Below the pieces are notes generated by a model. The model saw nothing but the letters and a program-made list of their open reading frames with translations, ran no database searches and was not told the DNA's origin. From the sequence record NC_135729.1: a stretch of DNA of 64,000 nucleotides; one strand, 5' to 3'. The position numbers were made by a program, and so were the translations under genes. The DNA comes from a phage. Shown one piece after another: positions 1-64,000 of the stretch; within the stretch, counting starts at the first letter, position 1, and each line of letters starts with the position of its first letter.

Positions 1-1
1 A

Positions 2-157
2 GATATCTGGATTGATGATTCTCCGGCATGTATTCCGGCTAAGAATCAATTAGAGTTTGCAATGAAGGAGATTAAGTATAAGTCTGAAGCAAAGCGTAAT
101 GGATGGCCTTTTATTATTGAAGATTACCCAGATCCTGAACCGGAGAAAGAGCCATGA
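2..157 (+). CDS. C-terminal fragment of a protein whose start lies outside the window
   Basis: Open frame from the window edge to TGA at 155-157; the stop overlaps the next ATG (ATGA), suggesting translational coupling. Confidence 0.3.
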   Translation, partial: DIWIDDSPACIPAKNQLEFAMKEIKYKSEAKRNGWPFIIEDYPDPEPEKEP

Positions 158-324
158 GGCTAAGATATCATTACCTGATGTGGAAGTTATATCATGGTGC
201 TGCTAAAGCTTACCGCACCGTGTTTGGTAATGACAATAACTGCATTATGTTACACCTTACCGCCATTGAACATCACAATGAGTGGATTCGTGCAATCGTA
301 ATAGGTGACAAAGATTTTAAGTAA
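154..324 (+). CDS. small hypothetical protein (56 aa)
   Basis: ATG at 154 overlapping the upstream stop; uninterrupted frame to TAA at 322-324; not in the supplied ORF track (below its size cut-off). Confidence 0.3.
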   Translation: MRLRYHYLMWKLYHGAAKAYRTVFGNDNNCIMLHLTAIEHHNEWIRAIVIGDKDFK

Positions 325-354
325 AGTATTGCTTTCTAGATGGAGACTGATTAA

Positions 355-735
355 ATGTGCAAGTGTAAATCCTATAATTGGAAAGTGAAAGGTGCCAAGC
401 ATCAAAATGTTATCGTTGATGTGCCTAAAAAGCTCCGTGACGGCAAAAAACGTGTGTGCCTTGATAAGTGCATGGCTAAGCCTATCATGAGTCTATGGGC
501 GGCAGGATTGAAAACGCTAAACTGCTGCTGTGGTCATAACAAAGATGTTCCAAGCATCATTATCCCAGAAGATGCAGATCCTAAAGCTTATGCCAAAATA
601 CTGACCCGCTATCCCAGCACCTTCCTGATCGGAAAATGGTGTCACGATGAACTTCAATGGTGGATAGCCTATGGTAGTATAGGCACTACTTTTGGCTTCC
701 CAGCTTTGTCAGAGCGCTATGTCAAAGTGTCATAA
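355..735 (+). CDS. Cys-rich hypothetical protein (126 aa)
   Basis: ORF with a GGAGA Shine-Dalgarno-like motif upstream; multiple Cys clusters (CKCK, CLDKC, CCCGH) suggest a metal-binding fold; no recognisable family. Confidence 0.5.
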   Translation: MCKCKSYNWKVKGAKHQNVIVDVPKKLRDGKKRVCLDKCMAKPIMSLWAAGLKTLNCCCGHNKDVPSIIIPEDADPKAYAKILTRYPSTFLIGKWCHDELQWWIAYGSIGTTFGFPALSERYVKVS

Positions 736-899
736 TAGAATTTAAGGCCTCAAACGAGGCCTGTGCCTTCATAAATTGCCCTACCCTGTGTGATTACCCT
801 CCTGAACAAAATACCTCCCCAGAATCGCTTAAAATTAAACTTGACACCAACACCAGATCTATGTATGATTATCTCACCAACCGAACAGAGGAGATCGTC

Positions 900-1307
900 A
901 TGGATAATCTTGCGGATGTAAATGTCGAAATTGTTAAACTAAAGTTCTTAGGCTTTCGAGACCCTTATTCTTTAACAGCTATACTAATGGACACTCACTT
1001 CACACCAGGTAAAGAGTACACTGCCTTCCGTTATATTTGCGGAGATCACGAATCAGCTTATAGTGTGAATACAAACCTCGGTGAGGGATATTTCATCAGA
1101 GATATCACAGATCACTTGTGGGGTATGTGGGAGTTGGTGGAGGAAGAGAATAAATCCCTTCCTAAAGAGATTTGGGTGCACACCTTCCACACAGGTAAGT
1201 TTGGAGGTACGGAACATAAATCTATCCACTATGATGAAGAAAGTGCCATTAAACAACAAGCTGTGCTTGGTGGATCTGTAGAAAAATTTGTTAAATGCGA
1301 GGACTGA
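900..1307 (+). CDS. hypothetical protein
   Basis: ORF 861..1307 in the track; the internal ATG at 900 is preceded by GAGGAG with 6-nt spacing, so the start was moved there. Confidence 0.45.
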   Translation: MDNLADVNVEIVKLKFLGFRDPYSLTAILMDTHFTPGKEYTAFRYICGDHESAYSVNTNLGEGYFIRDITDHLWGMWELVEEENKSLPKEIWVHTFHTGKFGGTEHKSIHYDEESAIKQQAVLGGSVEKFVKCED

Positions 1308-1310
1308 GAA

Positions 1311-1511
1311 ATGGCTGATTTTTGCAAAGATTGTTCTGAAGAGTTGTTTGGTCGTGACTGCGGAGATCTGAAAGGACTGATCACAGAGGACCAGTGGAAG
1401 GAAGGTTATGCGGCCCCTGTTATCTGTGAAGGCTGTGGTTACACCTATGTCGATCATGAAGGTAAGCGTGTCCAGCCGTCTGAAGATGGGTCGTGTTGGG
1501 AATATTACTAA
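1311..1511 (+). CDS. small zinc-ribbon-like protein (66 aa)
   Basis: Two CxxC pairs (CKDC, CEGC) typical of a zinc ribbon; GAGG upstream of the ATG. Confidence 0.5.
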   Translation: MADFCKDCSEELFGRDCGDLKGLITEDQWKEGYAAPVICEGCGYTYVDHEGKRVQPSEDGSCWEYY

Positions 1512-1520
1512 TTATAAAAA

Positions 1521-1548
1521 GAAAGGGGCCGTCTGGCCCCTTTTTATT
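1521..1548. terminator. bidirectional intrinsic terminator between convergent genes
   Basis: Perfect hairpin GGGGCC-gtct-GGCCCC flanked by an A-run on one side and a T-run on the other; sits between the plus gene ending at 1511 and the minus gene ending at 1558. Confidence 0.65.
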
Positions 1549-1557
1549 TGCCTCCTG

Positions 1558-4500
1558 TTAACTAGGGAAGTTTGTATAAGCTTCGAGATGGTATTGCTGG
1601 TTACCAGGTAGCATAACACCTATGCTTGCAACACCTAATGTTCTACCACCAGGGTTCCACTGAAACTTAAATCCAATCCAACCCGAGCTTCTGGCTGCAT
1701 CAATGTTGTCACTGTACCCAAAAGTGGCTAGACCATCAACACCTGCTCCGAAAAGCAGTTGTATCTGGTTCCTTGGTAGGCCAATAATTTCAGGTATGTA
1801 AGCACCAAAAAATGTAGGGTTGGTGGTTGTGGTCGGATTGTTCATGACCGGACCGGTAAAGACCCTCATATTGGACGTTCCTGCAGGTCTAGGGTAAGCC
1901 CCGTCAAGAGGATTTCCTTCCCAAATAAACCACTGAGGTGCCATCTGTCTGACAGTAAACGATGTTGAAGACGTTTTGCGGCCTGCATCATCTCTAACTA
2001 CAAACTTTATGGTGACATTCCCAGTAGCTTTAAATGTTACCAGCCCCGTGGTGGCATCCACTGTTGCAATGTTGGTATTACTACTTTCCCAAGTCTTTCT
2101 AATCCCTGATACGTTGGAAGGGGTGATAGAAGGTTCCTGCATCTGCAGTTTACCGCCCACAATCCCTATGCCGTTGCCCGGATTATACAGCACACCGACC
2201 TCGTCTATAATGTTCCCTGCTTTGAGACTATACTTCCTTGAGAAGTTGTAAGTTCCGTTATAAGTGTGTGTCCCTGAGAATGTGACATCTGCCTTCCCGT
2301 AAGAGATGCAAACCAAAGCATACTTCCTGTCAGGCAACGTTTCTCCAGTCTCTGGGTGAGTTTTACCCACCTGGAACACGCTCGGGTCGGTAGAGTCGTG
2401 ACTATCGCTAATGGAGCTTGTACCGCCCATCAACTGTGACAAACAATTCCTTACCCATGTCCAGTTATTATCACTGGAGAAGTCCACAGTCAAATCAAAC
2501 ACAACCCACTCATTCGGCTTCCACACAGGTGTTGCAATGGACTTGCCTACACCGCCTCCTTGGAGTGTTGCCGACTGTTCGGTGATCAGTGCCGCATAGG
2601 CCAGAGTTCCTAAACTCAGAGTCTGGCTTGCTGTCCTCACTACCTTAGAATCAGCATCTGTGAAGTTGTTGATGATTTGGAATGTGCCATAAGTGTTTTT
2701 ACAGGTAATTCTGGCGTTCAGTGTGTCAATCTTCCTCACATCTGCCATAGCAGTGTTAGACACAGAGAAGTCAGAAGCTTTAGCTGAGTTTGCCGCAACA
2801 GCAGGATCAACGTTAAGAGTTGCGTTGAACTGACAGGCAGGGGTAACCAGCAGCTTGTTATCACCTATTTGCCTCCATGAAACACTTTGAACAGGAAGAT
2901 TCCATTTAATACCTGAGAAAACCTTAGCAACCCTTGGCCCCAAAGCTCCAGTCCTGTTGTCTTTACAGCACATAGACATGGTGATCGTTGACGGAGTGGC
3001 CTGACCAAATAATTGCTGTGCTTTTGCAGAGGACATAGTGTAGAAATTGTCCTTAACAAACTCATCAGCAGCTAAAGATCCATCAGGTCTCCACCACTGA
3101 ACCTGATACCCTGTTTTATCCCAACCACCGACCTGCTTCAAGTCCTCCCAAGAGATTTCCAGATCCCCCGTGGTCGGGTTGATTGCAGCAGTTCCTGGTG
3201 TACCGGATGACCACAATGGGATATCAAACCACGCAGGTTTAACAGATTGCACTGCATTAGGACCTATTGCAGCAGCAAGTTGTTGACCCATCAGCACGCG
3301 AGCATCTTTCACCAGACCCCATTCTATCATAGACCCAGAGTAACCTTCTTTCTTGTAGGCCGAAGATCCGTTCAAATGGATAAGTCTGCTGCAGTCGAAA
3401 CCATACGCCCCGCCACCGTTAGGATCTGCAAAGTTAGTTATGATTCTATCCCTTATATTTTTCCATGCCCTGCCTCCAATCTCATAGTCATGGTCATAAC
3501 ATCTCTGCAGCGTTGTCCAGCAAATGATTGCCATTCTTCTGCCACCAGTAAACCCGAAAGCGCCGTCATTCAACTCTTTCCACAGATAGCAGTTAGTTGC
3601 CCACATAGCTCTGTGGATATTGAACCAGTTTATAGACTTAGCAGAATTGTCCCACTGAGTTCCCGGTAATTCAGGCCACACCGCATTCACCAGCATATCC
3701 TCTGTGCCAGCATCGACCAGGAAGCCTCTTACCTTCCTACCCATCCCTTCTCTGTCTTTAGCAATCCAATTGCCAAACAGCCTCAGTTTTGGACCATAAA
3801 CAACATCTTCAGGGTGCTCAAAAGAAACATACTTCAAGTATACCGTAGGATCACCGTAGGTGCCATCACAAACACTTTTATGCATGTTCTCACCCAGGTC
3901 TAGACGAAGTCCTGTCACCACTTTAGATGTGTCGGTGAATTTGTCTGTTAAGTCAAATTCATACCACCACCACCCGCCACCTAGCATAAATTTCTTGCAT
4001 CGCACAGCGTCTGTGTCAGATATTCTCTTATCCCCTGCAAAAGGTGAATCAGCAAACTGATAGTGCAGAGCAGTCTCAAATAGGTGGGTGGAAGTTCCGT
4101 TCTCTGCAAGAACTTGCTTACCTATCAGATCGCACTTAATGATCATCACAACACGCTTGTATCCGTTTGTTACCGGAACTTGCATAGATATGGATGTTCC
4201 ATCCATGTTCGATCTTAGATCACTCATGATGATATAGGGGTCGACAGCGTTACCTAAAGTTTCAGGCCCTGGAATTATCTTGTATTTCTTGACCTGGCCC
4301 ATAAATCTGTCACTGGCGTAAGTTGCAGCCTCAAAACAAGAGCCACCACCAGGTAATTCTCCAGGTCCCCAGAAAAATGCCCCATAGCAGTTATAGAACC
4401 ACTTATTAGGGTCGTATTTGTTCTTGAAGGTCTGGACCTCGTTGGCCTGTTTTGTCAAGAAAACCTGCGTATCTGTAAAGATTGCAGGATTTACCCTTGC

Positions 4501-7185
4501 CTGACGCGGAGGGTAACCTGTAGTTTGGTTAAACCACAAATTACAAGAGTAATCCCTCATATAGTCATAATCAGAGTATTTGTTTACATCTTCGTTCCAA
4601 CACATGTTTAGGTTGGTACCGCCCATGCATACAATATATTCTGCGACATACTTATCACTTCTGGCAGGAATACCTATGAACCATCTGTTAACAGGCTCAT
4701 CCCAAGCTGTGCGCTCATCTTTAACGCAGATAGCAATCCAATCATGTGTTCCTGTTTTCTTGCACACATCTCGCTTCATACCATAGTAGAACTCTTTAGT
4801 ATTTGGCTCAGGTGCATTTATCAGGTAACTCCATGCCTGATTTGCATAAGTCCCATTGGTGCGCGGATCATGATCAAAGGCATACATGATGATCCTTTCC
4901 CCACCAAGATGTTCGCCAAGAGTAACTTTGACATTCACATCGCCGTAACCGTTGCGAACAACATCCATATTGTCAATAGAGATGCCTCTAGGAGTGTAGG
5001 CAATTTTCAGTGAGTTATCCTCACTAGTGCCACCAAGAGTGATCCCTATGTTGTTTGTTGTCCCGTCGGCATATCTTACTGTAGCTTCCCAGCGTATTCC
5101 GAAATATCCTACATCATGGCTGACAATTTTCAGTGTACGAGCGCCAGGGTGAGGTTTTCCAGGATCAGGCCAAGGATCTGGATGTTCGTGGACAGTCAAC
5201 GACGTTCCGTTTTGCTCGTTAACCTGCAACATTTTACCACCTCTGCCGTTAGGGTTGAACTCCCATACGGCCTGTGTCTGCACCAAGTTGTTGTAGGTAT
5301 TTCGTCTCTGATCATAAATCTCTTGGGTAACATCATAAGTGACTGATCCAGCATCCATTCTGTGGAGTCGGACCATATACGATGTATCCCCTTCTACTGC
5401 AGGCTGAGTCCCATTCAGTCCGAAGTATACAGTATCGTTAACATGGAACTGTTTGTTTCTACCGACAGTATGCCACTTGCCGTTGGACGGATACGCAGGA
5501 ACTATAGTGTTCCAGTTCAAAGTCCTTGTCGTATAGGTTCTTCCAGTGCCATGCTTGTCATGGTAGGTGATCTTGATAGAATACAAACCACGTCTGTTGA
5601 TGTTACGGTTATACTGGGTGACCACAACTTCGTTAGCACCACCATGGTTCCAGTTAGTGGAGAACTGATAGTTTGCATCTGTAACAACAGTGCCTGCAGC
5701 ATTTACCAACTCAATCTTGTCAATAATGAACGTAGCACCCTCCGGCTGAGGTTTCAATTTCATCTTGACAGTATCTCCGATGTAAATGTTGCTAACATTG
5801 CTCACACCATTGACATCAAAGATGTCTTCGATACCCCAGCTATCTACCGGGACATTTTTATACCAATTCTCCGGAATCTCTGTGAACCCTTGGCTGTTAA
5901 GTCTGCCGCCAAAGAGGTTATTAGATCCTGAAAAACTTCCCCTTGGGATGCCTGACCACCAAAGTTTACCATTAACAACAGTAAAGGTCCCTAAGAAACC
6001 TTCTCTATGGATGCCTTGGAAATAAACACTCTCTGTCCAGCTAACTGGCAGGCGTTGCTCAACATATTTAGCTGTAGCAAGAGCTTGATAGTGGATAAAA
6101 TCGGACCTAGGACTATTGTTTGCAGATTGTGCACCAATATCATTACACAAGTTGCGAGAGAATCCACGATACTGCTTGGTGCCATTATTGAAGAAAATGC
6201 CACTTGTGCCGTACCCACGAGCCATTATTACCTCATGGGTGTAGGTGATATTCAGTTCCCGCCATGTATCATCTCCCCAAATGTTTTGACCATAAAATAC
6301 GTTAACAAGCTGCTGGTCATCGGGTCTATGCATCCTCTGTGTGGCAATTATTGCCCCGTTAGGACCGCACATAAACCCTTTCCACTCCTCATCTGCAGGA
6401 ATGCCCCTCAAATCGTTACGAGTAATCTGCACAGGAGGCCAAACAAGGTCGTTTCTACTGTTATTTCTCAGAAAGTCGTATCCAGCAATCCAGAAACCTC
6501 TAGGACCACCGAAAATAACAGAGTTGTCATGCACCTCGCAGTTGATGCTTGGGTTTTTCCAAGGACCTGTTTCAGGATTTTCCGATGTCTCACCAATCTT
6601 TACAGGGGTTGCATGCTGATTTTTGTCAACATGAAGAGAGCCGTAAGTATTATTGCCAGAGCCGTACAGGTGAAGCATACCATCAGCCTCTGGTGCAGCA
6701 ATTACCCACACTGTATTGTTTACGCCACCCATTACTTCAACAAGTCTCTCAGGATGGGTGTCCAAATGCAACCCTGTTACGATCTGTTCCGGCAAAGGTG
6801 TCCACTCTCTGACACAAACATCGTTTCCACCTGCTGCCTCCGATCCGATAAGACCAGCTGTGCAACCAATATAGAAAAATTTATTATCGAATGTGCGGAT
6901 TACAAATGCACGGTCAGCTCTCCAAACATGGTCTACGTTCCAAGCTGCCTCATTAGGATAGTTTATTGTATCAAGATCTCCAGTCCGACACTCTCCGAAC
7001 CTATTATAGCCAGTAATATTAAGCTGACCATCATCAAAAAGTATAGCTAAGCTATTTACATAGGATACTGTGTTGCTTGTACCATCACTGTTGTCTATTG
7101 GGTATGACAGAACAGCAAGTTCCTTAATTCCACCCCTCTTATCGAGGAAATGACGACCAAGTTTTAGCAAAGGGATTGGAAGCAT
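1558..7185 (-). CDS. very large tail fiber / tailspike protein (1875 aa)
   Basis: Longest ORF in the window, last gene of the late operon; Gly/Asn/Thr/Ser-rich beta-type composition; Big_2-like Ig segment (ATGNVTIKFVVRDDAGRKTSSTSFTV). Confidence 0.75.
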   Translation of the reverse strand: MLPIPLLKLGRHFLDKRGGIKELAVLSYPIDNSDGTSNTVSYVNSLAILFDDGQLNITGYNRFGECRTGDLDTINYPNEAAWNVDHVWRADRAFVIRTFDNKFFYIGCTAGLIGSEAAGGNDVCVREWTPLPEQIVTGLHLDTHPERLVEVMGGVNNTVWVIAAPEADGMLHLYGSGNNTYGSLHVDKNQHATPVKIGETSENPETGPWKNPSINCEVHDNSVIFGGPRGFWIAGYDFLRNNSRNDLVWPPVQITRNDLRGIPADEEWKGFMCGPNGAIIATQRMHRPDDQQLVNVFYGQNIWGDDTWRELNITYTHEVIMARGYGTSGIFFNNGTKQYRGFSRNLCNDIGAQSANNSPRSDFIHYQALATAKYVEQRLPVSWTESVYFQGIHREGFLGTFTVVNGKLWWSGIPRGSFSGSNNLFGGRLNSQGFTEIPENWYKNVPVDSWGIEDIFDVNGVSNVSNIYIGDTVKMKLKPQPEGATFIIDKIELVNAAGTVVTDANYQFSTNWNHGGANEVVVTQYNRNINRRGLYSIKITYHDKHGTGRTYTTRTLNWNTIVPAYPSNGKWHTVGRNKQFHVNDTVYFGLNGTQPAVEGDTSYMVRLHRMDAGSVTYDVTQEIYDQRRNTYNNLVQTQAVWEFNPNGRGGKMLQVNEQNGTSLTVHEHPDPWPDPGKPHPGARTLKIVSHDVGYFGIRWEATVRYADGTTNNIGITLGGTSEDNSLKIAYTPRGISIDNMDVVRNGYGDVNVKVTLGEHLGGERIIMYAFDHDPRTNGTYANQAWSYLINAPEPNTKEFYYGMKRDVCKKTGTHDWIAICVKDERTAWDEPVNRWFIGIPARSDKYVAEYIVCMGGTNLNMCWNEDVNKYSDYDYMRDYSCNLWFNQTTGYPPRQARVNPAIFTDTQVFLTKQANEVQTFKNKYDPNKWFYNCYGAFFWGPGELPGGGSCFEAATYASDRFMGQVKKYKIIPGPETLGNAVDPYIIMSDLRSNMDGTSISMQVPVTNGYKRVVMIIKCDLIGKQVLAENGTSTHLFETALHYQFADSPFAGDKRISDTDAVRCKKFMLGGGWWWYEFDLTDKFTDTSKVVTGLRLDLGENMHKSVCDGTYGDPTVYLKYVSFEHPEDVVYGPKLRLFGNWIAKDREGMGRKVRGFLVDAGTEDMLVNAVWPELPGTQWDNSAKSINWFNIHRAMWATNCYLWKELNDGAFGFTGGRRMAIICWTTLQRCYDHDYEIGGRAWKNIRDRIITNFADPNGGGAYGFDCSRLIHLNGSSAYKKEGYSGSMIEWGLVKDARVLMGQQLAAAIGPNAVQSVKPAWFDIPLWSSGTPGTAAINPTTGDLEISWEDLKQVGGWDKTGYQVQWWRPDGSLAADEFVKDNFYTMSSAKAQQLFGQATPSTITMSMCCKDNRTGALGPRVAKVFSGIKWNLPVQSVSWRQIGDNKLLVTPACQFNATLNVDPAVAANSAKASDFSVSNTAMADVRKIDTLNARITCKNTYGTFQIINNFTDADSKVVRTASQTLSLGTLAYAALITEQSATLQGGGVGKSIATPVWKPNEWVVFDLTVDFSSDNNWTWVRNCLSQLMGGTSSISDSHDSTDPSVFQVGKTHPETGETLPDRKYALVCISYGKADVTFSGTHTYNGTYNFSRKYSLKAGNIIDEVGVLYNPGNGIGIVGGKLQMQEPSITPSNVSGIRKTWESSNTNIATVDATTGLVTFKATGNVTIKFVVRDDAGRKTSSTSFTVRQMAPQWFIWEGNPLDGAYPRPAGTSNMRVFTGPVMNNPTTTTNPTFFGAYIPEIIGLPRNQIQLLFGAGVDGLATFGYSDNIDAARSSGWIGFKFQWNPGGRTLGVASIGVMLPGNQQYHLEAYTNFPS

Positions 7186-7235
7186 TGTGTTCTCCAGATA
7201 AGAAAACCGCCCCGTCAGGAGCGGTTAGATATATA

Positions 7236-8981
7236 TTAACGTTGTGCAATTACTACGTCTACGATATCACCAACACCACAATATGTTAATTGCAGCAAGG
7301 TAACACTATTAGCCTTGTTATTAATAACAGGCGTTGCCGACAGGATAGCATACTTATCGTGCAAAGTCACGTTGTGACCTACAGCATCCTGAATGACATA
7401 GATAACCGCAGTGAATGGATAAGGTTTATCTTCCGCTGATGTACCAGGCCATTGTCCTATTGTAAAATCCCCTTTCGCGTGGACAACATACATACTGGCC
7501 TGCCCGTTAGGTGTCCATGTCCCACTGGACGCGTCAACCTCCTCTAAATCAAAATCTACCTTTCCTGCGTGGAAAGTAGGGGCAGTAATGGTTTTACCCG
7601 CCTCAATTTCTTGAGAGGTGGTTATCTTGCCACTGGAGTTAATGCCATTACAAACAAAGTTGACATTAGAGAAGTCTGGCAGCCACCCAGTCACTGTGCC
7701 GGATATTTCAAGGTTGTGAAGGTAGGTGGTGCCCGTCCCTGCTGCGTTTAAACTAACATCTCCATTTACCTGCAAGTTTCTGGTAACGTTGCAGTTTTCA
7801 GAGTTTGCAGTTGTTGCAGTTAAAGTAGTGGTTGTCAGCTCGGTAATTACACCTTTGTTGGCTGTAAGCCCTTCCCCTTCAAAAGTTGCACGCTCATTGA
7901 CTCTTAGGGTATTCAGAGCTATGTTTTGGATAGAGGCTGTACCTCGAATAACTACAGATCCGCCAACTTCTAAATCACCATTTATTAATGCGTCCCCCGT
8001 GCTTTCAATATAGCTAGGGTAAATCATGGTGCCATCGACAGAGTAGGTTATCCCTGTAACAGTGCCTGTCACCTCAAGGTTCTTAACCCTGGTGGTTCCA
8101 TCTACCTGCAATGTCGGTTCTGTTGCTGCCTTCATGGCATTACCACGAATGTACACGTAGTCAAAAAAGTTATTACCTAGACCATCAAAATGCACATCGT
8201 TATTATTAGCCACTGGTTTCCCAGAAGTTATAGTGTCAGCTATAACCCTGTGGGTGGACACTTCATGAGGTTGCAGCTCTGTGCTTCTCCAGTCTGCATG
8301 CTTAGGATCACTCCACGCAAAAGTAAGTGTAGAAGTATTTGCCGTGAGGATTAGGTTCCTGAAGCGTGCAGTAGAATCTGCTCCATTAACAGGCCCATGT
8401 AAGGTGAGTGTGCCACCAACTATAGTGTTAGCAAGTTCTGTAAGACCTTTTACCACCAAAGACCCTACAGTAACTTTCATTCCCTCCATGGCTTCAAATA
8501 TGCTATCCACATAGTCAACAACAAACTCTGTGTTTGCTATAGACTCGGATTTGTCGTCCATTGGAGGCGTAGGTACTCGCGGGTCACCTTCGAACCTCGG
8601 ACTGTTAAGTTTTGCGTAGTATTTTGCCATTACTGCAGAATCGGTATATAATCTCCAGTTTGGAGATTGTGAAGGATCTGCTGGCATTCTAACCGGGTTA
8701 GATTTTGATGCTGCGGGAGCGTACCACCACTGAGGGCCTGTGTCCCCTTTAAACTCGTACAGCTGGTTAAAAACTGTTGTGGATGCACCATACGCCCAAG
8801 GGATTGGTGGCGTTTTAAAATAAAGGGTGTCAAGCATGGCTTTTCGTACCGTAGGGATGGTGGTCCCATCCTCTACGACAACTTCATCCACAGCGTTACC
8901 GTTGACAATCAGGTGCAAACGTTCAGAATCAACAATTACTTGATCTACCGCCTGCTCAAAGCTTGTCATGTCTTGCGCCAT
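7236..8981 (-). CDS. tail fiber protein (581 aa)
   Basis: Thr/Gly/Asn/Val-rich repetitive beta-strand composition typical of fibers; inside the fiber gene block. Confidence 0.6.
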   Translation of the reverse strand: MAQDMTSFEQAVDQVIVDSERLHLIVNGNAVDEVVVEDGTTIPTVRKAMLDTLYFKTPPIPWAYGASTTVFNQLYEFKGDTGPQWWYAPAASKSNPVRMPADPSQSPNWRLYTDSAVMAKYYAKLNSPRFEGDPRVPTPPMDDKSESIANTEFVVDYVDSIFEAMEGMKVTVGSLVVKGLTELANTIVGGTLTLHGPVNGADSTARFRNLILTANTSTLTFAWSDPKHADWRSTELQPHEVSTHRVIADTITSGKPVANNNDVHFDGLGNNFFDYVYIRGNAMKAATEPTLQVDGTTRVKNLEVTGTVTGITYSVDGTMIYPSYIESTGDALINGDLEVGGSVVIRGTASIQNIALNTLRVNERATFEGEGLTANKGVITELTTTTLTATTANSENCNVTRNLQVNGDVSLNAAGTGTTYLHNLEISGTVTGWLPDFSNVNFVCNGINSSGKITTSQEIEAGKTITAPTFHAGKVDFDLEEVDASSGTWTPNGQASMYVVHAKGDFTIGQWPGTSAEDKPYPFTAVIYVIQDAVGHNVTLHDKYAILSATPVINNKANSVTLLQLTYCGVGDIVDVVIAQR

Positions 8982-8990
8982 GATTTCTCC

Positions 8991-9257
8991 TTAAGCTTTT
9001 TGCTCTTCGTTTTTAACGTGGTCAGGGTGCTGGCAACCCCACCGGAGCGAGATGAATTTGCTAATAAGCTGGGGGCAAGCTACTGAAGGCGCGTATATCC
9101 ACGCATACCATTCAGGAAGCGTATCATTATACCCCATATGAATAAACACCCCAGTCATCACCGCCATGCCTATGTTCGACCATAGCTTAGATTGGGACAC
9201 TTTCGTAGGGTCATCAGATGCCGCAACCAGTCCCCATAAAAACTGAGTTAGTTTCAT
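8991..9257 (-). CDS. small membrane protein with two hydrophobic segments (possible holin, speculative)
   Basis: 88 aa with two hydrophobic stretches (WSNIGMAVMTGVFIHMGY, WYAWIYAPSVA) and a charged C-terminus; sits between fiber genes. Confidence 0.3.
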   Translation of the reverse strand: MKLTQFLWGLVAASDDPTKVSQSKLWSNIGMAVMTGVFIHMGYNDTLPEWYAWIYAPSVACPQLISKFISLRWGCQHPDHVKNEEQKA

Positions 9258-9268
9258 TTACCCTCTTT

Positions 9269-10315
9269 TTAAGCATAAGATATAGTGATCCATTGACCAT
9301 TTACAAGTTTTTGGATAGCACCTGTCCAGTAATCACCTTGATAAGGGTGTTTATAAGCGTAGTTACCAGAGCACATCACATGTCCAGGGTAGACTCTTGA
9401 CTCTCTATAGGTGGTTTTGAAACGGTTTGCTATCCTTACATCATCAACCCCTCTGCTGGGCATAGGGATAGTAAGGTTACCACTAACGTCTGCGCTGTTA
9501 CCATTTACCCTGCGGACAACGTTTCTTCCACCAACTGTTGCATATTGTCCCCTGACGGTTTCATCGTTACAATCAACTCTTCCACCTATTTGGGCGCTTC
9601 CACAGGATTGTTGTCCATTAACAGTGGCTCTTGGTATCGTGACCGCATTGGCATTTGCAGAGGAACTTTTTGCATCGTTGCATTCAAGATTTCCTTGGAT
9701 AGCCAGTCTTGCACGGTTGGCAGTTATAGCATTGAGCTTCATAGCCGAAAACACAGGATGCCCACCAGAAGGTTGAAATCTCCAACGGAACCCGTCTATT
9801 TGGTGAGAAGGATCATCAAGGTCTGTGCCGTCAGCACCACCGATGTTGTCCATAATCCAGAAGTCCATCGTCGTCTTGTCTGGAGTTATGGTGGTATATA
9901 TTGCCGCATTGTCTGTTGACGCAGATGCAAACTCGATTCTTTGAAGGCCTAAAGTTTGAGTCTGAGTCATTATGTCTCCAGACTTGTCAACATACAGATC
10001 GTCCATTTCTTCAGGCGAGTATACATTGAGAACTTGACGTGCAGCAGCTTTGTCTGGAACGTCTGCTAGATTATTAGTGACCCTTAAGAATCTATTATCC
10101 CATCCTGGGACAACATCTTCTGTTAAATGCTTTAACCACGCAGAAAGCATGTGAAGTTCAAAGTTAACAACTTCACATGCCACTCTTTGTGTCATATCCC
10201 AACCTTTCAATCTCTCTTCTTTTTTTGGTTGAGACTTATTCAACTCTCCCGTATTTTCAAGCACAACATCCTGATTGGCCCAAATATCAAGAGGGATAAC
10301 TGGTTTAGTCATCAC
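9269..10315 (-). CDS. tail fiber protein, paralog A (348 aa)
   Basis: Shares an N-terminal region and a near-identical C-terminal peptide (LQKLVNGQWITISYA versus LQKLVNGQWITVNYA) with the ORF at 11327..12367. Confidence 0.65.
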   Translation of the reverse strand: MMTKPVIPLDIWANQDVVLENTGELNKSQPKKEERLKGWDMTQRVACEVVNFELHMLSAWLKHLTEDVVPGWDNRFLRVTNNLADVPDKAAARQVLNVYSPEEMDDLYVDKSGDIMTQTQTLGLQRIEFASASTDNAAIYTTITPDKTTMDFWIMDNIGGADGTDLDDPSHQIDGFRWRFQPSGGHPVFSAMKLNAITANRARLAIQGNLECNDAKSSSANANAVTIPRATVNGQQSCGSAQIGGRVDCNDETVRGQYATVGGRNVVRRVNGNSADVSGNLTIPMPSRGVDDVRIANRFKTTYRESRVYPGHVMCSGNYAYKHPYQGDYWTGAIQKLVNGQWITISYA

Positions 10316-10401
10316 GTTCTCCTGAGAAAATTCCTTAGGACTATTTTAACACTTTAGGGAACAAAATGCAAGAACGGAGTCCTTTCCGTTCTGACCTTTG
10401 T

Positions 10402-10716
10402 TTACCTTTTACTATGCTCTACGAGCATGTGCAAAATCTTTTGTACATCGGCTCTGATGCCGGAGACATCTGTCCTGACATCCTGCTTAAGGTCGTTAAT
10501 ATCGGCCTCTAGCTTGCTTAACCGGGTCTCTATAACGGAATCAAGTTTATCTTTTGTAACCATACTGTTTTTCACTAAGATGAGGTCTTTCTCCAGCTCA
10601 TCCAACCTCTTGGAAATGCCTTTCCATTTGGTGTGCCACTGGTTGAAAGCCCATACACAGATCGGGACAACGGTACCCATGCAGATACCGTACAATGCCG
10701 CCAAATCCAACTCCAC
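10402..10716 (-). CDS. membrane-anchored coiled-coil protein (104 aa)
   Basis: N-terminal hydrophobic helix (LAALYGICMGTVVPICVWAF) followed by a heptad-like charged coiled coil; function unknown. Confidence 0.4.
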   Translation of the reverse strand: MELDLAALYGICMGTVVPICVWAFNQWHTKWKGISKRLDELEKDLILVKNSMVTKDKLDSVIETRLSKLEADINDLKQDVRTDVSGIRADVQKILHMLVEHSKR

Positions 10717-10727
10717 AACACCTCCTC

Positions 10728-11312
10728 TTAGAGGGTAGGTCGCTCCGGGAAGAAAATGTCAGGGGCTTTAGATGTATCTATTTCAAGAAGTTTTACCCTG
10801 TACATTTTCAAATCTCTGATGTTACGTTTCTGGTCATCAGTAAGATCATATTCAAGGTCAATCATGTCTTGATAGGCACCAATTCTAGCAGTAGCCCAAG
10901 CAAGTTCTGTCTCTATGACACCCTCTGCCTGTTGAACAAAGAATTCATTGTCTGTGACAAATTCATCACCAACTAAACGCAAAGCGTCGTGGTGAAGCAT
11001 AATGTTTTCTGGTACCTCTTCTTTTTTGGCGATAACCACACGAAGACCTGGAGCAGGCCATAAGGCATCAGGTTCTTCTGTAGATGTCTTAAGAATTCCC
11101 TTCTCGTCAACAAGTAGGAAGATACACCCTGGATTTTCTTGTCGTAATGTTCGTGACTGCACATACCAATCACCATCATCATTACGTAAAAAATACCCAG
11201 TGTATGCGGTGTAATCCTCAACCTCTTGAGGGGTCAGCTCCTTGGTTTCCTTGTTGGAGTGGTATTCGCCAGATCCCGGTTGGTAAAGTTTAAACTCTTG
11301 AAGTATTTTCAT
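10728..11312 (-). CDS. tail fiber assembly chaperone (Tfa-like)
   Basis: Immediately downstream of fiber paralog B in the transcript; acidic about-190-aa protein ending ...APDIFFPERP, as in lambda-type Tfa chaperones. Confidence 0.5.
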   Translation of the reverse strand: MKILQEFKLYQPGSGEYHSNKETKELTPQEVEDYTAYTGYFLRNDDGDWYVQSRTLRQENPGCIFLLVDEKGILKTSTEEPDALWPAPGLRVVIAKKEEVPENIMLHHDALRLVGDEFVTDNEFFVQQAEGVIETELAWATARIGAYQDMIDLEYDLTDDQKRNIRDLKMYRVKLLEIDTSKAPDIFFPERPTL

Positions 11313-11326
11313 GCTAGTCCTCCGAT

Positions 11327-12367
11327 CTATGCATAATTAACAGTGATCCATTGACCGTTTACAAGTTTTTGTAAAGGTCCTGCCCAGTAGGTTGAACCAC
11401 GCATCTCTTTTTTGTCACCGAAATGCCAGCCTGTGACAACGTAGCCGTTGCGAATTGGAGATTCGGAAACGCCGTCAACAAGTCTTGCACCGATTCTGAT
11501 GTCTTGCACACCTGTCTGCGGGATAGTGATTGTTACATCACCGTTACCGTTAGCCGTCACTCCATTCACAGAGCGCACCACATTTCTGTTACCGACAACA
11601 CAGTGCTGACTTCTTACAACCATACTGTCACAACTTGCACCTCCATTAACATACACTGACCCAGTCGTCAACTGACTAGCCACATTACAGTTGGTGAATG
11701 TTGCTGTATTGCTGATAGTAAGGTTATTGCACCTCATGTTATCGACAACTTCAACATTGCCTACCACTTTCAACAGCGCACGATTAGCCGTGATCGCGTT
11801 AAGGTACATCAAAGTGAACTCTGGATTAATATCCGGCTGAGTTGGCTGGAATCTCCAACGAAACGCATCTACTGTAGATGTACCACCATCATCAAACGAC
11901 CCTGTATTATCACTTAACCCAAAGTCGAGAGTTGTCTTATCTGGGCCAATAGTTGTCTCTATCCAAGCCTTATCTGTCTCGGCAGCTTTAAAGTTGATAC
12001 GTTGCAACCCCAAGGGGCCTGTCATTGTATCACCTGTAACTTTTACATACCTGGCGTCTGCCTCTTCCTTAGTGATAATCCCAAGGTTTCTACGGGCAAC
12101 AGGGATGTTCAAAAGATCGCTCAAGTTATTATCACGTACCAGATAACGGCCTTCTTGAGCGGGGATCTGCTCGTCAGCAATGTATTTTGCCCAAGTTCCG
12201 AGCATATTGAAAATATAGTTAAGTTCTTCACATGAGGGCTTTTGACCAAGATCCCAACCTTTTCTCCACAAATCATCAATCGGGCGTAGCCTGTTCTGTC
12301 TGTGGGTGTTAGGCAGAACCTGATCCTCCTCTGCCCAAATCTCTAATGGAAAACTAGGTTTTGACAT
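11327..12367 (-). CDS. tail fiber protein, paralog B (346 aa)
   Basis: Paralog of 9269..10315 with conserved termini and a divergent central region; followed by the Tfa-like gene. Confidence 0.65.
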   Translation of the reverse strand: MSKPSFPLEIWAEEDQVLPNTHRQNRLRPIDDLWRKGWDLGQKPSCEELNYIFNMLGTWAKYIADEQIPAQEGRYLVRDNNLSDLLNIPVARRNLGIITKEEADARYVKVTGDTMTGPLGLQRINFKAAETDKAWIETTIGPDKTTLDFGLSDNTGSFDDGGTSTVDAFRWRFQPTQPDINPEFTLMYLNAITANRALLKVVGNVEVVDNMRCNNLTISNTATFTNCNVASQLTTGSVYVNGGASCDSMVVRSQHCVVGNRNVVRSVNGVTANGNGDVTITIPQTGVQDIRIGARLVDGVSESPIRNGYVVTGWHFGDKKEMRGSTYWAGPLQKLVNGQWITVNYA

Positions 12368-12379
12368 TTTATCTCCTGA

Positions 12380-14452
12380 TTATGAGAAGTCTGGCGGGAC
12401 AACATCCTCTACATACCCTTTCAGAGCAACCTGCCCCATATGAAGCACGGTAGAATCTCTAGCGGTAACAGTGATGCTGTCAGACATTACTTGCGGGTAT
12501 GCCCACACATACTGTTTTACCTCAGGGTATCTATACTCTATAGTTGCCATGTTTCCGCAAATACATCTCCATAAAAATTCTTGGTAATTCCTGGTTGGGT
12601 CGTAGCCATATACCGGAGCAAGCTCTTTACTAGGAACGAACCCTGCAAGGTATTGTATTTCAGACGGTTGCCAACCTAACTTAACGATAGGTATGTTTAC
12701 AGACTCTTTTGCCTTTTCAATACCTCCCTGCATCACCCAATCGTAGCACTCGGTGCAGAAGAAATCAAGAGCACCTGCTTCCTTTTTATATTGGTCAGCA
12801 AGGTTCAGCTTTTGCGTAAGCTCGGTTTCCATGATGGTTGGGAAAAACAGCAAAGCTGTCATCTGAGCTGATGCAGCGTGTGCCTTTATTGCCTTTGAAA
12901 TAGCCGCAATACGAGCGCCAAGCTTACCACGACAAAATGCTACATACTTGTCGTAAACACCGCCAGTTTTAGGATCGTCAATAGTCCCAATATCTAATGC
13001 ATACTCACCTGTCTCATCATAAAACGCCTGCTTTGTAGGGTAATCATAAATACAAGGTCTACGAGTATCGGTATTGTACCACCACCACGGTTCACCAACC
13101 TGCATAATCACTGGCAGGTTGTTTCTCATAGCGGCTGATGCAAAATTCTTAAATACTGCAGTAAGGAAATTCATACCCTCTTCAATGGTTGGAGACAGGA
13201 GGTAGCTACAGGGTGTATACCCTGTTTTAGCGTAGTTATCGTTCCAGTCTCTTTGGGTCCATTCCAACGGGCAGGCATCGCTGAAAAGCTCAAAACTTAC
13301 AGATTGCATAACGTCGAAGTTATGTCGTTTGGCATTGTACATAAAATCATCATGCCATTTATAAGCTGCAGCGTTTAGCGCCCCTGTTCTGTTTATAGAC
13401 CATTGGGTTCCTGACCATGTGTAGTCATAATAATGACTCATACCAACATAATGGTTTATGGTTCCGGTATAGCCCAGACGCTTGATATTGTTCAACACCC
13501 TTAAAGGAGATACGTTCCACATATCGTCATATGCGGTGCAGATCCCAACGTCGTGCTCTTTAACCTGAATATTGTTAAGTTGCATCATTTTCCAGCCTGT
13601 GTCTGGCTGAAGCAGATCTAGGCGCAACTCACACTCTACATTTTCCGTTCTCGGGTCTGTGCTATTACTTACCCAGTCTTTAGGCATGAGTGGTATTAAA
13701 ATCCTTCTCACCTGCCGAGGATCAACACCCATCATGTTGTTGTTCTGGTCCATCCCGACGCAGTCCTCAAAATCAATATGAATTTCTGCAACATTCTTAT
13801 CCTCTGAGATGCTGACAGCATATTGAGCTAAAGGAACATAGATGATTGTGCCATCAACAAGGTCTACAGTCATAATCATCTTTTCAGGAGTGGAGAAGTT
13901 GCTGGCGTTGGTTATTGACATTCTGAACCAGAGCTTGGTGTTTCTCATCTCATAGTGATCATCAAACCCAATGCCGAAATGGTCATACTTGTCAACTGTT
14001 TCCCAAATACACCCAGCCATACCTCCATATGTTCTTGACACTAAACGGTTAATACAACAGTTGTTATCTGCAACAATACAGGTACTTTCAGTCTGCTGAG
14101 TAGTTGTAACCCAATACCTTGGGTGAAACATTCTCTCCTCAACAGTATCCCAAGATATCCTGTCAAGATTCTCATCTGAAACTATTGTACATTTCGCCCT
14201 TTGTGTTCCAATCATTACCCCTTGGGATTTTGATGAAAACTCCATAAAGAAGCTTCTTGGCAACCTGTTGGGTAATTTGTCAACAATTTCCACGGGGATC
14301 TCAATACTTGTTGCCCCAACTGGGATAGTTATATCGCCCTCAACATGATTATAATCCCTACCAGGAACGGCAGTATCCTGAACTGTTCGGTAATGAAACT
14401 GTGCAGCCATTGTAGAGTAATCACGGTAAGGTTTAAAAACAGCTGTTGCCAT
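12380..14452 (-). CDS. tailspike-like protein with N-terminal Calx-beta-like segment (690 aa)
   Basis: N-terminal VPGRDYNHVEGDITIPVGATSIEIPVEIVD resembles a Calx-beta motif; large Trp/Tyr-rich C-terminal domain consistent with a glycan-binding or hydrolysing spike. Confidence 0.5.
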   Translation of the reverse strand: MATAVFKPYRDYSTMAAQFHYRTVQDTAVPGRDYNHVEGDITIPVGATSIEIPVEIVDKLPNRLPRSFFMEFSSKSQGVMIGTQRAKCTIVSDENLDRISWDTVEERMFHPRYWVTTTQQTESTCIVADNNCCINRLVSRTYGGMAGCIWETVDKYDHFGIGFDDHYEMRNTKLWFRMSITNASNFSTPEKMIMTVDLVDGTIIYVPLAQYAVSISEDKNVAEIHIDFEDCVGMDQNNNMMGVDPRQVRRILIPLMPKDWVSNSTDPRTENVECELRLDLLQPDTGWKMMQLNNIQVKEHDVGICTAYDDMWNVSPLRVLNNIKRLGYTGTINHYVGMSHYYDYTWSGTQWSINRTGALNAAAYKWHDDFMYNAKRHNFDVMQSVSFELFSDACPLEWTQRDWNDNYAKTGYTPCSYLLSPTIEEGMNFLTAVFKNFASAAMRNNLPVIMQVGEPWWWYNTDTRRPCIYDYPTKQAFYDETGEYALDIGTIDDPKTGGVYDKYVAFCRGKLGARIAAISKAIKAHAASAQMTALLFFPTIMETELTQKLNLADQYKKEAGALDFFCTECYDWVMQGGIEKAKESVNIPIVKLGWQPSEIQYLAGFVPSKELAPVYGYDPTRNYQEFLWRCICGNMATIEYRYPEVKQYVWAYPQVMSDSITVTARDSTVLHMGQVALKGYVEDVVPPDFS

Positions 14453-15138
14453 TAACCCTCCTGTCTAGTTGCGTTTACTGTAATACTTTCACAATAAATG
14501 GTTGTGGTGTCCCAATCAGGTCTTACGTCAGGAACATATAGCAAAGTAGCCAGCCCACCAACTCCGAATTGGATTTCTTCCCACACTGATCCGAAGCCAA
14601 GAGCTGTAGAGTCCCCTTCAAAACCAAAAGCTTGCCCTTGCGATTCTGTAAGACGCAAATGACAAGGTAATGGTAGCATATCTAAGATCTGATCGATAGA
14701 CTGCAATATGTCAAAGCAAGTTTTTCTAATATTTATGTCAAACCTGAAGTTGTCTCCTTTCCACGTATCGAAATTGTCTCTTCCGAACAATTGTCGCAAG
14801 GTGGAGATGACATCTTCTCGAGTCCCGCCCCTTGATGCTGCAGCCTGCTGAATAATTAGTGTGGCACGAAAATCAGCATCTGAAAGTCCATTCCTAAGAA
14901 TACCAAGCTGATTACCAACTTCGTCAAGGTATCTTCCGCTGGCATTGTTAAGCAATCTTCCTTCAGCCAAACCTACCAGCATCTTATCAACATCCTCCAA
15001 CCTTTTAAGGTACACGGTTAAGAATGTGACTAAATTAACCTTCTCAGCCAGAAAATCTCCAGGCAGGTAGTCAAGACCTCCCTGAACAAAATCTGGCAGA
15101 GTGTGGATGTGGTTAACATCCGACTTAATCTCTGCCAT
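14452..15138 (-). CDS. baseplate protein (228 aa)
   Basis: Start overlaps the stop of the preceding gene (translational coupling); assigned by position next to the J-like baseplate gene. Confidence 0.4.
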   Translation of the reverse strand: MAEIKSDVNHIHTLPDFVQGGLDYLPGDFLAEKVNLVTFLTVYLKRLEDVDKMLVGLAEGRLLNNASGRYLDEVGNQLGILRNGLSDADFRATLIIQQAAASRGGTREDVISTLRQLFGRDNFDTWKGDNFRFDINIRKTCFDILQSIDQILDMLPLPCHLRLTESQGQAFGFEGDSTALGFGSVWEEIQFGVGGLATLLYVPDVRPDWDTTTIYCESITVNATRQEG

Positions 15139-15149
15139 ATCTCGCCGCC

Positions 15150-16640
15150 TTAAATAGTTTGTTGGAAAGTTATATTACTTTCGTCGAGGTCAAACACCTC
15201 GGTCATGTTCGCAACAATATCGTTTGTAGTGTAAGCTTCATCAGAAGCTCCTACTGGTTTAACTTGAATTACCAGTCTATTAAATCTGCCTATTGACACA
15301 GCAGCAGATGCAGCACCGACCAATTGGATATTGTACAACGTATCTGCAACATCCAGTCCGTTAACAACCTGTAAAAGAGCCTCTACAATGGCATCTTTTT
15401 CGGTTGTGGAAAGCGCAGCACCGGAATAGGTAATTCTTACATCTAGGCGGTAGGTATTCGCCTTGGAGTAATAAATTCTTTCAGTTTGACCGTCAGATGT
15501 AGTGACATCGTAGAAAATATTACCATAAGTCCTGTTCGTACAGGCTATAGTTTGGTAAAGTGCTTGGCAAATGTCCTCCGTTGCACCACCAAACACAACC
15601 ACTTGGAACTTGTAAGGAGGTATACCTTTAGCATCAGTTTTATCAGTGTTGTTGGAGAACACTCTCACTTTCTCAACACCTTTCACCTCGCTTACAGCGC
15701 TAAGGATTGCAGGACGGGTAGCCTTCGATGTTAACTGTTTTGTGCTGGAAGCTCTTAAGCGATACTCGGAATCTTTCTCAACATCCCTGCCCTCGTTGAA
15801 TCTTTCTCGGTTGGTAAGCTTGATAAATCCGCTGGGAGTAGGTGACATTGTTGTCACGGTCTCTGCCTCTCTTGACAGCTCACCAGCCTCGTTAGCTATA
15901 ACATCTAGGGTGATAGTTCTTTCCCCTACAATCGGGGATACTCTGAAATCTACCCTACTATTAAGTCCAACTTGATCAAGATTCGAATTGTACCCTATCC
16001 ACAACGTTCCTGTCAACATATCGATCTGAATCAAATCGTCGTTCAACAGGGTTGTATTATCGACAATGAACTGCTTAATCTCTCCGTAAAAGCTTGGCAG
16101 ATCAGAAGAGTCCAGAGACTTATCTGTTAAAACCAGACTTTTTGTTTTGATACTTCCATCTGTCTGGTTGGTGATTTGAAAGTTGTATTTACCAATCCTT
16201 AGGTCTGGAGCATTTATTCTGTGGGCAATAAGATTCCCTGCCACCTGCACATCATTGCTAAGAACAAAGTTGCCACTATCCAGCGTATAAGTTTTGGAAT
16301 CATAAATCATATTGTACGGCACAGTTGTGTTGATTGTCAACTGGCAGGTACCTGATGATTTAGAACGGCCTCTTCGGTAAATACCCTGTCTTCCAAGAAG
16401 CTCATCCAGGTAAATACCTTCTGCCCCATACAGCGTCTGTGATGCGTATACAGATGCTGCCATAAGAATAAGTTGATACTCTCGCTCGTTGAAGATAGTG
16501 GTCAGCTTATCTGCAACGGAGTTACTCTGTACGTTGAAGTTTTCGCCAAAAGCACGGATCAGGCTTTGCTTAGTTTCAACGATTAGGTCATTTAGGGTTG
16601 GTATAACGAAACCAGCCTCTGTCAATCCATACTTAGCCAC
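15150..16640 (-). CDS. baseplate wedge protein (J-like, 496 aa)
   Basis: Size and position match baseplate J-family wedge proteins of contractile-tail phages; no diagnostic motif confirmed. Confidence 0.45.
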   Translation of the reverse strand: MAKYGLTEAGFVIPTLNDLIVETKQSLIRAFGENFNVQSNSVADKLTTIFNEREYQLILMAASVYASQTLYGAEGIYLDELLGRQGIYRRGRSKSSGTCQLTINTTVPYNMIYDSKTYTLDSGNFVLSNDVQVAGNLIAHRINAPDLRIGKYNFQITNQTDGSIKTKSLVLTDKSLDSSDLPSFYGEIKQFIVDNTTLLNDDLIQIDMLTGTLWIGYNSNLDQVGLNSRVDFRVSPIVGERTITLDVIANEAGELSREAETVTTMSPTPSGFIKLTNRERFNEGRDVEKDSEYRLRASSTKQLTSKATRPAILSAVSEVKGVEKVRVFSNNTDKTDAKGIPPYKFQVVVFGGATEDICQALYQTIACTNRTYGNIFYDVTTSDGQTERIYYSKANTYRLDVRITYSGAALSTTEKDAIVEALLQVVNGLDVADTLYNIQLVGAASAAVSIGRFNRLVIQVKPVGASDEAYTTNDIVANMTEVFDLDESNITFQQTI

Positions 16641-16707
16641 GTCACTCCTCCGGTATGAAAATCTCTACAAGGTATTTTACCAAATTTTGTAACAATAGTC
16701 AATCTGA

Positions 16708-16737
16708 GCATAAAAATAAACCCCGCCGAAGCGGGGC
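16708..16737 (-). terminator. intrinsic terminator after the 1279-aa fiber gene
   Basis: Minus-strand hairpin CCCCGC-ttcg-GCGGGG followed by TTTATTTTTAT. Confidence 0.6.
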
Positions 16738-16745
16738 TTTAAAGG

Positions 16746-19700
16746 TTAGTCGTGAGACTCGTTCCAAGGTCCCTGGAAGCTTGAGTTAGAACGACTAACG
16801 ATCACAGTGGGACAGGAGATTGTGACACCTGTCACGTTCGACGTTGACCACGGTGTGTAAATCTCGATAACAATGTCTATAGTTTGTTCACCCAGACCTG
16901 TTATCCCTACCGCACACATACCGTTGTTGTCGTTAAAATACTTCTTGCCAGCAAGGATCTGATGACCAGCTATCCATGCATTCAGTTGGGAGCCGGCAAG
17001 AGTACCATTCAGTTTAAAGAAGAATGTTACGTTCTTACCCTGACCTGAAACGTTATCTACGTATCTCCACCTCCAACGGCAAACCCTTTGCCGGGAGTTA
17101 TATACTGGAGCACAATCTCCGTAAGTCCTGTGTGCAACAATTGCACCTTCGAACTGGTTAGCGCGGATAACAGAAGCTTCTACACGACCACGGAAGGTAC
17201 CTCCGGTTGCATCTATGGTGCCTCTAAAGCTGCCATTATTGGCATAAACATCTCCACGGAAGGTACCACTAGTGGCGTTAACTGCCCCTGTGAAGTTACC
17301 AGAACTGGCGTTGATGTTGCCTTTCACCCACACATCCATAAATTGGGCGTGCCCGTTCTTATTAATATACCAACCGTATTTATGGTACCCGTTGCCATCG
17401 TAGTTGTTTGACGAAATTTCTTGTGCGATCTTGGCAGAGGAGATCGTGCCATTCTCTATAAAAGCGTCTTTCAAGAACGCTTGGTTGTTCTTGATTGCGA
17501 AAGCAAGGGTTGCTGTTCCATTTCCTGGGTTGTATACCGCAAAATTGTTTGCACTAACCATGAAGTAGGATTGAACTTGGCCCCCAGACCCTTCCATCCC
17601 CAGCTGGATACCTGCAACATATTTATTCCCTGCGGAGTCTACCTGTATTTTTGTGCCCCATTGAGCATTTACTTTACCCTCTAAGTCGGTTACAGCCTTA
17701 GATGTTGTAGCTACTGCAGCCCTGATCTCAGACACATCCCCAACATCATCAATGATCTCCTGCTTAGCAACAGCAAGTTCTTGACGAATAGCTGACGCTG
17801 TGCCGTTGATAAGGTCCACAGCGGCTTTGTTGGTATCGGAAATTGTAGCATCCAGCGCTGTTTTTGTGGAGGTCAGTTTTCCATCCAAAGCATCAATCGC
17901 TTGCTTGTTGGTAGAAATCTCCCCACGTGCAGAAGTTATCTGCTCTGACAGTGCAGATGTTTTCTGATTCAGCAGGTCAGTGGTGGCCTTGTTGGTATTG
18001 GCAATCAAGGTGTTGAGGTCAGTTTTTGCGGTAGTTATCTTTCCGTCAAGGGTGGTATAGTTTTTAGATACCGTCGCGTTTGTCTGACTAATCTTTTGAT
18101 CCAGAGTTTCAGATGTCCTGTTCAAAAGATCCACAGTGGCTTGGTTGGTGCTCAAGATGCTTGCGTCAAGTTCTGTTCTCTGAGTATTGATCTTACCATC
18201 TAGAGTTTTATCTCCGGCTAAATACCCGCTCTCAACTCCCTCTATCTGCTCTACCAGTTCACCTTTGGCGGCAACCAATTTCTCATCTAAAGCCTCTGTC
18301 TTTTTGTTCAGAAGATCAGTAGTTGCTTTATTGGTTGTCTCAATCAGAGATGCCAATCTTCCACTTTCAGTGTTCAGATCGTTGGTGAACTTGTTCTGTG
18401 CAGCAACAAGTTTCCTATCCAGCGCTGTGATATTGCCATTGACATCCTCAAACTTCTGAGTTGTCTCTGTAACTACCGCACCTATTCTGTCTCCAAGTTG
18501 CTGGAATGCCTCATCTACCCTACCATCCATGTATTTATTAAGCTCTGTGACACGATTTTCAACCTCTTCAATAGAGGAATCCAAAGTGCTCATCAACTCT
18601 TTATAAGTTTCTGTCTTTTTGAATTCAGCATCTATCTGAGGCATCAAATCCTCGATAGAGGTGTAGCAGCGTGCAGCGCATTCTACAAACTGAGAGCTAC
18701 CAAAAGCGTTTGTGGTTCGAATATACCAATAATAAACCTTATCGTTCTGCAGGCCTTCAGATGTCCAAGTTGAACCAACACCCATACGGGTGGCTTTTGA
18801 AGTAACGGTTGCATCACTGGTATCTGGCAATCTTGTCATCCCAGATGTCCAAAAGTCATATTGGGTGCTTACACTGGCCAAGTCTCTGCTGTGCGGGATC
18901 AGGGTAATAGCAAAGTATCCCTGTTTAACTTCTACAGAAACCGGAGCCTCAGGTGCCTGAATGTTAAACTCACAGTATGCTTCTGGAGATACACCACCTT
19001 TATAAGATGTTGCAACAACAGTGGCTGTGTAGGAACCTTTAGTCAGACCTTCAACACGGACAAACTGCTCAACTGTCTGCGCTGTCCAGACAATCTCTCC
19101 GTTTTTCCTGACCTGCACAATGTTTTGAGCATAAGTCCCAACGTTGTCCCAAGCCAAAACACCGTGAGTTACTTCTCCAGCTTGGAGAACGGAATATCTG
19201 AAGTTTTGCGGTTGAGCTACACCAGATGGAGATATCGGAATATCTACATCGCCAGAATCCGGAAGTTGCCCTGTGGCATCATTCCACTCTTTAGCATCTT
19301 GACGAAGTTTTACCTTGACACCACCCTTTTTGGTAAACTCCCATTCAAGAACTCTCATTTCTTGGCCCACTATACCAATACTTGGGAGGTCCATTGTAAC
19401 GTAACGACCAGGTTTAAATTTGAAACCTCGCATATTGCAGGTGACTTCAATAATCCTGCCAGCTCTGGCACGTCTTAGGAAGATTGCAGAAACACGTTGA
19501 GCTTGATAAGGACTGGTAACAAAGCGATAGTCTATATCGATTATCTTTCTTTCTCCATCCTTCTCTATCCACTCTGGGACAAACACTGATGGAAAATCTG
19601 TTTCAGAATACCCTTTGGTCGGACTAGTGAATCTGCCAGTTATTGTGTTGGATCTTTTGTCAAATGAGGCTTCCGGATAGATCTTGACCTCACCACAGAC

Positions 19701-20585
19701 ACAATCCTCACTCAGTGTCATTGTTGCCGGGCCATAGTATGCACCAACCAACAAACCATACTTACCAGCTACATAACTAAGATCTGCACCGCAAGCTTTC
19801 AGCATTTCTGCCATAATACTTGCTGGGGCCTCATCCATGTCAAACTCACCGTTAATGGTGTAACGGCGCTCACTGGTTCCGTCTGCGTTTTTTACCGCCT
19901 CGTCGCATATGTTGGCAGCCTCCTTGAAGGACTCCCAGTTGATGGTTTCGTCAGGACATTTAAGGTACGTTCTTAAATAGTCTAGGATCACCAAGGCAGC
20001 GTTATTGGTGTACACCTCTTTACTGATACGAGGATCATAGCATTTTTTACCAATCTTGACGAGTGTAACGTTTGGCAACCCAAAAGGAAACTTGTTAGGG
20101 TCAAACCTGAAGCTGGCACGTAGCCAACTGATCCCTCTACCTATCATGTCAGGTGACCATGATGGGCAGTGTGTACCCATGAAAGGATCAGATGTTTTTC
20201 TGTCGTTATGTAGCTCCCACGATACCAGATCTCCATACGAGGAAATAGGATTACCGTCGATAAGTATATCTTCTATACCTTCCAGAGGGTGATTGGCAAG
20301 AACAATAGCACAATGGAGGGTTCTGTCGCTATCCTGCTCCAAAAACGCAAGCAATCCAGATGTGCGTGTCTTCCCATACACTACAGAGCAAGGTGCAGCA
20401 GAAGATCTGAGAAGATTTTGTCTATCTTGCTGACTTCTGTAAGATTTGTTGCCCTCAAAAATCTTATCCAAAGTTCTGGTGGTCACAGTGTTCAGGCTGT
20501 CAGCCAGAGCTGCCTTGGATGCGTTCCAGTCATAACTTGAAGATCTTGCAGAAGCAACGATGTTATCAATCATTGCAATTGGCAT
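16746..20585 (-). CDS. central tail fiber / host-specificity-like protein with coiled-coil repeat array (1279 aa)
   Basis: Large N-terminal domain, a central array of about-42-aa repeats (TDLLNKKTEALDEKL, TVDLLNRTSETLDQKI, TTDLLNQKTSALSEQI...), and a C-terminal GxFRG-type fiber repeat region. Confidence 0.65.
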   Translation of the reverse strand: MPIAMIDNIVASARSSSYDWNASKAALADSLNTVTTRTLDKIFEGNKSYRSQQDRQNLLRSSAAPCSVVYGKTRTSGLLAFLEQDSDRTLHCAIVLANHPLEGIEDILIDGNPISSYGDLVSWELHNDRKTSDPFMGTHCPSWSPDMIGRGISWLRASFRFDPNKFPFGLPNVTLVKIGKKCYDPRISKEVYTNNAALVILDYLRTYLKCPDETINWESFKEAANICDEAVKNADGTSERRYTINGEFDMDEAPASIMAEMLKACGADLSYVAGKYGLLVGAYYGPATMTLSEDCVCGEVKIYPEASFDKRSNTITGRFTSPTKGYSETDFPSVFVPEWIEKDGERKIIDIDYRFVTSPYQAQRVSAIFLRRARAGRIIEVTCNMRGFKFKPGRYVTMDLPSIGIVGQEMRVLEWEFTKKGGVKVKLRQDAKEWNDATGQLPDSGDVDIPISPSGVAQPQNFRYSVLQAGEVTHGVLAWDNVGTYAQNIVQVRKNGEIVWTAQTVEQFVRVEGLTKGSYTATVVATSYKGGVSPEAYCEFNIQAPEAPVSVEVKQGYFAITLIPHSRDLASVSTQYDFWTSGMTRLPDTSDATVTSKATRMGVGSTWTSEGLQNDKVYYWYIRTTNAFGSSQFVECAARCYTSIEDLMPQIDAEFKKTETYKELMSTLDSSIEEVENRVTELNKYMDGRVDEAFQQLGDRIGAVVTETTQKFEDVNGNITALDRKLVAAQNKFTNDLNTESGRLASLIETTNKATTDLLNKKTEALDEKLVAAKGELVEQIEGVESGYLAGDKTLDGKINTQRTELDASILSTNQATVDLLNRTSETLDQKISQTNATVSKNYTTLDGKITTAKTDLNTLIANTNKATTDLLNQKTSALSEQITSARGEISTNKQAIDALDGKLTSTKTALDATISDTNKAAVDLINGTASAIRQELAVAKQEIIDDVGDVSEIRAAVATTSKAVTDLEGKVNAQWGTKIQVDSAGNKYVAGIQLGMEGSGGQVQSYFMVSANNFAVYNPGNGTATLAFAIKNNQAFLKDAFIENGTISSAKIAQEISSNNYDGNGYHKYGWYINKNGHAQFMDVWVKGNINASSGNFTGAVNATSGTFRGDVYANNGSFRGTIDATGGTFRGRVEASVIRANQFEGAIVAHRTYGDCAPVYNSRQRVCRWRWRYVDNVSGQGKNVTFFFKLNGTLAGSQLNAWIAGHQILAGKKYFNDNNGMCAVGITGLGEQTIDIVIEIYTPWSTSNVTGVTISCPTVIVSRSNSSFQGPWNESHD
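17690..18430. repeat. in-frame tandem repeats of about 126 bp inside the 1279-aa fiber gene
   Basis: Recurrent DNA motifs (gttcagcaggtcagtggtggccttgttggtattggc; ttcaaaagatccacagtggcttggttggtgctcaag; gttcagaagatcagtagttgctttattggttgtctc) encoding the coiled-coil repeats. Confidence 0.5.
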
Positions 20586-21022
20586 TAATACCTCCAGACA
20601 TCAACAACGATAGAATCTTTCATGTCGAACATAAAGACCCCTTTATCACCTTTCGCCCAAATCTGGTTGTTCCAGAACACACCAGCGGTGAGCCCGTTCA
20701 GACCTTCGAAAATAACAATATCGCCACGCTGAACCTGTTTAGGAGTATCCAGTCGAGTCATAAAGAGATCAAAAATAGTAGGCAGGTGTGTAGTTTTGAA
20801 ACGAAGCATGCACCATCTTTTGCTTTCCAACTCTGTTTTATACGTTCCTTCGAAGTTGGAAAGAAAATCTGTTCCGTATTGGGCATCAACACACTTAGCC
20901 GCAAAGGTGCAACAATCGTGGAATCCCCATTCAAAAGGTATGGTGGCCTCTTCGTCAAACACTTTCCACAATCTTTCTTGCCAATCCACTAAACGAGGGT
21001 GTGTGCTCATTAAACCTCCCAA
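20585..21022 (-). CDS. tail-associated protein, possibly NlpC/P60-like peptidase fold (145 aa)
   Basis: GFHDC and GDIVIF motifs loosely resemble the Cys-containing core of NlpC/P60 or CHAP hydrolases; weak. Confidence 0.3.
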   Translation of the reverse strand: MGGLMSTHPRLVDWQERLWKVFDEEATIPFEWGFHDCCTFAAKCVDAQYGTDFLSNFEGTYKTELESKRWCMLRFKTTHLPTIFDLFMTRLDTPKQVQRGDIVIFEGLNGLTAGVFWNNQIWAKGDKGVFMFDMKDSIVVDVWRY

Positions 21023-21576
21023 ATGATCGGGCGGCTCGCCACCTGATCCACATATTTAAAAAATCTGTCATTATCGTTTCTTGAGCTGTGGCTTTCCTCC
21101 GTGTACCGATAAGGAAAACCTCTTAACCAACTGTTGAAGATGGAAGAGATGGATATTGACAAAGCACTATTCTCACCTGTCTGAATAGCCATATCTGTTA
21201 TAAGGCCGTCAAACAAGCCATTAGTTGTGACAGGTAGACCATTCTCCATAGCGGTAATGTACAACGTGGCACGACAACCAGAATACTCCGTCTTCAGCAG
21301 ATCACCCACATACTTAGGATCAAACCCGTTCAATGTTGCTACCACAGATCCGAAGTTGGTGGCATCTTTCTCAGACACAGCAGTTAATGTTGCTGATCCC
21401 CCTATCCCTATAAAATGTTGCCCCTCAATTACTACAACACCAGTGCCTGAGCACACCCTGACAGTTCCTGTCGGTAGCTCCAGCTTTGCAGCAATTAAGA
21501 TCTCAACACCATCAAGCTCCAGCTTTTCAAGAAATAAATTATCTAATGGCGCTCTGATCATCTTAGAAATCCTCAA
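21010..21576 (-). CDS. tail tip / baseplate protein (188 aa)
   Basis: ORF with overlapping junctions to both neighbours; position-based. Confidence 0.4.
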   Translation of the reverse strand: MRISKMIRAPLDNLFLEKLELDGVEILIAAKLELPTGTVRVCSGTGVVVIEGQHFIGIGGSATLTAVSEKDATNFGSVVATLNGFDPKYVGDLLKTEYSGCRATLYITAMENGLPVTTNGLFDGLITDMAIQTGENSALSISISSIFNSWLRGFPYRYTEESHSSRNDNDRFFKYVDQVASRPIIWEV

Positions 21577-22153
21577 AGAAGTTGATAACTATATTATCAC
21601 CTTTTTGCATAGCATCGACTTTTTGCTTAATTTTATAAATATCTCTGATATGAAACCTACCCTTCGGGGATTGAGTTATTATCTTCATAGTGTCCCCTGC
21701 GGCAATAGGTTTTCTAAGTCTTGGAGATATGCTTATAACAGCAGACCCAACACCATCGCTACGCACTGGAGCTGTTACCACTTTCAATTCATCATTGACA
21801 GATATTTTATCCCCAGCTCTGGCTATGTCTCTGTTTGGCTCCCACCCAACCGTCTTCAAAAAATCGTCGTTACCAGTAGGCCCAAGGGCGATTGGCTCAT
21901 TAGCTGTAACTGAGTGACCGTAAGTTTTAATAAGAAAGATGTTTCCATCTTTATACACCTGATCAACAAAGCTCTTAAGCTCTAGCAACTGTGACTCGCT
22001 GATATTGGAAACCGTCAAAGTGCCTTTCCAGTTAGGTGTGGCATAGGTTACTTTTTGCGTTTTACCTGTAAACGGACTTTTAAACGTAACAATATCTGCC
22101 AGCAGCTCCAATCTAATATCTGGAAGGTATCTAGGCCTTTCCCATAAAAACAT
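21563..22153 (-). CDS. tail tip / baseplate protein (196 aa)
   Basis: First gene after the terminator that follows the 1271-aa tailspike; position-based. Confidence 0.4.
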   Translation of the reverse strand: MFLWERPRYLPDIRLELLADIVTFKSPFTGKTQKVTYATPNWKGTLTVSNISESQLLELKSFVDQVYKDGNIFLIKTYGHSVTANEPIALGPTGNDDFLKTVGWEPNRDIARAGDKISVNDELKVVTAPVRSDGVGSAVISISPRLRKPIAAGDTMKIITQSPKGRFHIRDIYKIKQKVDAMQKGDNIVINFFEDF

Positions 22154-22211
22154 TGTGCCTCCAGGTTAAACAATCATGATAGTTATTTTACCAGATTTTG
22201 AGTTAATACGC

Positions 22212-22246
22212 AATACAAACAAAAAGCCCCCGCCGAAGCGAGGGCA
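22212..22246 (-). terminator. intrinsic terminator after the 1271-aa tailspike gene
   Basis: Minus-strand GC-rich hairpin (GCCCTCGC-ttcg-GCGGGGGC) followed by TTTTTGTTTG. Confidence 0.55.
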
Positions 22247-22252
22247 AAACAG

Positions 22253-25200
22253 TTACTTCAGTTTCTCTTGCAACCCAGTAACAACCTCTGTCAATTTTTT
22301 AACCTGCTCCTCAAGGGCGGTTATTTTATCGTCCTGTTCCCTGCAAACCTGGACAAGCAAGCCTGTTACGGCTGCGTAATCCACGCTGTAGAATCTTTCC
22401 TCTGTTATCAAAGGAGTTCCATCTTGATCAGGGTTTGGGATTTCCTTTCTTTGCACGAAAGAGCTAACTGCTTCCGGCAGCGCTTCAAGCACTTCTTGTG
22501 CTATAACACCTGCATAAGGCATACCGTTCTCTTTAAGAGTGTAAGTATAACCCTTCATCTTCCGGATAGCTTCTAACGCATCAGGAATAACAGCTATGTT
22601 ATCTTTCAGATCTCTGTCAGAACTCTGATTGACAGATGTGCAATTCACAGCGCCGTTTACAGAAAGATATCTTGATTTATCTGGCAAGGTACCGCAATGC
22701 CATACCCAATTTGATTGAGACTCGTCAAGAACCTTAAACTCTAACACGTTTGGACGATCTCCTGTGCTGCCGTTACCCCAATAATACATATGGGCGGCAT
22801 TAGCAGGCATGTTGCCACCGTTATTAGTAACATGACTTCCAGAAATATATACCTTTAACTCTGGGGTTGGTATTTCCCCTTCCGGGGTTGTTCCTCCATA
22901 CCTGAAGCTAACACCATTACCACCTGTTTGGGTCCACGGGCCCCAAGTGAAGACCTGTTTCACCATATTCCCATAACGTGTAAATCTATCGCCATGGTAG
23001 GTAATATATTCTTGAACACACCCATTACCGTTATTGGCGTTATTTTGCAACACAATAAGTGTTCCGGCCTCATTTACGGGATAATGACGATCATATGTTG
23101 CATCATTATTTGCAGGCTGATGGTAAATACCTTCCCACAATCCGTGATAGGTGTTAAGGTCTGAAGAACCAAGACCTTGACCCCTGTGTTGCATAGCCTT
23201 ATTCCAGGGATGGTGATTACCACCTTCTATAGACCTGGTGTATAAGTTACTTTGTCTGCCAGCAATCTGGAAAGCGTAGTTTCCCGAGAATCCTACAGAT
23301 AACCCGCCTACAACCATGGTATCTTGTGGGCCGTTAACATTACCAGCTATTATTTTTGACGGGTTGTTAGGCCCGAACTGGTTGTTCCAGTCTGCACCTG
23401 TGTGGCATACAAAACCACCTGGTGCTGAGAAAGTACCATCTTTGTTGAAGTTGTAGAATCTATGAGCTGTGCCTACAACATCACGAACAATAACTTGACC
23501 AGCCTCTGGAGTAGATCTGAACTCTGCTTGACCTTTAAGGCCAGCACCATTACCGCATTTAGAGGTAAACGTGCCGTTAGTTAGATCCTCTGTTCCATCT
23601 GATGCACACTGGAATCCTGCGTTAGAGAATAGCGCCTTTCTAGGACCACTGTAGCACAAATAGTCAAAACCGTCAGCCCATAGCTCTACTTTAGGCATGT
23701 TCATTTTGCTCATTATCGCATAGCGTTCAGCAGTGCCTATATAGTGCCACTGTGTGCCGCCGCCAGTGTAGAACCCTGAAGTGCCTTTGAAGTCAACAAT
23801 AGGTCTGGTATTGGTATTGTTATCTCCAAGAACAGCTAGATTCAAGTCTGCTGATTGAAGAGGTGCAACGAACTTAACCCCATCCTGATTGTTTGTTACA
23901 GAGCCGACTTGATAATCTTGCTCTCTGGTAAACACTTCGACAACATTTCTACTTGCGTATATGCTGACAGGGAAAGCACGAGCCTCTGCATAGAAAGCAA
24001 CATACTCTTGTTTACCCCTTGTTGGAGCAACCATCCCAAGAAGTGCTTTTTCATTCTTCTGGTAGAAATTTACTACCCCGTAGAAAGAGTCTCCCCTGTC
24101 CGTCCAGCCGCCAGTTCTATAGTGACACTGCAGGGTGGCACAGTTCATAGGGTCATTTCCAGATGAAAACCTGGTGACTATAGTAATATCAGTGCCAGTT
24201 GCTGGAGCATAGTACGGATCTGTTCTAACGATGATTGGGTAGTATTTCCCATCTTCCATCCCTGCGGTTCTTGGCAGTGTTAAGAAGTCTTTTACACCTG
24301 CCGCTATAGGAACTTTGAACAGATTCTGAGCATCTGCTAAAGTTGTAGCTCCAGTGCCACCTGCGGCTTGAGGTAAAGGTTCCCACTTGGCCTTCCGGTT
24401 GTTATAAACACCCCACTCCAAAGTGCCGTTACCGGATTCGTCCATCCCACCATCCCAGATAACCATCTTGGCGGCTTTCTTGGACCCCCAGAAGCCTCTT
24501 TCTGCTCCTGAACTACGGATCCACTCTCCAAGTCCCCAGTTTGTCAGCTGACCAGTAAGATCCCCAACCTGCATATATTTAGGGCAGTCTAATACTCCGT
24601 CTTCGCGGAAACCTAAATATCTGTGAGTTTCAGATCCTTTTGCACCTTTGTGCAGGTGGATTGTCAACCAAGCTTTATTGTCGTTTCTTACCTCAGAGTA
24701 GATCCTATAACCATGCTCAAGGACACCGTCAGCGTTGTATTTGTCCCCGTTAACAATACCTGATGCTGACTTAACATCAGCAGAACTTTGAGACAGGTAA
24801 AGGTGCCCGAAGGTAGGGGAATTTCTAGACCCGAGACCGATGTGCGATCTAAAGGTATCATCGTTACGAGGTCTGACCATCGGCTGCCATGCAGTCCACT
24901 GGTTTGTGTTGGCTTGATAGGTTCTCAAATACCAAACATCTACGTTAGAGAATGGATAGTATTCCTGACGACAACCTGTACCGCCGTTAGCATTGTTCTG
25001 CCAAACAATCAAGTGACCAGCACCAGAACCTGCAGGGTAACCATTTTCCTCAGTTGCATAAGCAGTCATCGGCTGGTAGTATACACCATCCTGATTACCA
25101 GTCAAGTTATTGATATTGAAATTTGGCTCAAGGGCTGCACGTTGCTTATAGAAAGCCCCGATATTGATACGGACTCCAGCGGCATCTCTGGCCCCTGTAC

Positions 25201-26068
25201 CGCCTTGCTCTATAGCAAGAGGTTGCCACGAGGCTGTTTGTTGGTTCCACATACCCCAACGGCCTGTTGCATCAAGCTGCAAGTACCCTGCCGTGTTTAA
25301 ATCATCTCCAGCACGGATAACTGTTCTTGTTGGGTTGTTTGCCTCCAGGCGTTTAAATTCATCACGAAGTGCTATTCTTTTTGTTGTCGCTACACCGTTG
25401 GTTACTGAGATGGTATACATAGCTCCGGAGGTAGCTCCACGGAAAATACCATCAACAGTTGTAGTATCACGACGAGATACCACACCGTTCAGAAATTTTT
25501 CACCAGCTGCTACAGAGGGATAGTTGGTGGTTCTTCCCTCTTCAATAACTGCAGGGCCAACAAAGTTATCAAGGTGGATAACATCACTTACAGTGTGCAC
25601 TGTACCAAAATCTACACGCTGTGCAAGGGCTTTAGCATCGTTAGCTGTCTGAACAGTAACATCCATTACATCCTGGACAGACTGCCCTTCGGCTGTCATG
25701 ATCATAGATGCGCCAATGGTAGATTCCAACTCCTCCCTTAAGGACGGGTCAGTATATACCATCCATGCAGCGTCAGTAATCCCACCATCAGCGTACGGTG
25801 AAGATAGTGCAGGAACAGTGTGTGGAAATTCGCCTTTCCAACGCAGGTAGAGGTCTTCCTCTTCGAAGTAGGCAAAATCCATTGGGCCGTTTAACTTACC
25901 ACCTTCCTTAAAGGAGATTACATGAGAAACAGTCCCATCCACATGGACAACATCGCCAATTTTTACACGACGGGTCAGGTCTGGTTGTTGAACAACCAGG
26001 TAATCATCCTCTGTCACTGCGGTAGTGGCAGGAAGAGATTCAATTCTGACAACTTTAATATCAGCCAT
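22253..26068 (-). CDS. tailspike protein (1271 aa)
   Basis: N-terminal anchor segment (DDYLVVQQPDLTRRVKIGDVV) shared with the 222-aa protein at 28703..29371; long Gly/Asn/Thr/Trp-rich body typical of a beta-helical spike. Confidence 0.7.
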   Translation of the reverse strand: MADIKVVRIESLPATTAVTEDDYLVVQQPDLTRRVKIGDVVHVDGTVSHVISFKEGGKLNGPMDFAYFEEEDLYLRWKGEFPHTVPALSSPYADGGITDAAWMVYTDPSLREELESTIGASMIMTAEGQSVQDVMDVTVQTANDAKALAQRVDFGTVHTVSDVIHLDNFVGPAVIEEGRTTNYPSVAAGEKFLNGVVSRRDTTTVDGIFRGATSGAMYTISVTNGVATTKRIALRDEFKRLEANNPTRTVIRAGDDLNTAGYLQLDATGRWGMWNQQTASWQPLAIEQGGTGARDAAGVRINIGAFYKQRAALEPNFNINNLTGNQDGVYYQPMTAYATEENGYPAGSGAGHLIVWQNNANGGTGCRQEYYPFSNVDVWYLRTYQANTNQWTAWQPMVRPRNDDTFRSHIGLGSRNSPTFGHLYLSQSSADVKSASGIVNGDKYNADGVLEHGYRIYSEVRNDNKAWLTIHLHKGAKGSETHRYLGFREDGVLDCPKYMQVGDLTGQLTNWGLGEWIRSSGAERGFWGSKKAAKMVIWDGGMDESGNGTLEWGVYNNRKAKWEPLPQAAGGTGATTLADAQNLFKVPIAAGVKDFLTLPRTAGMEDGKYYPIIVRTDPYYAPATGTDITIVTRFSSGNDPMNCATLQCHYRTGGWTDRGDSFYGVVNFYQKNEKALLGMVAPTRGKQEYVAFYAEARAFPVSIYASRNVVEVFTREQDYQVGSVTNNQDGVKFVAPLQSADLNLAVLGDNNTNTRPIVDFKGTSGFYTGGGTQWHYIGTAERYAIMSKMNMPKVELWADGFDYLCYSGPRKALFSNAGFQCASDGTEDLTNGTFTSKCGNGAGLKGQAEFRSTPEAGQVIVRDVVGTAHRFYNFNKDGTFSAPGGFVCHTGADWNNQFGPNNPSKIIAGNVNGPQDTMVVGGLSVGFSGNYAFQIAGRQSNLYTRSIEGGNHHPWNKAMQHRGQGLGSSDLNTYHGLWEGIYHQPANNDATYDRHYPVNEAGTLIVLQNNANNGNGCVQEYITYHGDRFTRYGNMVKQVFTWGPWTQTGGNGVSFRYGGTTPEGEIPTPELKVYISGSHVTNNGGNMPANAAHMYYWGNGSTGDRPNVLEFKVLDESQSNWVWHCGTLPDKSRYLSVNGAVNCTSVNQSSDRDLKDNIAVIPDALEAIRKMKGYTYTLKENGMPYAGVIAQEVLEALPEAVSSFVQRKEIPNPDQDGTPLITEERFYSVDYAAVTGLLVQVCREQDDKITALEEQVKKLTEVVTGLQEKLK

Positions 26069-26103
26069 TCTTTCTCCTGAAAGGGGGCAAACAGCCCCCT
26101 ATG

Positions 26104-28701
26104 TTAAAGGTACAATCCACGGTATTGAGCATAAAGGCCCAGACCGCGAAGGATTTCGCCAGAGTGATAGCCCACCGGATCAGAAACTGCCCAGCAGCCG
26201 TTTAAAACATTATCCCCATTGATGAAGTGGTGCTTTTGCAGTAGCTTCACGCAGGCTTCTACAACAATATCTATTTGAGGTATTGTCTCTGAATACCCGC
26301 ACAGACCTAGCCAGCAGCAACCTGCAAGCCATTCACCTACCACCCACATCCTGTCTCCTCTGTCCTGATAAGAATATCCCCCAGAGGTGTTAAAGTCTGT
26401 AGGTAGATTTCCTGAATGAGATGACTGGAATCTGTTGAGGAACCATGCCCATTTCTGGCAGAACAGGAATAATCTTTCATCAACAGGTTCTTTATGTTTC
26501 TTGAGCTCATAGATTGTGCGGCACGCAGCAACAAAAGATCTTGACTGGAGCTTAGAGTTATCTACCATCTCCCACCAACCAGTCAGCCCTTCATTACCTC
26601 TCTGCCATACATAACGCGAGGCAACTGGACCCTCTGTCTTAAATGTATTATTATACCAGACTTGAGCGTCATACAGAAAGCCTATTGTATTTGACAATCT
26701 ATGGCGATCTATGTTTTCTGCACCCATGCAGTAGACTGCTGGGTATTGCATGCCTGGGTAGGGCCAATTTGGCCTTTCCTCTAAGAGATAGTTTTCCTTA
26801 TCTATCACCTTTCCGGCAGGGAACACACCTGGTGTGTGCCTGTATGCACCTTGCTTGTAGTTTCTGACATAGCAATCACCAACCTTAGCGGTTGATTCTG
26901 TCTTGCTTGCCATCCATACGCTAAACCAGATTAGATAAGCATCCCTATCTGCAATATAGAATTGCGGCAGTGTGTTGACGCAATATAGATCAAACAAGCC
27001 ATTACCTATCTGCCTGTCGCTTAGGCTGAAATCTACAGAGGTGAGTCCCTTAGGATTAGCAAAGAAAGGTTTAATCTCTTCTTCAGTGTGATGAGGTTGT
27101 GTCGGATCTAGTTTGAAATCTCCTAGAGTAAGAGTTTCTGTTACCCATTGTCCATTAGTGGCATATAGATCAGCATACCATAACCACCTGTCTTTGTCAA
27201 GAAATTTGACCCTTACCATCTCATCATCTGATCGATAAGTTACTGAGTTTAAAGAAATCTCTCTTCCAAAATTGAAAGTTACTTTGCCTCTTGCTATATT
27301 ACAACGGGTGAAGTTGTCAGAGTGGTTGTAAATGTCAGTATCGTACTGCATGCTAACACTGGCACCACCGCTCACGGCAATGTTTTCCTCTTTAGGTAAG
27401 AGGTACGGATTACCGTCTTTACCAACTACCTCTACGAAATCAGTAACCTTGGCAACTATTTCTGTTACCTCTGCCCCTCCAAAAGGAACCCCTATCCTGT
27501 ACTGTTTTTTGTTATTGTTGCCATCATTAAGGATGAAATGTGGCTGGAACAGAACCCCCTCTCCTCCGAAATTCATAACAATTTCAGCATCTCTGCCTAT
27601 TTTGTATGTAGTCCCTTTTTGGATTATTTCGCAAGGCTGGCGTGCGTTCATTCTAAAATTGATATACCCGTCACTGTCCCTGCTCATGACAGGAACTGTT
27701 CCTGCAACAAGACAAGTACCATCTGTAAACGGTGCCTTAATCAACGTGGTCTTTCTAAACAGTTTGTCGTATGCGTTTATATCACTGAAATTAAGCAACT
27801 TGTTGTAAGACTGTTCAAACGCGGTGTAATACTTTTCCTCACCTGTCAAGGTGTAGAGTTGATAACAAGCGTCACACCACATTTCTTCCCCGTCCAACTC
27901 TGGGGCCTGATTATCTGCAACCACGTTTATAGGATTTACAATTACAGGGGATCCAGCAGGTATCACCGATCCACCCTGCTCTTGAGGTAATCTTACACAA
28001 TAGGTCACCTTGTGGCTTCCTGTAACACCCTTATCTTGTAATTGGATTGTGCCGAACTCTATAGACGTATGCCCACTGTCGGCTATGCTTCCGTTAGCCC
28101 AATAGCGGTTACCATCCCATGCTATGTACCACTCAACCCACCAACTTAATCCGGATGTTGTCCAATCTGGGTTAGCATCTGTGCCACCGTAAACATCAGA
28201 GTCTACAGTGTTTCTTCCTAACACACCGTTATACGCTTGGAATGCCTTGTCCAGGTATTCCCCCCATGTCGGAGATCCAGCTGGGATTTTTCCTCTACCG
28301 TTGGTAAAAGACACCACCACATCTTTAAACCCACCGTGTGATGGAACCCCATCTGTGGATAGAGGGTAGTGGGACAATCTTTGCATTTTACTTTCTACGG
28401 CATATGCACCCAGAAGATGACTATTGTAAGATTCCCAAGCATCTTTTGCCCTATCCAGATAGAAATCGCTTTTCGATGCCCTGTATGCTTCAATGTATCC
28501 CAGAATCAACACAGCTTGGGACTCATGCATTGCCCAATCGTTATTTATCTTATTACCTGCCCACCCTGCAGCTATAAGACCATCAGGGTTTACTAGCTTA
28601 TTTTGTGTAGGTGTGTTGGTAATACCTGTGTTGTTATCGAGGCACTTCCTGTGCCCCTCAATCATCTGAAATACGTTATCAATGTTGTGTTGAATACGCA
28701 T
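26104..28701 (-). CDS. tailspike / putative polysaccharide depolymerase (865 aa)
   Basis: Large Trp/Tyr-rich protein with a glycoside-hydrolase-like composition, embedded among spike genes; enzymatic class not determinable by eye. Confidence 0.5.
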   Translation of the reverse strand: MRIQHNIDNVFQMIEGHRKCLDNNTGITNTPTQNKLVNPDGLIAAGWAGNKINNDWAMHESQAVLILGYIEAYRASKSDFYLDRAKDAWESYNSHLLGAYAVESKMQRLSHYPLSTDGVPSHGGFKDVVVSFTNGRGKIPAGSPTWGEYLDKAFQAYNGVLGRNTVDSDVYGGTDANPDWTTSGLSWWVEWYIAWDGNRYWANGSIADSGHTSIEFGTIQLQDKGVTGSHKVTYCVRLPQEQGGSVIPAGSPVIVNPINVVADNQAPELDGEEMWCDACYQLYTLTGEEKYYTAFEQSYNKLLNFSDINAYDKLFRKTTLIKAPFTDGTCLVAGTVPVMSRDSDGYINFRMNARQPCEIIQKGTTYKIGRDAEIVMNFGGEGVLFQPHFILNDGNNNKKQYRIGVPFGGAEVTEIVAKVTDFVEVVGKDGNPYLLPKEENIAVSGGASVSMQYDTDIYNHSDNFTRCNIARGKVTFNFGREISLNSVTYRSDDEMVRVKFLDKDRWLWYADLYATNGQWVTETLTLGDFKLDPTQPHHTEEEIKPFFANPKGLTSVDFSLSDRQIGNGLFDLYCVNTLPQFYIADRDAYLIWFSVWMASKTESTAKVGDCYVRNYKQGAYRHTPGVFPAGKVIDKENYLLEERPNWPYPGMQYPAVYCMGAENIDRHRLSNTIGFLYDAQVWYNNTFKTEGPVASRYVWQRGNEGLTGWWEMVDNSKLQSRSFVAACRTIYELKKHKEPVDERLFLFCQKWAWFLNRFQSSHSGNLPTDFNTSGGYSYQDRGDRMWVVGEWLAGCCWLGLCGYSETIPQIDIVVEACVKLLQKHHFINGDNVLNGCWAVSDPVGYHSGEILRGLGLYAQYRGLYL

Positions 28702-28702
28702 C

Positions 28703-29371
28703 TTAGATAGCTCCTGCGATAATCAGTGCCCCGTACCAAGTTAACCCGTTGTCGTAGGTTTCCAACTTGAAAATGTCTGTTGCACCAGCTGTAAATGTTA
28801 GGATAGGATCTCTTCCGTAGGACCATTTAACATTACCAGGCCAATAGACTTTGTTGCCGCCAGAGGTCTGAGTAATGCATACAGTTATAGTTCTCGCCAC
28901 CCCTTCAAGACCTTCTGTTTGATTTTCAAAAGAGATTGTGGTATTTGAAGTTAGTCGAACCTTAAAGGTATCCGCAACTTCAAGATCCATATCAAGCTGA
29001 CCACCGATAGATCCGTAATCAACTATTCTGCCAGAAGAAGTTGCAGCAAGCTCACCAAAAACAGACCAGGCATTTGCAGACACACCTCCAGCACCCTCTA
29101 CAGTGGAGTCTGGGAGGATTATTTTAGGATAATCCCCGTTCCACGTGTAGTAGCGCTTAGTTTCTGGGTCATAAGCAAAGTCCTTCTTGCTCTTAAGATA
29201 ACCACCCTCTGTGAAATAGACTATCTTGGTAATGCTAAGATCGTTGACAACATCGTCAATCTTAGCCTTTCTTGTCCCATCAGTCTGGTTGACAACCAAG
29301 AAGTCATCACTCAGGACTGTTTCTGCATCTTCAAGATCTGGAATTGGTATTGTAGGATAAGCTACAGCCAT
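28703..29371 (-). CDS. fiber adaptor protein with tailspike N-terminal anchor domain (222 aa)
   Basis: N-terminal DDFLVVNQTDGTRKAKIDDVV...FTEGGYLKSKKDFAY parallels the N-terminus of the 1271-aa spike. Confidence 0.45.
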   Translation of the reverse strand: MAVAYPTIPIPDLEDAETVLSDDFLVVNQTDGTRKAKIDDVVNDLSITKIVYFTEGGYLKSKKDFAYDPETKRYYTWNGDYPKIILPDSTVEGAGGVSANAWSVFGELAATSSGRIVDYGSIGGQLDMDLEVADTFKVRLTSNTTISFENQTEGLEGVARTITVCITQTSGGNKVYWPGNVKWSYGRDPILTFTAGATDIFKLETYDNGLTWYGALIIAGAI

Positions 29372-29380
29372 GATTTCTCC

Positions 29381-30097
29381 TTAGTTAACATCAATAGCAC
29401 GACCAGACTGGTTGGCAATAGCCTCATCATTGGAGGTAGCAATAACACCAGAGTATTCGCGCTCATCTGGAGCAAGCGTCCAGGTATTGCGGTTAATGGT
29501 TTGTTCTGCCTCAGTCATCAGCAGATCTTTATCCTGAGTCAACAGAGAGCCTACAGGGATCGGGTTTTCCATCTCAGGACCAGCATACTGGTTCCACCAT
29601 GTGGCATCTCCGGTTCTAGGTAATCTGAAGTTGATCAGATAGTACAGTTTATTAGCCCACTTAATCCAACCCTCATCATCACAGAGAGAGGTTGTCCCAG
29701 AATCAGGCTGTGGGTAGGTGAACTGATCAAGACCTACGAAAGCCAGCCTTACAATCTCGTTCTCTTTGGTAACAACCTCAAAGAACGCTTGGTATGTTCT
29801 CGATCTTCGATCCATGGTAGACTGGAAGTTTATGATGTTTAACACATCCGGCTCTTGTCTTGCCACTTCCATGATCTTGTTATCAAGAACAGTCTTCATG
29901 ACCTTCTTACTGAGAAAGTCCATATAAGGGAAGCCAAACAACTCGTCGAAGTACCAGCTCCCCTTCCACGTATTAAACCTCATCCACAAGCGCTGGCGCA
30001 GACTTACTTGGTTTGAATCTATCAACTCAAGACCTTTGTCTATCGCCAAATCGCCTGTCTGCGGGTCCATCAATATATCACTATAAAGCGTAGCCAT
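29381..30097 (-). CDS. baseplate protein (238 aa)
   Basis: ORF next to the spike gene; position-based. Confidence 0.4.
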   Translation of the reverse strand: MATLYSDILMDPQTGDLAIDKGLELIDSNQVSLRQRLWMRFNTWKGSWYFDELFGFPYMDFLSKKVMKTVLDNKIMEVARQEPDVLNIINFQSTMDRRSRTYQAFFEVVTKENEIVRLAFVGLDQFTYPQPDSGTTSLCDDEGWIKWANKLYYLINFRLPRTGDATWWNQYAGPEMENPIPVGSLLTQDKDLLMTEAEQTINRNTWTLAPDEREYSGVIATSNDEAIANQSGRAIDVN

Positions 30098-30109
30098 GAA
30101 AGCCCTCTA

Positions 30110-30787
30110 TTAGTGCGGTCCACTTGTCTCGCCATCAGGGCAAGAGTGGGTATGACCTTTATATTCTGCATAGAATGAATCCAAATCCACGCCAGCAGCA
30201 GTTATAATTCTACCAGATGGGTCTATTGTAGCACCATTCATTCTGATATTCCCATCCACAGCAGCTCGCAAATTGGCAGCCCCGTTAGTGAAAGAAAACT
30301 CCCCGCTGCTGTCGCACCGTAATGTCCCACCAGGTGTTTGAAGCTCAAAATCGCCAGAAGGTGTCAGTTTAAAATAAACCCTATCATTCCATAACTCTAC
30401 GTTATCAGGATCGATCTGTAAAGCGTTTGAGTCTGAATGGACAGAGGTGATTGCCCACCCTGGAAACAGGCCGTGAGTTTGTTGATCGTCGTTATTGTTT
30501 TCATTTCTCTCTGAAAACTGTAATCCTACAACATCTCCGGCCTTAATAGGAAGTGTTAACCTTGCCTTTCCGCTGTTTGCAGACATCACCTGAATTGGAA
30601 CGTCATAGATAAGAGGGTATCTCTCCACATCTCCGTCATCAAACGTAGTTTCAGCTATTGGCTGCACGGCTGCAGAAGGTATACTGTAGTCAACACTGAC
30701 AACTCTGGCCCTGATACTGGTGTGGTAGTCCCTCATTATTTTTTCTATAAAGGATCTTACAGCAGCATCTTTCCTATTTATTGCCAT
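30110..30787 (-). CDS. baseplate central spike protein (gpV-like, 225 aa)
   Basis: C-terminal GHTHSCPDGETSGPH contains the His-x-His apex motif seen in P2 gpV / T4 gp5-type spikes; N-terminal OB-fold-like region. Confidence 0.5.
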   Translation of the reverse strand: MAINRKDAAVRSFIEKIMRDYHTSIRARVVSVDYSIPSAAVQPIAETTFDDGDVERYPLIYDVPIQVMSANSGKARLTLPIKAGDVVGLQFSERNENNNDDQQTHGLFPGWAITSVHSDSNALQIDPDNVELWNDRVYFKLTPSGDFELQTPGGTLRCDSSGEFSFTNGAANLRAAVDGNIRMNGATIDPSGRIITAAGVDLDSFYAEYKGHTHSCPDGETSGPH

Positions 30788-31791
30788 TATACCTCCTCAG
30801 TTTTGTCAACAACTCCACCCACTGTTTCCCCAAGGCCAAGCTCTGTAGTGTAATCACCTCCTTCTATGGTGCCCTTATGATGCACCGTGATCACCTTATA
30901 GAATCCTGTATATTGCTTGCTTTTAAGATAAATAGTGGACTCTGGGAGGATAGCTCCGTTAAGGCATGTGGTTACAGTAAGGCCAACATCCTCTCTCGGG
31001 TTTTTCTTTTTCTTTTTAGATGTCGAACCACCTTTGGCAGCAGCTTTAGCTTTTCGTTTTTTAGCAGGTTCTGGGTTTTTAGGGGTAGGAGATCCGTGCA
31101 TCCCAGACTCTGCACTTATTTCAAACACAGAGTCTTTGAACCTTTTTCCAACCTTGGTCCAATACAAAGCCCCATCCTGAACGCTAAATGTTGAGTTGGT
31201 CAGCCTTGCAAACCTGCGGAGGTTCTCTGCAGTGTTTCCAGAGAAAGCCATAGAGTATTGCAAAGTCTGGTTTCCAAAACCAACAACCCTACCTTTTGGC
31301 AAGTTCATATCCTTCAGCAGGTCATTAAGCACAGAGTTCAGAGGTGTGCCTTTCTGATAAGATCTTGTGCTTTGGCACTTAATGATATTCTCAGTGCCAT
31401 CTCCAAAGATGAACTTAGTTTTTCTGGTCGGACCTTCCCATCTGTCTTCAACAAACTCCACAGTTCCGGAGAATATCAACTGGTTCTCATTATCATAGCC
31501 AGCTTCAAACATAACTGCAAGGGCATCAGCCTGATGCATATCCAGATAGTTAACTGTATCGTCAGACAGGTTGTAAACTGTCACATAACCTTTGTTTGGC
31601 TCTTTGGTATTGTCCTTTTGTATATCAAACTCTATATTGGCAGCACCAGTGTCCGAGCTAACTTCATAAACTCCGGAATCACTCTCCCCTTTCTTTTCAA
31701 CAGATTTTGGGATATTGGTTTTTGATTTACCGCCATGTTCTACAGGACGACCAAACAATAATCGCCATGTTCTACGTCTGTACTCTGCCAT
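30787..31791 (-). CDS. baseplate hub-like protein with Lys-rich linker (334 aa)
   Basis: Overlapping start/stop with neighbours; internal poly-Lys/Ala segment (KKRKAKAAAKGGSTSKKKKK); position-based. Confidence 0.4.
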   Translation of the reverse strand: MAEYRRRTWRLLFGRPVEHGGKSKTNIPKSVEKKGESDSGVYEVSSDTGAANIEFDIQKDNTKEPNKGYVTVYNLSDDTVNYLDMHQADALAVMFEAGYDNENQLIFSGTVEFVEDRWEGPTRKTKFIFGDGTENIIKCQSTRSYQKGTPLNSVLNDLLKDMNLPKGRVVGFGNQTLQYSMAFSGNTAENLRRFARLTNSTFSVQDGALYWTKVGKRFKDSVFEISAESGMHGSPTPKNPEPAKKRKAKAAAKGGSTSKKKKKNPREDVGLTVTTCLNGAILPESTIYLKSKQYTGFYKVITVHHKGTIEGGDYTTELGLGETVGGVVDKTEEV

Positions 31792-32171
31792 TATTCTAAC
31801 CCTTGCTGTTCCTTGTAAAGATCAACCGGGGTGCCGTATACAAGTTGTAGCTCAGATCTCGCCCCAAGGTTATATCTTCCAACCCTGCCCCAATATTGAT
31901 CGTCTTTAAACGACAGCGCCATCAGTCTACCTTTCGGTAAATCATCTCGGTAATGCAGTCCGTCTAAAATATCTTGACAAGCTGTTACTTTTCTGGTTAC
32001 TAAAGGGCTGTCACCTACTGGACCAAGAGATAACCACCAGGACTCATCCCTCTCATTCCATTGCATACGCATTTCATACGTTTCATTGTCTAAAACAACA
32101 CGCATGGTTTGGTCAGGAAAGCCGTCAATGTCCCACACAAAGGTGATTATGCACCAATCTTTAAGCTCCAT
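31791..32171 (-). CDS. tail protein (126 aa)
   Basis: ORF between the tape-measure-proximal gene and the baseplate hub; position-based. Confidence 0.4.
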   Translation of the reverse strand: MELKDWCIITFVWDIDGFPDQTMRVVLDNETYEMRMQWNERDESWWLSLGPVGDSPLVTRKVTACQDILDGLHYRDDLPKGRLMALSFKDDQYWGRVGRYNLGARSELQLVYGTPVDLYKEQQGLE

Positions 32172-32183
32172 TATACGCTCCCC

Positions 32184-33095
32184 TTATTTCCCGTTAACTT
32201 TGTTGTAGTTTCCCTGCTCAGATGGGACTATGGTAGAAGGTCTTCCATATTCCTGATAATACCAATCCGCAGCCGATTGGGTAACACCGTTTTCATCTGT
32301 CCACATCATAGATTTGTATGGCTGCCACTCCTCTGCAGCGTTTGTGGATGCAGTGTCCGCGAATGCTCCTGTGTCCCTCTTGTTACCTACGTTACTACCA
32401 TTCTTACAGTCGTTGACAGCGCCTTTTTGTTGGGTCTTGCCTACTTTCTTAGGATTGCTGTATACAGTTGCATTAACAACCTTATTCAAGTAGAATGTGC
32501 GGAACTCTGTAAGTTCTACATCAAACACCATTGCAGCGCCTTCACCAACAGACTTGTTGGCAGAAAGACTGGTTATGATGTAGTTCTCAAGAAGTCTCTC
32601 CTCGGTAACCAAAGAAACCAACTGTCGCTTATTGATAATCTCAGTCAAAGCCTCCAATGCAGCGCCTGGTCGCATAGATGCTGCAGGGTTTTTAGAGTCA
32701 GTATTCCTATCAATGTAGTTTTGCTCATAGATTATGTGTGGGGATGTATTTACCCTACCAGTAAAAGAAAATACACCATCTTTAATTACGGCGTGGTCTG
32801 ACAGGGTAGATTTATCTTCCACCGCAAACCCAGTCTTATCAACAGAATGTTTGAAAGAGTAATTCTCAACCTGATCGAAGATAATGGCAAGATCGTTAGT
32901 AAAGTTTTTACCCTTCATCTCCGTATTGCGACCGCCATAGTTAAGACCGCTGACAAACATAGTGTACTTTACATCGCTTTCAGTTTGCTGCTCTGCCTTT
33001 TCAGCCTTTGGAGATTTAACCTCTTGAGGCTTGTACAGGTCTTTTTCATCAACTATATTGCTTGGCATAACCTCTCCAGGACACTCCGATACCAT
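32184..33095 (-). CDS. tail protein (303 aa)
   Basis: First gene after the tape measure gene; position-based. Confidence 0.4.
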   Translation of the reverse strand: MVSECPGEVMPSNIVDEKDLYKPQEVKSPKAEKAEQQTESDVKYTMFVSGLNYGGRNTEMKGKNFTNDLAIIFDQVENYSFKHSVDKTGFAVEDKSTLSDHAVIKDGVFSFTGRVNTSPHIIYEQNYIDRNTDSKNPAASMRPGAALEALTEIINKRQLVSLVTEERLLENYIITSLSANKSVGEGAAMVFDVELTEFRTFYLNKVVNATVYSNPKKVGKTQQKGAVNDCKNGSNVGNKRDTGAFADTASTNAAEEWQPYKSMMWTDENGVTQSAADWYYQEYGRPSTIVPSEQGNYNKVNGK

Positions 33096-33133
33096 CTAGA
33101 TATTGTATCATAAAATAGCCGTTTTTACAACAC

Positions 33134-33163
33134 CGATAAAATAAAGGGGGCCGGAGCCCCCCC
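33134..33163 (-). terminator. intrinsic terminator after the tape measure gene
   Basis: Minus-strand hairpin GGGGGGGCTCCGGCCCCC followed by TTTTATTTTAT. Confidence 0.55.
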
Positions 33164-33174
33164 TGCACAGTTTA

Positions 33175-35511
33175 TTACCAAAGGTCGGTAGACATGAAGT
33201 TGATATCTTTATTGTTCTCCCACTCAAGTTTTGCATCAAATATTTTGTTAAACTCACCCTCATCTATTGAAATCGTGATTTTCCCATCACTGATCTCTAA
33301 AGGTAGCATTTCCATAGTTCTTAATTGAGAAGCAAAACCAGGGCCACCCGGCAACGGAAGAGTCCCGCCAGGTAAGGTGTCCAAAGGATTAACAAACCCG
33401 TTACCTCCCGATATGATATCTTTGCGAATCATATCGCTGATAGTATCTAGCTGCTGATTTCTTTCACTTAGTGGGTTGTAACGGTCATTAAATAATTCCC
33501 CGGCGCTTAGTATTGTACCGATAATGCCCAGCTTGCCGAGCCGACCAACTTTGCCACCAGGTGTCTTGAGGCCACCCCCACCTTTTCCTGCCGGAGCTCC
33601 ACCACCAGATCCTTCTGTAGTAGCGGCACCCGCTGCTCCAGCTGCACCCCTTAGAGAGTTAAGGAATTTAAAGGTTTTTACAAGCATGGATGCCATGACA
33701 AAACCTTTTGTTAGGGCGTTGACTACCAGCATGATGGCAGCAGCAAACCCTGCCCATTTAGCATAGCTAAAGGTGTCATGAAGCTCTTCAGAATATTCCT
33801 TCGTCTTAGCTGTTATGAATCCCCATTTAATCCCCCATTCAAGGAAAAACATGCGGATCTTGACTATAGTGTTGTTTAGTTCACCAACTACCCAGTTAAG
33901 GCCTCTCACAAACCCGCTAACAAAATCACCAGAGGCATCCCACACAAATTGCAGAGTCTCACCAGTGCGGATTAGTGTATAATAGAACTCTGTTAGTTCG
34001 TCAGACCAACGGGTGAACAGTTTCTGACGAGTCAGTTCGATGAAGGTTTTCAGTCTGTTTTCTGCCAGCACGTTAGACTTCTGCATTCTTTCATAACCAG
34101 CTGCAGATGCCTCGTTCATGTACTTAGCCACATACTTCATGATCTTGGCTGTTTTAACCTCACCTTTCTTCATCATGTCCATGAACTGATCCATGGAGAG
34201 TTCAGAAAGACCAAAAGCCTCTTTGGTGGCCTTGATAAAAGGTTCGTATGCACCAGGCAATGCTTCAGCAAGTTGTTGCTTCAGTTCTTCGGACATTACT
34301 TGTCCCTTGCCAAGCATCTGTTGGATAGCCATAATACCGCGCTGGTATTTTACCTCATCGGCACCATAAGCAGCAGCATACTGTGAGTATGCAGAAAACA
34401 GCTCATGCACTTCCTGATTTGTCATCTGGTTTTTGGCGTTTACCGACATCTGGGCGTAACCTTGAAGACCAGATTTGAGATCAAAACCAAGACGCATAGC
34501 CTCTTGCTGGACAAACGCAACCTCACTGTTGGCTTTGTTTGGATCTCCAGTAACAGCAGTAAGAGCAGCACTTGCCCCCTCCATCATATGACCGGATCTG
34601 TTAACCGCAGCAAATCCAGAAAAAGCCGTATACGCAGCTGTTGCATTAATAACAGATCTACGTAAGTCTCTCATGGCATCGCCTAGTGTAAGCGTTTGGC
34701 TGGTGGCGCTTTTAAACCCAGACTGCAGCGCTGACAGGTGGGCGTTAAAGGTTGACTTCTTCATCTCCCCGCGAGCAAACCTGGACTCTAACTCTGAGTA
34801 TCCTGGCAAGCTTCCACGGAATCCGGCCCCATACTTGGCAGAAAGTCTTATCGCGGAGTTGTAGAGGTGGGTTCTCCTTGCCTCACGATCCGACATAAGC
34901 CTATTATCCATACCAGCTTTACTGTCTCTTCTTAGCTGTCTATGATAACGATTCATAGCGGCTGTCTGAGCTTTTACAAGGTTAGGGTCGGAAGCCACAC
35001 CCCCCATATTAGGGTTACCGGGGATATATTTGAAAGATTTGGCATTAGCCAAAACTCTTGCCTTAGGTGCCTTATAACCACCGTAAGACACTGGTGCAGA
35101 TTTGGCAGCCTTTTTGGCCTCTTTAGCTTGCTGCTGGTAGAACTTACGCATCCTAGCCATTTCTGGATTTTTAGCGGTAAGATTACCTACAGCTTGTTTA
35201 CGTCTCGCATTCTCCCTACGTTCTATTGCAGCCCTTACTGCAGCCTCTTTCTTGGCCTGTGCTACGCTCTCTCTGTGCAGTTTAGCATTTGCCTGAGATT
35301 GCTGTCTGGCAACCCTCTGCATTGTCTGCTGGGTTTTAACAGCTACCGCCTGCCATCTACTCATGGGGTTGGCTGAGTTAAAATCCTCGCCCAGTTTCCT
35401 GAACTCCCTCCCAATACTGCGAATTTTCTCGACAGCTTTTTTGTAGGAGGAGTTCTCTATCTCAAAGCCAATCTTGTTGACTGTTGTGGCAACTATTTTG
35501 TTTGTAGCCAT
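33175..35511 (-). CDS. tail tape measure protein (778 aa)
   Basis: Directly downstream of the frameshifted chaperone pair; Ala/Gln/Lys-rich helical N-terminus, hydrophobic segment, Gly-rich tract (GAAGAAGAATTEGSGGGAPAGKGGGG). Confidence 0.7.
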   Translation of the reverse strand: MATNKIVATTVNKIGFEIENSSYKKAVEKIRSIGREFRKLGEDFNSANPMSRWQAVAVKTQQTMQRVARQQSQANAKLHRESVAQAKKEAAVRAAIERRENARRKQAVGNLTAKNPEMARMRKFYQQQAKEAKKAAKSAPVSYGGYKAPKARVLANAKSFKYIPGNPNMGGVASDPNLVKAQTAAMNRYHRQLRRDSKAGMDNRLMSDREARRTHLYNSAIRLSAKYGAGFRGSLPGYSELESRFARGEMKKSTFNAHLSALQSGFKSATSQTLTLGDAMRDLRRSVINATAAYTAFSGFAAVNRSGHMMEGASAALTAVTGDPNKANSEVAFVQQEAMRLGFDLKSGLQGYAQMSVNAKNQMTNQEVHELFSAYSQYAAAYGADEVKYQRGIMAIQQMLGKGQVMSEELKQQLAEALPGAYEPFIKATKEAFGLSELSMDQFMDMMKKGEVKTAKIMKYVAKYMNEASAAGYERMQKSNVLAENRLKTFIELTRQKLFTRWSDELTEFYYTLIRTGETLQFVWDASGDFVSGFVRGLNWVVGELNNTIVKIRMFFLEWGIKWGFITAKTKEYSEELHDTFSYAKWAGFAAAIMLVVNALTKGFVMASMLVKTFKFLNSLRGAAGAAGAATTEGSGGGAPAGKGGGGLKTPGGKVGRLGKLGIIGTILSAGELFNDRYNPLSERNQQLDTISDMIRKDIISGGNGFVNPLDTLPGGTLPLPGGPGFASQLRTMEMLPLEISDGKITISIDEGEFNKIFDAKLEWENNKDINFMSTDLW

Positions 35512-35565
35512 GGTTTCCTCATAATAAAAAGGGCCAGATCCCAGAAAAGGAATCCGGCCCTTAGA

Positions 35566-35931
35566 TTATCCTCTCCTGCGCTTAGCTTTCGCAGCAGCTG
35601 CGGCAGCCTTCTGCTCCCGCTCCATTTCCCTGTTTTGGACGGTATCTAGGAATTCTTCGATATCAAGATACTCACAGAGCTTCAGGAAATACGCCATATC
35701 TGCAAGATTTAGCGATTCAAAATTTTCCCCTTTGAAATTCTTGAGCACCCTACACCAAAGAAAGTCGAACCAGTTGAGTGAACTGTTCTTGGCTGCCCAC
35801 TCACTGGCCCTCACAACAACCTTGCTTATTCCTGCTCTTCCGGAGTCTGATCCAGGTTGTTCACCTGCTGAATCATACCCATCTGCTGTAACATCTCCAG
35901 AAGGCTTCCTAAACCGTCTTGTGTGAAAAAA
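35566..35931 (-). CDS. -1 frameshift extension of the tail assembly chaperone (GT-like fusion)
   Basis: The -1 frame is open from the slippery heptamer at 35925..35931 through ORF 35566..35814, with no stop across the junction. Confidence 0.5.
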   Translation of the reverse strand, partial: FFHTRRFRKPSGDVTADGYDSAGEQPGSDSGRAGISKVVVRASEWAAKNSSLNWFDFLWCRVLKNFKGENFESLNLADMAYFLKLCEYLDIEEFLDTVQNREMEREQKAAAAAAKAKRRRG

Positions 35932-36299
35932 CAGCCGTAGTTAACCTCCAGAACCTTACCTGCCAGCTTAATCATCTCCAGCAGATGCCCTGCAAACACA
36001 ACATCTGGGTTAAGCTTATCCACACCATCTACGGTAATATCTTCGAACAAGATTTTAAATAACTCTTCAATAGAGCTATCATCAAGTTCTTGGAACAGGT
36101 AAGCCAGAGCAGTAGGAAGGACCTCTGCCATATTCTGACCACCAGAGATAATAGATCCACCGATAGCACCTAGCGGGACAGCCACAATCTTACCGATTTT
36201 AGGCATGTTTTTCATTGCTTTCATCGGTCCCCAGTGGGTGATCACAAAGTTGTGCCCTGCTAAATCAATCTCTGTTGTAGGTCTAAAGTTTATAGCCAT
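35826..36299 (-). CDS. tail assembly chaperone (G-like, 157 aa)
   Basis: Between tail tube and tape measure genes; acidic C-terminus; contains the slippery site for the downstream -1 frame. Confidence 0.55.
   Translation of the reverse strand: MAINFRPTTEIDLAGHNFVITHWGPMKAMKNMPKIGKIVAVPLGAIGGSIISGGQNMAEVLPTALAYLFQELDDSSIEELFKILFEDITVDGVDKLNPDVVFAGHLLEMIKLAGKVLEVNYGCFFTQDGLGSLLEMLQQMGMIQQVNNLDQTPEEQE
35925..35931 (-). other. programmed -1 ribosomal frameshift slippery heptamer T_TTT_TTC
   Basis: Minus-strand sense ggc-tgt-ttt-ttc-aca (plus-strand gaaaaaa); fits X_XXY_YYZ in the zero frame near the 3' end of the chaperone gene. Confidence 0.5.
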
Positions 36300-36409
36300 T
36301 TTATAGCATCCTTATTAGTCATGTTGTGCACCATATTTGTGTATTTTACCATGATTATGGTGCATTGTCAATTTAACCTTTCAAGCAATTCAAGAACGTG
36401 TGTCAAAAC

Positions 36410-36443
36410 CATAAAAGCAAAAAGCCCCACCCGAAGGTGAGGC
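36410..36443 (-). terminator. intrinsic terminator after the tail tube gene
   Basis: Minus-strand hairpin GCCTCACC-ttcg-GGTGGGGC followed by TTTTTGCTTTT. Confidence 0.6.
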
Positions 36444-36461
36444 TTATGCTAAAGTGTGCCC

Positions 36462-36935
36462 TTAGATAATACCTGCAAGACCTGCGAGGCCAGTAAGAGC
36501 ACCAGTGATGTTATCACGGTTGAGCCATGCATCCAGAATACCGATATCCCAGTCCAGCTGACCTACTTCGGTTCCGTAAGTCAGGTCAGGCTGTTTCTGG
36601 ATCCAACCAATTGTGAAAATACCAGGACCCTGGCTACCTTCCAGCAGAACTGGGAAGAATACCAGACCAGTAATCGATGCCTGTTTCTGCCAGTCAGAAA
36701 GGTAAGCGTTCCATACAGAAGTGTTCTGCAAAGATACAGTCATAACACCAGATTGGTTACGAGACAGGGCCGCAGACATTTCGCCATCCACACCAACGTG
36801 AGGGTAGATGTTGTCTTCGTTTCTTGAAACAACGATCTTGGTGTCAGCAGCGAAGCCAGTGACACGCTGCTGCATCAGGTACAGTTTGACCTTTTTAGGG
36901 TCATACGCATAAGGAGTTAAAATTTGAGTTTCCAT
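36462..36935 (-). CDS. tail tube protein (157 aa)
   Basis: Small protein immediately after the sheath gene and before the chaperones; canonical contractile-tail order. Confidence 0.6.
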   Translation of the reverse strand: METQILTPYAYDPKKVKLYLMQQRVTGFAADTKIVVSRNEDNIYPHVGVDGEMSAALSRNQSGVMTVSLQNTSVWNAYLSDWQKQASITGLVFFPVLLEGSQGPGIFTIGWIQKQPDLTYGTEVGQLDWDIGILDAWLNRDNITGALTGLAGLAGII

Positions 36936-36945
36936 CTAGTCTTCC

Positions 36946-38322
36946 TTATTCAGTCATTGCAACAGCATTGGTGGATTTAGAACCAACTTTGTCCAGAAGA
37001 ACGTTGATCCGGATACGAACGAAGTGCAGGGCGTTGTTATACACCAGTTCTACTTTCACACCTTCCAGAACACGAGCAGCCAACTGATTGGTTGGGATTT
37101 CTGCACGTTTAGGAACTGTGATGATCGGGTCGTAGAATACATTATTGTCTTCGTCGAAACCTGTCAGGATCGCACCATTCTTAATGCCAGTGTTGATTGG
37201 GTTGTTCATCAGGACAGACTTGATAACCGGAAGATCATCATCAGACATCTTCATGCTTAAACCCATGTTGGAGCGACGATGCATGTACCCAAACATAGAT
37301 TCTTCAGATCTGAACTTGATCCAGTGTGCAAAACGAATAGCGTCTGCATACTGACCTGAAGCACACTTACCTTCCCAGAAAGCGCCAACACCGTTAATCA
37401 TTCTGTAGAAGTTAACGTGGTTTTCCCAAATAGCCATACGCTGAGTTAAAGTCAGAGACGGTGCAATCACACCTGGCATCTGTTTTAAGTGCAAGCTGTC
37501 GCCGTAAGACGGATCGTTGGATGCCATAGCACCTATGATACCACCCTCCGGGAAGTCCTTATCTGCACGAGGATCGTACATGCCGACACTGTCATATTGT
37601 GCAGCTTTCAGTTTGGTGGCGATGTTATTATCTTTACCAGTCACATCTTCTGCAGTAGAGTAGACATGCAGCTTGTAGTTAGCCTGAGCCCACTTAGCAC
37701 ATGCTTCAATGTCGGTGTGGTCTTCATGGCACAGGAAGTACCAATTGTCACGCTCAGCATTGATCTTATCAACTACTGTAGAAGGTTTTTCAGCATTGGC
37801 GATATTTTTGATTGTATAGTTACCAGTATGGTAACCAACAGTACAGTCACCAGTGATGGTGATAACACCATCAGCAGCCTCTACAGTGATATCGTCCAAG
37901 TTATCATCTGCTTCGATTTTAGTCTTCATTGACTCTGCAATCTGAGTTGCAGCTGTTCCACCAGAGATAGGGACTATCAAAGAGGTATTGTAGCTACCTT
38001 TTGCAATAGTCATTACGACATCGGTATCAGCTGCGGCAGCAATACCTTTAAAATCTACAGTGGTCTTTTCTTTGGCCTGTCTGCCGATCATAACGTATTG
38101 TGGAGGGAATACACCACCAAAAGCTTTTGCTGCAAACTCATACGCTGCAGAGCCTTGTGCGAAACCATCTTCCACCATCTGATCCAGCTCTGCATATACG
38201 CGAGCTCGCTCAGTAAAGTTGTTGTGGATAGCGATGAACAGGGGAGTTTCGAAACCTACAGTGTCAATAGGCTGGGTTCCGAGGTTAACTGTAACATCTA
38301 CCACTTTATCTAAATATGGCAT
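36946..38322 (-). CDS. tail sheath protein (458 aa)
   Basis: About-50-kDa protein directly upstream of the tube gene, in the standard sheath-tube-chaperone-tape measure order. Confidence 0.6.
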   Translation of the reverse strand: MPYLDKVVDVTVNLGTQPIDTVGFETPLFIAIHNNFTERARVYAELDQMVEDGFAQGSAAYEFAAKAFGGVFPPQYVMIGRQAKEKTTVDFKGIAAAADTDVVMTIAKGSYNTSLIVPISGGTAATQIAESMKTKIEADDNLDDITVEAADGVITITGDCTVGYHTGNYTIKNIANAEKPSTVVDKINAERDNWYFLCHEDHTDIEACAKWAQANYKLHVYSTAEDVTGKDNNIATKLKAAQYDSVGMYDPRADKDFPEGGIIGAMASNDPSYGDSLHLKQMPGVIAPSLTLTQRMAIWENHVNFYRMINGVGAFWEGKCASGQYADAIRFAHWIKFRSEESMFGYMHRRSNMGLSMKMSDDDLPVIKSVLMNNPINTGIKNGAILTGFDEDNNVFYDPIITVPKRAEIPTNQLAARVLEGVKVELVYNNALHFVRIRINVLLDKVGSKSTNAVAMTE

Positions 38323-38394
38323 TTGTTTCCTCTTAATATCTGTGCACGGATATCAAACACGCAGTGTAATCATTACACTACACAATTATAACGA

Positions 38395-38946
38395 TTACTG
38401 ACCACTGTCTGTAACCGCTTTACCAGAATTGGGTGAAGGGAAGTGTGTGGTTATTTCAGCCTTAATTCCCTGAAGATCCTCAAAAGCCCCAATGTCTGTT
38501 TCAACAAACCTTACGTTAAATGTCAGCATCACAGTGGCTCTATTTTCATACGTCTGTTTATTCAACGGCACTCTTTGAGGTGAGATTGTTGAATTGTTAG
38601 AGTAGGCAAAGCACGATCCCATAGGGAAATACTTGTCATAAAACATTGGAAGATTTATTGCTTGCAATACTCTGCTAAGTGCAGCATGTGCCCTGCCACG
38701 ATAAGCTGTTAACAGATAGGTAACAGTGTAACTGTGTGTTACGTAAGCATTACCCTCCGCATCTTGAAACTCATTATCTTCCCAAGTGGTGGGATTGATC
38801 GCCAAGGTTTGTAAAAGCACAAACTCACCTTCCGGCTTCGGTATGGTAGAGCTTTCTGCCAGAACTACAGTTCTTCCTGTGGCAACCTTGACAAGCTTAG
38901 CAATGGTTGTTTCAAGATCAGAAAAAACTTTTTCGAAAGCTTCCAT
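38395..38946 (-). CDS. tail completion / terminator-like protein (183 aa)
   Basis: Position between neck genes and sheath; no motif. Confidence 0.3.
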   Translation of the reverse strand: MEAFEKVFSDLETTIAKLVKVATGRTVVLAESSTIPKPEGEFVLLQTLAINPTTWEDNEFQDAEGNAYVTHSYTVTYLLTAYRGRAHAALSRVLQAINLPMFYDKYFPMGSCFAYSNNSTISPQRVPLNKQTYENRATVMLTFNVRFVETDIGAFEDLQGIKAEITTHFPSPNSGKAVTDSGQ

Positions 38947-39371
38947 CAGTCTTCTCCTTCAGGCTCTTCTACCACAAAAAATCTATATCTTCCACCACCA
39001 GACGTGACATATGCATCGCATTTTAAAACGGTAAACCATTTCAAGTCACCACGGATGTCAGGCAGCTGAATTTGATCAGCCATTGCATATGTTCCTTCAT
39101 CTGGACTATACAACTTGGTTGAGGAGTAAACTGTAAAAGCCTCGTACTGTCTGTCACCTTCTGGATTTATTTGAGAGGAGTAATCTTTAGCTGCCCTTCC
39201 TGTCAACGGCTGCACAACACACTCTAAGACATCAAACTCTTCATACTCAAGTTCTAACCCCTCGTTAGCAAAAGGACCACCAACTGTTTTGTTATACACT
39301 CTGTGGCGACCTTTGAATGTTTTACGGGGTATTAGCCTGTTCTTTCCTATCAGCTTATAACCTGCTGCCAC
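38946..39371 (-). CDS. neck / head-tail joining protein (141 aa)
   Basis: Position-based; start overlaps the neighbouring stop. Confidence 0.3.
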   Translation of the reverse strand: MAAGYKLIGKNRLIPRKTFKGRHRVYNKTVGGPFANEGLELEYEEFDVLECVVQPLTGRAAKDYSSQINPEGDRQYEAFTVYSSTKLYSPDEGTYAMADQIQLPDIRGDLKWFTVLKCDAYVTSGGGRYRFFVVEEPEGED

Positions 39372-39380
39372 TCAACCCCC

Positions 39381-39857
39381 TTATTTTTGCTGTCCAATTT
39401 TAAAGGTTGCAGATTCCAGCAGCACATCGTAATGCCGCATAGCCTCGTTGAAGCCCTTCTCTTGTGCCCACTGCTCACTAACAGTAGGGTTACTAAACTG
39501 ACCAGCCTCAATAACAAACTGGATAGCTTTGGCCCCTGTGTCCCCCATCTGCTTAAGAATAGCCTCTGCACTTGATCCTCTAGCCATAGCTCTCAACAAT
39601 TTTTCTGTCAAGGTCTGTAGTTGAGTGCTGTGAAATGCAAAAGCTGTCTCCATGAAATTGCGAACAGGCAGCCCGTTCCAACCGAAGTTGTGAATGGCTG
39701 CCAATGTTGCCATATTTAAGCCTGACGGGTGAGGTTCGTCATAAAAGCCGTAGGTTATTGTTTTACTTTCAAGTCTCACAAGTTCTTTGTAGAAGCGATC
39801 TAAACGCTTTAGGTTGAACTTTGTTTGACATTTAACCTTTAGCATTATATCCCTCAC
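39381..39857 (-). CDS. head-tail joining protein (158 aa)
   Basis: Position-based. Confidence 0.3.
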   Translation of the reverse strand: MRDIMLKVKCQTKFNLKRLDRFYKELVRLESKTITYGFYDEPHPSGLNMATLAAIHNFGWNGLPVRNFMETAFAFHSTQLQTLTEKLLRAMARGSSAEAILKQMGDTGAKAIQFVIEAGQFSNPTVSEQWAQEKGFNEAMRHYDVLLESATFKIGQQK

Positions 39858-39898
39858 TAATGTATTTTACCACAAAGATACATCAAAAGCAACAATTT

Positions 39899-40576
39899 TT
39901 AAAAACTGCGTTTGCGTCTTGGGTGGCGAGGAGGTTGGTTATTTAGACCACTGATAGGTGTAATCCCCTGGACATCGAACGGTCCGTTGCTGTTTTCATT
40001 AAATTTAACCCGAATTCCTTCATCTACACGAACACCACCAATGATAATCATTCTGCTGTAAGCATCTAGCTCAGAATCTACATAGTCTGGGTGTGCCAGC
40101 AGCCAATCAAGGAAATCTTTCCATTGGGCGTAGGAAGATCCACCACGAATCTCTATGGTCTCATCACCTATTTTTTCCAGACGGGAAGTTATACTTGCAT
40201 TACCGCTGGACACTTCCTGCATCATTAGCCACCGCACAAGCTGCACAAGCACATTGTACTTAAGCAGAGGTAGCTTATCAGGGTCTGCCGGATAATTTAG
40301 TTTCAACTTCTCCATGTCAAGGAATGTTTTAATTACCTCATCAGGGAGAGTTTCCTCATCAACATTGCCGAGCAACAACCTCATAATATTAATAAGAGGT
40401 TGGTCTGGATCAGGTTCCGGAAGTACAGGATCTTCTTTTGGTGGTTCTTCTGGGGTATCGACTACACCATCATGGTTAGGCGGTGACGGGATAATCTCTT
40501 CATCTTCATACCATGCCATTTGAAAATACCTCGTAAAAATAAAGCCCCATTCCTGATTTGGAAGGGGCCTTAACAA
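39899..40576 (-). CDS. virion protein with acidic Pro-rich N-terminal segment (225 aa)
   Basis: Low-complexity PEEPPKEDPVLPEPDPDQP segment; downstream of the capsid gene. Confidence 0.35.
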   Translation of the reverse strand: MLRPLPNQEWGFIFTRYFQMAWYEDEEIIPSPPNHDGVVDTPEEPPKEDPVLPEPDPDQPLINIMRLLLGNVDEETLPDEVIKTFLDMEKLKLNYPADPDKLPLLKYNVLVQLVRWLMMQEVSSGNASITSRLEKIGDETIEIRGGSSYAQWKDFLDWLLAHPDYVDSELDAYSRMIIIGGVRVDEGIRVKFNENSNGPFDVQGITPISGLNNQPPRHPRRKRSF

Positions 40577-40578
40577 AA

Positions 40579-41424
40579 TTATGCCAGTGCAGCCTCAAAA
40601 TCTTTCATCATATTTTGGAAAGTTTTTGCCTTACTTAAGGTAACACCGTGCTCTTTGGCGAAGGTTTGGAGTGCATCTTTTGAACCACTTTTGTCATCTT
40701 CGTTGTTAAGAGCTGCGGCCTGCTGCAGTATGGCATCAATATCACTGCGAGAAGATCTTGATTCTTGTGCCTGTTCAGGATCCTGCTCAGTGCCTCCCGG
40801 TGCAGCCGGATCTGGGGATTCTTCACCGTCACCACCAGGTTCAGTAGGACCTACAGGCGGCTCCGGTTCTGGTTCAGGCGGTGGAGCTATCGTAGAAACC
40901 AGTCCAAGATTTACAACCTGAGAACGTTTCTTAGGCCACTCAATGGTGAAAGTTTGGGTATCTTCTTCATAAACAATGTTGCATTGCTCATCGTTTATGG
41001 TCACTTTTTTAGGCATCCCTACAGGGTCCCATAGATGCCCCTCTGCCACGGAAACTTGGAAAGCAGCATCTACCTCTTTAAACACTGACGGGGTGAGGGT
41101 GATATTGACATCCCCGCTTTGCAGTGTTAAAGTGCTTTCATCAAGGTTCTCTGTGAAGAACAGAAGAATAACACCCATACGGATAGTTGAAATACCAGTA
41201 TCAATTGGCAGGCCTGTATGTTTTGCAATCTTCTCAAAGAAGTCTACAATCGTTCTACATGGATAGTGAACACTGCCAATAACGAATTCTGTTGGTGGCA
41301 GCAGGGCTGATAAACCAACATTGATTTCTGGGTTATATTGTGCTAAAAATTGATAAAAACTTAACTGATTGTTGAAAACTCTTAATAGCGGATCATACTC
41401 AACTGGATATACGGCTCTCTTCAC
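40579..41424 (-). CDS. virion protein with Pro/Glu-rich linker (281 aa)
   Basis: Linker PPPEPEPEPPVGPTEPGGDGEESPDPAAPGG; first gene after the capsid-gene terminator. Confidence 0.35.
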   Translation of the reverse strand: MKRAVYPVEYDPLLRVFNNQLSFYQFLAQYNPEINVGLSALLPPTEFVIGSVHYPCRTIVDFFEKIAKHTGLPIDTGISTIRMGVILLFFTENLDESTLTLQSGDVNITLTPSVFKEVDAAFQVSVAEGHLWDPVGMPKKVTINDEQCNIVYEEDTQTFTIEWPKKRSQVVNLGLVSTIAPPPEPEPEPPVGPTEPGGDGEESPDPAAPGGTEQDPEQAQESRSSRSDIDAILQQAAALNNEDDKSGSKDALQTFAKEHGVTLSKAKTFQNMMKDFEAALA

Positions 41425-41443
41425 GGGACACTCCTGTTAAACC

Positions 41444-41480
41444 CTAATAAATAAAAAGGGGAGGGGAGAACCCCCTCCCC
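41444..41480 (-). terminator. strong intrinsic terminator after the major capsid gene
   Basis: Minus-strand hairpin GGGGAGGGGG-ttct-CCCCTCCCC followed by TTTTTATTTATT. Confidence 0.7.
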
Positions 41481-41504
41481 ATATGGGATGAATCACCTTA
41501 GTGA

Positions 41505-42512
41505 TTATTCACCTTTCAGAGTTGCTTTAACAACCAGCTCTGGACGGGTGTTAACTGCCAGCATGGAAGTTTCAGATTCAATCTTCTCTTCACGCAGGTA
41601 TGCAGAGTGTTTATACCACATATACAGTTCCTGTGCTGGGGTATTTGCTTCGTTAACATCATCTGCCGGAGCAAAGTGCAGCTGGAACATCTGATCAATA
41701 CCCATCGGCAGAATGCGAGCTTCTTTCTTAGGAATATTGCCAGAGATATCTTCGATAAAGGTGATACCTTTATGTTCGAACACACGATAAACGCTGTCCT
41801 GACCGCCAGCACCCAGACGACGACGCAGAGGTTCCTGAGCAGAGCCGTAGTAGGTGTATGCCAGTTCTACCAGCGGGTGGTGAGTGATTGCACTGAAGAA
41901 CTCAGGAGAGCACAGAGCCACGATACGGTAGCCAGCAGCGTTGTCACCAGCTTGCAGGGCGATATGCAGACGAGCGTCTTCCAGAACTTCCATCGGGTCC
42001 TGATCTGCTTTCGCTGGATCAATTTCTACAGATTTCTGGGACACACCCCACAGAGTGTAGTAATCATACTGACAGGTGGTGTCACCTGGTGCATAGGATT
42101 TACCCAGAATAGCCTGGAACAGCGCTTTCTCACGCAGTGCTTCATGAGAAACACGGATACGGCGAACAACGCGGGTTACTACGTCCTGAACAGTTTTCGG
42201 AGCATCAGGGGTGAAGTAACGACGGAAGTTCTGAACATCTGCTGCGGTGATGCCTTTGTCCAGAGGGAAGAACGGGATGTTCAGGTTTTTAACCTGAGCA
42301 CGTTCACTACCAACGTAATTACGCTCACCACCACGACGGCGTGCCGGAATGTCGGTTACAACTTCATCAACACGCTCGATCTGAGCAATCGTTGAGGTGC
42401 CGAGACGGGTTTCGAACAGATCCATACCAGTAATCAGTCGGAATTGGCGCGGAACAAGGTCCAGAGTAGCACCTAAATCAACAATGCCAAATTCATCTTT
42501 ACGAGTAATCAT
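41505..42512 (-). CDS. major capsid protein (335 aa)
   Basis: Follows scaffold and a small head protein and is followed by the strongest terminator in the module; size typical for a capsid protein made with a separate scaffold. Confidence 0.6.
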   Translation of the reverse strand: MITRKDEFGIVDLGATLDLVPRQFRLITGMDLFETRLGTSTIAQIERVDEVVTDIPARRRGGERNYVGSERAQVKNLNIPFFPLDKGITAADVQNFRRYFTPDAPKTVQDVVTRVVRRIRVSHEALREKALFQAILGKSYAPGDTTCQYDYYTLWGVSQKSVEIDPAKADQDPMEVLEDARLHIALQAGDNAAGYRIVALCSPEFFSAITHHPLVELAYTYYGSAQEPLRRRLGAGGQDSVYRVFEHKGITFIEDISGNIPKKEARILPMGIDQMFQLHFAPADDVNEANTPAQELYMWYKHSAYLREEKIESETSMLAVNTRPELVVKATLKGE

Positions 42513-42560
42513 TTATTTCTCCAAAGTAAAACTTAAATATTTTCCCGAACAATTTAGGGC

Positions 42561-42950
42561 TTACTCTTCACCAAGAGTCTGGACCTGAACCTTGTTACCC
42601 AGAGCCTCAAGCTTGTCTAACACAGCCTGTTCTGCTTTAGCACCACCAGTTGCCAGCAATTTATCCTTGGCAAAAGTAACACCACGCACAGCAACAACCA
42701 GTTTATATTTCTTTGTGCCAAGAGGTTCAGCGATATGTACTTTACCAGCAGCGTCCGGAATTAAAGCACGATCCACCAGAACGCCATAGGCGTCTGAACC
42801 GTCCTGATTGGCAATGCTACCATCTTTGGTCACAACCGTGCCAGCATGATGGTGCTCTGTCAGTGTAATTTCCATCTCTTTAAAATTGTAGCCAGCATCG
42901 CTAGAATCAACTTTGCCGAGCACGATATCAGAATATTGAGCGGTAATCAT
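42561..42950 (-). CDS. head decoration / auxiliary capsid protein (129 aa)
   Basis: Small protein between scaffold and capsid genes; position-based. Confidence 0.35.
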   Translation of the reverse strand: MITAQYSDIVLGKVDSSDAGYNFKEMEITLTEHHHAGTVVTKDGSIANQDGSDAYGVLVDRALIPDAAGKVHIAEPLGTKKYKLVVAVRGVTFAKDKLLATGGAKAEQAVLDKLEALGNKVQVQTLGEE

Positions 42951-42970
42951 TTATTTCCCCCGTTAATGTC

Positions 42971-43948
42971 TTATTTGTTAGATTCTGCACGTGCACGAGC
43001 AAGTGCTTTTGCAACGTTTTCAGCAAGAATTTCTTCTGCGGATTTTGCAATATCATCCACAACAGGTTCGCCATCATTACCATGTTCAGTGGTGGCAAAC
43101 TCTTCTTTAGTTTTATGCACCTCTGCTTCCAGCTCTTCAATTTTTGCTTGAGCTTTCTCCAGCATAGCTACGATAGGTTCGTTAGCTTTTTCCAGCATGA
43201 AGTCAACCAGTGTTGCGTGATCTTCTTCACCAACAAAGCTTAAAGCTTGAGCCTTAGTCAGCATTTTAGCTTTTTCAACTTCAACCTGGGCCTTGATGAT
43301 TTCTTCAGCTTTACTCTGGGTTGCTTTCAGCTCTTCTACTTGCTTCAGCAGATCCAGATACTCTTTAGTTTTGGTTACGTCCACCGGATTCTCCTCGGTA
43401 TTTGCGGATTTTGCAACATCATCCACCTCGGTAGTTTTATCCACCTCAGCAGGTTCCTGTACCGCCTTGATCAGGTTCCCTTCTTTATCGAAGAGATCAG
43501 CGGTTACTTGTTCAAAAATCTGTTGTGTTTTTAACAGACTGTACTGATCTACCACACTAAGCTGCTTGCCTTCTTTTGCAGCCTTATGAATGGTCACGTT
43601 ATCACAACGCTCTTCCAGCCATGCAATACAAGACTCTGCGTCAGCTTGCGCCCATTCCCAATCAGGATGCTCTTTAGCCCAAGCCTCCTCTTCAATCTCA
43701 AAACCAAGCATGTGTGCAAGTGCTTTAGCATCATCATACCACATATCGAAGAAACGACGCAGGTATTCTTCAAAACTAAGCTCCACAGTAACTTGGCGAA
43801 GTGCCTTAACAATATCGTCTGTTAACTGCTCAGGCTTAAGATCACTCTTCATCAAAAGAGATACAGGTCTGTTGTTAGCGCTATAGCCTTGCGCCTTGTG
43901 GCACAGGGCAATCCCCTTCTCTTTAATAGTAATCGTTTTTTCAGACAT
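42971..43948 (-). CDS. capsid scaffolding protein (325 aa)
   Basis: Highly acidic, Ala/Glu/Lys-rich predicted coiled coil; located between protease and capsid genes. Confidence 0.55.
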   Translation of the reverse strand: MSEKTITIKEKGIALCHKAQGYSANNRPVSLLMKSDLKPEQLTDDIVKALRQVTVELSFEEYLRRFFDMWYDDAKALAHMLGFEIEEEAWAKEHPDWEWAQADAESCIAWLEERCDNVTIHKAAKEGKQLSVVDQYSLLKTQQIFEQVTADLFDKEGNLIKAVQEPAEVDKTTEVDDVAKSANTEENPVDVTKTKEYLDLLKQVEELKATQSKAEEIIKAQVEVEKAKMLTKAQALSFVGEEDHATLVDFMLEKANEPIVAMLEKAQAKIEELEAEVHKTKEEFATTEHGNDGEPVVDDIAKSAEEILAENVAKALARARAESNK

Positions 43949-44370
43949 TATTCATTGCCCTCTTCTACAACACTGATCCCGAAGTTTACGTTGGTAATTT
44001 CACCAGTTTCTTCATCAACATTACCTGTTGCCTGAATGCTTAGGCCACCAACAATGCCAGCCTTCTTAGCTTCCCATAGTTCAGGATTATTGTATTTAAC
44101 TTTAGCAACCCAAGAGCCAGCCTTGATGACCTGCTCAGTGCCAATTACTACAACATCAAACTCTTCTTGAATCCACGTCTTTTCAATGGTGAAAGCATCT
44201 GTAGAGGTCAAGTGGAAAAGGTTCTCAGAAACTAGGCCTGCGGCGTATGCTGCGTCCCAGTTATCTTTGGCCTTTTTGATGGTGTCTTTACTCATCCACT
44301 CACCGTGAGCATCTTTAGTGTCAGGTTCGTAGATGATTTCGTAGGAAATCATTTCTTCCTGTGGCATCTT
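43948..44370 (-). CDS. prohead protease (XkdF/U9-like)
   Basis: Track ORF is 43948..44523, but that start overlaps the portal gene by 88 nt; the internal ATG at 44370 is preceded by GGGGA and keeps the YEPDTKDAHGEWMSKDTIKKAKDNW region. Confidence 0.4.
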   Translation of the reverse strand, partial: KMPQEEMISYEIIYEPDTKDAHGEWMSKDTIKKAKDNWDAAYAAGLVSENLFHLTSTDAFTIEKTWIQEEFDVVVIGTEQVIKAGSWVAKVKYNNPELWEAKKAGIVGGLSIQATGNVDEETGEITNVNFGISVVEEGNE

Positions 44371-44434
44371 ATTCCCCATGTGGATTATTTTATCACGCCA
44401 AAGGAGGTTTTGCAACCCCCTGTGTTGATAATTT

Positions 44435-45991
44435 TTAATTTTCCATGTTGGATATGGAATTATCTCTGGTTGATGACATCTTAGAAGTGCCGTTGCCAGT
44501 GGATCCTGCAGCCATTCCATCACCAGCCCTACTGATGTCCTGGCCCAAGAGCTTCATCAGCTCTTCCTGATCCATGTCCTCGTCAAATCTTTCATCAAAC
44601 CCGCCTACTTCAAGAATCTTATTAATTACTGCAGGAGTTTTTGGCAAGTAACCTACAGCACCGATCCTCTGGACAAACTTGGAGAAGCTCTCCATGTCCA
44701 CCTCTTCAATCAGACCAGGTTTCAGTTTAGGCATATCATCATCTTCAAGGATGATACCATTCAATGCCAGAAGCTGTGGAATAAGATCTTTATTGAAGGC
44801 CTCAGTGATAATATCTATATCACGCTGAACAAAATGACCATGGATAGACTGTTTTGACTCAGACAGAGAGAAGGATCCAACGTTATCGTTACCGAGGTTA
44901 ATAAAGCCAGCACCGAAACGGTCAAGAATCGCCTTCTTACGGGCATCAATCAAATCTTTAGTGGAATACTGCTTACCCATACCGTCAACCCCCTTCAGGG
45001 TCATGGAGTAAAGCTCTTTACCAGACTTATCTCTGTCAGACGGAAGTATAAAGAAACTTTGCTCACCACTATGGGCGTTTGCTGCGTCAAGCATAAGGTC
45101 TGCAACCATTCTCCCTTCCATTGAATTCGGGTCAATGCTGGCCTTGTTCAAAATATTGGAAGGAATTTTCAGCTCAAGCACACCACCAAGGTCTTTGGAA
45201 CAGCCAACAACCTCAAGGTTTTCAATCAGAACTTTCTCACGGAAAGATCTGTAGCAACCTATCATCGGTGACACACCTGCAGGGTTAGATTCTGTTCCTG
45301 ACAGGGTCATGAGCATAAGCTTTTTAGCAGGGATGAAAATTTCAGGCTCATTAAAGCCTTTTGAAGGCATTGCAGCAAGAGGTCCAGCCCAGCGTGCATT
45401 CTGAGTGTTTAGAAATGCATTAGGTGACTGATAAATACCTGTCAGTGTTCTACTATTCTTGTCAAAAACAAACGGCTCTGATCTGGACAAACTAGCCTGA
45501 GGTCGGAATGCAATTTTATCAATAAGAAGCATCCCGGCATATTTACCTTCTCTCTCTCTGCGGTATACTTTCTCAAACAGTGAAAAACCATACTCGTTAA
45601 AGGTAGCTGCGCTTCTTGCAATATCTCGAAGAGTTTGTTGGTTTGCCAAATTACGCAAAGAATACTCTATAAGCTCGGCAGCTTTCTTAGAGTCTTCACT
45701 TTTAACATTATAAAGGATCTTAAAATCATTAAATGCTTTCGTGATGAAAACATATTTTGTATCTAAGGCAGTAGCAACTGTGGAATCACATTTCATAGTC
45801 TCCACTGTAGCAATCAGCTGAGGCCAACGCAATTCCTCAACCATCATAGATTGCGACTCTGCCATAATTTGGGAAAGTGCGCCAGAACCGATCTCACTCA
45901 TACGAACATTATGAGTTGGTGCGCCTGCGTTCCCAGATTTATTCACAGTTTTGGCTGTGGCGTTGTGTTTCCTGCGGTTCTTTTTGGACAC
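44435..45991 (-). CDS. portal protein (518 aa)
   Basis: About-58-kDa protein between the terminase large subunit and the protease/scaffold genes; position-based. Confidence 0.6.
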   Translation of the reverse strand: MSKKNRRKHNATAKTVNKSGNAGAPTHNVRMSEIGSGALSQIMAESQSMMVEELRWPQLIATVETMKCDSTVATALDTKYVFITKAFNDFKILYNVKSEDSKKAAELIEYSLRNLANQQTLRDIARSAATFNEYGFSLFEKVYRREREGKYAGMLLIDKIAFRPQASLSRSEPFVFDKNSRTLTGIYQSPNAFLNTQNARWAGPLAAMPSKGFNEPEIFIPAKKLMLMTLSGTESNPAGVSPMIGCYRSFREKVLIENLEVVGCSKDLGGVLELKIPSNILNKASIDPNSMEGRMVADLMLDAANAHSGEQSFFILPSDRDKSGKELYSMTLKGVDGMGKQYSTKDLIDARKKAILDRFGAGFINLGNDNVGSFSLSESKQSIHGHFVQRDIDIITEAFNKDLIPQLLALNGIILEDDDMPKLKPGLIEEVDMESFSKFVQRIGAVGYLPKTPAVINKILEVGGFDERFDEDMDQEELMKLLGQDISRAGDGMAAGSTGNGTSKMSSTRDNSISNMEN

Positions 45992-46093
45992 AAGCTTTAC
46001 CCCTCAAAACAGTATAACAAAATAGCCCTCGTGTTAGAGGGCTAGTATCTCCGATTACTCTATTCTACCACATCTAATTAAGATTGGCAACAC

Positions 46094-47641
46094 TTAGATA
46101 AAACGCTTGAACATAGAAGGTGATGAGATTGATGGAATCACACAAGGAAGTGCTACCTCCTCTTTCTCCAGGAAATTAATCGCAGAAGCTACACAGTCGG
46201 CCCAGTCGTCTTTCCTGTTAAATGTTGATCTTTCCCCGTTGAATTTTTCAAGTTCAGTCAGAAATGCTTCCAGAGTATCAGGATGGAAACTGGATTTTAC
46301 AATCCTAACCATTCCTTGTTGGGCAAGATTGGCAAAAGGTGAGAACCTTGTCAGTTTAGATTTGTTGGAAGGCATTGGGTCTTCTTCAACCCTAAACCCT
46401 TCGGCGAGCAAGGATCTGGAGGATGTTAAGAACTCACTCTTACCTGCCTGACCGGGGTCCACAGAGAATACGATTATACAATCATCACCATCAAACTGCG
46501 CCTGTTTCCTGATGATCACATCTCGTTCACCAGCCTTTTTACAGAACTTGCCTTCCAGACCTGTGGAATACCTCCCGTCATCCACGTTCTCAGGACAATA
46601 ATCACCGGACAGGTAATAAAAGCCGTCGCTATCTTTACTTACCTTAACACTGGCGGTAAAGTCAGGAAATTTATTACCGGAAGTTCTCTCGGTTCCTGCC
46701 TTATCCCATGCCCTGCAAGATACTGATCCAAGGGGTACTCTATCGGCATCACGAAGGAAAGATCTTTGAAAATAGTTTGCACCCTCAGGCTTTGCAAACC
46801 AGTTGCCATGAAGAAGCTGGGCTTTTTCAAGCTCGGGCAGACCTTCAAGAAAAGCAAGGTATTCTGGGTTGTCTCTCAAGCAGACAGGATTATCGAAGAT
46901 TGTTGCGCCTATAAACGAGAATGACAACGGTCTTGGCTTGATCTCCACACCCAGTCCGTTAACCGTGGTGTATTTCTCTATCAACTCTTCTTTAGAGTCT
47001 CCCCAGATAAATTCACCGTCGCGTCGGATAAAATATCTTTTCTTACCGCATTTCTCCGGATCTGGATACCCTTCATCGTCCAACCACCATCTAACCAGTT
47101 TGGCAAGCATGTGTTCTGAATCTGGGTTACAGCTGATAACCATTCTTGATGGATACTTTGACTGAGATCGCAGACGAGACATCAGATAGTCTATCTGCTC
47201 CCATTCGAACTGCGTTCCCTCATCGAAGCAAACCATGGTGTACTCAAGCCCTTGATGGTTAAGCTTATCTTGTACATACTCCATGTGGCAGTATTTTACA
47301 ACAGCTCCCTTTTTGCTCCTATCCCACTTGCCAGTGTTCGGATCAAACCGTGGAAAAATGAACTTATGATCCTTCTCTCTGAACTTTGGCTTAATGTTTT
47401 CAGGCAGATCACTATAAATAGCTACTGCTTTAGGCCATAGTCCACCCTCACCTTCCAACTGTGGGGTTGTTCTTCGGAACATAACCACAGAGCTGTGGGG
47501 GTCATCAATAATTTTAAGTGGCATCAACTGCAAGAGGAACGACTTGCCAGACCCTGCGGCACCGCCGATTACCAAAATATCTGCATCGTTTTCTAGGATC
47601 ATCTTCTGCTTTTCAGAACACGGTCCGTAAATCTTAGACAT
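46094..47641 (-). CDS. terminase large subunit (515 aa)
   Basis: N-terminal Walker A (VIGGAAGSGKS) and Walker B-like (MVCFDEGTQ) ATPase motifs, followed by an Asp-rich nuclease-like C-terminal half. Confidence 0.8.
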   Translation of the reverse strand: MSKIYGPCSEKQKMILENDADILVIGGAAGSGKSFLLQLMPLKIIDDPHSSVVMFRRTTPQLEGEGGLWPKAVAIYSDLPENIKPKFREKDHKFIFPRFDPNTGKWDRSKKGAVVKYCHMEYVQDKLNHQGLEYTMVCFDEGTQFEWEQIDYLMSRLRSQSKYPSRMVISCNPDSEHMLAKLVRWWLDDEGYPDPEKCGKKRYFIRRDGEFIWGDSKEELIEKYTTVNGLGVEIKPRPLSFSFIGATIFDNPVCLRDNPEYLAFLEGLPELEKAQLLHGNWFAKPEGANYFQRSFLRDADRVPLGSVSCRAWDKAGTERTSGNKFPDFTASVKVSKDSDGFYYLSGDYCPENVDDGRYSTGLEGKFCKKAGERDVIIRKQAQFDGDDCIIVFSVDPGQAGKSEFLTSSRSLLAEGFRVEEDPMPSNKSKLTRFSPFANLAQQGMVRIVKSSFHPDTLEAFLTELEKFNGERSTFNRKDDWADCVASAINFLEKEEVALPCVIPSISSPSMFKRFI

Positions 47642-47928
47642 TAACCTCTCTCCTTTGGAAACAGTGTTCTAATATAGTCTTGCAAAATGATCAATTTAGC
47701 TCTATCATTGCTACAAGACAGATTATTATCCCTCATAATGCCAGAGTTCACTGCATCTGGCGCACCTTTCTTCAAAGGCATAGCTTTAGCAGGTGGTTTC
47801 ATGGCACCTTCTGGGGGTTTAACAATCAACCTTCCTACATCTGGAGGGTCAATCTTGTATTCTTTCTCAACACTGGTTGCACACCCACATAATAACAAGC
47901 ACGCAATAAACAGTGTGGCAACTCTCAT
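47641..47928 (-). CDS. o-spanin (outer-membrane lipoprotein, Rz1-like)
   Basis: Signal peptide with lipobox-like LLLCGC, then a Pro-rich segment (KPPEGAMKPPAKAMP); 4-nt overlap with the upstream i-spanin gene. Confidence 0.55.
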   Translation of the reverse strand: MRVATLFIACLLLCGCATSVEKEYKIDPPDVGRLIVKPPEGAMKPPAKAMPLKKGAPDAVNSGIMRDNNLSCSNDRAKLIILQDYIRTLFPKERG

Positions 47929-48323
47929 CGATCCTCCTGATTGATACTCTCATTATAAATATCTATAAGCTGATCAGGAAGTGTTGACTTCTTACCTTCA
48001 GGTGATTGGAGGTAGATAATCTGCTTTTCTCTACCTGCCCTCTCAGCTATATTTAATTTATCCTGCAAATCAGAAAGAGATTTTTCAAGGTTTTTAACCT
48101 CCTCTGCGTGGCCCATTTTAATTTTGTCGGCCTGCTTTTGTTGCTGATCAAGGATCCGTTCCCACTTTAACTCTGTTGCTGACACACCCTCTTGGTAGGC
48201 ATCATTAAGCTTAGAGTTAAACCAATACACGGCCCCAAGATAAGCTGCACCTATAGCCGCTGCAAAAACTAAACCTTTTATGATCCCTCTATACCTACTC
48301 AGCCATGTTAAACCTGAAATCAT
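47925..48323 (-). CDS. i-spanin (inner-membrane, Rz-like)
   Basis: N-terminal transmembrane helix (GLVFAAAIGAAYLGAVYWF) followed by a charged coiled coil; paired with the o-spanin. Confidence 0.55.
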   Translation of the reverse strand: MISGLTWLSRYRGIIKGLVFAAAIGAAYLGAVYWFNSKLNDAYQEGVSATELKWERILDQQQKQADKIKMGHAEEVKNLEKSLSDLQDKLNIAERAGREKQIIYLQSPEGKKSTLPDQLIDIYNESINQEDR

Positions 48324-48338
48324 TTTAAGGCTCCAGAA

Positions 48339-48376
48339 ACGAAAAAACCCCGCAGCTATACAGCTAACGGGGCGGG
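48339..48376 (-). terminator. intrinsic terminator upstream of the spanin genes
   Basis: Minus-strand GC hairpin (CCCGCCCCG...CGGGG) followed by TTTTTTCG. Confidence 0.5.
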
Positions 48377-48428
48377 TTAAAATTGAGTAACCTAAATAGA
48401 TCGAAACTAACTAAAAGGAGACTAATAC

Positions 48429-48698
48429 TTATCGAGGCACTCGGTGGATGATTCTAACAGTAACTGCATTTTCATTCATCAAGTATGCATCTACATCTCT
48501 GTAAATATAAAACTTCTGCTCACTATCAACAACACAAGCTACCGCCCCTTCAGAGTTGTCTTCAAAAAAGACCACCACTGCATCGCAGCTGAGTTCATGA
48601 TATGACTCTCGAAGATTTACAGCCAGAGGATTGAAATCGTCACGAAAATCTACGGTATGGGTTGGATTTACACGCTCTACAATTTTAAGTGTATACAT
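48429..48698 (-). CDS. hypothetical protein (89 aa)
   Basis: Track ORF start (48788) would overlap tRNA-Pro; the internal ATG at 48698 (MYTLKIVERV...) with AAAGGAACC upstream is the likely start. Confidence 0.4.
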   Translation of the reverse strand: MYTLKIVERVNPTHTVDFRDDFNPLAVNLRESYHELSCDAVVVFFEDNSEGAVACVVDSEQKFYIYRDVDAYLMNENAVTVRIIHRVPR

Positions 48699-48744
48699 TT
48701 TAAAGGTTCCTTTTGTTTGTATATGTTTAAAGTATAACTGAAAG

Positions 48745-48821
48745 TGGTCTCCACGGAGTGATTCGAACACTCGACCTCCTGATCCCAAATCAGGCGCTCT
48801 ACCAAGCTGAGCTACGCGGAG
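48745..48821 (-). tRNA. tRNA-Pro (anticodon UGG)
   Basis: Manual fold: acceptor CTCCGCG/CGTGGAG, U8, D-loop AGCTTGGTA, anticodon stem CCTGA/TCAGG with loop TTTGGGA, T-arm GAGTG-TTCGAAT-CACTC, CCA encoded. Confidence 0.8.
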
Positions 48822-48832
48822 TATCTACTATT

Positions 48833-48907
48833 TGGTGGCCCTGGGTGGAATTGAACCACCGTCTGGCGATTATGAGTCGCTTGCTTGAACCTTCCAGCTA
48901 CAGGGCC
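48833..48907 (-). tRNA. tRNA-Met (anticodon CAU; elongator or lysidine-Ile2 not distinguishable)
   Basis: Manual fold: acceptor GGCCCTG/CAGGGCC, anticodon loop CTCATAA, T-arm GGTGG-TTCAATT-CCACC, CCA encoded. Confidence 0.7.
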
Positions 48908-48908
48908 A

Positions 48909-48984
48909 TGGTGCTGATGGCAGGACTTGAACCCGCAACCTATTGATTACAAATCAATTGCACTACCAATTGTGCTACATCAGC
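48909..48984 (-). tRNA. tRNA-Thr (anticodon UGU)
   Basis: Manual fold: acceptor GCTGATG/CATCAGC, D-arm GCAC-AATTGGTA-GTGC, anticodon stem ATTGA/TCAAT with loop TTTGTAA, T-arm GCGGG-TTCAAGT-CCTGC, CCA encoded; 1 nt from tRNA-Met. Confidence 0.8.
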
Positions 48985-48989
48985 AAAAA

Positions 48990-49088
48990 GGTGCTAGGCG
49001 GTGGAATCGAACCACCTATGTATTCAACGACTACCTCGTCTATTTTCAGGATTAAAAATCCTCGCCCTTGCCAAAGGGCTTACCTAGC
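48990..49088 (-). ncRNA. atypical 99-nt tRNA-like element (anticodon uncertain)
   Basis: Good acceptor stem (GCTAGGT/GCCTAGC), D-arm (GCCC-TTTGGCAA-GGGC) and canonical T-arm (GGTGG-TTCGATT-CCACC), but a 4-bp anticodon-type hairpin (AGGA-TTTTTAA-TCCT) and about 31 nt before the T-arm; 3' end ACC. Confidence 0.4.
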
Positions 49089-49186
49089 TCAATATGTTGA
49101 CCATGTTGCTAGTCGGCGATGACGACTGTAACATTTGATAATCCGGTTCTGCTTCCGGCTTTCGCTTAATTGCAAGGTCAACAATG

Positions 49187-49277
49187 TGGCGGAGAGTAAT
49201 GGAATCGAACCATCATCGAGTCATCCTCAACGGGACGGTTTTCAAGACCGCTTGAGCACCATTGCTCCCTACCCTCC
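49187..49277 (-). tRNA. tRNA-Ser (anticodon UGA), type II
   Basis: Manual fold: acceptor GGAGGGT/ACTCTCC, anticodon stem GCGGT/ACCGT with loop CTTGAAA, long variable arm, T-loop TTCGATT, CCA encoded. Confidence 0.75.
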
Positions 49278-49391
49278 TTTATAAATTATACTGATAATGA
49301 CACTGATTTTCGAGCAGTTAGTGACTAGTATAAACGACGATAAATATCAATGCCATTATCTGTATTATTTATGCATCTAAAAAATATAAAT

Positions 49392-49478
49392 TTGGTGGGG
49401 AGTGGTGGAGTCGAACCACCCGAGTCGCAATGACAATAGATTTACAGTCTACACCGCTACCTCTACGGGATAACTCCC
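49392..49478 (-). tRNA. tRNA-Tyr (anticodon GUA), type II
   Basis: Manual fold: acceptor GGGGAGT/ACTCCCC, anticodon stem with loop CTGTAAA, long variable arm, T-arm GGTGG-TTCGACT-CCACC, CCA encoded. Confidence 0.75.
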
Positions 49479-49482
49479 CAAT

Positions 49483-49557
49483 TTGGCACCCCGTACTGGA
49501 CTCGAACCAGTGTCAACGGCTTAGAAGGCCGCTGCTTTATCCACTAAGCTAACAGGG
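49483..49557 (-). tRNA. tRNA-Arg (anticodon UCU)
   Basis: Manual fold: acceptor GCCCTGT/ACGGGGT (two G-U pairs), D-arm GCTT-AGTGGATA-AAGC, anticodon stem GCGGC/GCCGT with loop CTTCTAA, T-loop TTCGAGT, CCA encoded. Confidence 0.75.
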
Positions 49558-49654
49558 CACTGGGTGGCTTTCTTTTACACCTTAGCCGCCAGAAAAGGTG
49601 GGAGACCATGTTTACAATATTACACTGTTAAGCAAAGTTTGTCAAGAAAATATT

Positions 49655-49993
49655 TTAGCTATTGCTAACAGGCTGTATTTCTGTAGTAAATGGCATAAAA
49701 GGTGCTGGTTTTTCAGCCTCTTCCACTACCACCTCTTCCTCTTCACCAAACATCTCATCATATTCTTCCTGCATTCGGTCTGCCTTATCAAGAACATACT
49801 CTGCAATGCTTTGACGAATATTTTGTTTGGTTTTCGGGTCCAACATCAGCTCTCTTAAAACTTTGTGAGCTTCTGGAACCATCGCTATAAAAGATTCCTT
49901 CATATCAAGGATGTTCTTCTCTAGCTGAATGGCGTTGGACTCCTCTTTCAGAGGTCTGCCTCTACGGCGACGCTTTTTAGTTGTATCCGCCAT
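49655..49993 (-). CDS. small basic/acidic protein, possibly DNA-binding (112 aa)
   Basis: Start moved to the ATG at 49993 (GGAGGAAAC upstream); N-terminal basic patch KKRRRRGRP, acidic C-terminus. Confidence 0.45.
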   Translation of the reverse strand: MADTTKKRRRRGRPLKEESNAIQLEKNILDMKESFIAMVPEAHKVLRELMLDPKTKQNIRQSIAEYVLDKADRMQEEYDEMFGEEEEVVVEEAEKPAPFMPFTTEIQPVSNS

Positions 49994-50005
49994 GTTTCCT
50001 CCATT

Positions 50006-50050
50006 ATCACGTGATAGGTGGATTTTATCACAGCAAATACTGATTGTCAA
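50006..50050 (-). promoter_or_regulatory. near-consensus sigma70-type promoter with a palindromic operator at the start site
   Basis: Minus-strand -35 TTGACA (plus 50045..50050), 17-bp spacer, extended -10 TGaTAAAAT (plus 50022..50027), then 10-bp palindrome ATCACGTGAT (50006..50015) and a GGAGG ribosome-binding site. Confidence 0.55.
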
Positions 50051-50327
50051 GTTCGCCGCAGGGTGGTGTTCCCTGCGACTTGTCCAGCGTCCTGGACCAG
50101 CAAGTTTTCCAGCTATACCCATTACCGCGCTCAGGCTCGACCTTATTACAGGTTGGCTGGGGTCACATCGTCATGTGCTGGCTGCCCCTACCATTTTAAG
50201 TGTGGTGCACTATCAAGCCCTCTAAGGGGAACTCAGTCTTCTCCGAACCCTGTTTCAAAGCATCCGGAGATAAAGCCATCAAATTCATCTTTAAATTGGA
50301 TATTCATCATGATACACGAAAACAACC

Positions 50328-50570
50328 TCATTGTAAAGCGCAAATAAATAAAACATACTTAATTTGTTTGTTATCAGGCTCAGGGTAGAAGTAGAAGATC
50401 TTGCTATCACCGATCTGAACACCACCATCCCAACAGCATAGCCCATAACCTGTATTCATACAAGCTAGGTCGTTGGCAAAATCTATTGCATCATCCAGTG
50501 CACGAAATTCACCTTCATCTTCTAAATAATCCTCATTCATGGAACGAAAAACGAGCTTAACCTTAAACAT
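50328..50570 (-). CDS. hypothetical protein (80 aa)
   Basis: ORF with acidic N-terminal half; no motif. Confidence 0.35.
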   Translation of the reverse strand: MFKVKLVFRSMNEDYLEDEGEFRALDDAIDFANDLACMNTGYGLCCWDGGVQIGDSKIFYFYPEPDNKQIKYVLFICALQ

Positions 50571-50646
50571 AGCATTACCTGTAGACCTCGTAAGTTAAAA
50601 TTGCATCACATCATATTGCAGATCTTATCAGGTAACACTATTTTTG

Positions 50647-50856
50647 TCAACAGATTCCGGCCTTATCCTTCCTGTCTGCGTATTCTTTAATCGCAACCTC
50701 ATCTGCATTAGTGACCAGGTATTCAAAGTAACTCTCAAGCTCCTCGTCAATGTCAGGAGACCAGCTCTTTTTCCTGTCAGTGTGAATTGCAGACTTGTTG
50801 AACTTATTACAGTTCTTTGCTACCGGGTTGTTCATTAAGCGCTCCTCAGCGTTCAT
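50647..50856 (-). CDS. hypothetical protein (69 aa)
   Basis: ORF overlapping the upstream gene by 11 nt; no motif. Confidence 0.35.
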   Translation of the reverse strand: MNAEERLMNNPVAKNCNKFNKSAIHTDRKKSWSPDIDEELESYFEYLVTNADEVAIKEYADRKDKAGIC

Positions 50857-51424
50857 AGTAAATTTTATTTAACATTACCTCATCCTTTGCAGAAAGGATA
50901 TCTAGATATGCATCACCGAATCTACCTGCAACAACCTCTGCATGATACATCACTTCGTTAATATCGTCAAGAGTGATAACTGGATGACCGTATCTCTCTG
51001 AGTATTGTCTCAGAGTGCGATGTAGGGAGTCATCATCATAGGCAGACTTTTTAATATCGCAAACACGACGAATAGCCTTGATGTCGAAAAACCCTGTACG
51101 ATACCAACCAAGAAAAAGGTTTCGTGCAGTGTCAACATCTACATCAATACCATTAAGAACCTTATCTACAAGATAGCTGTCATCCTTTGGACCAGCTTCC
51201 TTAGTGCGAATGTAGTTGCCATCTTTTCCAGGTGACATCTCCTTCTCATCACCAACCTGCATGCCATCATTTGGCGGTGTTAGCCACTTATCCGGATGCT
51301 TACGATCACGAGCGTTAGAATGATTACGCTGGAAACCAGGCTTCCACTTGAAAGTTTTCTCCATCTGTTCTTCATTCTGATAACGTTTTGCAATCTTTTC
51401 ACGGTCATCTTTGCGTGAACCCAT
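50846..51424 (-). CDS. hypothetical protein (192 aa)
   Basis: Charged protein; first gene downstream (leftward) of the non-coding hub; no motif. Confidence 0.4.
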   Translation of the reverse strand: MGSRKDDREKIAKRYQNEEQMEKTFKWKPGFQRNHSNARDRKHPDKWLTPPNDGMQVGDEKEMSPGKDGNYIRTKEAGPKDDSYLVDKVLNGIDVDVDTARNLFLGWYRTGFFDIKAIRRVCDIKKSAYDDDSLHRTLRQYSERYGHPVITLDDINEVMYHAEVVAGRFGDAYLDILSAKDEVMLNKIYYER

Positions 51425-51818
51425 AGCTGCCTCCTCTTCAAGTTATAGAAAAACTCACTGTATCACTTTGTAACGAGCTTTTCTATCAAACTGGTGCGAT
51501 TGCATTACCTGGTATAGTTCATATAGCTGTGGAGCGATTTAGGGGCCTTCTTGTCAGTTTCCACACATAAACTTCATCCAAGCTCGCGCGGGAGACTCTC
51601 AACCGACTCCTTACGGCGCTGGCAAGCTTTCGTCGGTGGTCCACATCAGTGCTCGGCCTTTGGCCTGCGCTATCGCTTCGCTCCCACACATGTTAACAGA
51701 CCTGCATGTATGCACTTCTGTTATTGTGTGCACCAAGGAGGCCCGGCATCTCGCCCCTCGTAGGCGAGTGCCAATGAAGGGCCGACACTACCTATAGTAA
51801 GTAATAATTTTAAAACAT

Positions 51819-51885
51819 GGTACTTAGGATCTAGTATATTCTACATAAGTTAAGTATATGTACTTAGTACCATAAGTACTAGATC
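51819..51885. repeat. nested inverted and direct repeats in an AT-rich segment
   Basis: GGTACTTAG-GATCTAGTA ... GTACTTAGTACC ... TACTAGATC, followed by AT-rich direct repeats (TATTTAGT / TATTTTAGT). Confidence 0.45.
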
Positions 51886-51928
51886 TTTTATTTTTTATTA
51901 TTTAGTTATTTTAGTTATATTCTTTATG

Positions 51929-52009
51929 TGTCCGTATCACGGACAGTTAGTGTCCGTATTACGGGCAGATGTGTCCGCGTGACGGACAGTAGTGTCCGTA
52001 TCACGGGCA
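51929..52009. repeat. array of four 17-bp palindromes, TGTCCGTAT(C/T)ACGGACA-type, at 21-22-bp spacing (operator- or iteron-like)
   Basis: Copies at 51929, 51951, 51972 and 51993: TGTCCGTATCACGGACA, TGTCCGTATTACGGGCA, TGTCCGCGTGACGGACA, TGTCCGTATCACGGGCA. Confidence 0.6.
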
Positions 52010-52084
52010 GTTACTGACCTCTGTTCCAGAGCGAACATAAAACATACGAATCCTTATAGTACAGATATTTAAGTTTTTACTGGT

Positions 52085-52435
52085 CTAACCAGTTGTTGAC
52101 ATTCGAATAACCTCTTCTGGTGGCAAAACTTTGGAAAATGTACATCTTTTACCTCTCCCTTGTGTGGATATTTCAACCACTCCTGCACATTCTAAAGTTT
52201 TAACGCACGCTGCTGCTTTTGTTTTCTTTATCCCAACATCTGCTGCAATTTTCCTTGTGCTTGGTGTGAAGCGTGAATTTCCTCCAAGCTTATACCAGTT
52301 GTGCAGGTAGCAGTATACGATCTTGTCATATAAGTCAAGAACAACAGCCTCCCCAGTTGTGTCATTCAAAACTTTTGACATAGACAGTATTTCAAGGGGG
52401 ACTTTAAGATATAGCAGCTTATCCCCATCTTTCAT
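52085..52435 (-). CDS. helix-turn-helix DNA-binding regulator (116 aa)
   Basis: Probable HTH segment STRKIAADVGIKKTKAAACVKTLECAGVV; gene ends about 75 bp from the palindrome array. Confidence 0.45.
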   Translation of the reverse strand: MKDGDKLLYLKVPLEILSMSKVLNDTTGEAVVLDLYDKIVYCYLHNWYKLGGNSRFTPSTRKIAADVGIKKTKAAACVKTLECAGVVEISTQGRGKRCTFSKVLPPEEVIRMSTTG

Positions 52436-52482
52436 ATCTCCTGATTCTCCTTGTGTGGCAATTTTCTTTAAAATAGCAGGGA

Positions 52483-53037
52483 TTACTCCCCGCTGTCAAT
52501 AGCAAGACTCATTGCAATACGGTATGCCTCTTCTAATGGTAAGAGTCTCCCCCACACATCCCAACCGACATCAAACTGCCTGCCAAACAACTGCTGTGTG
52601 GTTCCGTGAGCATGACCGAACAGTTGGACTGATCCGTGAGGCTTTCTGTTCCACTTTGCAAACTGGTAATGGCTCATACAGATCAAATTCTTGTTGTGGC
52701 GAAGCTCGTAATAATCTACAACCTCATGACCGAACTCTTTCATAATTCTGACAGTCGTCCTTGTGTCATGGTTACCACGAACAAGAATAATATGTCCGTT
52801 CAACATATTTAGAACATCTGGGAGCAATTTGTTGATATTCTTATCATTAGTGCACGCAATATCTCCCAAGTGAAACACAGTGTCTGCAGGTGACACAACA
52901 GAGTTCCACTCGGCGATGATTCCCGCATTCATACTGTCAAGATTGTGATCATACTGAGATCTGTGTTTTTGACATGAATCAAACTCCATGACCCGCTGGT
53001 GGAGAAAGTGTGTGTCGCTTGTTACAAAGTATTTCAT
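52483..53037 (-). CDS. calcineurin-like metallophosphoesterase (candidate polynucleotide 2',3'/3'-phosphatase)
   Basis: Start moved to the ATG at 53037 (MKYFVTSDTHF...; GAGGA upstream); motifs SDTHF, GDIACTND, GNHD, GHAHG match the metallophosphoesterase signature. Confidence 0.6.
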   Translation of the reverse strand: MKYFVTSDTHFLHQRVMEFDSCQKHRSQYDHNLDSMNAGIIAEWNSVVSPADTVFHLGDIACTNDKNINKLLPDVLNMLNGHIILVRGNHDTRTTVRIMKEFGHEVVDYYELRHNKNLICMSHYQFAKWNRKPHGSVQLFGHAHGTTQQLFGRQFDVGWDVWGRLLPLEEAYRIAMSLAIDSGE

Positions 53038-53044
53038 ACATTCC

Positions 53045-53455
53045 TCATTTAAGTTTAATGCAGTTTTTAAGCTGGCGTTCCATACGATCCACAACCTTGT
53101 CTGGAACATCATGAATGCTTTTATTACCGTGGCGGTTTTCAACCACGATCACGGTATAACTATACCCGTGACTGATTGCCATGTCAACATATTCCTGCAC
53201 ATGTTTTTCTTTTGTAAACGTATTACTTACCACGATACGGTCGTATCCCGTACGCATCATATCTTCTACGTTATCTTTGCACCATTTTGCTGCGAGTGTT
53301 ACTTTACTTGCATCCCAGTTGTAATTGCCGTCATCGTCATACCAGAACATGTCGTTCTCAAAATGTGGATACAGACCTTCTAAAGATAGCGCATTTGCCA
53401 GTGTTGATTTGCCAGACCCTGGCAGACCACGCACGATATATAGCATTTTAGACAT
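53045..53455 (-). CDS. P-loop polynucleotide-kinase-like protein (T4 Pnk kinase-domain-like)
   Basis: Start moved to the ATG at 53455 (GGAGG 7 nt upstream); Walker A GLPGSGKST and downstream VVSNT resemble the T4 Pnk kinase domain. Confidence 0.55.
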   Translation of the reverse strand: MSKMLYIVRGLPGSGKSTLANALSLEGLYPHFENDMFWYDDDGNYNWDASKVTLAAKWCKDNVEDMMRTGYDRIVVSNTFTKEKHVQEYVDMAISHGYSYTVIVVENRHGNKSIHDVPDKVVDRMERQLKNCIKLK

Positions 53456-53483
53456 AGCAACCCTCCGTTTTAATTTTAATGAT

Positions 53484-53512
53484 AGTATACCTAACTGTTT
53501 TGTTAATTTCAA
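53484..53512 (-). promoter_or_regulatory. sigma70-type promoter for the leftward kinase / phosphatase / regulator operon
   Basis: Minus-strand -35 TTGAAA (plus 53507..53512), 17-bp spacer, -10 TATACT (plus 53484..53489), then GGAGG and the ATG at 53455. Confidence 0.45.
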
Positions 53513-53515
53513 GTG

Positions 53516-53545
53516 TTGACACTAGGTTATTTGTGTGGCATGATA
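53516..53545 (+). promoter_or_regulatory. sigma70-type promoter for the rightward RNA ligase / Sir2 operon (divergent from the previous one)
   Basis: Consensus -35 TTGACA at 53516..53521 with a weaker -10 (CATGAT/ATGATA) 17-18 bp downstream; -35 elements of the two promoters lie back to back. Confidence 0.4.
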
Positions 53546-53573
53546 GACTGACAAAATGACAAATGAGGAACGT

Positions 53574-54491
53574 ATGATGAAGTATTTTAATGCAGATGAC
53601 CTAGTAGACAAAGGTCTTGTAACCAGTCGGTATTATCCAGATCTTGGATTAAAGATCTATAAATATGCCAGAAAAGTATTCTACAACAATCTGTGGCATT
53701 TGTCTCCGCGTTTACTGGAGTGCCGAGGTATTGTTGTTGGCAATGAGGGGAATGTTGTGGCATGGCCTTTCACAAAAGTATTCAACTTAGGAGAAAACTC
53801 CACCAACCTACCGGACAGTAAACTTGTTACTGCGGTAGAGAAAAAGAACGGATTCCTCGGTGTGGTATCATCTCATAAAGGTGAACTATTGTTCTCAACA
53901 ACCGGGTCTCTTGATTCTCCATATTGTAACCTTGCAAAGGAAACCATCCAAGAGCAATGTGGTAATTTAGATCTTATCAAGAAGGTTATGGGCAATGAAA
54001 ACATGACATTCATGTTTGAAATTTGTCACCCTTCAGATCCGCATATTGTTCAGGAAGATCATGGCGCATATTTGATAGGTTGCAGATATAATGATTCTGG
54101 AATAATGCTACCAGAAGCAGCTTTAGATGGGATTGCCAAATACCTTGGTGCAAAACGTCCTCACACTGTGCGTGAAATTCCGTTCAGCTATGCAAAAGAA
54201 TTAGCTGCAGAAACAAGAGGTGAAGGGTATATGATTCGTAAGCCTTACTACCCTTATGATCTGCAGCTGAAGATCAAGTCTCCATACTATCTGGCACGGA
54301 AGGCCGTAATGAGGGGTAAAGCTTGGAAGATTTGGGATGATGATATCTTTAAACGTGTTGACGAAGAGTTTTACGGCATGGTAAACTTCATTCGTAGCAA
54401 TTACACAGAGGATGTGTGGAACTGCCTCCTGGAGCAGGAACGCCGTGAGATACTTGATTACTATTTCCACAACGAGAACTATATGCAATGA
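53574..54491 (+). CDS. RNA ligase, Rnl2-like nucleotidyltransferase
   Basis: Motif I-like EKKNGF (T4 Rnl2 EKIHGTN), motif IV EGYMIRKP (T4 Rnl2 EGYVLKP), motif V LKIK; start placed at the ATG preceded by GAGGAA (track ORF starts at 53556). Confidence 0.6.
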   Translation: MMKYFNADDLVDKGLVTSRYYPDLGLKIYKYARKVFYNNLWHLSPRLLECRGIVVGNEGNVVAWPFTKVFNLGENSTNLPDSKLVTAVEKKNGFLGVVSSHKGELLFSTTGSLDSPYCNLAKETIQEQCGNLDLIKKVMGNENMTFMFEICHPSDPHIVQEDHGAYLIGCRYNDSGIMLPEAALDGIAKYLGAKRPHTVREIPFSYAKELAAETRGEGYMIRKPYYPYDLQLKIKSPYYLARKAVMRGKAWKIWDDDIFKRVDEEFYGMVNFIRSNYTEDVWNCLLEQERREILDYYFHNENYMQ

Positions 54492-54838
54492 AGAAGTTGA
54501 TTGTGTGGCTAGATGACTTAAGAGATCCGTCAAATTACGGGCTCCCAGACGCTGTTTGGCTGAAGAATTCCTCCGAGTTTATGGATTTTATTAACGATAA
54601 GGGAAAGCTCTACAGACGCGTTTCTGAGTGGCATATGGACAACGACCTAGGAGAAGTATTCGAAGGATACGATTGCCTATCCATGTTGGAGGAAAAATTT
54701 GTATTCGGTAAGCCTCCCGTGGTTGACAACGTGAAGATTTTCGTACATACTTCTAATCCATCAGCGGCTCGTAAATTCATGCTTGCAGCTGACTCGTTTA
54801 AAAAGTTTGGAATAGAGATTAAACAAAACATCTACTGA
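54488..54838 (+). CDS. hypothetical protein (116 aa), coupled to the ligase gene
   Basis: ATGA start/stop overlap with the upstream gene; conserved-looking acidic motifs (WLDDLRDP, SEWHMDNDLG) but no recognisable family. Confidence 0.45.
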   Translation: MKKLIVWLDDLRDPSNYGLPDAVWLKNSSEFMDFINDKGKLYRRVSEWHMDNDLGEVFEGYDCLSMLEEKFVFGKPPVVDNVKIFVHTSNPSAARKFMLAADSFKKFGIEIKQNIY

Positions 54839-54846
54839 GGGCACTT

Positions 54847-55608
54847 ATGCGACGACTGATTATTATCTCCGGTGCTGGTTTGAGCGCTGAATCTGGTATT
54901 CCCACTTTCCGATCTGGTAGTACTGCAATGTGGGAGAATTTCAGCATAGATGAGGTGTGCAACATCCACACCTTCGCCAAGAACTACTATAAGGTGCATG
55001 ACTTTTACAATGCACGTCGTGTAGCTCTGGGCAGTGTTGATCCTAACCTTGCACATCTCCGGATCGCTGAGTGGTATTCCCGCTGGTCTGGTCGTGTGAT
55101 CAACCTGACCACCAATGTAGATGATTTGCTGGAGCGTGCTGGTGTAAAACATGAAGATATTTTACATGTCCACGGGTATTTGCCTGAAATCACCTATGAA
55201 GATACTGAAGGTAATGATGTAATTAAAAATATAGGGTACACGGAGGTAGATACAGGCAAGTATACCTGGGTTAAGCCCAATGTAGTGTTCTTCGGTGAGG
55301 TTGCTCCTAAGTATACAGACATGTATGACCTGTTGACATCTCTTACCAGCAATGATATGGTGATCCTGGTAGGTTGTTCTAACACAGTTATTAATTTTAA
55401 CTGGGAATTGTTTCCTGCTACTTGTAAAGGCACAAAACTGCTGATTGTAAACAAGTATGATTCGCAGAGTGCAGATGGAAGTGGCATTTCACGTAGCGAC
55501 CTTTATCAATATGAGGATCGCGGGATCCCTGTATGGTTTAACGGTGCTGTTGACGCTTTCTCTGATAAAGCATTTATTGAAACTGTAGAAAACTTTATGG
55601 AACTGTAA
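54847..55608 (+). CDS. Sir2-family (sirtuin-like) NAD-dependent protein lacking the zinc-ribbon module
   Basis: Sirtuin signature SGAGLSAESGIPTFR, NAD-pocket TTNVDDLLERAG, catalytic HG in LHVHG, VVFFGE and LVGCSNTV motifs; no CxxC...CxxC after the HG. Confidence 0.8.
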   Translation: MRRLIIISGAGLSAESGIPTFRSGSTAMWENFSIDEVCNIHTFAKNYYKVHDFYNARRVALGSVDPNLAHLRIAEWYSRWSGRVINLTTNVDDLLERAGVKHEDILHVHGYLPEITYEDTEGNDVIKNIGYTEVDTGKYTWVKPNVVFFGEVAPKYTDMYDLLTSLTSNDMVILVGCSNTVINFNWELFPATCKGTKLLIVNKYDSQSADGSGISRSDLYQYEDRGIPVWFNGAVDAFSDKAFIETVENFMEL

Positions 55609-55622
55609 GAGGTGACCTTTTA

Positions 55623-56336
55623 ATGCTAAATACTAAACTGATCGACAACCTGGAAAAACTGTCTCAGCCAGAAAACTACCTTTGGTCTGCCAGTTGGGTG
55701 GAAAATTGGAACCGTGTAGCAGCTAAAGTGAAAAAATCATACACACCATTCGAACTCCAGCTCAGTTTTATTGAAGAAGAGTTTAATGAGGTTCTTGAAG
55801 AGTTGGAGAAAGGTGATGGTGGAGATCACCTGCTAAAAGAGGCCTGTGATCTGCACGTTGTTACAAGTTATGCCGCTTATCTTGTCAACGATAACTACGA
55901 AAAGTGGACAAGTCTGTTTGATAATTCGCGAGATATTAAGTTTAAGATTGGGGAGTTCTATGATACACTGATCGCTGCTAAAAACACACCAAAGCAAAAA
56001 GCGTCTGCTTACCGACTAGCGGAGTTATCAACAGCTTTGCTGTTCCAGCTTAGCGGGGATGTGTGTGGGATGATGCGGAAGGTTCTCAAATCTAATGACA
56101 GTAAGTTTGCGCGGATCAACCATCTACGGCATTCACACGGTGCTAGTGCAGATATGCCTGCTGAACAACTCATAGAGTTGGAGATTAAAGATCTTGAGCG
56201 ACGCTTTGATGGTCGCTACGAAGGTTTTGTTGCTAAGGAAGAGTTCTACAACGGTAATAAAGTTATCATATTCCTTGACAGTAAAGGTAAGATCATGAAG
56301 CCTTCGAGCTTCAAGGATGTAACAGAGTATATTTGA
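55623..56336 (+). CDS. MazG-like nucleoside triphosphate pyrophosphohydrolase domain protein (237 aa)
   Basis: N-terminal EEEFNEVLEELEKGDGGDHLLKEACDLHVV resembles the MazG/HisE EExxE...D core; C-terminal half unassigned. Confidence 0.5.
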   Translation: MLNTKLIDNLEKLSQPENYLWSASWVENWNRVAAKVKKSYTPFELQLSFIEEEFNEVLEELEKGDGGDHLLKEACDLHVVTSYAAYLVNDNYEKWTSLFDNSRDIKFKIGEFYDTLIAAKNTPKQKASAYRLAELSTALLFQLSGDVCGMMRKVLKSNDSKFARINHLRHSHGASADMPAEQLIELEIKDLERRFDGRYEGFVAKEEFYNGNKVIIFLDSKGKIMKPSSFKDVTEYI

Positions 56337-56342
56337 CAACAT

Positions 56343-56368
56343 AGCCGGGTAATCCCGGCTTTACTTAT
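56343..56368 (+). terminator. possible intrinsic terminator after the MazG-like gene
   Basis: Hairpin AGCCGGG-taat-CCCGGCT followed by a T-rich stretch. Confidence 0.4.
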
Positions 56369-56398
56369 TATGGAAAGTATGCAGCGAGGTAGTTAGTT

Positions 56399-56707
56399 AT
56401 GTACAAGCATTCCAGAGATCTTGAAAAAGATGCTGTGTTTGGCGACCAGATGAAGGAGCTGATCAAACTTATAGGTAGAATGGAAGATAAGTTTGACACT
56501 AAAATCTACATCGATAGCAAGATCTTCAACCACAAAATATGGACAAATGTGTGTGTTGGGCTACATGGTGATAAAGATATTGTAAATTTGGTTGTAATAA
56601 AGTTCATAGTGTGGCAGAATAAGACTATACGTTATTCCGATCCACACTTACTTGTTTATCCTATAAAAGACCTACTACAGAAGGAGGACTGCAATGCCGT
56701 TATTTAA
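56399..56707 (+). CDS. hypothetical protein (102 aa)
   Basis: ORF with no motif. Confidence 0.35.
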   Translation: MYKHSRDLEKDAVFGDQMKELIKLIGRMEDKFDTKIYIDSKIFNHKIWTNVCVGLHGDKDIVNLVVIKFIVWQNKTIRYSDPHLLVYPIKDLLQKEDCNAVI

Positions 56708-56963
56708 TCTTGCTAAACCTGTAGAAGCCCACCAGTTTGACGGAAGCTCTTCATCAGTATCTGATCTGCAACGGTGGATTGATACAGGTGTGTTTACATC
56801 GTCACCTGTTCGGACCAGAGATCTTCGTCGCATGTGTGAGCTTGTCGAGCCTTTTGGTAACCTTGTCTTGTACCAGGGAGATTGGCTAGTTGACTTTATG
56901 GGAGACTGGTTGGTAATGAGTAAAGAAGAGATGTTTAAAATTTTTAAGGAAGAGGCCGAGTAA
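56694..56963 (+). CDS. hypothetical protein (89 aa)
   Basis: ORF overlapping both neighbours at its ends; no motif. Confidence 0.35.
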   Translation: MPLFNLAKPVEAHQFDGSSSSVSDLQRWIDTGVFTSSPVRTRDLRRMCELVEPFGNLVLYQGDWLVDFMGDWLVMSKEEMFKIFKEEAE

Positions 56964-58246
56964 TGCATCAAATCAAAACAACACTGTACGCACTGAACAA
57001 AGATGGCAGCTACCAACAGTGGAAAGTATTCACTGATGGCGAAAAGGTTATCGTAGAGTTTGGCAAGCTTGACGGTAAATTGCAGTACAAAGAGACGGTA
57101 TGCACACCTAAGAACGTAGGTCGTGCCAATGAGACTACAGCTGAGCAACAGGCCGAGCTTGAGGCTATCAGCAAGTGGGAAAAACAAGTCCGTCTGGGGT
57201 ATGTTGAAAACATGGAAGATTGCGAGCAGGGTGTTGATCTTTTACCCATGCTGGTGCATGACTACCTGAAGCGTGGCAAGGCACTTAAACTACCTTGCTG
57301 GATCTTGCGTAAGTTAGATGGCCTTCGTCTGCTTGTTGTTTTCCAAAATGGTGAGCCTAAATTTATTTCCCGTGGTAATAAGTCCTACCCTATTCAAGGA
57401 AAGCTTTTAGAGCAACTTCGTTCTTTCCATTCTACCACTGGGATTAAACAACTTGATGGGGAACTATACATTCATGGTCTTCCTTTGCAGAAAATAGTGT
57501 CTCTTGCTAAACGGTGGCGCACACAGGAAGAGATTCAGGCCGAGATCGATAAAGACTATGAGGCAGATAAAAAACGCCGTCATGCCGCAATTAAGTCCGG
57601 CTTATCAACATATAAAAACTTCAACAAGGTAGATATTCCTGTCGATGTTGAGCCTGTTCGTGATGATTTGCGTTACGGTGGGTACTGTAGCTACGATCTG
57701 GAGTATCACATTTTTGATATTCCTAGCGACAAGGTGTGGTGGGATCCCGAAACAGAGTCTGGACGCTGCAAGGATCTTATGGATGCAGAGGATACCGTTA
57801 CCACTCTGATGCTTGACCATATCAAGGTTGTTGACGCAGAGCTTGCGTACACAGTTGATCATTGCGAAGAATCTGTTGGTATATTCATGTCCGAAGGATA
57901 TGAAGGTACCATTATGCGTAACTTCTGTGGTAAATATGAGTACGGTCAGAGAACATCTGAAGCATTGAAATGGAAAAAGTTCAACGACGCAGAGGTGAAA
58001 GTTATTGACGTTGAGAAAGATAAGAATGATGAAGGTGTTCTTATCTGTGTTGACAAGGAAGGTATTGTTGTTAAAATGAAGATGAAAGGTACGCACGAGG
58101 AGCGTAGCTATGACAGAATGCAGGAAATGATCGGCAAGTTTGTCACCTTCAAATATCAAGCAAGGACAGAAGACAACAACTACCAATTCCCTGTCGGTAT
58201 CTGCGTCCGAAATGTTAACCCAGACACTTGGGAGGTGCTGGAATAA
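56963..58246 (+). CDS. ATP-dependent DNA ligase
   Basis: Motif I KLDG (active-site Lys), motif IV EGTIMR, motif V LKWKKF. Confidence 0.8.
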   Translation: MHQIKTTLYALNKDGSYQQWKVFTDGEKVIVEFGKLDGKLQYKETVCTPKNVGRANETTAEQQAELEAISKWEKQVRLGYVENMEDCEQGVDLLPMLVHDYLKRGKALKLPCWILRKLDGLRLLVVFQNGEPKFISRGNKSYPIQGKLLEQLRSFHSTTGIKQLDGELYIHGLPLQKIVSLAKRWRTQEEIQAEIDKDYEADKKRRHAAIKSGLSTYKNFNKVDIPVDVEPVRDDLRYGGYCSYDLEYHIFDIPSDKVWWDPETESGRCKDLMDAEDTVTTLMLDHIKVVDAELAYTVDHCEESVGIFMSEGYEGTIMRNFCGKYEYGQRTSEALKWKKFNDAEVKVIDVEKDKNDEGVLICVDKEGIVVKMKMKGTHEERSYDRMQEMIGKFVTFKYQARTEDNNYQFPVGICVRNVNPDTWEVLE

Positions 58247-58388
58247 TTTAGGTATGTTTAGTAGCCAATTGAATAAGTGTTTTCAATTTGCACCTACATA
58301 TGCCCTGATGTATGAACTGTGCAACCTAGCCACACCACACAGTGGTGCTGATCGGGGCTCGTTATGAGTGAACTGGAGAGTATGAAAA

Positions 58389-58859
58389 ATGAAACTTGAT
58401 AAAAATGTTCAACGAAAGGCTTTCTTGGATATGATCGCATATTCGGAAGGCACAGATAATGGTAGACAACCTACCAAGGATCGGGGATACGATGTCATAG
58501 TCGGAGGCAAGCTGTTCAGCGATTACAGCAAGCATCCCGGTGTTTACGTTAAGCTAAATGCTAAACTTACCTCCTCCGCTGCTGGGCGTTACCAGGTTTT
58601 GGAGAAGTTTGCTAAACACTACATGGAACAGTTAGGATTGCCAGATTTTGGCCCTGCCAGTCAGGACAAGATTGCGTTGCAACTGATCCGTGAGTGCAAG
58701 GCTCTCGCCGACATTGACGAAGGGCGTATCCACGAGGCTATCCATAAATGCCGTTCCCGCTGGGCTTCGTTGCCTGGTGCTGGATATGGTCAGCATGAAC
58801 AGAAGATTGAGAAGTTGATCGAGGTGTTTAAAAAGGCAGGCGGTGTTGTCCTTGATTGA
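58389..58859 (+). CDS. endolysin, lambda R-type lytic transglycosylase
   Basis: Near-colinear with the lambda R sequence as recalled: QRKAFLDMIAYSEGTDNGRQPTKDRGYDVIVGG ... AGRYQ ... ASLPGAGYGQHEQK. Confidence 0.85.
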   Translation: MKLDKNVQRKAFLDMIAYSEGTDNGRQPTKDRGYDVIVGGKLFSDYSKHPGVYVKLNAKLTSSAAGRYQVLEKFAKHYMEQLGLPDFGPASQDKIALQLIRECKALADIDEGRIHEAIHKCRSRWASLPGAGYGQHEQKIEKLIEVFKKAGGVVLD

Positions 58860-58862
58860 TCA

Positions 58863-58891
58863 TTGACATAACCACACGGACGTGGTATTGT
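58863..58891 (+). promoter_or_regulatory. sigma70-type promoter upstream of the small-protein / HNH genes
   Basis: -35 TTGACA (58863..58868), 17-bp spacer, extended -10 TGgTATTGT (58886..58891). Confidence 0.45.
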
Positions 58892-58922
58892 TACCTCATA
58901 AAATGTTTAGGAGGGTTTAACC

Positions 58923-59129
58923 ATGAAAGACTTTCTGTTGGCAATTTTGTTCATGGCAGCATGTCTGGCCTGTGGTGTCGTGTTTGCAGGTGAAACAGCG
59001 TATCTTGTCGATGTATATCGGGACAATGGTAAACGTATTTGCCTTTATGAGACAAGTCAAGGTGAGCTCTACGAGCTTGTGAAACAAGGCGAGGCTGGAT
59101 CTTGTCCTCGCACCCATTTCTTTGAGTGA
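58923..59129 (+). CDS. small secreted or membrane-anchored Cys-containing protein (68 aa)
   Basis: N-terminal hydrophobic signal-like segment FLLAILFMAACLACGVVFAG, then a charged domain with extra Cys; AGGAGGG ribosome-binding site. Confidence 0.4.
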   Translation: MKDFLLAILFMAACLACGVVFAGETAYLVDVYRDNGKRICLYETSQGELYELVKQGEAGSCPRTHFFE

Positions 59130-59138
59130 GGAGAATAC

Positions 59139-59603
59139 GTGGAAGACGGACGTTTAATGAAGTCTGAACGCAGGCTTATTGTGCAACTGATCCCAGAAAC
59201 AGCTTGGTATAATAACCTCCGAAACGCTGTGAAGAAGAGTGAGTGGGATAAGATCCGCAAGAAGTGCTATAGAGAAGCCAACTACACCTGTGAGGTGTGC
59301 GGCGGTAAAGGCAGCAAACACCCAGTGGAGTGTCATGAACTTTACACTTTCGAAGAGGGAGTGATCCGGCTTGTCGGACTGATAGCGTTGTGCCCAGATT
59401 GTCACACATCAGTGCACCCTGGGTTAGCAAATATCCGTGGAAAGTATGCTCAGGCAGTTAGTCAGTTAGCTAAGGTGAATAAGATCACCAAGGGTATGGC
59501 AGAGGCCTATTACCGAGACTGCTTTGCAGAGTGGCGTGAGCTTAGTAAAGTTCCAGAATGGAAGACTGACTTTTCGTGGATAGAGGGTTACCTTGATGGC
59601 TAA
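59139..59603 (+). CDS. HNH-like / zinc-finger nuclease-like protein (154 aa)
   Basis: CEVCGG ... HPVECHE ... CPDCH arrangement resembles an HNH His-Me finger with zinc-binding Cys pairs; not confirmed. Confidence 0.4.
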   Translation: MEDGRLMKSERRLIVQLIPETAWYNNLRNAVKKSEWDKIRKKCYREANYTCEVCGGKGSKHPVECHELYTFEEGVIRLVGLIALCPDCHTSVHPGLANIRGKYAQAVSQLAKVNKITKGMAEAYYRDCFAEWRELSKVPEWKTDFSWIEGYLDG

Positions 59604-59886
59604 GAAACCTGTAAAAGAGAAATTCGATAAGACAGCTTTTGTATTCGATACACCTCTGGACGATATCATCAGAGGTATGCAAGCCTTGTATCGGAAGGCT
59701 GAATCTGAGCAGTTGTCTGAATCAGAACTTTACTGGCTTGGTTGGTGGGAGTTAAACCTGCCTAAAGCTGAAAGTTCTTGTCTGAGAACTGTTAAAACGT
59801 GCGCCCAAGAAAACGCTGCACTTGGAATCTACCACAAAAGGAAAAGATCAACAAAAAGCTCTCCAAGAAAGACTAAAAAGTCTTGA
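59593..59886 (+). CDS. hypothetical protein (97 aa) with basic C-terminus
   Basis: ORF overlapping the upstream stop; C-terminal KRKRSTKSSPRKTKKS. Confidence 0.35.
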   Translation: MMAKKPVKEKFDKTAFVFDTPLDDIIRGMQALYRKAESEQLSESELYWLGWWELNLPKAESSCLRTVKTCAQENAALGIYHKRKRSTKSSPRKTKKS

Positions 59887-59912
59887 CAAAAGTGTTATTA
59901 ATCTGATATTAT
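59883..59912 (+). promoter_or_regulatory. sigma70-type promoter
   Basis: -35 TTGACA (59883..59888), 18-bp spacer, extended -10 TGaTATTAT (59907..59912); AGGAGAA ribosome-binding site before the ATG at 59946. Confidence 0.5.
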
Positions 59913-59945
59913 CGGTCAGATATCTATAAACTAGGAGAACTAGAT

Positions 59946-60254
59946 ATGCTTAAAATTTTTATTATTGAAGATAAAGATATTGTCCAGTTGTATGCAAACG
60001 AGAATCATAAAGGTATGATTCTGAAGAAGGCAAGCAACCTTCATGAAAACACAATTCAACCTGGCGATGTAATTAAGATCTGTGGTTATATGATACCAGA
60101 CTCCTTGATGAAAATAACCCACCACTGGGGGTCTAATCCGTTCCTTTTTGAAAAGTATTGGGATGTTGAGTCACTTATTGCAGAGAGTGATGATGCATTC
60201 CATTACAGCATCCAACCATCTTGCAGAATAACTAACAGGAGGGTCTTTGAGTAG
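59946..60254 (+). CDS. hypothetical protein (102 aa)
   Basis: ORF directly downstream of the promoter; no motif. Confidence 0.4.
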   Translation: MLKIFIIEDKDIVQLYANENHKGMILKKASNLHENTIQPGDVIKICGYMIPDSLMKITHHWGSNPFLFEKYWDVESLIAESDDAFHYSIQPSCRITNRRVFE

Positions 60255-61386
60255 AGAATATCCACTTATTGAGTCCATAGATTGTCTGGCTGATCTTCTT
60301 GAACCTGACGCTATAGTTTATTATGACTTCGATCAGGTTGCATATCAAGCTGCAGCAAGTTGTGAAAAAAGGACAATTGAGGTAACACACAAAGCCTCCG
60401 GACGTAAGAAGATGTTTAAAACACGAACAGAGTTCTGGGGGCGGCAGAAGAACACCGTTGGTGGTTGGTTAAAAGCTGAGAATACCAACCGTGAAGCTGC
60501 ATGTAAAAAGGCTGGCAAGGAGTTTATTCCGTGGACACGAGAAGATTTCGATGTCTTGGATATCCAAACCCCAGATCCTGTAGAGAACTGCTTGCACACA
60601 ATTAAGTGTAAAGCTAATGCAGTCCTTAATTATCTCGGTATTCCGGAAGATCGGTGCGTTGGGGTGCTGGGAGGCACAGGTAACTTCAGACTAGATCTCC
60701 CAATGCCGGAAAGATATAAAGCCAACCGTAACAATACTCTTCGACCACTGCTGCTTGGAGATGCAAGACAGTATCTCCAAAAGCAGTATAATGCTCAAGT
60801 GATCAACGGTATCGAGGCTGACGACTGGTTAGCTATCCAGCAATTTGAAGGTTGGAACCACTACCAAAAAACAGGTAAGTTCAACAAGTTTATTATCTCT
60901 ATTGATAAGGACCAAAGAACACTACCGGGGCTTGTGTTCGATCCCATGCGAAACGATAAGGGAGATTTTGTAAGGGAAACCCCTATGCTGATCGATAACG
61001 GTATGGGGAACATCTTCATGAAGCCTAATGGAGAGGTTGGTGGTTACGGAATGCTGTTCTTCGGATACCAAATGCTGTGTGGTGACTCTGCCGACAATAT
61101 TAAGCCGTATCAAGGACTTATCGGTAAGGGTAAGTTCGGGGATGCCTCAGCATTCTACCTACTGTCTCAGTGCAGCACTCCAAAGGAGATGTGGGTGGCT
61201 ATTATTGATCAGTACAAGAAGTGGTTCCCGAAAGGTGTTGTTAAGTATACTGACTTCAACGGTATTGATCGTAGAATTTCCGTAGGTCAGTGGATGAGTA
61301 TAATTTTTGACTGTTTGTATATGAAGCGAACATTCAATGATCAAACAAAACTTGTTAACGTTCTTAGAAATGTTGGAGCAATTTGA
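60247..61386 (+). CDS. 5'-3' exonuclease / flap endonuclease (FEN family)
   Basis: GIEADDWLA matches the conserved (G)xEADD metal-binding motif of FEN / T5 D15 / pol I 5'-nuclease domains. Confidence 0.6.
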   Translation: MSREYPLIESIDCLADLLEPDAIVYYDFDQVAYQAAASCEKRTIEVTHKASGRKKMFKTRTEFWGRQKNTVGGWLKAENTNREAACKKAGKEFIPWTREDFDVLDIQTPDPVENCLHTIKCKANAVLNYLGIPEDRCVGVLGGTGNFRLDLPMPERYKANRNNTLRPLLLGDARQYLQKQYNAQVINGIEADDWLAIQQFEGWNHYQKTGKFNKFIISIDKDQRTLPGLVFDPMRNDKGDFVRETPMLIDNGMGNIFMKPNGEVGGYGMLFFGYQMLCGDSADNIKPYQGLIGKGKFGDASAFYLLSQCSTPKEMWVAIIDQYKKWFPKGVVKYTDFNGIDRRISVGQWMSIIFDCLYMKRTFNDQTKLVNVLRNVGAI

Positions 61387-61718
61387 TGACTAAAAATTCT
61401 GTAGATAATGCAATTATGGAAGCTGTTTTTGAGGATGATCATACAACAGGGACCATTAAAACAAAAAATACATTTATTGTTGCCACAGGTATGTGGCGGT
61501 TGTATGAAGATGACACTATTTCATACATCCTGTACACAGATGATTACGCAGATGACCGTGTATGGTCTGCTGTTTTAAAAGAGGATTGTGAGTTGATTGA
61601 GGGCGAGCGGTTATGCATGTTCACCAGTGTGGAAACAGATGTTAAGCTTTGCTCTCTCGTCTTGTTCAAAGATAAGGCTTATGCTCCTGATGAAGGAGAG
61701 GAGGATGAGGAAGCATGA
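61383..61718 (+). CDS. hypothetical acidic protein (111 aa)
   Basis: Overlapping start/stop with both neighbours; acidic tail EGEEDEEA. Confidence 0.35.
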   Translation: MMTKNSVDNAIMEAVFEDDHTTGTIKTKNTFIVATGMWRLYEDDTISYILYTDDYADDRVWSAVLKEDCELIEGERLCMFTSVETDVKLCSLVLFKDKAYAPDEGEEDEEA

Positions 61719-62344
61719 GAGAGCGTCTATTATCCATAGACCAGTCGTTGACACACACAGCTTGCGTTGTATGGGACGATGGAAAGCCTGTTCATAAGGT
61801 TGTGTTACGAACTCAAAGCTCATCTGCAAAAGAGAAGAAACCAGGGACGGTTTCTTTTGCAACAGCTGCTGAGCGTATTGACTGGATCTGCAAACAGGTC
61901 AGATATTATATCCACACGCATCACGTTGACACCGTGGTTATGGAAGGGCTTTCCTTTGGATCACGCGGGGATGCCACACGTGAACTGGCTGGGTTGTTTT
62001 ACGGTCTTGAAATTATGCTTTGGGATGCCTTAGCTGATTGTGAAAATGACGGCCTGTTTAAGGTCCACACAGTGACACCAACAACTGCCAAAAAGTTTGC
62101 TCGTAGTCATCTTCCTGAAGAACTTGCTTTTGAGGAGAAGAAAAAGCTTGACAAAAAGACAGGTAAAGAGCATACTGTGAAGAAACCTGTTACAATGGAT
62201 AAAAAGTTGATGGTTAAGGCCTGCGAAGTATCTGAACCTGGGTTCCTAGACGGGATCAATTTGGTACAAGGTAAGGCCGATCTCGCAGATGCTTATTGGA
62301 TAGGCAGGGCTCATCTGGAGGGATTATCGCAAAGCGTAAAATAA
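61715..62344 (+). CDS. RuvC-like Holliday junction resolvase
   Basis: Catalytic-residue spacing fits the RuvC fold: D in LSIDQS, E in VMEGLSFG, D in ADAYWIG. Confidence 0.5.
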   Translation: MRERLLSIDQSLTHTACVVWDDGKPVHKVVLRTQSSSAKEKKPGTVSFATAAERIDWICKQVRYYIHTHHVDTVVMEGLSFGSRGDATRELAGLFYGLEIMLWDALADCENDGLFKVHTVTPTTAKKFARSHLPEELAFEEKKKLDKKTGKEHTVKKPVTMDKKLMVKACEVSEPGFLDGINLVQGKADLADAYWIGRAHLEGLSQSVK

Positions 62345-62901
62345 GAAAGAAAGCTGTCAAAGCCCCAGTTCATAACGGGTGGTTAAAAGATTCTAAGGAC
62401 ATAGCCAACTTTCGAAAAGAATTGTCAGAGGAGCAGGATGGTCTTGATCCGATCTTGTGCGAGCCACTTCGTAAGCCTTGTTTAGATCATGATCATCTGA
62501 CTGGTCGTTGCAGGGGTGTTTTGTCTCAATGCACTAATACCTTTGAGGGGTATGTGCTTAAATACTGGATGAAATACTGTAACGAGTATACAGATTGCAG
62601 TTTATCAGAGGCGTTGCGCCGGATGGCTGACTATTTGGAGAAAGACTACAGCGACTTCCCGCTCCACAAAAACTACAGAGATGATATGACAAAGTTCTTG
62701 AGGAGATGCTCTAAAGCTACGATTATTGCACGAGCAGAATCAGATCTCAATCTTGTCATTGATCCGGAGTGCACCAAGCATGAGGCTATTGAGTTCTACA
62801 TGCAAGAGTTTATAAAGAAAACTGAGGAGAGAGATTTCTATGGGGATGAAAAAGGTATTCAATCCTTGCGACTCAGTCCTGATCAGGATGAAATACCGTA
62901 A
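62296..62901 (+). CDS. endonuclease VII-like (T4 gp49-type) junction-resolving nuclease
   Basis: CEPLRKPCLDHDHLTGRCRGVLSQCTNTFEG matches the endo VII zinc/His-Me signature; start uncertain (49-nt overlap with upstream gene). Confidence 0.6.
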   Translation: MDRQGSSGGIIAKRKIRKKAVKAPVHNGWLKDSKDIANFRKELSEEQDGLDPILCEPLRKPCLDHDHLTGRCRGVLSQCTNTFEGYVLKYWMKYCNEYTDCSLSEALRRMADYLEKDYSDFPLHKNYRDDMTKFLRRCSKATIIARAESDLNLVIDPECTKHEAIEFYMQEFIKKTEERDFYGDEKGIQSLRLSPDQDEIP

Positions 62902-63061
62902 CTGGAAAGGTGTTGTTGCAGATCGCTGCGTTACTGAGCCTAATTTATGGTTTGGCTCTACAGAGTATCATAAAGAAGAGCAGTGGTTGATGCGTGCCTT
63001 CGATGTAGACAAGGGCGAATATCGTGACTTCGCTTTAAAAGACATTCTTCAGTTTTACTAA
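62840..63061 (+). CDS. small hypothetical protein (start uncertain; ATG at 62888 also possible)
   Basis: ORF overlapping the end of the endo VII-like gene; no motif. Confidence 0.3.
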   Translation: MGMKKVFNPCDSVLIRMKYRNWKGVVADRCVTEPNLWFGSTEYHKEEQWLMRAFDVDKGEYRDFALKDILQFY

Positions 63062-63073
63062 GGAATCTTAACG

Positions 63074-64000
63074 ATGATGACAAAGTTAACTCTTGAGCAA
63101 ATTTTAACACTAAAGCAACAAGGATACACTAATAGACAAATTGCTCGTGAATTTTTAGGCCGTGAGTCACGTGAGAGCTGGATCCGACTACAGCTTAAAC
63201 GTGCACAAGAGAATATGTCAGAGATTGTAGGAGAAGCAACGGAGCGCTTCCTTGAAGAGCACAAAGGTGCTAAAGTTTGGGTGTATGATACAGAGACATC
63301 CCCAACAAACGGCTGGTTCTTTGGGCACTATAAGACCAACATTCAAACCTGCGGTATTGAAATTATGCCCTACATGCTAACTTTCGCAGGTAAGTGGTTA
63401 GACAGTCCTAGTGTGGTTGACTGCGCTCTTCCTGATTACAAAATGTGGGATGAGGATATTCACAATGATCTCGAATTGATTCAGGATTTGTGGTATTATC
63501 TGGATAAATGTGATGTCGCAGTAGCCCACAATTCAGGTTTTGACTGTGGGTGGGCCAACCAACGATTTGCATTTCACGGATTGCCTCCAACAAGCCCCTA
63601 CAAAGAGGTTGACACCCTTAAAATGATCAAGAAGGCATTCCGTTTGAATGCAAACACTTTGGAGTATGCATGCAAATACTTCCAACTTGCCCGACAGAAA
63701 CTGATTGACCACACATTTGAAATGTGGATCAAGTGTGTTCACGGTGATCTTGAGGCGTTTAAACAGATGCGGGAGTACAATGTTGGCGATATCCTATCTC
63801 TGGAAGGCCTGTATTTGCTGGCTCGCCCGTTTGCTAAGCAGCACCCCAACATGTCATTGTACTACCAGGATGAGGAGCCAAAAGTTCGTTGCCCACGCTG
63901 TGGTGGAGAACACCTTCACGAGGAAGAAGCTTTGGCGTATACTCAACTGAGTGCATTTAAAACATACCGCTGCGAAGGTTGTGGATCTGTTGTTCGTGAC
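63074..64000 (+). CDS. HTH-containing DEDD-type 3'-5' exonuclease domain protein (partial, runs off the window)
   Basis: Not in the track because no stop within the window; N-terminal HTH-like LTLEQILTLKQQGYTNRQIAREF, Exo I VWVYDTET, Exo II VAHNSGFDCGW, then CPRCGG ... CEGCGS. Confidence 0.5.
   Translation, partial: MMTKLTLEQILTLKQQGYTNRQIAREFLGRESRESWIRLQLKRAQENMSEIVGEATERFLEEHKGAKVWVYDTETSPTNGWFFGHYKTNIQTCGIEIMPYMLTFAGKWLDSPSVVDCALPDYKMWDEDIHNDLELIQDLWYYLDKCDVAVAHNSGFDCGWANQRFAFHGLPPTSPYKEVDTLKMIKKAFRLNANTLEYACKYFQLARQKLIDHTFEMWIKCVHGDLEAFKQMREYNVGDILSLEGLYLLARPFAKQHPNMSLYYQDEEPKVRCPRCGGEHLHEEEALAYTQLSAFKTYRCEGCGSVVRD

Follow-up and report, generated by a model that had tools for sequence, protein, structure and literature searches.

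A predicted RNA-repair gene cluster in two divergent operons of a Vequintavirus

The window analyzed here, the whole 64,000-nucleotide stretch of sequence record NC_135729.1, comes from a Vequintavirus (an rV5-like coliphage) and has 99.7% identity with phage PDX. Between positions 52483 and 56336 we observe six genes arranged as two divergent operons, kinase–phosphoesterase on the minus strand and Rnl1–cREC–sirtuin–MazG on the plus strand. The features of the locus and its surroundings are the following:

48745..49558, minus strand: seven tRNA genes (Pro, Met, Thr, one atypical, Ser, Tyr, Arg), from ARAGORN, Rfam and the annotation of phage Murica
52475..52494, minus strand: terminator-like 8-bp hairpin, AGCGGGGA-GTAA-TCCCTGCT and then ATTTT, identified by eye
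53037..52483, minus strand: phosphoesterase, 184 aa, from the ORF list
53455..53045, minus strand: kinase, 136 aa, from the ORF list
53456..53555, no strand assigned: 100-bp intergenic region with back-to-back sigma-70-like promoter candidates, from a consensus scan
53556..54491, plus strand: ligase, 311 aa from ATG 53556, from the ORF list
54488..54838, plus strand: cREC protein, 116 aa, Pfam PF20274
54847..55608, plus strand: sirtuin (Sir2 family), 253 aa, Pfam SIR2
55623..56336, plus strand: MazG-like all-alpha nucleotide pyrophosphohydrolase, 237 aa, phrog_671
56343..56360, plus strand: terminator-like hairpin closing the Rnl1-cREC-Sir2-MazG operon, from a scan, with a Murica terminator at the equivalent position
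56963-58246: ATP-dependent DNA ligase, 2.5 kb downstream

A first-pass annotation had described the phosphoesterase, kinase and ligase as three separate genes facing outward from back-to-back promoters, and the ORFs were found at just these positions. It had also called for domain searches of the three proteins; all three score above Pfam gathering thresholds and each has thousands of homologs, so these are real genes and not chance ORFs. The unit itself proved larger than that annotation had drawn it: the three core genes stand, but the co-transcribed cREC, sirtuin and MazG-like genes had been left outside its coordinates. Polynucleotide kinase and RNA ligase 1 are already the names given to genes of the cluster in some GenBank records. 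For the ligase, the probable start is ATG 53574 or 53577, yielding 305 or 304 aa, since a GAGGA Shine-Dalgarno sequence lies just before these codons and other annotators have made the same choice.

The two sigma-70-like sites in the intergenic region each match 10 of 12 hexamer positions. The plus-strand candidate has TTGACA at 53516-53521, a 17-nt spacer and an extended -10 element, TGnCATGAT, ending at 53544; the minus-strand candidate has TTGAAA at 53512-53507, a 17-nt spacer and TATACT at 53489-53484. Across six Vequintaviruses both minus-strand hexamers are invariant, as are the plus-strand -35 and TG, and the plus-strand -10 varies (CATGAT, CAGGAT, CAAGAT, CAGAAT). Promoter-like sites are not enriched in the region (17 found within 52000-56500 against 11.1 +/- 3.9 expected from shuffles) and the intergenic region is 97% identical, which makes its conservation a low-powered indicator. 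The back-to-back promoters suggested earlier are therefore a plausible prediction. On the minus strand, the kinase-phosphoesterase operon ends in the hairpin at 52475..52494, which overlaps the stop codon of the phosphoesterase gene; this hairpin is an annotated terminator in phage Murica, and our terminator scan did not call it. The tRNA cluster is co-directional with this operon and lies downstream of it. The gap to the end of the phosphoesterase gene is 2.9 kb, and that to the promoter region, ~3.9 kb, agrees with the earlier figure of about 4 kb. Its atypical member is a 99-nt tRNA-like gene with a four-base anticodon call and 31 Rfam bits.

The kinase carries the P-loop motif GLPGSGKST at aa 10-18, as noted before. 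Single-sequence searches of the PDB returned no meaningful match and a profile was needed; in structure and profile comparisons the protein comes closest to T4 Pnk, the CthPnkp kinase, Pnkp1 and PSTK, which upholds the earlier description of the protein as T4 Pnk-like and places it nearer to polynucleotide kinases than to small-molecule kinases in overall fold and profile. G10-LPGSGK16-S-T18 and D35 are invariant, and D35 aligns with D35 of T4 Pnk, the general-base Asp after strand 2. T4 Pnk R38 binds the 3′-phosphate of the acceptor nucleotide, and R126 is the lid Arg that contacts ATP. The position equivalent to R38 has no Arg here, since D35 is followed by M-F-W or F, which counts against a role in repair; invariant R108 in ENRHG and invariant R9 might substitute. 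Another point against such a role is that solo homologs exist, for example within structural-gene modules. None of the best 120 kinase homologs is fused to a phosphoesterase, all being stand-alone. By these comparisons the protein is a stand-alone P-loop kinase of the polynucleotide-kinase clade and a predicted RNA 5′-OH kinase.

In the phosphoesterase, the previously listed motifs D8-x-H10, G58-D59 and G88-N-H-D91 are present together with H123 and G141-H-A-H144, so that the dinuclear-metal motifs of the calcineurin-like superfamily are complete, and they are conserved in 29 family members. Pfam Metallophos_2 and Metallophos both score above their cut-offs, and phrog_547 ('phosphoesterase') matches at 3e-51. 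The sole PDB relative is aq_1665 of Aquifex aeolicus, a structural-genomics entry (1xm7), with 2e-10 from the single sequence and 5.5e-18 from the profile; it has the N-terminal SDTHF.H, LGD and GNHD motifs in common with the phage protein. The phage family has an additional C-terminal DHH motif that aq_1665 does not, and this motif is degenerate in the present phage, a further observation against the repair reading. The first-pass annotation had likened the enzyme to the phosphatase of bacterial Pnkp. This applies at the level of the superfamily, but not to the lambda-phosphatase type: no lambda-phosphatase or Pnkp phosphatase chain appears in the single-sequence or profile PDB search at E <= 1. 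The match to the PdeM family is weak and sub-threshold (2.4e-4; 20.6 bits vs the 150-bit cut-off). All of the best 120 phosphoesterase homologs are stand-alone, with no fusion to a kinase or a ligase among them. The protein is thus a calcineurin-type member of the uncharacterised aq_1665-like family, predicted to heal 2′,3′-cyclic-phosphate and 3′-phosphate RNA ends.

The ligase motifs EKKNGF (95-100), EGYMIRKP (223-230) and LKIK (238-241) were read correctly at first pass, but the Rnl2-like assignment drawn from them is wrong. Pfam gives RNA_lig_T4_1 (PF09511) at 9e-15 (55.5 bits vs a cut-off of 28.3), phrog_562 matches at 4e-66, and a profile of 44 homologs finds T4 Rnl1 alone in the PDB (2c5u, 9do4; 1.5e-12), the single sequence having given no meaningful match there. 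The structure model (pLDDT 91.8) has Rnl3, Trl1-LIG and T4 Rnl1 as its top Foldseek matches (~1e-12, TMq ~0.6). Rnl2 was rejected, with no PF09414 match at E <= 0.01 and T4 Rnl2 structures at E 5e-6 to 1e-4 and TMq 0.38-0.40. When compared with the residues essential in T4 Rnl1, R57, K74, F76, K96 and G99 align with R54, K75, F77, K99 and G102, and E155, E223, G224, K239 and K241 align with E159, E227, G228, K240 and K242. All ten are invariant in the 44 homologs, as is N98 in K96-x-N98-G99. They cover nucleotidyltransferase motifs I (KxxG), III, IV and V and, through T4 R54, K75 and F77, the N-terminal residues peculiar to Rnl1. Against the repair reading, T116 stands where T4 Rnl1 has K119. 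The C-terminal helical domain (residues 243-311) has ~65 aa vs ~120 aa in T4 Rnl1, where this domain gives tRNA specificity, and the score with the NCBIfam equivalog TIGR02308 is 38 bits, far under its cut-off of 242. These three differences mark a member of the Rnl1 family that is not an ortholog of T4 RnlA. We classify the protein as an Rnl1-type ATP-dependent RNA ligase and the predicted sealing enzyme.

Downstream of the ligase, the cREC start overlaps the ligase stop codon (ATGA). This protein, of the cREC (cyclic-phosphate-processing, receiver-like) type, matches PF20274 (cREC_REC) at 1.5e-14 (54.9 bits vs a cut-off of 27), with D9, D10, R12, P14, D51, D53, H87 and N90 invariant in 18 homologs; the four Asp residues make up the acidic pocket of receiver-like proteins. 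The neighbours of cREC are RNA-repair genes, with no histidine kinase as partner. The sirtuin matches Pfam SIR2 at 7e-28 and keeps GAGxSxESG, TTNVDDL and H109-G110; its zinc-binding cysteines are absent, with no CxxC pairs in the sequence. The MazG-like protein matches phrog_671 at 4.8e-21, has invariant E52, E53, E56 and D76, and is annotated as a nucleotide pyrophosphohydrolase in phage Murica.

Gene linkage was surveyed in 80 unrelated IMG/VR viral loci chosen for a kinase homolog alone, counting partners on the kinase strand within 6 kb. The phosphoesterase family is found in 53 of these loci and an RNA ligase in 44 (25 Rnl1-type and 20 PF09414-type), and kinase, phosphoesterase and RNA ligase occur together in 33. 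Sir2, MazG and DNA ligase are present in 3, 4 and 5 of the 80 loci, respectively, and 15 of the 16 kinase-selected loci with cREC also have an RNA ligase. Because the ligase partners are of two unrelated types, the kinase-phosphoesterase pair travels with either, as expected of a generic end-healing module. In three other phage backgrounds, phosphoesterase, ligase and kinase form a contiguous co-directional block, with ligase homologs 45-48% identical, and in one contig a CCA-adding-type nucleotidyltransferase lies directly upstream of Rnl1-phosphoesterase-kinase. What counts against the repair reading is that in the Vequintavirus arrangement the ligase belongs to one transcription unit and the kinase and phosphoesterase to another. 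PHROG family 8238 matches both the kinase (profile positions 2-109) and the ligase (441-686), indicating that fused kinase-X-ligase proteins exist; the phosphoesterase does not match this family even at E <= 10.

The gene set can be compared with several known systems. T4 Pnkp and Rnl1 (gp63) carry out the tRNA repair that counters the anticodon nuclease PrrC. T4 joins its kinase to a HAD-type (DxDxT) phosphatase in one protein, whereas here the two activities are on separate proteins, a stand-alone kinase and a binuclear metallophosphoesterase; the ligase is ~65 aa shorter than T4 Rnl1, with a reduced C-terminal domain; and cREC, sirtuin and MazG have no counterpart in the T4 pathway. The bacterial Pnkp/Hen1 and Pnkp1-Rnl-Hen1 systems (Clostridium thermocellum, Capnocytophaga gingivalis) likewise combine a P-loop polynucleotide kinase, a calcineurin-superfamily phosphoesterase and an ATP-dependent RNA ligase. 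CthPnkp, however, carries all three as domains of a single polypeptide, with a phosphatase of the lambda-phosphatase type and a ligase of the distinct Rnl4 clade, in contrast to three ORFs on two strands here. No methyltransferase domain or annotation, and no Hen1, is present among the genes within ~3 kb either side of the cluster. The ligase domain of fungal and plant Trl1 is among the top structural matches of the phage ligase (E ~1e-12), although the sequence profile does not reach Trl1. Trl1 also unites ligase, kinase and cyclic phosphodiesterase activities, but in one polypeptide and with a 2H-type cyclic phosphodiesterase. Its partner Tpt1 removes the junction 2′-phosphate in an NAD+-dependent reaction, and no Tpt1/KptA homolog was seen at the cluster. 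Such modules were probably first described by Burroughs and Aravind in NAR in 2016.

The same gene set makes up the type 2 sirtuin-centred, NAD+-dependent RNA-repair neighbourhood, described in silico by Iyer, Burroughs, Anantharaman and Aravind in 2022 (PMC9503650, section 3.7.3), who took Escherichia phage V5 and Proteus phage Mydo for its prototypes. Its sirtuin, T4-like tRNA ligase, cREC, nucleotide kinase, MazG and calcineurin-like phosphoesterase are all present here, in the same genus, and the sirtuin has been proposed as a Tpt1 analogue (PMC9503650). That description places the sirtuin at the centre and calls the phosphoesterase 'occasional', whereas with the kinase as the starting point the most frequent partner is the phosphoesterase (53/80), the sirtuin being rare (3/80); both views are computational. 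The cluster is real and plausible as an RNA-repair locus but largely already known. Since a prediction for this neighbourhood is in print and GenBank records annotate its genes, the sequence finding itself contributes little.

Families, catalytic motifs, structural similarity and linkage, all observed here, together make it probable that the two operons encode a multi-protein system for the repair of RNA breaks, most likely in tRNA. The earlier reading of the genes as a set that heals and seals RNA remains the best supported, on the basis of homology and of gene linkage strongly conserved in unrelated phages. The substrates and the order of steps that we infer are as follows. Host defence ribonucleases would cut tRNA anticodon loops to leave 5′-OH and 2′,3′-cyclic-phosphate ends. 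The 136-aa P-loop kinase would then use ATP to phosphorylate the 5′-OH, the binuclear metallophosphoesterase would hydrolyze the cyclic or 3′-phosphate to a 3′-OH, and the Rnl1-type ligase would self-adenylate on K96, transfer AMP to the 5′-phosphate and seal the break. The cREC, zinc-less sirtuin and MazG-like proteins would be accessory, probably as a second, NAD+-dependent route that clears cyclic or 2′-phosphates, or in the processing of by-products. Action against anticodon nucleases in particular is suggested by analogy with T4 Pnkp/Rnl1 and PrrC.

An extended version of this scheme, which we consider unlikely as a whole, has two parallel 3′-end healing routes feeding one Rnl1-type ligase, together with a widespread two-protein 'Pnkp'. 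The aq_1665-type metallophosphoesterase would hydrolyze the end directly in one route. In the other, which would resemble Trl1/Tpt1, cREC would open the 2′,3′-cyclic phosphate to a 2′-phosphate, and the zinc-less sirtuin would take this off by transfer to NAD+, leaving an ADP-ribose cyclic-phosphate by-product for MazG and cREC to clear. The small kinase and the aq_1665-type phosphoesterase would constitute the two-protein 'Pnkp', pairing interchangeably with Rnl1-type or OB-plus-PF09414-type ligases. If true, no sirtuin before this one would have been seen to act as an RNA 2′-phosphotransferase, and an uncharacterised two-protein 'Pnkp' would be widespread in thousands of environmental phages.

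Other explanations of the cluster start from its accessory genes or its surroundings. The kinase might act on a nucleotide, in a cluster devoted to nucleotide or second-messenger and NAD+ metabolism against host defence, with the phosphoesterase, cREC, sirtuin and MazG-like proteins destroying cyclic-nucleotide or ADP-ribose-derived immune signals or alarmones and the RNA ligase a mere neighbour. Sir2, cREC and MazG have indeed been placed in NAD+/ADPr and nucleotide-signal networks (Iyer et al., PMC9503650), cyclic-nucleotide degradation is predicted for calcineurin-like phosphodiesterases such as T5 A1, the cluster adjoins NAPRTase- and PRPP-synthetase-like genes in Erwinia phage Hena1, and the P-loop kinase fold is common to many small-molecule kinases. 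However, RNA ligases of two families accompany the kinase in over half of the surveyed loci and Sir2 and MazG in only a few, and the best kinase matches are polynucleotide or tRNA kinases rather than nucleotide kinases, so that we hold this explanation to be decidedly unlikely. Maturation or modification of the phage's own RNAs, for example of the tRNA cluster with its aberrant 99-nt gene, or by circularizing or joining transcripts, would fit the position of the seven tRNA genes downstream of the kinase-phosphoesterase operon on the same strand and the CCA-adding-type enzyme linked to the module in one contig. It is very unlikely, since neither an endonuclease partner nor an intron came to light, many phage contigs (surveyed for module genes) contain the module, and T4, the sole studied precedent, employs Pnkp and Rnl1 in damage repair.

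T4 Pnkp can also process DNA ends, and the kinase and phosphoesterase might instead clean DNA nicks with 5′-OH and 3′-phosphate ends ahead of sealing by the ATP-dependent DNA ligase encoded nearby, which recurs near the cluster in relatives. The weak resemblance of the phosphoesterase to PdeM, a ligase-associated family, points the same way, but that score is far under its cut-off and the kinase has a DNA ligase nearby far more rarely than an RNA ligase in the survey, making this highly improbable. Hardly credible at all is that the ligase homolog mainly catalyzes tail-fibre attachment, as T4 gp63 does, with kinase and phosphoesterase unrelated to it. Many GenBank records, and PHROG 562, do use the name 'RNA ligase and tail fiber protein attachment catalyst', but we judge this label to have been transferred from T4; all catalytic residues of the ligase are invariant, its linkage is to end-healing genes rather than tail genes, and its C-terminal domain differs from that of T4 gp63.

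The tRNA-cleaving anti-phage effectors reported as common in E. coli include PrrC, RloC, PARIS AriB and Retron-Eco7 PtuAB, and also Schlafens, OLD, ApeA and Cas13a. To our knowledge, T4 Pnkp/Rnl1 is the sole phage RNA-repair countermeasure studied experimentally, and our literature search found no experimental work on RNA repair in Vequintavirus. The rV5-type cluster adds a second coliphage example that is open to genetics and draws on other enzymes. It could provide the first biochemical functions for the aq_1665-type phosphoesterase, cREC and the zinc-less sirtuin, which have thousands of environmental members, and could show which nucleases' damage is repairable.

All three genes of the RNA-repair set proposed by the first-pass annotation were found as open reading frames at the coordinates it gave, every motif it quoted sits where expected in the translated sequences, and each of the three proteins passed the Pfam gathering threshold and has thousands of homologs. 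The tRNA cluster that was said to lie beside them is also present; it comprises seven genes, co-directional with the phosphoesterase gene.

Features of the predicted repair locus and the neighbouring tRNA cluster
48745-49558, minus strand: seven tRNA genes, sharing the strand of the phosphoesterase gene and 2.9 kb past its end
48990-49088, minus strand: atypical 99-nt tRNA-like gene within the tRNA cluster (ARAGORN, Rfam)
53037..52483, minus strand: phosphoesterase, 184 aa (ORF call; Pfam Metallophos and Metallophos_2)
53455..53045, minus strand: P-loop protein (kinase), 136 aa (ORF call; Pfam AAA_33 at 1.4e-10)
53556..54491, plus strand: ligase-like protein (ORF call; Pfam RNA_lig_T4_1 at 9e-15)
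56343-56360: terminator-like hairpin 3′ of the MazG-like gene

The unit is larger than the three genes originally described. The start of a gene for cREC (cyclic-phosphate processing receiver; PF20274, 1.5e-14) overlaps the ligase stop codon and is followed by a Sir2-family gene and then by a MazG-like pyrophosphohydrolase gene with its closing hairpin; on the other side, a T-run hairpin, which the annotation of phage Murica treats as a terminator, overlaps the phosphoesterase stop codon. The locus therefore consists of two divergent operons, kinase-phosphoesterase and Rnl1-cREC-sirtuin-MazG, and the sign of the GC skew flips near 53.5 kb, the point of divergent transcription. Back-to-back promoters had been proposed here, and the 100-bp intergenic region does contain two adjacent sigma-70-like sites in opposite orientation, each agreeing with the consensus at 10 of 12 hexamer positions. 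Across six Vequintaviruses the minus-strand site keeps both hexamers unchanged and the plus-strand site its -35 and TG; the plus-strand -10 differs among them. Overall identity of the intergenic region is itself 97%, and the wider surroundings show no enrichment of promoter-like matches, so the two divergent promoters are a reasonable prediction only. Just downstream of the kinase-phosphoesterase operon lies a gene for an HTH protein (HTH_36/DUF6945; 52085-52435, minus strand), labelled "replication initiation protein", "transcriptional regulator" or "DNA-binding protein" depending on the record, whose own promoter-like site overlaps the upstream terminator hairpin (52499-52470).

The 52000-55000 region shares 99.7% identity with Escherichia phage PDX and 93-98% with over 100 further coliphages of the genus Vequintavirus (rV5-like). 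Query coverage reaches at least 80% in 117 of the 119 matching records, so the gene arrangement is a fixed feature of the genus. Eighteen unannotated GenBank records with Campylobacter jejuni as host ("Campylobacter phage", MG0656xx) are 94-99.5% identical to the E. coli Vequintavirus locus, and their host or name looks doubtful. Within the tRNA cluster, ARAGORN assigned the atypical gene a four-base anticodon (atcc) without amino-acid identity; it scores just 31 bits against a gathering threshold of 29 for the Rfam tRNA model and is labelled "tRNA-OTHER Asp|Gly" in Murica. It could be a degenerate, frameshift-suppressor-like or insertion-bearing tRNA.

The ligase had been described as Rnl2-like; it is instead Rnl1-type. 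RNA_lig_T4_1 is its sole Pfam family, with no match to PF09414 in the Pfam search, it falls in PHROG 562, the T4 gp63 family, and a PDB search with a 44-homolog profile matched T4 Rnl1 alone (2c5u, 9do4; 1.5e-12). In the profile alignment, R57, K74 and F76 correspond to T4 R54, K75 and F77, motif I K96/G99 to K99/G102, and motif III E155 to E159; motif IV E223-G224 and motif V K239/K241 correspond to T4 E227-G228 and K240/K242, and all of these residues are invariant in the ligase family. A high-confidence structural model (pLDDT 91.8) is equally close to Rnl3, the fungal Trl1 ligase domain and T4 Rnl1 (E ~1e-12, TMq ~0.6), with T4 Rnl2 a much poorer match (E 5e-6 to 1e-4, TMq ~0.39). Orthology to T4 RnlA was rejected as well: the protein scores 38 bits against the 242-bit cut-off of the equivalog model, has T116 in place of T4 K119, and carries a helical C-terminal region about half as long as the T4 tRNA-specificity domain. 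Public records give the ligase as 311, 305 or 304 aa. At the 53556 ATG no ribosome-binding site is evident; it lies ~11 nt past the predicted -10, and a transcript from the plus-strand site would be almost leaderless there. The ATGs at 53574/53577 are preceded by a GAGGA Shine-Dalgarno sequence and are used in several GenBank records; the protein is probably 304-305 aa long.

The phosphatase had been assigned to the calcineurin type seen in bacterial Pnkp. The superfamily assignment holds, all metal-ligand motifs being present and conserved, but the family is distinct from that of bacterial Pnkp: its sole solved relative is aq_1665 (1xm7; 2e-10 with the single sequence, 5.5e-18 with a profile), and no lambda-phosphatase or Pnkp phosphatase chain appeared in the PDB searches at E <= 1. 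The family comprises more than 6,600 clusters, the top members all stand-alone proteins of 208-235 aa, and most members conserve a nearly invariant C-terminal DHH motif. The Vequintavirus protein has lost DHH and ends in ...DSGE; the motif is likewise degenerate, as DHGE, in its closest relatives. Among the plus-strand proteins, cREC keeps a receiver-like acidic pocket plus invariant R12, H87 and N90, and the MazG-like protein keeps its EExxE...D motif. The sirtuin (54847-55608, plus strand) keeps the NAD+-binding GAGxSxESG and TTNVDDL motifs and catalytic H109-G110; its sequence contains no zinc-binding CxxC...CxxC module, its only cysteines being C38, C177 and C193, and it is a member of a distinct zinc-less sirtuin clade. 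Speculatively, cREC, sirtuin and MazG-like protein fit a published NAD+-dependent route of 2′-phosphate removal.

Related gene sets recur in other genomes. Three other phage backgrounds carry a contiguous, co-directional phosphoesterase-ligase-kinase block, with ligase homologs 45-48% identical and cREC, Sir2, DNA ligase and MazG-like genes nearby. On freshwater phage contigs the kinase homolog overlaps the phosphoesterase gene and a PF09414-type ligase lies 1.8 kb downstream. A 78-kb soil contig (JGI sample 3300050046) encodes, in this order, GTP cyclohydrolase I, PRA-PH/MazG-like, PolyA_pol, Rnl1, phosphoesterase and kinase; the PolyA_pol gene is a CCA-adding-type nucleotidyltransferase, which links tRNA 3′-end repair to the module. 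Directly upstream of the phosphoesterase-ligase-kinase-Sir2 block of Erwinia phage Hena1 are NAPRTase-like and PRPP-synthetase-like genes (852-3595 of the Hena1 locus), an NAD+ salvage or reconstitution pair; this arrangement hints that NAD+ supply is functionally tied to the repair cluster. The 3.5-kb contig JAHXDU010000436.1 has the ligase-kinase pair duplicated in inverted orientation, most likely through misassembly. Fused kinase-X-ligase proteins exist, since PHROG 8238 aligns with the kinase in its N-terminal part and with the ligase in its C-terminal part. Solitary kinase homologs also occur, for example in a structural-gene module, and the linkage is thus strong, not universal.

We quantified this linkage in 80 IMG/VR loci chosen solely for a kinase homolog at 42-51% identity, searching their ORFs with purpose-built HMMs, each of which gives a single match in the 64-kb window, at the repair locus. 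Counting only neighbours that share the kinase strand and lie no more than 6 kb away, we found an aq_1665-type phosphoesterase in 53/80 loci, any RNA ligase in 44/80 and all three genes jointly in 33/80, counts that, like those that follow, are lower bounds because many loci are incomplete; some loci also nearly duplicate one another. The ligase was Rnl1-type in 25/80 and PF09414-type with an N-terminal OB domain in 20/80, labels borne out by Pfam. cREC (16/80), DNA ligase (5/80), MazG-like (4/80) and Sir2 (3/80) genes were less frequent. The kinase-phosphoesterase pair thus accompanies one or the other of two ligase families that are unrelated, as a general-purpose end-healing module working for a sealing enzyme would be expected to do.

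The locus is a genuine, coherent gene cluster for predicted RNA repair, and the core of the heal-and-seal proposal holds, with the ligase and phosphatase families and the size of the unit amended. T4 Pnkp/Rnl1, which acts against PrrC, and bacterial Pnkp provide the model. By this analogy, the three proteins quite likely perform heal-and-seal RNA repair: the kinase would phosphorylate the RNA 5′-OH, the metallophosphoesterase would convert a 2′,3′-cyclic or 3′-phosphate end to a 3′-OH, and the ligase, self-adenylated on K96, would then seal the break. DNA-end repair is weakened mainly by the excess of RNA ligases over DNA ligases near the kinase (44 against 5 of the 80 loci). The same dominance of RNA ligases weakens a role in signal or NAD+ metabolism and is also the main point against maturation of the phage's own RNAs and against a ligase that acts in tail-fibre attachment.

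The gene set has been described by Iyer, Burroughs, Anantharaman and Aravind (Viruses 2022, section 3.7.3; PMC9503650), who proposed RNA-end clean-up ahead of ligation (see also PMC7824862), and several GenBank records label the genes "polynucleotide kinase", "RNA ligase 1" and "phosphoesterase"; so the cluster, as a prediction, is not new. Our literature search found no experimental study of the Vequintavirus cluster. The additions made here are small: the amended family assignments, the two-operon layout and the kinase-centred census. In that census the kinase is usually accompanied by the aq_1665-type phosphoesterase rather than by the sirtuin, and the ligase that goes with the pair switches between the Rnl1 and OB-plus-PF09414 types. 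The predicted system is of moderate interest: it belongs to a tractable coliphage, and it is relevant to tRNA-targeting defences, a set that is growing rapidly.

What the first reader, a model, noticed from the sequence alone, without database searches (positions are those of the whole stretch)
54488..56336. Phage-encoded zinc-less Sir2 flanked by an unknown coupled gene and a MazG-like pyrophosphohydrolase: candidate NAD+/nucleotide-manipulating (anti-defence?) cassette
The 253-aa protein carries the full sirtuin catalytic signature (GAGLSAESGIPTFR, TTNVDDLLERAG, HG, VVFFGE) but none of the four zinc-ribbon Cys of classical deacetylases. Such minimal Sir2 domains are known mainly as NAD+-depleting effectors of bacterial defence systems, yet here it sits in a phage operon with no TIR, HerA or Argonaute partner. 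Its upstream neighbour (116 aa, ATGA-coupled) has no recognisable fold, and its downstream neighbour is MazG-like. A phage-borne NAD-consuming enzyme next to an NTP pyrophosphatase could modify host proteins or intercept nucleotide signals, and the three-gene unit appears undescribed as a system.
Basis: partly seen in the sequence, partly recalled or inferred. Interest (0 to 1): 0.78.

Follow-up and report, generated by a model that had tools for sequence, protein, structure and literature searches.

The report
Phage sirtuin inside RNA-repair gene cluster
The zinc-less sirtuin is real, but it sits in a conserved phage tRNA/RNA-repair gene cluster that was described computationally in 2022 with phage rV5 as the prototype, so it is a known, still untested prediction and not a new system.

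Summary
The window is an rV5-like coliphage (Vequintavirus; 95-97% identical to phages PDX and Murica). The three ORFs exist, and the 253-aa protein is a true Sir2 with its catalytic motifs and no zinc-ribbon cysteines.

A PNK-like kinase and a metallophosphoesterase are transcribed divergently next door, and seven tRNA genes lie 4 kb away. The 237-aa protein is an all-alpha NTP pyrophosphohydrolase whose fold is closest to dimeric dUTPases.

Iyer et al. 2022 (PMC9503650) already describe exactly this neighbourhood, naming 'Escherichia phage V5'. They predict an NAD+-dependent RNA-repair system in which the sirtuin acts like Tpt1/KptA. I re-verified their three contexts independently: rV5-like phages, T5-like phages with a HAD_SAK phosphatase, and jumbo phages with a Nudix-cREC fusion.

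I found no experimental test of this prediction. The finding is already known, and the open question is biochemical. The link between the MazG-like gene and Sir2 is the weakest part.

The parts
53556..54491 (+). Rnl1-type RNA ligase (311 aa).
   Evidence: Pfam RNA_lig_T4_1 9.2e-15, 55.5 bits against cutoff 28.3. PHROG 562 'RNA ligase and tail fiber attachment catalyst' 4.3e-66. Motif I K96-x-N98-G99, E223-G224 and K239-I-K241 are invariant in 5 homologues of 45-50% identity.
54488..54838 (+). cREC (cyclic-phosphate-processing receiver) domain protein, 116 aa. Its start overlaps the ligase stop (ATGA).
54847..55608 (+). Zinc-less class-III-like sirtuin (253 aa).
   Evidence: Pfam SIR2 7.2e-28. 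Best PDB relatives are E. coli CobB 1s5p at 3.3e-21 and SIRT5. G9-A-G11, S16, N90, D92, H109 and F53-Y54-N55-x-R57-R58 are invariant in the phage clade, with no Cys in the zinc-module stretch.
55623..56336 (+). All-alpha NTP pyrophosphohydrolase superfamily protein (237 aa), with a dimeric-dUTPase-like fold plus a C-terminal beta hairpin.
53045..53455 (-). PNK-like P-loop kinase (136 aa from the ATG; the ORF listing extends it to a TTG at 53512), divergently transcribed.
   Evidence: Pfam AAA_33 2.4e-10. PHROG 2071 at 3.3e-58 and PHROG 505 'polynucleotide kinase' at 8e-10. In Seunavirus/Mydovirus-like loci its orthologue lies on the same strand between cREC and Sir2.
52483..53037 (-). Calcineurin-like metallophosphoesterase (184 aa from the ATG; the ORF extends to 53142).
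   Evidence: Pfam Metallophos and Metallophos_2 at about 4e-6. PHROG 547 'phosphoesterase' 3.8e-52. PDB 1xm7 at 1.5e-10. Co-clustered with the ligase, kinase and cREC genes in most Vequintavirinae-like loci and in phi92.
53516..53544 (+). Sigma-70-like promoter candidate in the roughly 100-bp divergent intergenic region.
   Evidence: TTGACA-17 nt-CATGAT with an upstream TG, 10 of 12 matches. This is a consensus match only. The number of such sites in the region is not above the shuffled control.
56343..56360 (+). GC-rich hairpin (terminator candidate) 7 nt after the stop of the 237-aa gene.
   Evidence: AGCCGGG-TAAT-CCCGGCT followed by TTACTTATTA. The Murica record annotates a terminator at the homologous position.
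48745..49558 (-). Phage tRNA gene cluster (Pro, Met, Thr, one aberrant call, Ser, Tyr, Arg). Context and plausible substrates, not part of the operon.
   Evidence: ARAGORN finds 7 genes. Rfam tRNA confirms 5 at gathering score.

Best explanation
**Proposal.** The Sir2 gene belongs to a phage RNA (tRNA) 'heal-and-seal' repair module. The module counters host ribonucleases that cut tRNAs and leave 2',3'-cyclic-phosphate and 5'-OH ends.

**Gene layout (shown).** One + strand unit encodes an Rnl1-type RNA ligase, cREC, Sir2 and an all-alpha pyrophosphohydrolase. It runs from a promoter-like site to a hairpin. A PNK-like kinase and a metallophosphoesterase are transcribed divergently beside it.

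**Steps (all inferred).**
1. The kinase phosphorylates the 5'-OH.
2. cREC and/or the metallophosphoesterase open or remove the cyclic phosphate.
3. The ligase seals the break.
4. Sir2 uses NAD+ to remove a remaining 2'-phosphate. This parallels Tpt1/KptA. A substrate oxygen attacks C1'' of NAD+ and releases nicotinamide. [quoted passage not shown] The chemistry mirrors the two steps of sirtuin deacylation.
5. cREC, possibly with the pyrophosphohydrolase, then linearises and cleaves that by-product.

**What is shown and what is not.** Domain identities, catalytic-residue conservation, gene order and recurrence of the association in unrelated phage groups are shown. Every enzymatic step and the RNA substrate are inferred.

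**Confidence split.** About 0.55 that the Sir2 works in RNA-end processing. About 0.35 that its specific reaction is 2'-phosphate removal.
For: 1. Domain set within 4 kb: RNA_lig_T4_1, cREC_REC, SIR2, AAA_33 kinase and Metallophos.
2. Tight packing: ATGA overlap, then 8-nt and 14-nt spacers with Shine-Dalgarno-like sequences. A promoter-like site and a hairpin bracket four genes.
3. The Sir2 clade recurs beside RNA-end-processing genes in three phage groups of different size and taxonomic assignment, with different partner families and orders:
   - Vequintavirinae-like loci have phosphoesterase, ligase, cREC, kinase, Sir2 and DNA ligase on one strand, with the kinase between cREC and Sir2.
   - T5-like phages have a Pfam HAD_SAK_2 'Swiss Army Knife RNA repair' phosphatase (4e-20) within 0.8-1.3 kb of Sir2 in 29 of 32 loci. 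It is downstream in T5 and upstream in Erwinia phage KEY.
   - Jumbo phages fHe-Yen9-04 and 121Q have Sir2 followed immediately by a Nudt16-like Nudix fused or adjacent to cREC (1.2e-23 and 3.5e-22). fHe-Yen9-04 also has a 2H phosphoesterase and a PIN-PhoH; a PhoH-like gene is annotated in 121Q.
4. A non-homologous pyrophosphatase (Nudix in jumbo phages, all-alpha in rV5) sits directly downstream of Sir2 in both contexts.
5. The catalytic His, Asn and Asp and the NAD-binding motifs are invariant across the clade, so it is an active NAD+-using enzyme and not a decayed domain.
6. A seven-gene tRNA cluster lies 4 kb away.
7. Iyer et al. 2022 reached the same prediction independently (PMC9503650).
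Against: - I found no experimental data for any phage sirtuin, cREC or this pyrophosphohydrolase.
- The Sir2 keeps everything expected of a class III protein deacylase, including the Y54-x-x-R57 pair that corresponds to the CobB and SIRT5 residues recalled as binding succinyl/malonyl carboxylates. Sequence alone therefore does not favour RNA over protein substrates.
- Kinase, metallophosphoesterase and Rnl1 already form a complete repair pathway of the Clostridium thermocellum Pnkp type, which would not need 2'-phosphate removal.
- T4 Rnl1-type ligases do not require or leave a 2'-phosphate. Whether this ligase does could not be tested, because there was no PDB hit even with a profile.
- In phi92-like phages the repair cluster is intact but lacks Sir2. 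In related Phapecoctavirus and rV5-like-labelled records Sir2 lies about 27-32 kb from cREC or the pyrophosphohydrolase gene.
- Synteny within Vequintavirinae and Stephanstirmvirinae may reflect shared ancestry and not function.
- The 237-aa gene is adjacent to Sir2 only in the rV5 group. Elsewhere it follows the DNA ligase 2.9-3.8 kb away, and its fold is closest to dimeric dUTPases.
Confidence: 0.55

Rival explanations
1. The Sir2 is a conventional CobB-like NAD+-dependent protein deacylase, or a protein ADP-ribosyltransferase. It would act on host or phage proteins, for example translation, metabolic or RNA-repair enzymes. Its position among RNA-repair genes would be regulatory or incidental.
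For: - Best sequence relatives are E. coli CobB (3.3e-21) and SIRT5.
- Best NCBIfam models are NAD-dependent protein deacylases (1.4e-35).
- The NAD pocket, catalytic His and the Y-x-x-R pair of class III desuccinylases are kept.
- In phi92-like phages Sir2 is not inside the repair cluster.
Against: - All NCBIfam scores are far below the curated cutoffs (122 against 243 bits).
- All four zinc-module cysteines are lost in the whole clade. By recalled structural knowledge, that module helps form the acyl-peptide cleft in classical sirtuins.
- The host already has CobB.
- The association with RNA-end-processing enzymes recurs in three unrelated contexts.
Confidence: 0.2
2. One reading: Sir2, cREC and the pyrophosphohydrolase form an anti-defence cassette. 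It would consume NAD+ or destroy NAD+/ADP-ribose-derived or cyclic-nucleotide immune signals (Thoeris, CBASS, Pycsar type), independently of RNA repair.
For: - cREC and Nudix/all-alpha pyrophosphatases are the kinds of enzymes that could linearise and cleave cyclic ADP-ribose-type signals. Iyer et al. allow this for cREC-Nudix fusions.
- In jumbo phage fHe-Yen9-04 the Sir2 lies 1-4 kb from an Acb1-like 2H phosphodiesterase (2.6e-17) and from NAMPT and NadM-Nudix NAD+-salvage genes.
- A different phage MazG (Atd1) is reported to blunt TIR-STING toxicity by degrading ppGpp (bioRxiv 10.1101/2022.06.09.495361).
Against: - In this window the partners are an RNA ligase, a polynucleotide-kinase-like protein and a phosphoesterase, not sponges or signal nucleases.
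- An NAD+-consuming enzyme does not obviously help against NAD+-depleting defences.
- Atd1 is not an orthologue. The Certrevirus CB7 genome has no homologue of any cassette gene, and its 120-aa MazG shows no similarity to the 237-aa protein.
- No NAMPT or PRPP synthetase is found in the window.
Confidence: 0.1
3. Partial rival concerning the third gene only: the 237-aa protein is a house-cleaning (d)NTP or dUTP pyrophosphatase of DNA metabolism. Its adjacency to Sir2 in rV5-like phages would be a lineage-specific rearrangement with no functional link.
For: - In Seunavirus/Mydovirus-like loci and in phi92 it lies after the DNA ligase, 2.9-3.8 kb from Sir2. In phi92 it is in a cluster that has no Sir2, next to recombination, exonuclease and thymidine-kinase genes.
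Against: - In the rV5 group it is 14 nt downstream of Sir2, before the hairpin.
- Jumbo phages place a non-homologous pyrophosphatase (Nudix) in the same position after Sir2.
- It is found in nearly the same phage groups as cREC: 323 against 356 records with matching host-genus counts.
Confidence: 0.35

Closest known systems
Sirtuin-centred phage RNA-repair neighbourhood, type 2 of Iyer, Burroughs, Anantharaman & Aravind 2022 (Viruses 14:1977, PMC9503650, section 3.7.3; prototypes Escherichia phage V5 and Proteus phage Mydo)
   Same: Every listed component is present here: T4-like RNA ligase, cREC, sirtuin, nucleotide kinase, MazG-superfamily pyrophosphatase and calcineurin-like phosphoesterase. 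The window is itself an rV5-like phage.
   Different: Nothing of substance. Added here:
- the transcription-unit layout
- the divergent placement of the kinase and phosphoesterase in the rV5 group, against a single strand elsewhere
- the dimeric-dUTPase-like fold of the 'MazG' protein
- loss of the zinc cysteines across the clade
- retention of the class III Y-x-x-R pair
Tpt1/KptA RNA 2'-phosphotransferase (ADP-ribosyltransferase fold) of fungal/plant-type tRNA splicing
   Same: Proposed functional analogue. It is NAD+-dependent, releases nicotinamide, uses two-step chemistry through a C1''-linked intermediate, and is associated with an Rnl1-family ligase, a kinase and a cyclic phosphodiesterase.
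   Different: The fold is unrelated (Rossmann-type sirtuin against ART), so it is not a family member. Activity on RNA is untested.
E. coli CobB / human SIRT5 (class III sirtuins)
   Same: Closest sequence relatives (3e-21 to 6e-21). They share GAGxS, the catalytic His, the (T/Q)N(I/V)D motif, FGE and the Y-x-x-R pair.
   Different: No zinc-binding cysteines, Gln replaced by Thr in TQNID, far below the NCBIfam equivalog cutoffs, and a phage-specific clade with an RNA-repair gene context.
T4 Pnkp + Rnl1 tRNA repair against the PrrC anticodon nuclease; Clostridium thermocellum Pnkp/Hen1
   Same: A kinase, a 3'-end phosphoesterase and an Rnl1-type ligase encoded by a phage that also carries tRNA genes. 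The separate metallophosphoesterase resembles the CthPnkp phosphatase module more than T4's HAD phosphatase.
   Different: The kinase and phosphatase are separate small proteins. There are additional cREC, Sir2 and pyrophosphohydrolase genes with no counterpart in T4.
Defence-associated Sir2 NADases (ThsA, DSR1/2, SIR2-HerA, SPARSA)
   Same: Zinc-less Sir2 domain.
   Different: No PADLOC model matches. There is no SLOG, HerA, pAgo or TIR partner. It is phage-encoded and sequence-closest to CobB.
Atd1, MazG-like ppGpp pyrophosphatase of Pectobacterium phage PcCB7V (bioRxiv 10.1101/2022.06.09.495361)
   Same: A phage-encoded all-alpha NTP pyrophosphohydrolase from the same subfamily of phages (Vequintavirinae). 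In the related Certrevirus CB7 the only annotated pyrophosphatase is a 120-aa MazG near the DNA ligase.
   Different: That 120-aa CB7 MazG has no detectable similarity to the 237-aa protein. It was taken as a stand-in for Atd1, whose own sequence I did not have. Certrevirus lacks the Sir2/cREC/ligase set.

Membership tests
Sirtuin / Pfam SIR2 (PF02146) | Profile match above the gathering score | tested here: met
   98.2 bits against cutoff 24, E 7.2e-28, covering profile positions 1-178 of 180.
Sirtuin / Pfam SIR2 (PF02146) | NAD-binding GAGxS, catalytic His, and Asn/Asp of the (T/Q)N(I/V)D motif | tested here: met
   G9-A10-G11, S13/S16, N90, D92 and H109 are invariant in 13 phage homologues and align to CobB.
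Sirtuin / Pfam SIR2 (PF02146) | Four-Cys zinc ribbon in the small domain | tested here: not met
   No Cys between H109 and the FGE motif, although the stretch is about as long as CobB's Cys-bearing one. The same holds for the whole phage clade.
Sirtuin / Pfam SIR2 (PF02146) | NAD+-dependent lysine deacylase activity | not testable with these tools
   Needs an enzyme assay.
CobB-type protein deacylase (NCBIfam equivalogs) | Score above the curated equivalog or subfamily cutoff | tested here: not met
   Best is NF001753 at 122.5 bits against cutoff 243. NF040867 scores 103.9 against 320.
Defence-system Sir2 (Thoeris ThsA, DSR, SIR2-HerA, SPARSA) | Match to a defence Sir2 model and presence of the cognate partner (SLOG, HerA, pAgo or TIR) | tested here: not met
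   No PADLOC hit at E up to 0.01. The neighbours are a ligase, cREC, kinase, phosphoesterase and NTP pyrophosphohydrolase.
cREC (PF20274, cyclic-phosphate-processing receiver) | Profile match above the gathering score | tested here: met
   54.9 bits against cutoff 27, E 1.5e-14. All but one of the 55 homologues found carry PF20274.
cREC (PF20274, cyclic-phosphate-processing receiver) | Receiver (CheY-like) fold with the acidic pocket, Thr/Ser and Lys | tested here: met
cREC (PF20274, cyclic-phosphate-processing receiver) | Occurs with RNA-repair or NAD-ADPr genes and never with a histidine kinase | tested here: met
   It is translationally coupled to an RNA ligase here. It is fused or adjacent to a Nudix after Sir2 in jumbo phages. 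No histidine kinase was seen in any locus examined.
cREC (PF20274, cyclic-phosphate-processing receiver) | Hydrolysis of 2',3'-cyclic or 1'',2''-cyclic phosphates | not testable with these tools
   The activity has only ever been predicted.
All-alpha NTP pyrophosphohydrolase superfamily (MazG / HisE / dimeric dUTPase) | Profile match of the window protein to MazG or PRA-PH | tested here: inconclusive
   The window protein hits PRA-PH only at E 0.095, 13.6 bits against cutoff 21.3. Of 16 family members, 16 hit PRA-PH (best 4.8e-6) and 14 hit MazG. The phi92 orthologue scores 31.1 bits and passes the cutoff.
All-alpha NTP pyrophosphohydrolase superfamily (MazG / HisE / dimeric dUTPase) | All-alpha fold shared with solved members | tested here: met
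All-alpha NTP pyrophosphohydrolase superfamily (MazG / HisE / dimeric dUTPase) | Metal-binding acidic motif ExxE...ExxD | tested here: met
   E51, E52, E53, E56 and D76 are invariant and E73 is at least 90% conserved in 16 homologues. The match to the motif is by inspection.
Iyer et al. 2022 sirtuin RNA-repair neighbourhood, type 2 | Sirtuin of the phage clade with a T4-like RNA ligase, cREC, a nucleotide kinase and a MazG-superfamily pyrophosphatase, with or without a calcineurin-like phosphoesterase | tested here: met
   All six are within 52483-56336. The definition is read.
Tpt1/KptA RNA 2'-phosphotransferase | ADP-ribosyltransferase-fold catalytic domain (a Pfam match to the Tpt1/KptA family) | tested here: not met
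   The Pfam scan of all cassette proteins returned no Tpt1/KptA family. The resemblance is functional and hypothetical only.
Tpt1/KptA RNA 2'-phosphotransferase | [quoted passage not shown] | not testable with these tools
   Needs biochemistry or yeast tpt1-delta complementation.
Rnl1-family RNA ligase | Pfam RNA_lig_T4_1 above cutoff, with the motif I lysine and motifs IV and V | tested here: met
   55.5 bits against cutoff 28.3. K96, N98, G99, E223, G224, K239 and K241 are invariant. It is far below the T4 RnlA equivalog cutoff (38 against 242 bits), so it is not an RnlA orthologue.

The most novel reading that the evidence does not exclude
The phage sirtuin would be the first Sir2-fold enzyme whose natural substrate is a nucleic acid. 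[quoted passage not shown] The idea was published in 2022, so the novelty would lie in demonstrating it, not in conceiving it.
Probability: 0.35. Interest if true: 0.7.

Novelty: already known. Interest (0 to 1): 0.35.

Why it matters
If the prediction holds, three things follow:
- Sirtuin chemistry would extend from acyl-lysine to RNA phosphate.
- The widespread but uncharacterised cREC domain would gain a function.
- It would show that many common coliphages run an NAD+-dependent branch of tRNA repair against tRNA-cutting defences. Sir2 homologues are in 1012 phage records, including rV5-like, T5-like and phi92-like therapeutic candidates.

As a genome-scan finding it is not new. The neighbourhood was published with this phage group as its prototype.

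Tried and rejected
- **PADLOC scan** of Sir2, cREC and the 237-aa protein gave no hits. The defence-type Sir2 reading was rejected.
- **Single-sequence PDB searches** for the ligase and the kinase found nothing. Those for cREC and the 237-aa protein gave only chance-level hits.
- **Profile PDB search for the ligase.** A 5-sequence ligase profile also found no PDB entry. I could not decide whether the ligase resembles T4 Rnl1 or the 2'-phosphate-requiring Trl1 type.
- **Atd1 orthology.** I tested whether the 237-aa protein is an orthologue of the experimentally studied phage MazG Atd1 by reading the whole Certrevirus CB7 genome. It is not. There is no similarity by BLASTP or hhalign, and Certrevirus lacks the cassette.
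- **NAD+-salvage genes.** I looked for NAMPT and PRPP synthetase in the window and found none.
- **Phapecoctavirus Sir2 neighbours** are unknown PHROGs or a DNA methylase and gave no information.
- **Rfam scan** of 47-60 kb found only tRNAs.
- **Literature searches** for any experimental work on phage sirtuins or cREC returned only the two computational papers from the Aravind group.
- **Promoter and terminator scan counts** are not above shuffled controls. The two sites are cited only as consistent with the gene boundaries.

Full report
**1. What the window is**

The interval and its flanks are 95-97% identical over 2.9 kb to Escherichia phages PDX, Murica, JES2013 and about 115 other rV5-like myoviruses (Vequintavirus). 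GC skew changes sign at about 53.5 kb. This is the point from which genes are transcribed divergently.

**2. The observation**

The three ORFs are as described.

- The 253-aa product is a solid Sir2 (Pfam 7.2e-28).
- Its nearest solved relatives are E. coli CobB (1s5p, 3.3e-21) and human SIRT5. Its nearest NCBIfam models are CobB-type deacylases, but far below their cutoffs.
- In the alignment to CobB, the segment between the catalytic HG and the FGE motif has about the same length but no cysteine, where CobB has four. The protein's only cysteines are C38, C177 and C193.
- The loss is shared by 13 diverse phage homologues and by jumbo-phage homologues. It is a clade feature.
- The clade keeps G9-A-G11, S16, N90, D92 and H109. 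In the medium-sized phages it also keeps Y54-x-x-R57, which corresponds to the CobB and SIRT5 residues I recall as binding acidic acyl groups. That last point rests on my own knowledge.

- It is a cREC_REC domain (PF20274, 54.9 bits against 27).
- All but one of the 55 homologues found carry that domain.
- The AlphaFold model is confident (pLDDT 92.3).
- The receiver active-site positions are conserved: D9/D10 (at least 90%), and D51/D53, T88/S89 and K96 (invariant).

The ATGA overlap at 54488-54491 joins this gene to the upstream ORF, not to Sir2. That upstream ORF (53556-54491) is an Rnl1-family RNA ligase (Pfam RNA_lig_T4_1 at 9.2e-15; PHROG 562 at 4.3e-66). Its motif I lysine is conserved.

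The 237-aa protein has no significant Pfam hit itself, but other evidence places it.

- It hits PHROG 671 'nucleotide pyrophosphohydrolase' (4.8e-21).
- All 16 close family members touch PRA-PH and 14 touch MazG.
- The phi92 orthologue passes the PRA-PH cutoff.
- The acidic motif E51-E53, E56 ... E73, D76 is conserved.

'MazG-like' is therefore right at superfamily level, with a dimeric-dUTPase-like architecture.

**3. The surroundings**

- Divergently transcribed from a roughly 100-bp intergenic region are a P-loop kinase and a calcineurin-like phosphoesterase. The kinase hits AAA_33 at 2.4e-10 and the polynucleotide-kinase PHROG 505 at 8e-10.
- The + strand genes are packed tightly: a 4-nt overlap, then 8-nt and 14-nt spacers.
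- A TTGACA-17-(TG)CATGAT site precedes the ligase. A GC-rich hairpin follows the 237-aa gene, where the Murica record also annotates a terminator.
- Such sites are not enriched over shuffles, so this is consistent with a four-gene unit but does not prove one.
- A seven-gene tRNA cluster lies at 48.7-49.6 kb.

**4. Prior description**

Iyer, Burroughs, Anantharaman and Aravind (Viruses 2022, PMC9503650) state that most viral sirtuins form a distinct clade found in three conserved neighbourhoods. [quoted passage not shown] They propose that the sirtuin works like KptA/Tpt1 in removing 2'-phosphates. They also propose that cREC and the other enzymes resolve the cyclic phosphate or process ADP-ribose cyclic phosphate. 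cREC itself was defined in their 2021 jumbo-phage paper.

Searches for experimental follow-up found none. The claim that the unit is undescribed is therefore refuted. The prediction remains untested.

**5. Independent re-verification across phages**

Sir2 homologues occur in 1012 phage records, cREC in 356 and the 237-aa family in 323. The last two have almost the same host-genus profile.

I screened 55 loci with phmmer.

- *Vequintavirinae-like loci (about 135-150 kb contigs).* The locus closest to the window (L004, 90% identical Sir2) has the rV5 order. Five loci (L002, L025, L026, L033, L053) show phosphoesterase, ligase, cREC, kinase, Sir2, DNA ligase and pyrophosphohydrolase in that order on one strand. 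Other loci carry most or all of these genes with partly different order, or with no detectable cREC. The rV5 group differs by an inversion of the kinase and phosphoesterase and by placing the pyrophosphohydrolase directly after Sir2.
- *T5-like phages, including T5 itself.* They lack these partners. They place a HAD_SAK_2 'Swiss Army Knife RNA repair' phosphatase (4e-20) within 0.8-1.3 kb of Sir2 in 29 of 32 loci, on either side of it.
- *Jumbo phages.* In fHe-Yen9-04 and 121Q, Sir2 is followed at once by a Nudt16-like Nudix fused or adjacent to cREC. fHe-Yen9-04 also has a 2H phosphoesterase and a PIN-PhoH nearby, and a PhoH-like gene is annotated in 121Q.
- *phi92.* Its repair cluster (cREC, phosphoesterase, ligase, kinase, DNA ligase, pyrophosphohydrolase) is intact but lacks Sir2. 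In related Phapecoctavirus and rV5-like-labelled records Sir2 lies about 27-32 kb from cREC or the pyrophosphohydrolase gene.

The Sir2-cREC link and the Sir2-phosphatase link thus recur in unrelated phage groups with different partners. This is better evidence than synteny within one subfamily. A non-homologous pyrophosphatase sits directly after Sir2 in both rV5-like and jumbo phages.

**6. Mechanism**

The best-supported reading is an RNA heal-and-seal module with an NAD+-dependent branch.

1. The kinase phosphorylates the 5'-OH.
2. cREC and/or the metallophosphoesterase deal with the 2',3'-cyclic phosphate.
3. The ligase seals.
4. Sir2 removes a 2'-phosphate using NAD+.

The chemical parallel between sirtuin deacylation and the Tpt1 reaction makes this plausible. 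In both, an oxygen nucleophile attacks C1'' and the ribose 2''-OH then attacks the electrophilic centre. This parallel rests on established enzymology recalled from memory, not on a test here. All enzymatic steps are inferred.

Weak points:
- The Sir2 looks like a competent class III protein deacylase.
- Kinase, phosphoesterase and ligase would suffice without it.
- The ligase's 2'-phosphate requirement is unknown.
- Sir2 is unlinked from the cluster in phi92-like phages.
- The pyrophosphohydrolase may simply be a dUTPase-type enzyme of DNA metabolism.

**7. Rivals**

- A CobB-like protein deacylase or ADP-ribosyltransferase (0.2).
Its only support is the Acb1-like 2H and NAD-salvage genes near Sir2 in one jumbo phage, plus the reported ppGpp-degrading phage MazG Atd1. 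The short MazG of a related Certrevirus, taken as a stand-in for Atd1, is unrelated to the 237-aa protein.
- For the third gene only, a housekeeping (d)NTP pyrophosphatase (0.35).

**8. Verdict**

The sequence observation is largely correct, but the interval was cut one gene short and one domain was missed. The system is already in the literature with this very phage group as prototype. Novelty: already known as a computational prediction. Interest is moderate (0.35), because the underlying hypothesis of a sirtuin acting on RNA is attractive and directly testable, but it is not new.

Noticed in passing
window 48990-49088 (- strand): ARAGORN calls a 99-nt 'tRNA-???' with a four-base anticodon (atcc) inside the tRNA cluster. 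Rfam's tRNA model does not reach gathering score there, nor for the tRNA-Ser call at 49187-49277. Murica annotates the homologous gene as tRNA-OTHER (Asp|Gly). It could be a degenerate, intron-containing or frameshift-suppressor-like tRNA.
   Followed up: partly
GenBank MG0656xx records: About 20 records named 'Campylobacter phage' with host Campylobacter jejuni are 94-96% identical to rV5-like coliphages across this block, and some to phi92-like phages. They are probably mislabelled or are coliphage contaminants of those preparations.
   Followed up: no
L059 (phi92) 14180-16878; L002 (SSE121) 1-476; L063 (CB7) 35096-38932: In phi92, Seunavirus and Certrevirus, a PRPP synthetase gene, and where the locus extends far enough a nicotinamide phosphoribosyltransferase gene, lie next to the RNA-repair/DNA-ligase cluster and the tRNA genes. 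These enzymes act in NAD+ salvage from nicotinamide, which is the product of a sirtuin reaction. No homologue was found in this 64-kb window.
   Followed up: partly
L056 (Yersinia phage fHe-Yen9-04) 1-4288: Upstream of the jumbo-phage Sir2 are NadM-Nudix and NAMPT genes and a 2H protein that hits Pfam Acb1 (anti-CBASS) at 2.6e-17. The Sir2/Nudix-cREC genes there sit in what looks like an NAD/nucleotide counter-defence island.
   Followed up: partly
L001, L005-L050 (T5-like loci), 1.9-4.6 kb upstream of Sir2 on the opposite strand; L056 7046-8500: A PhoH-like ATPase gene recurs near Sir2 in 31 T5-like loci. It appears as a PIN-PhoH fusion 2 kb downstream of Sir2 in jumbo phage fHe-Yen9-04, and a PhoH-like gene is annotated at the same relative position in 121Q. 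No homologue was detected in this window.
   Followed up: partly
L045 4287-4973: In one 153-kb viral contig the cREC domain is the C-terminal half of a stop-to-stop ORF of 229 codons. Its N-terminal 115 residues match no Pfam family. The real start codon was not checked, so this may or may not be a fusion to an unknown domain.
   Followed up: no
L005 (T5) 11651-12481: Two tandem DUF7415 paralogues follow the HAD_SAK phosphatase downstream of Sir2 in almost all T5-like loci. Their function is unknown.
   Followed up: no
window 56399-56963: Two small conserved ORFs of unknown function (102 aa, PHROG 7684; 89 aa, PHROG 14585) lie between the hairpin and the ATP-dependent DNA ligase. Their homologues stay in the same cluster in Seunavirus/Mydovirus-like loci, but at other positions.
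   Followed up: no
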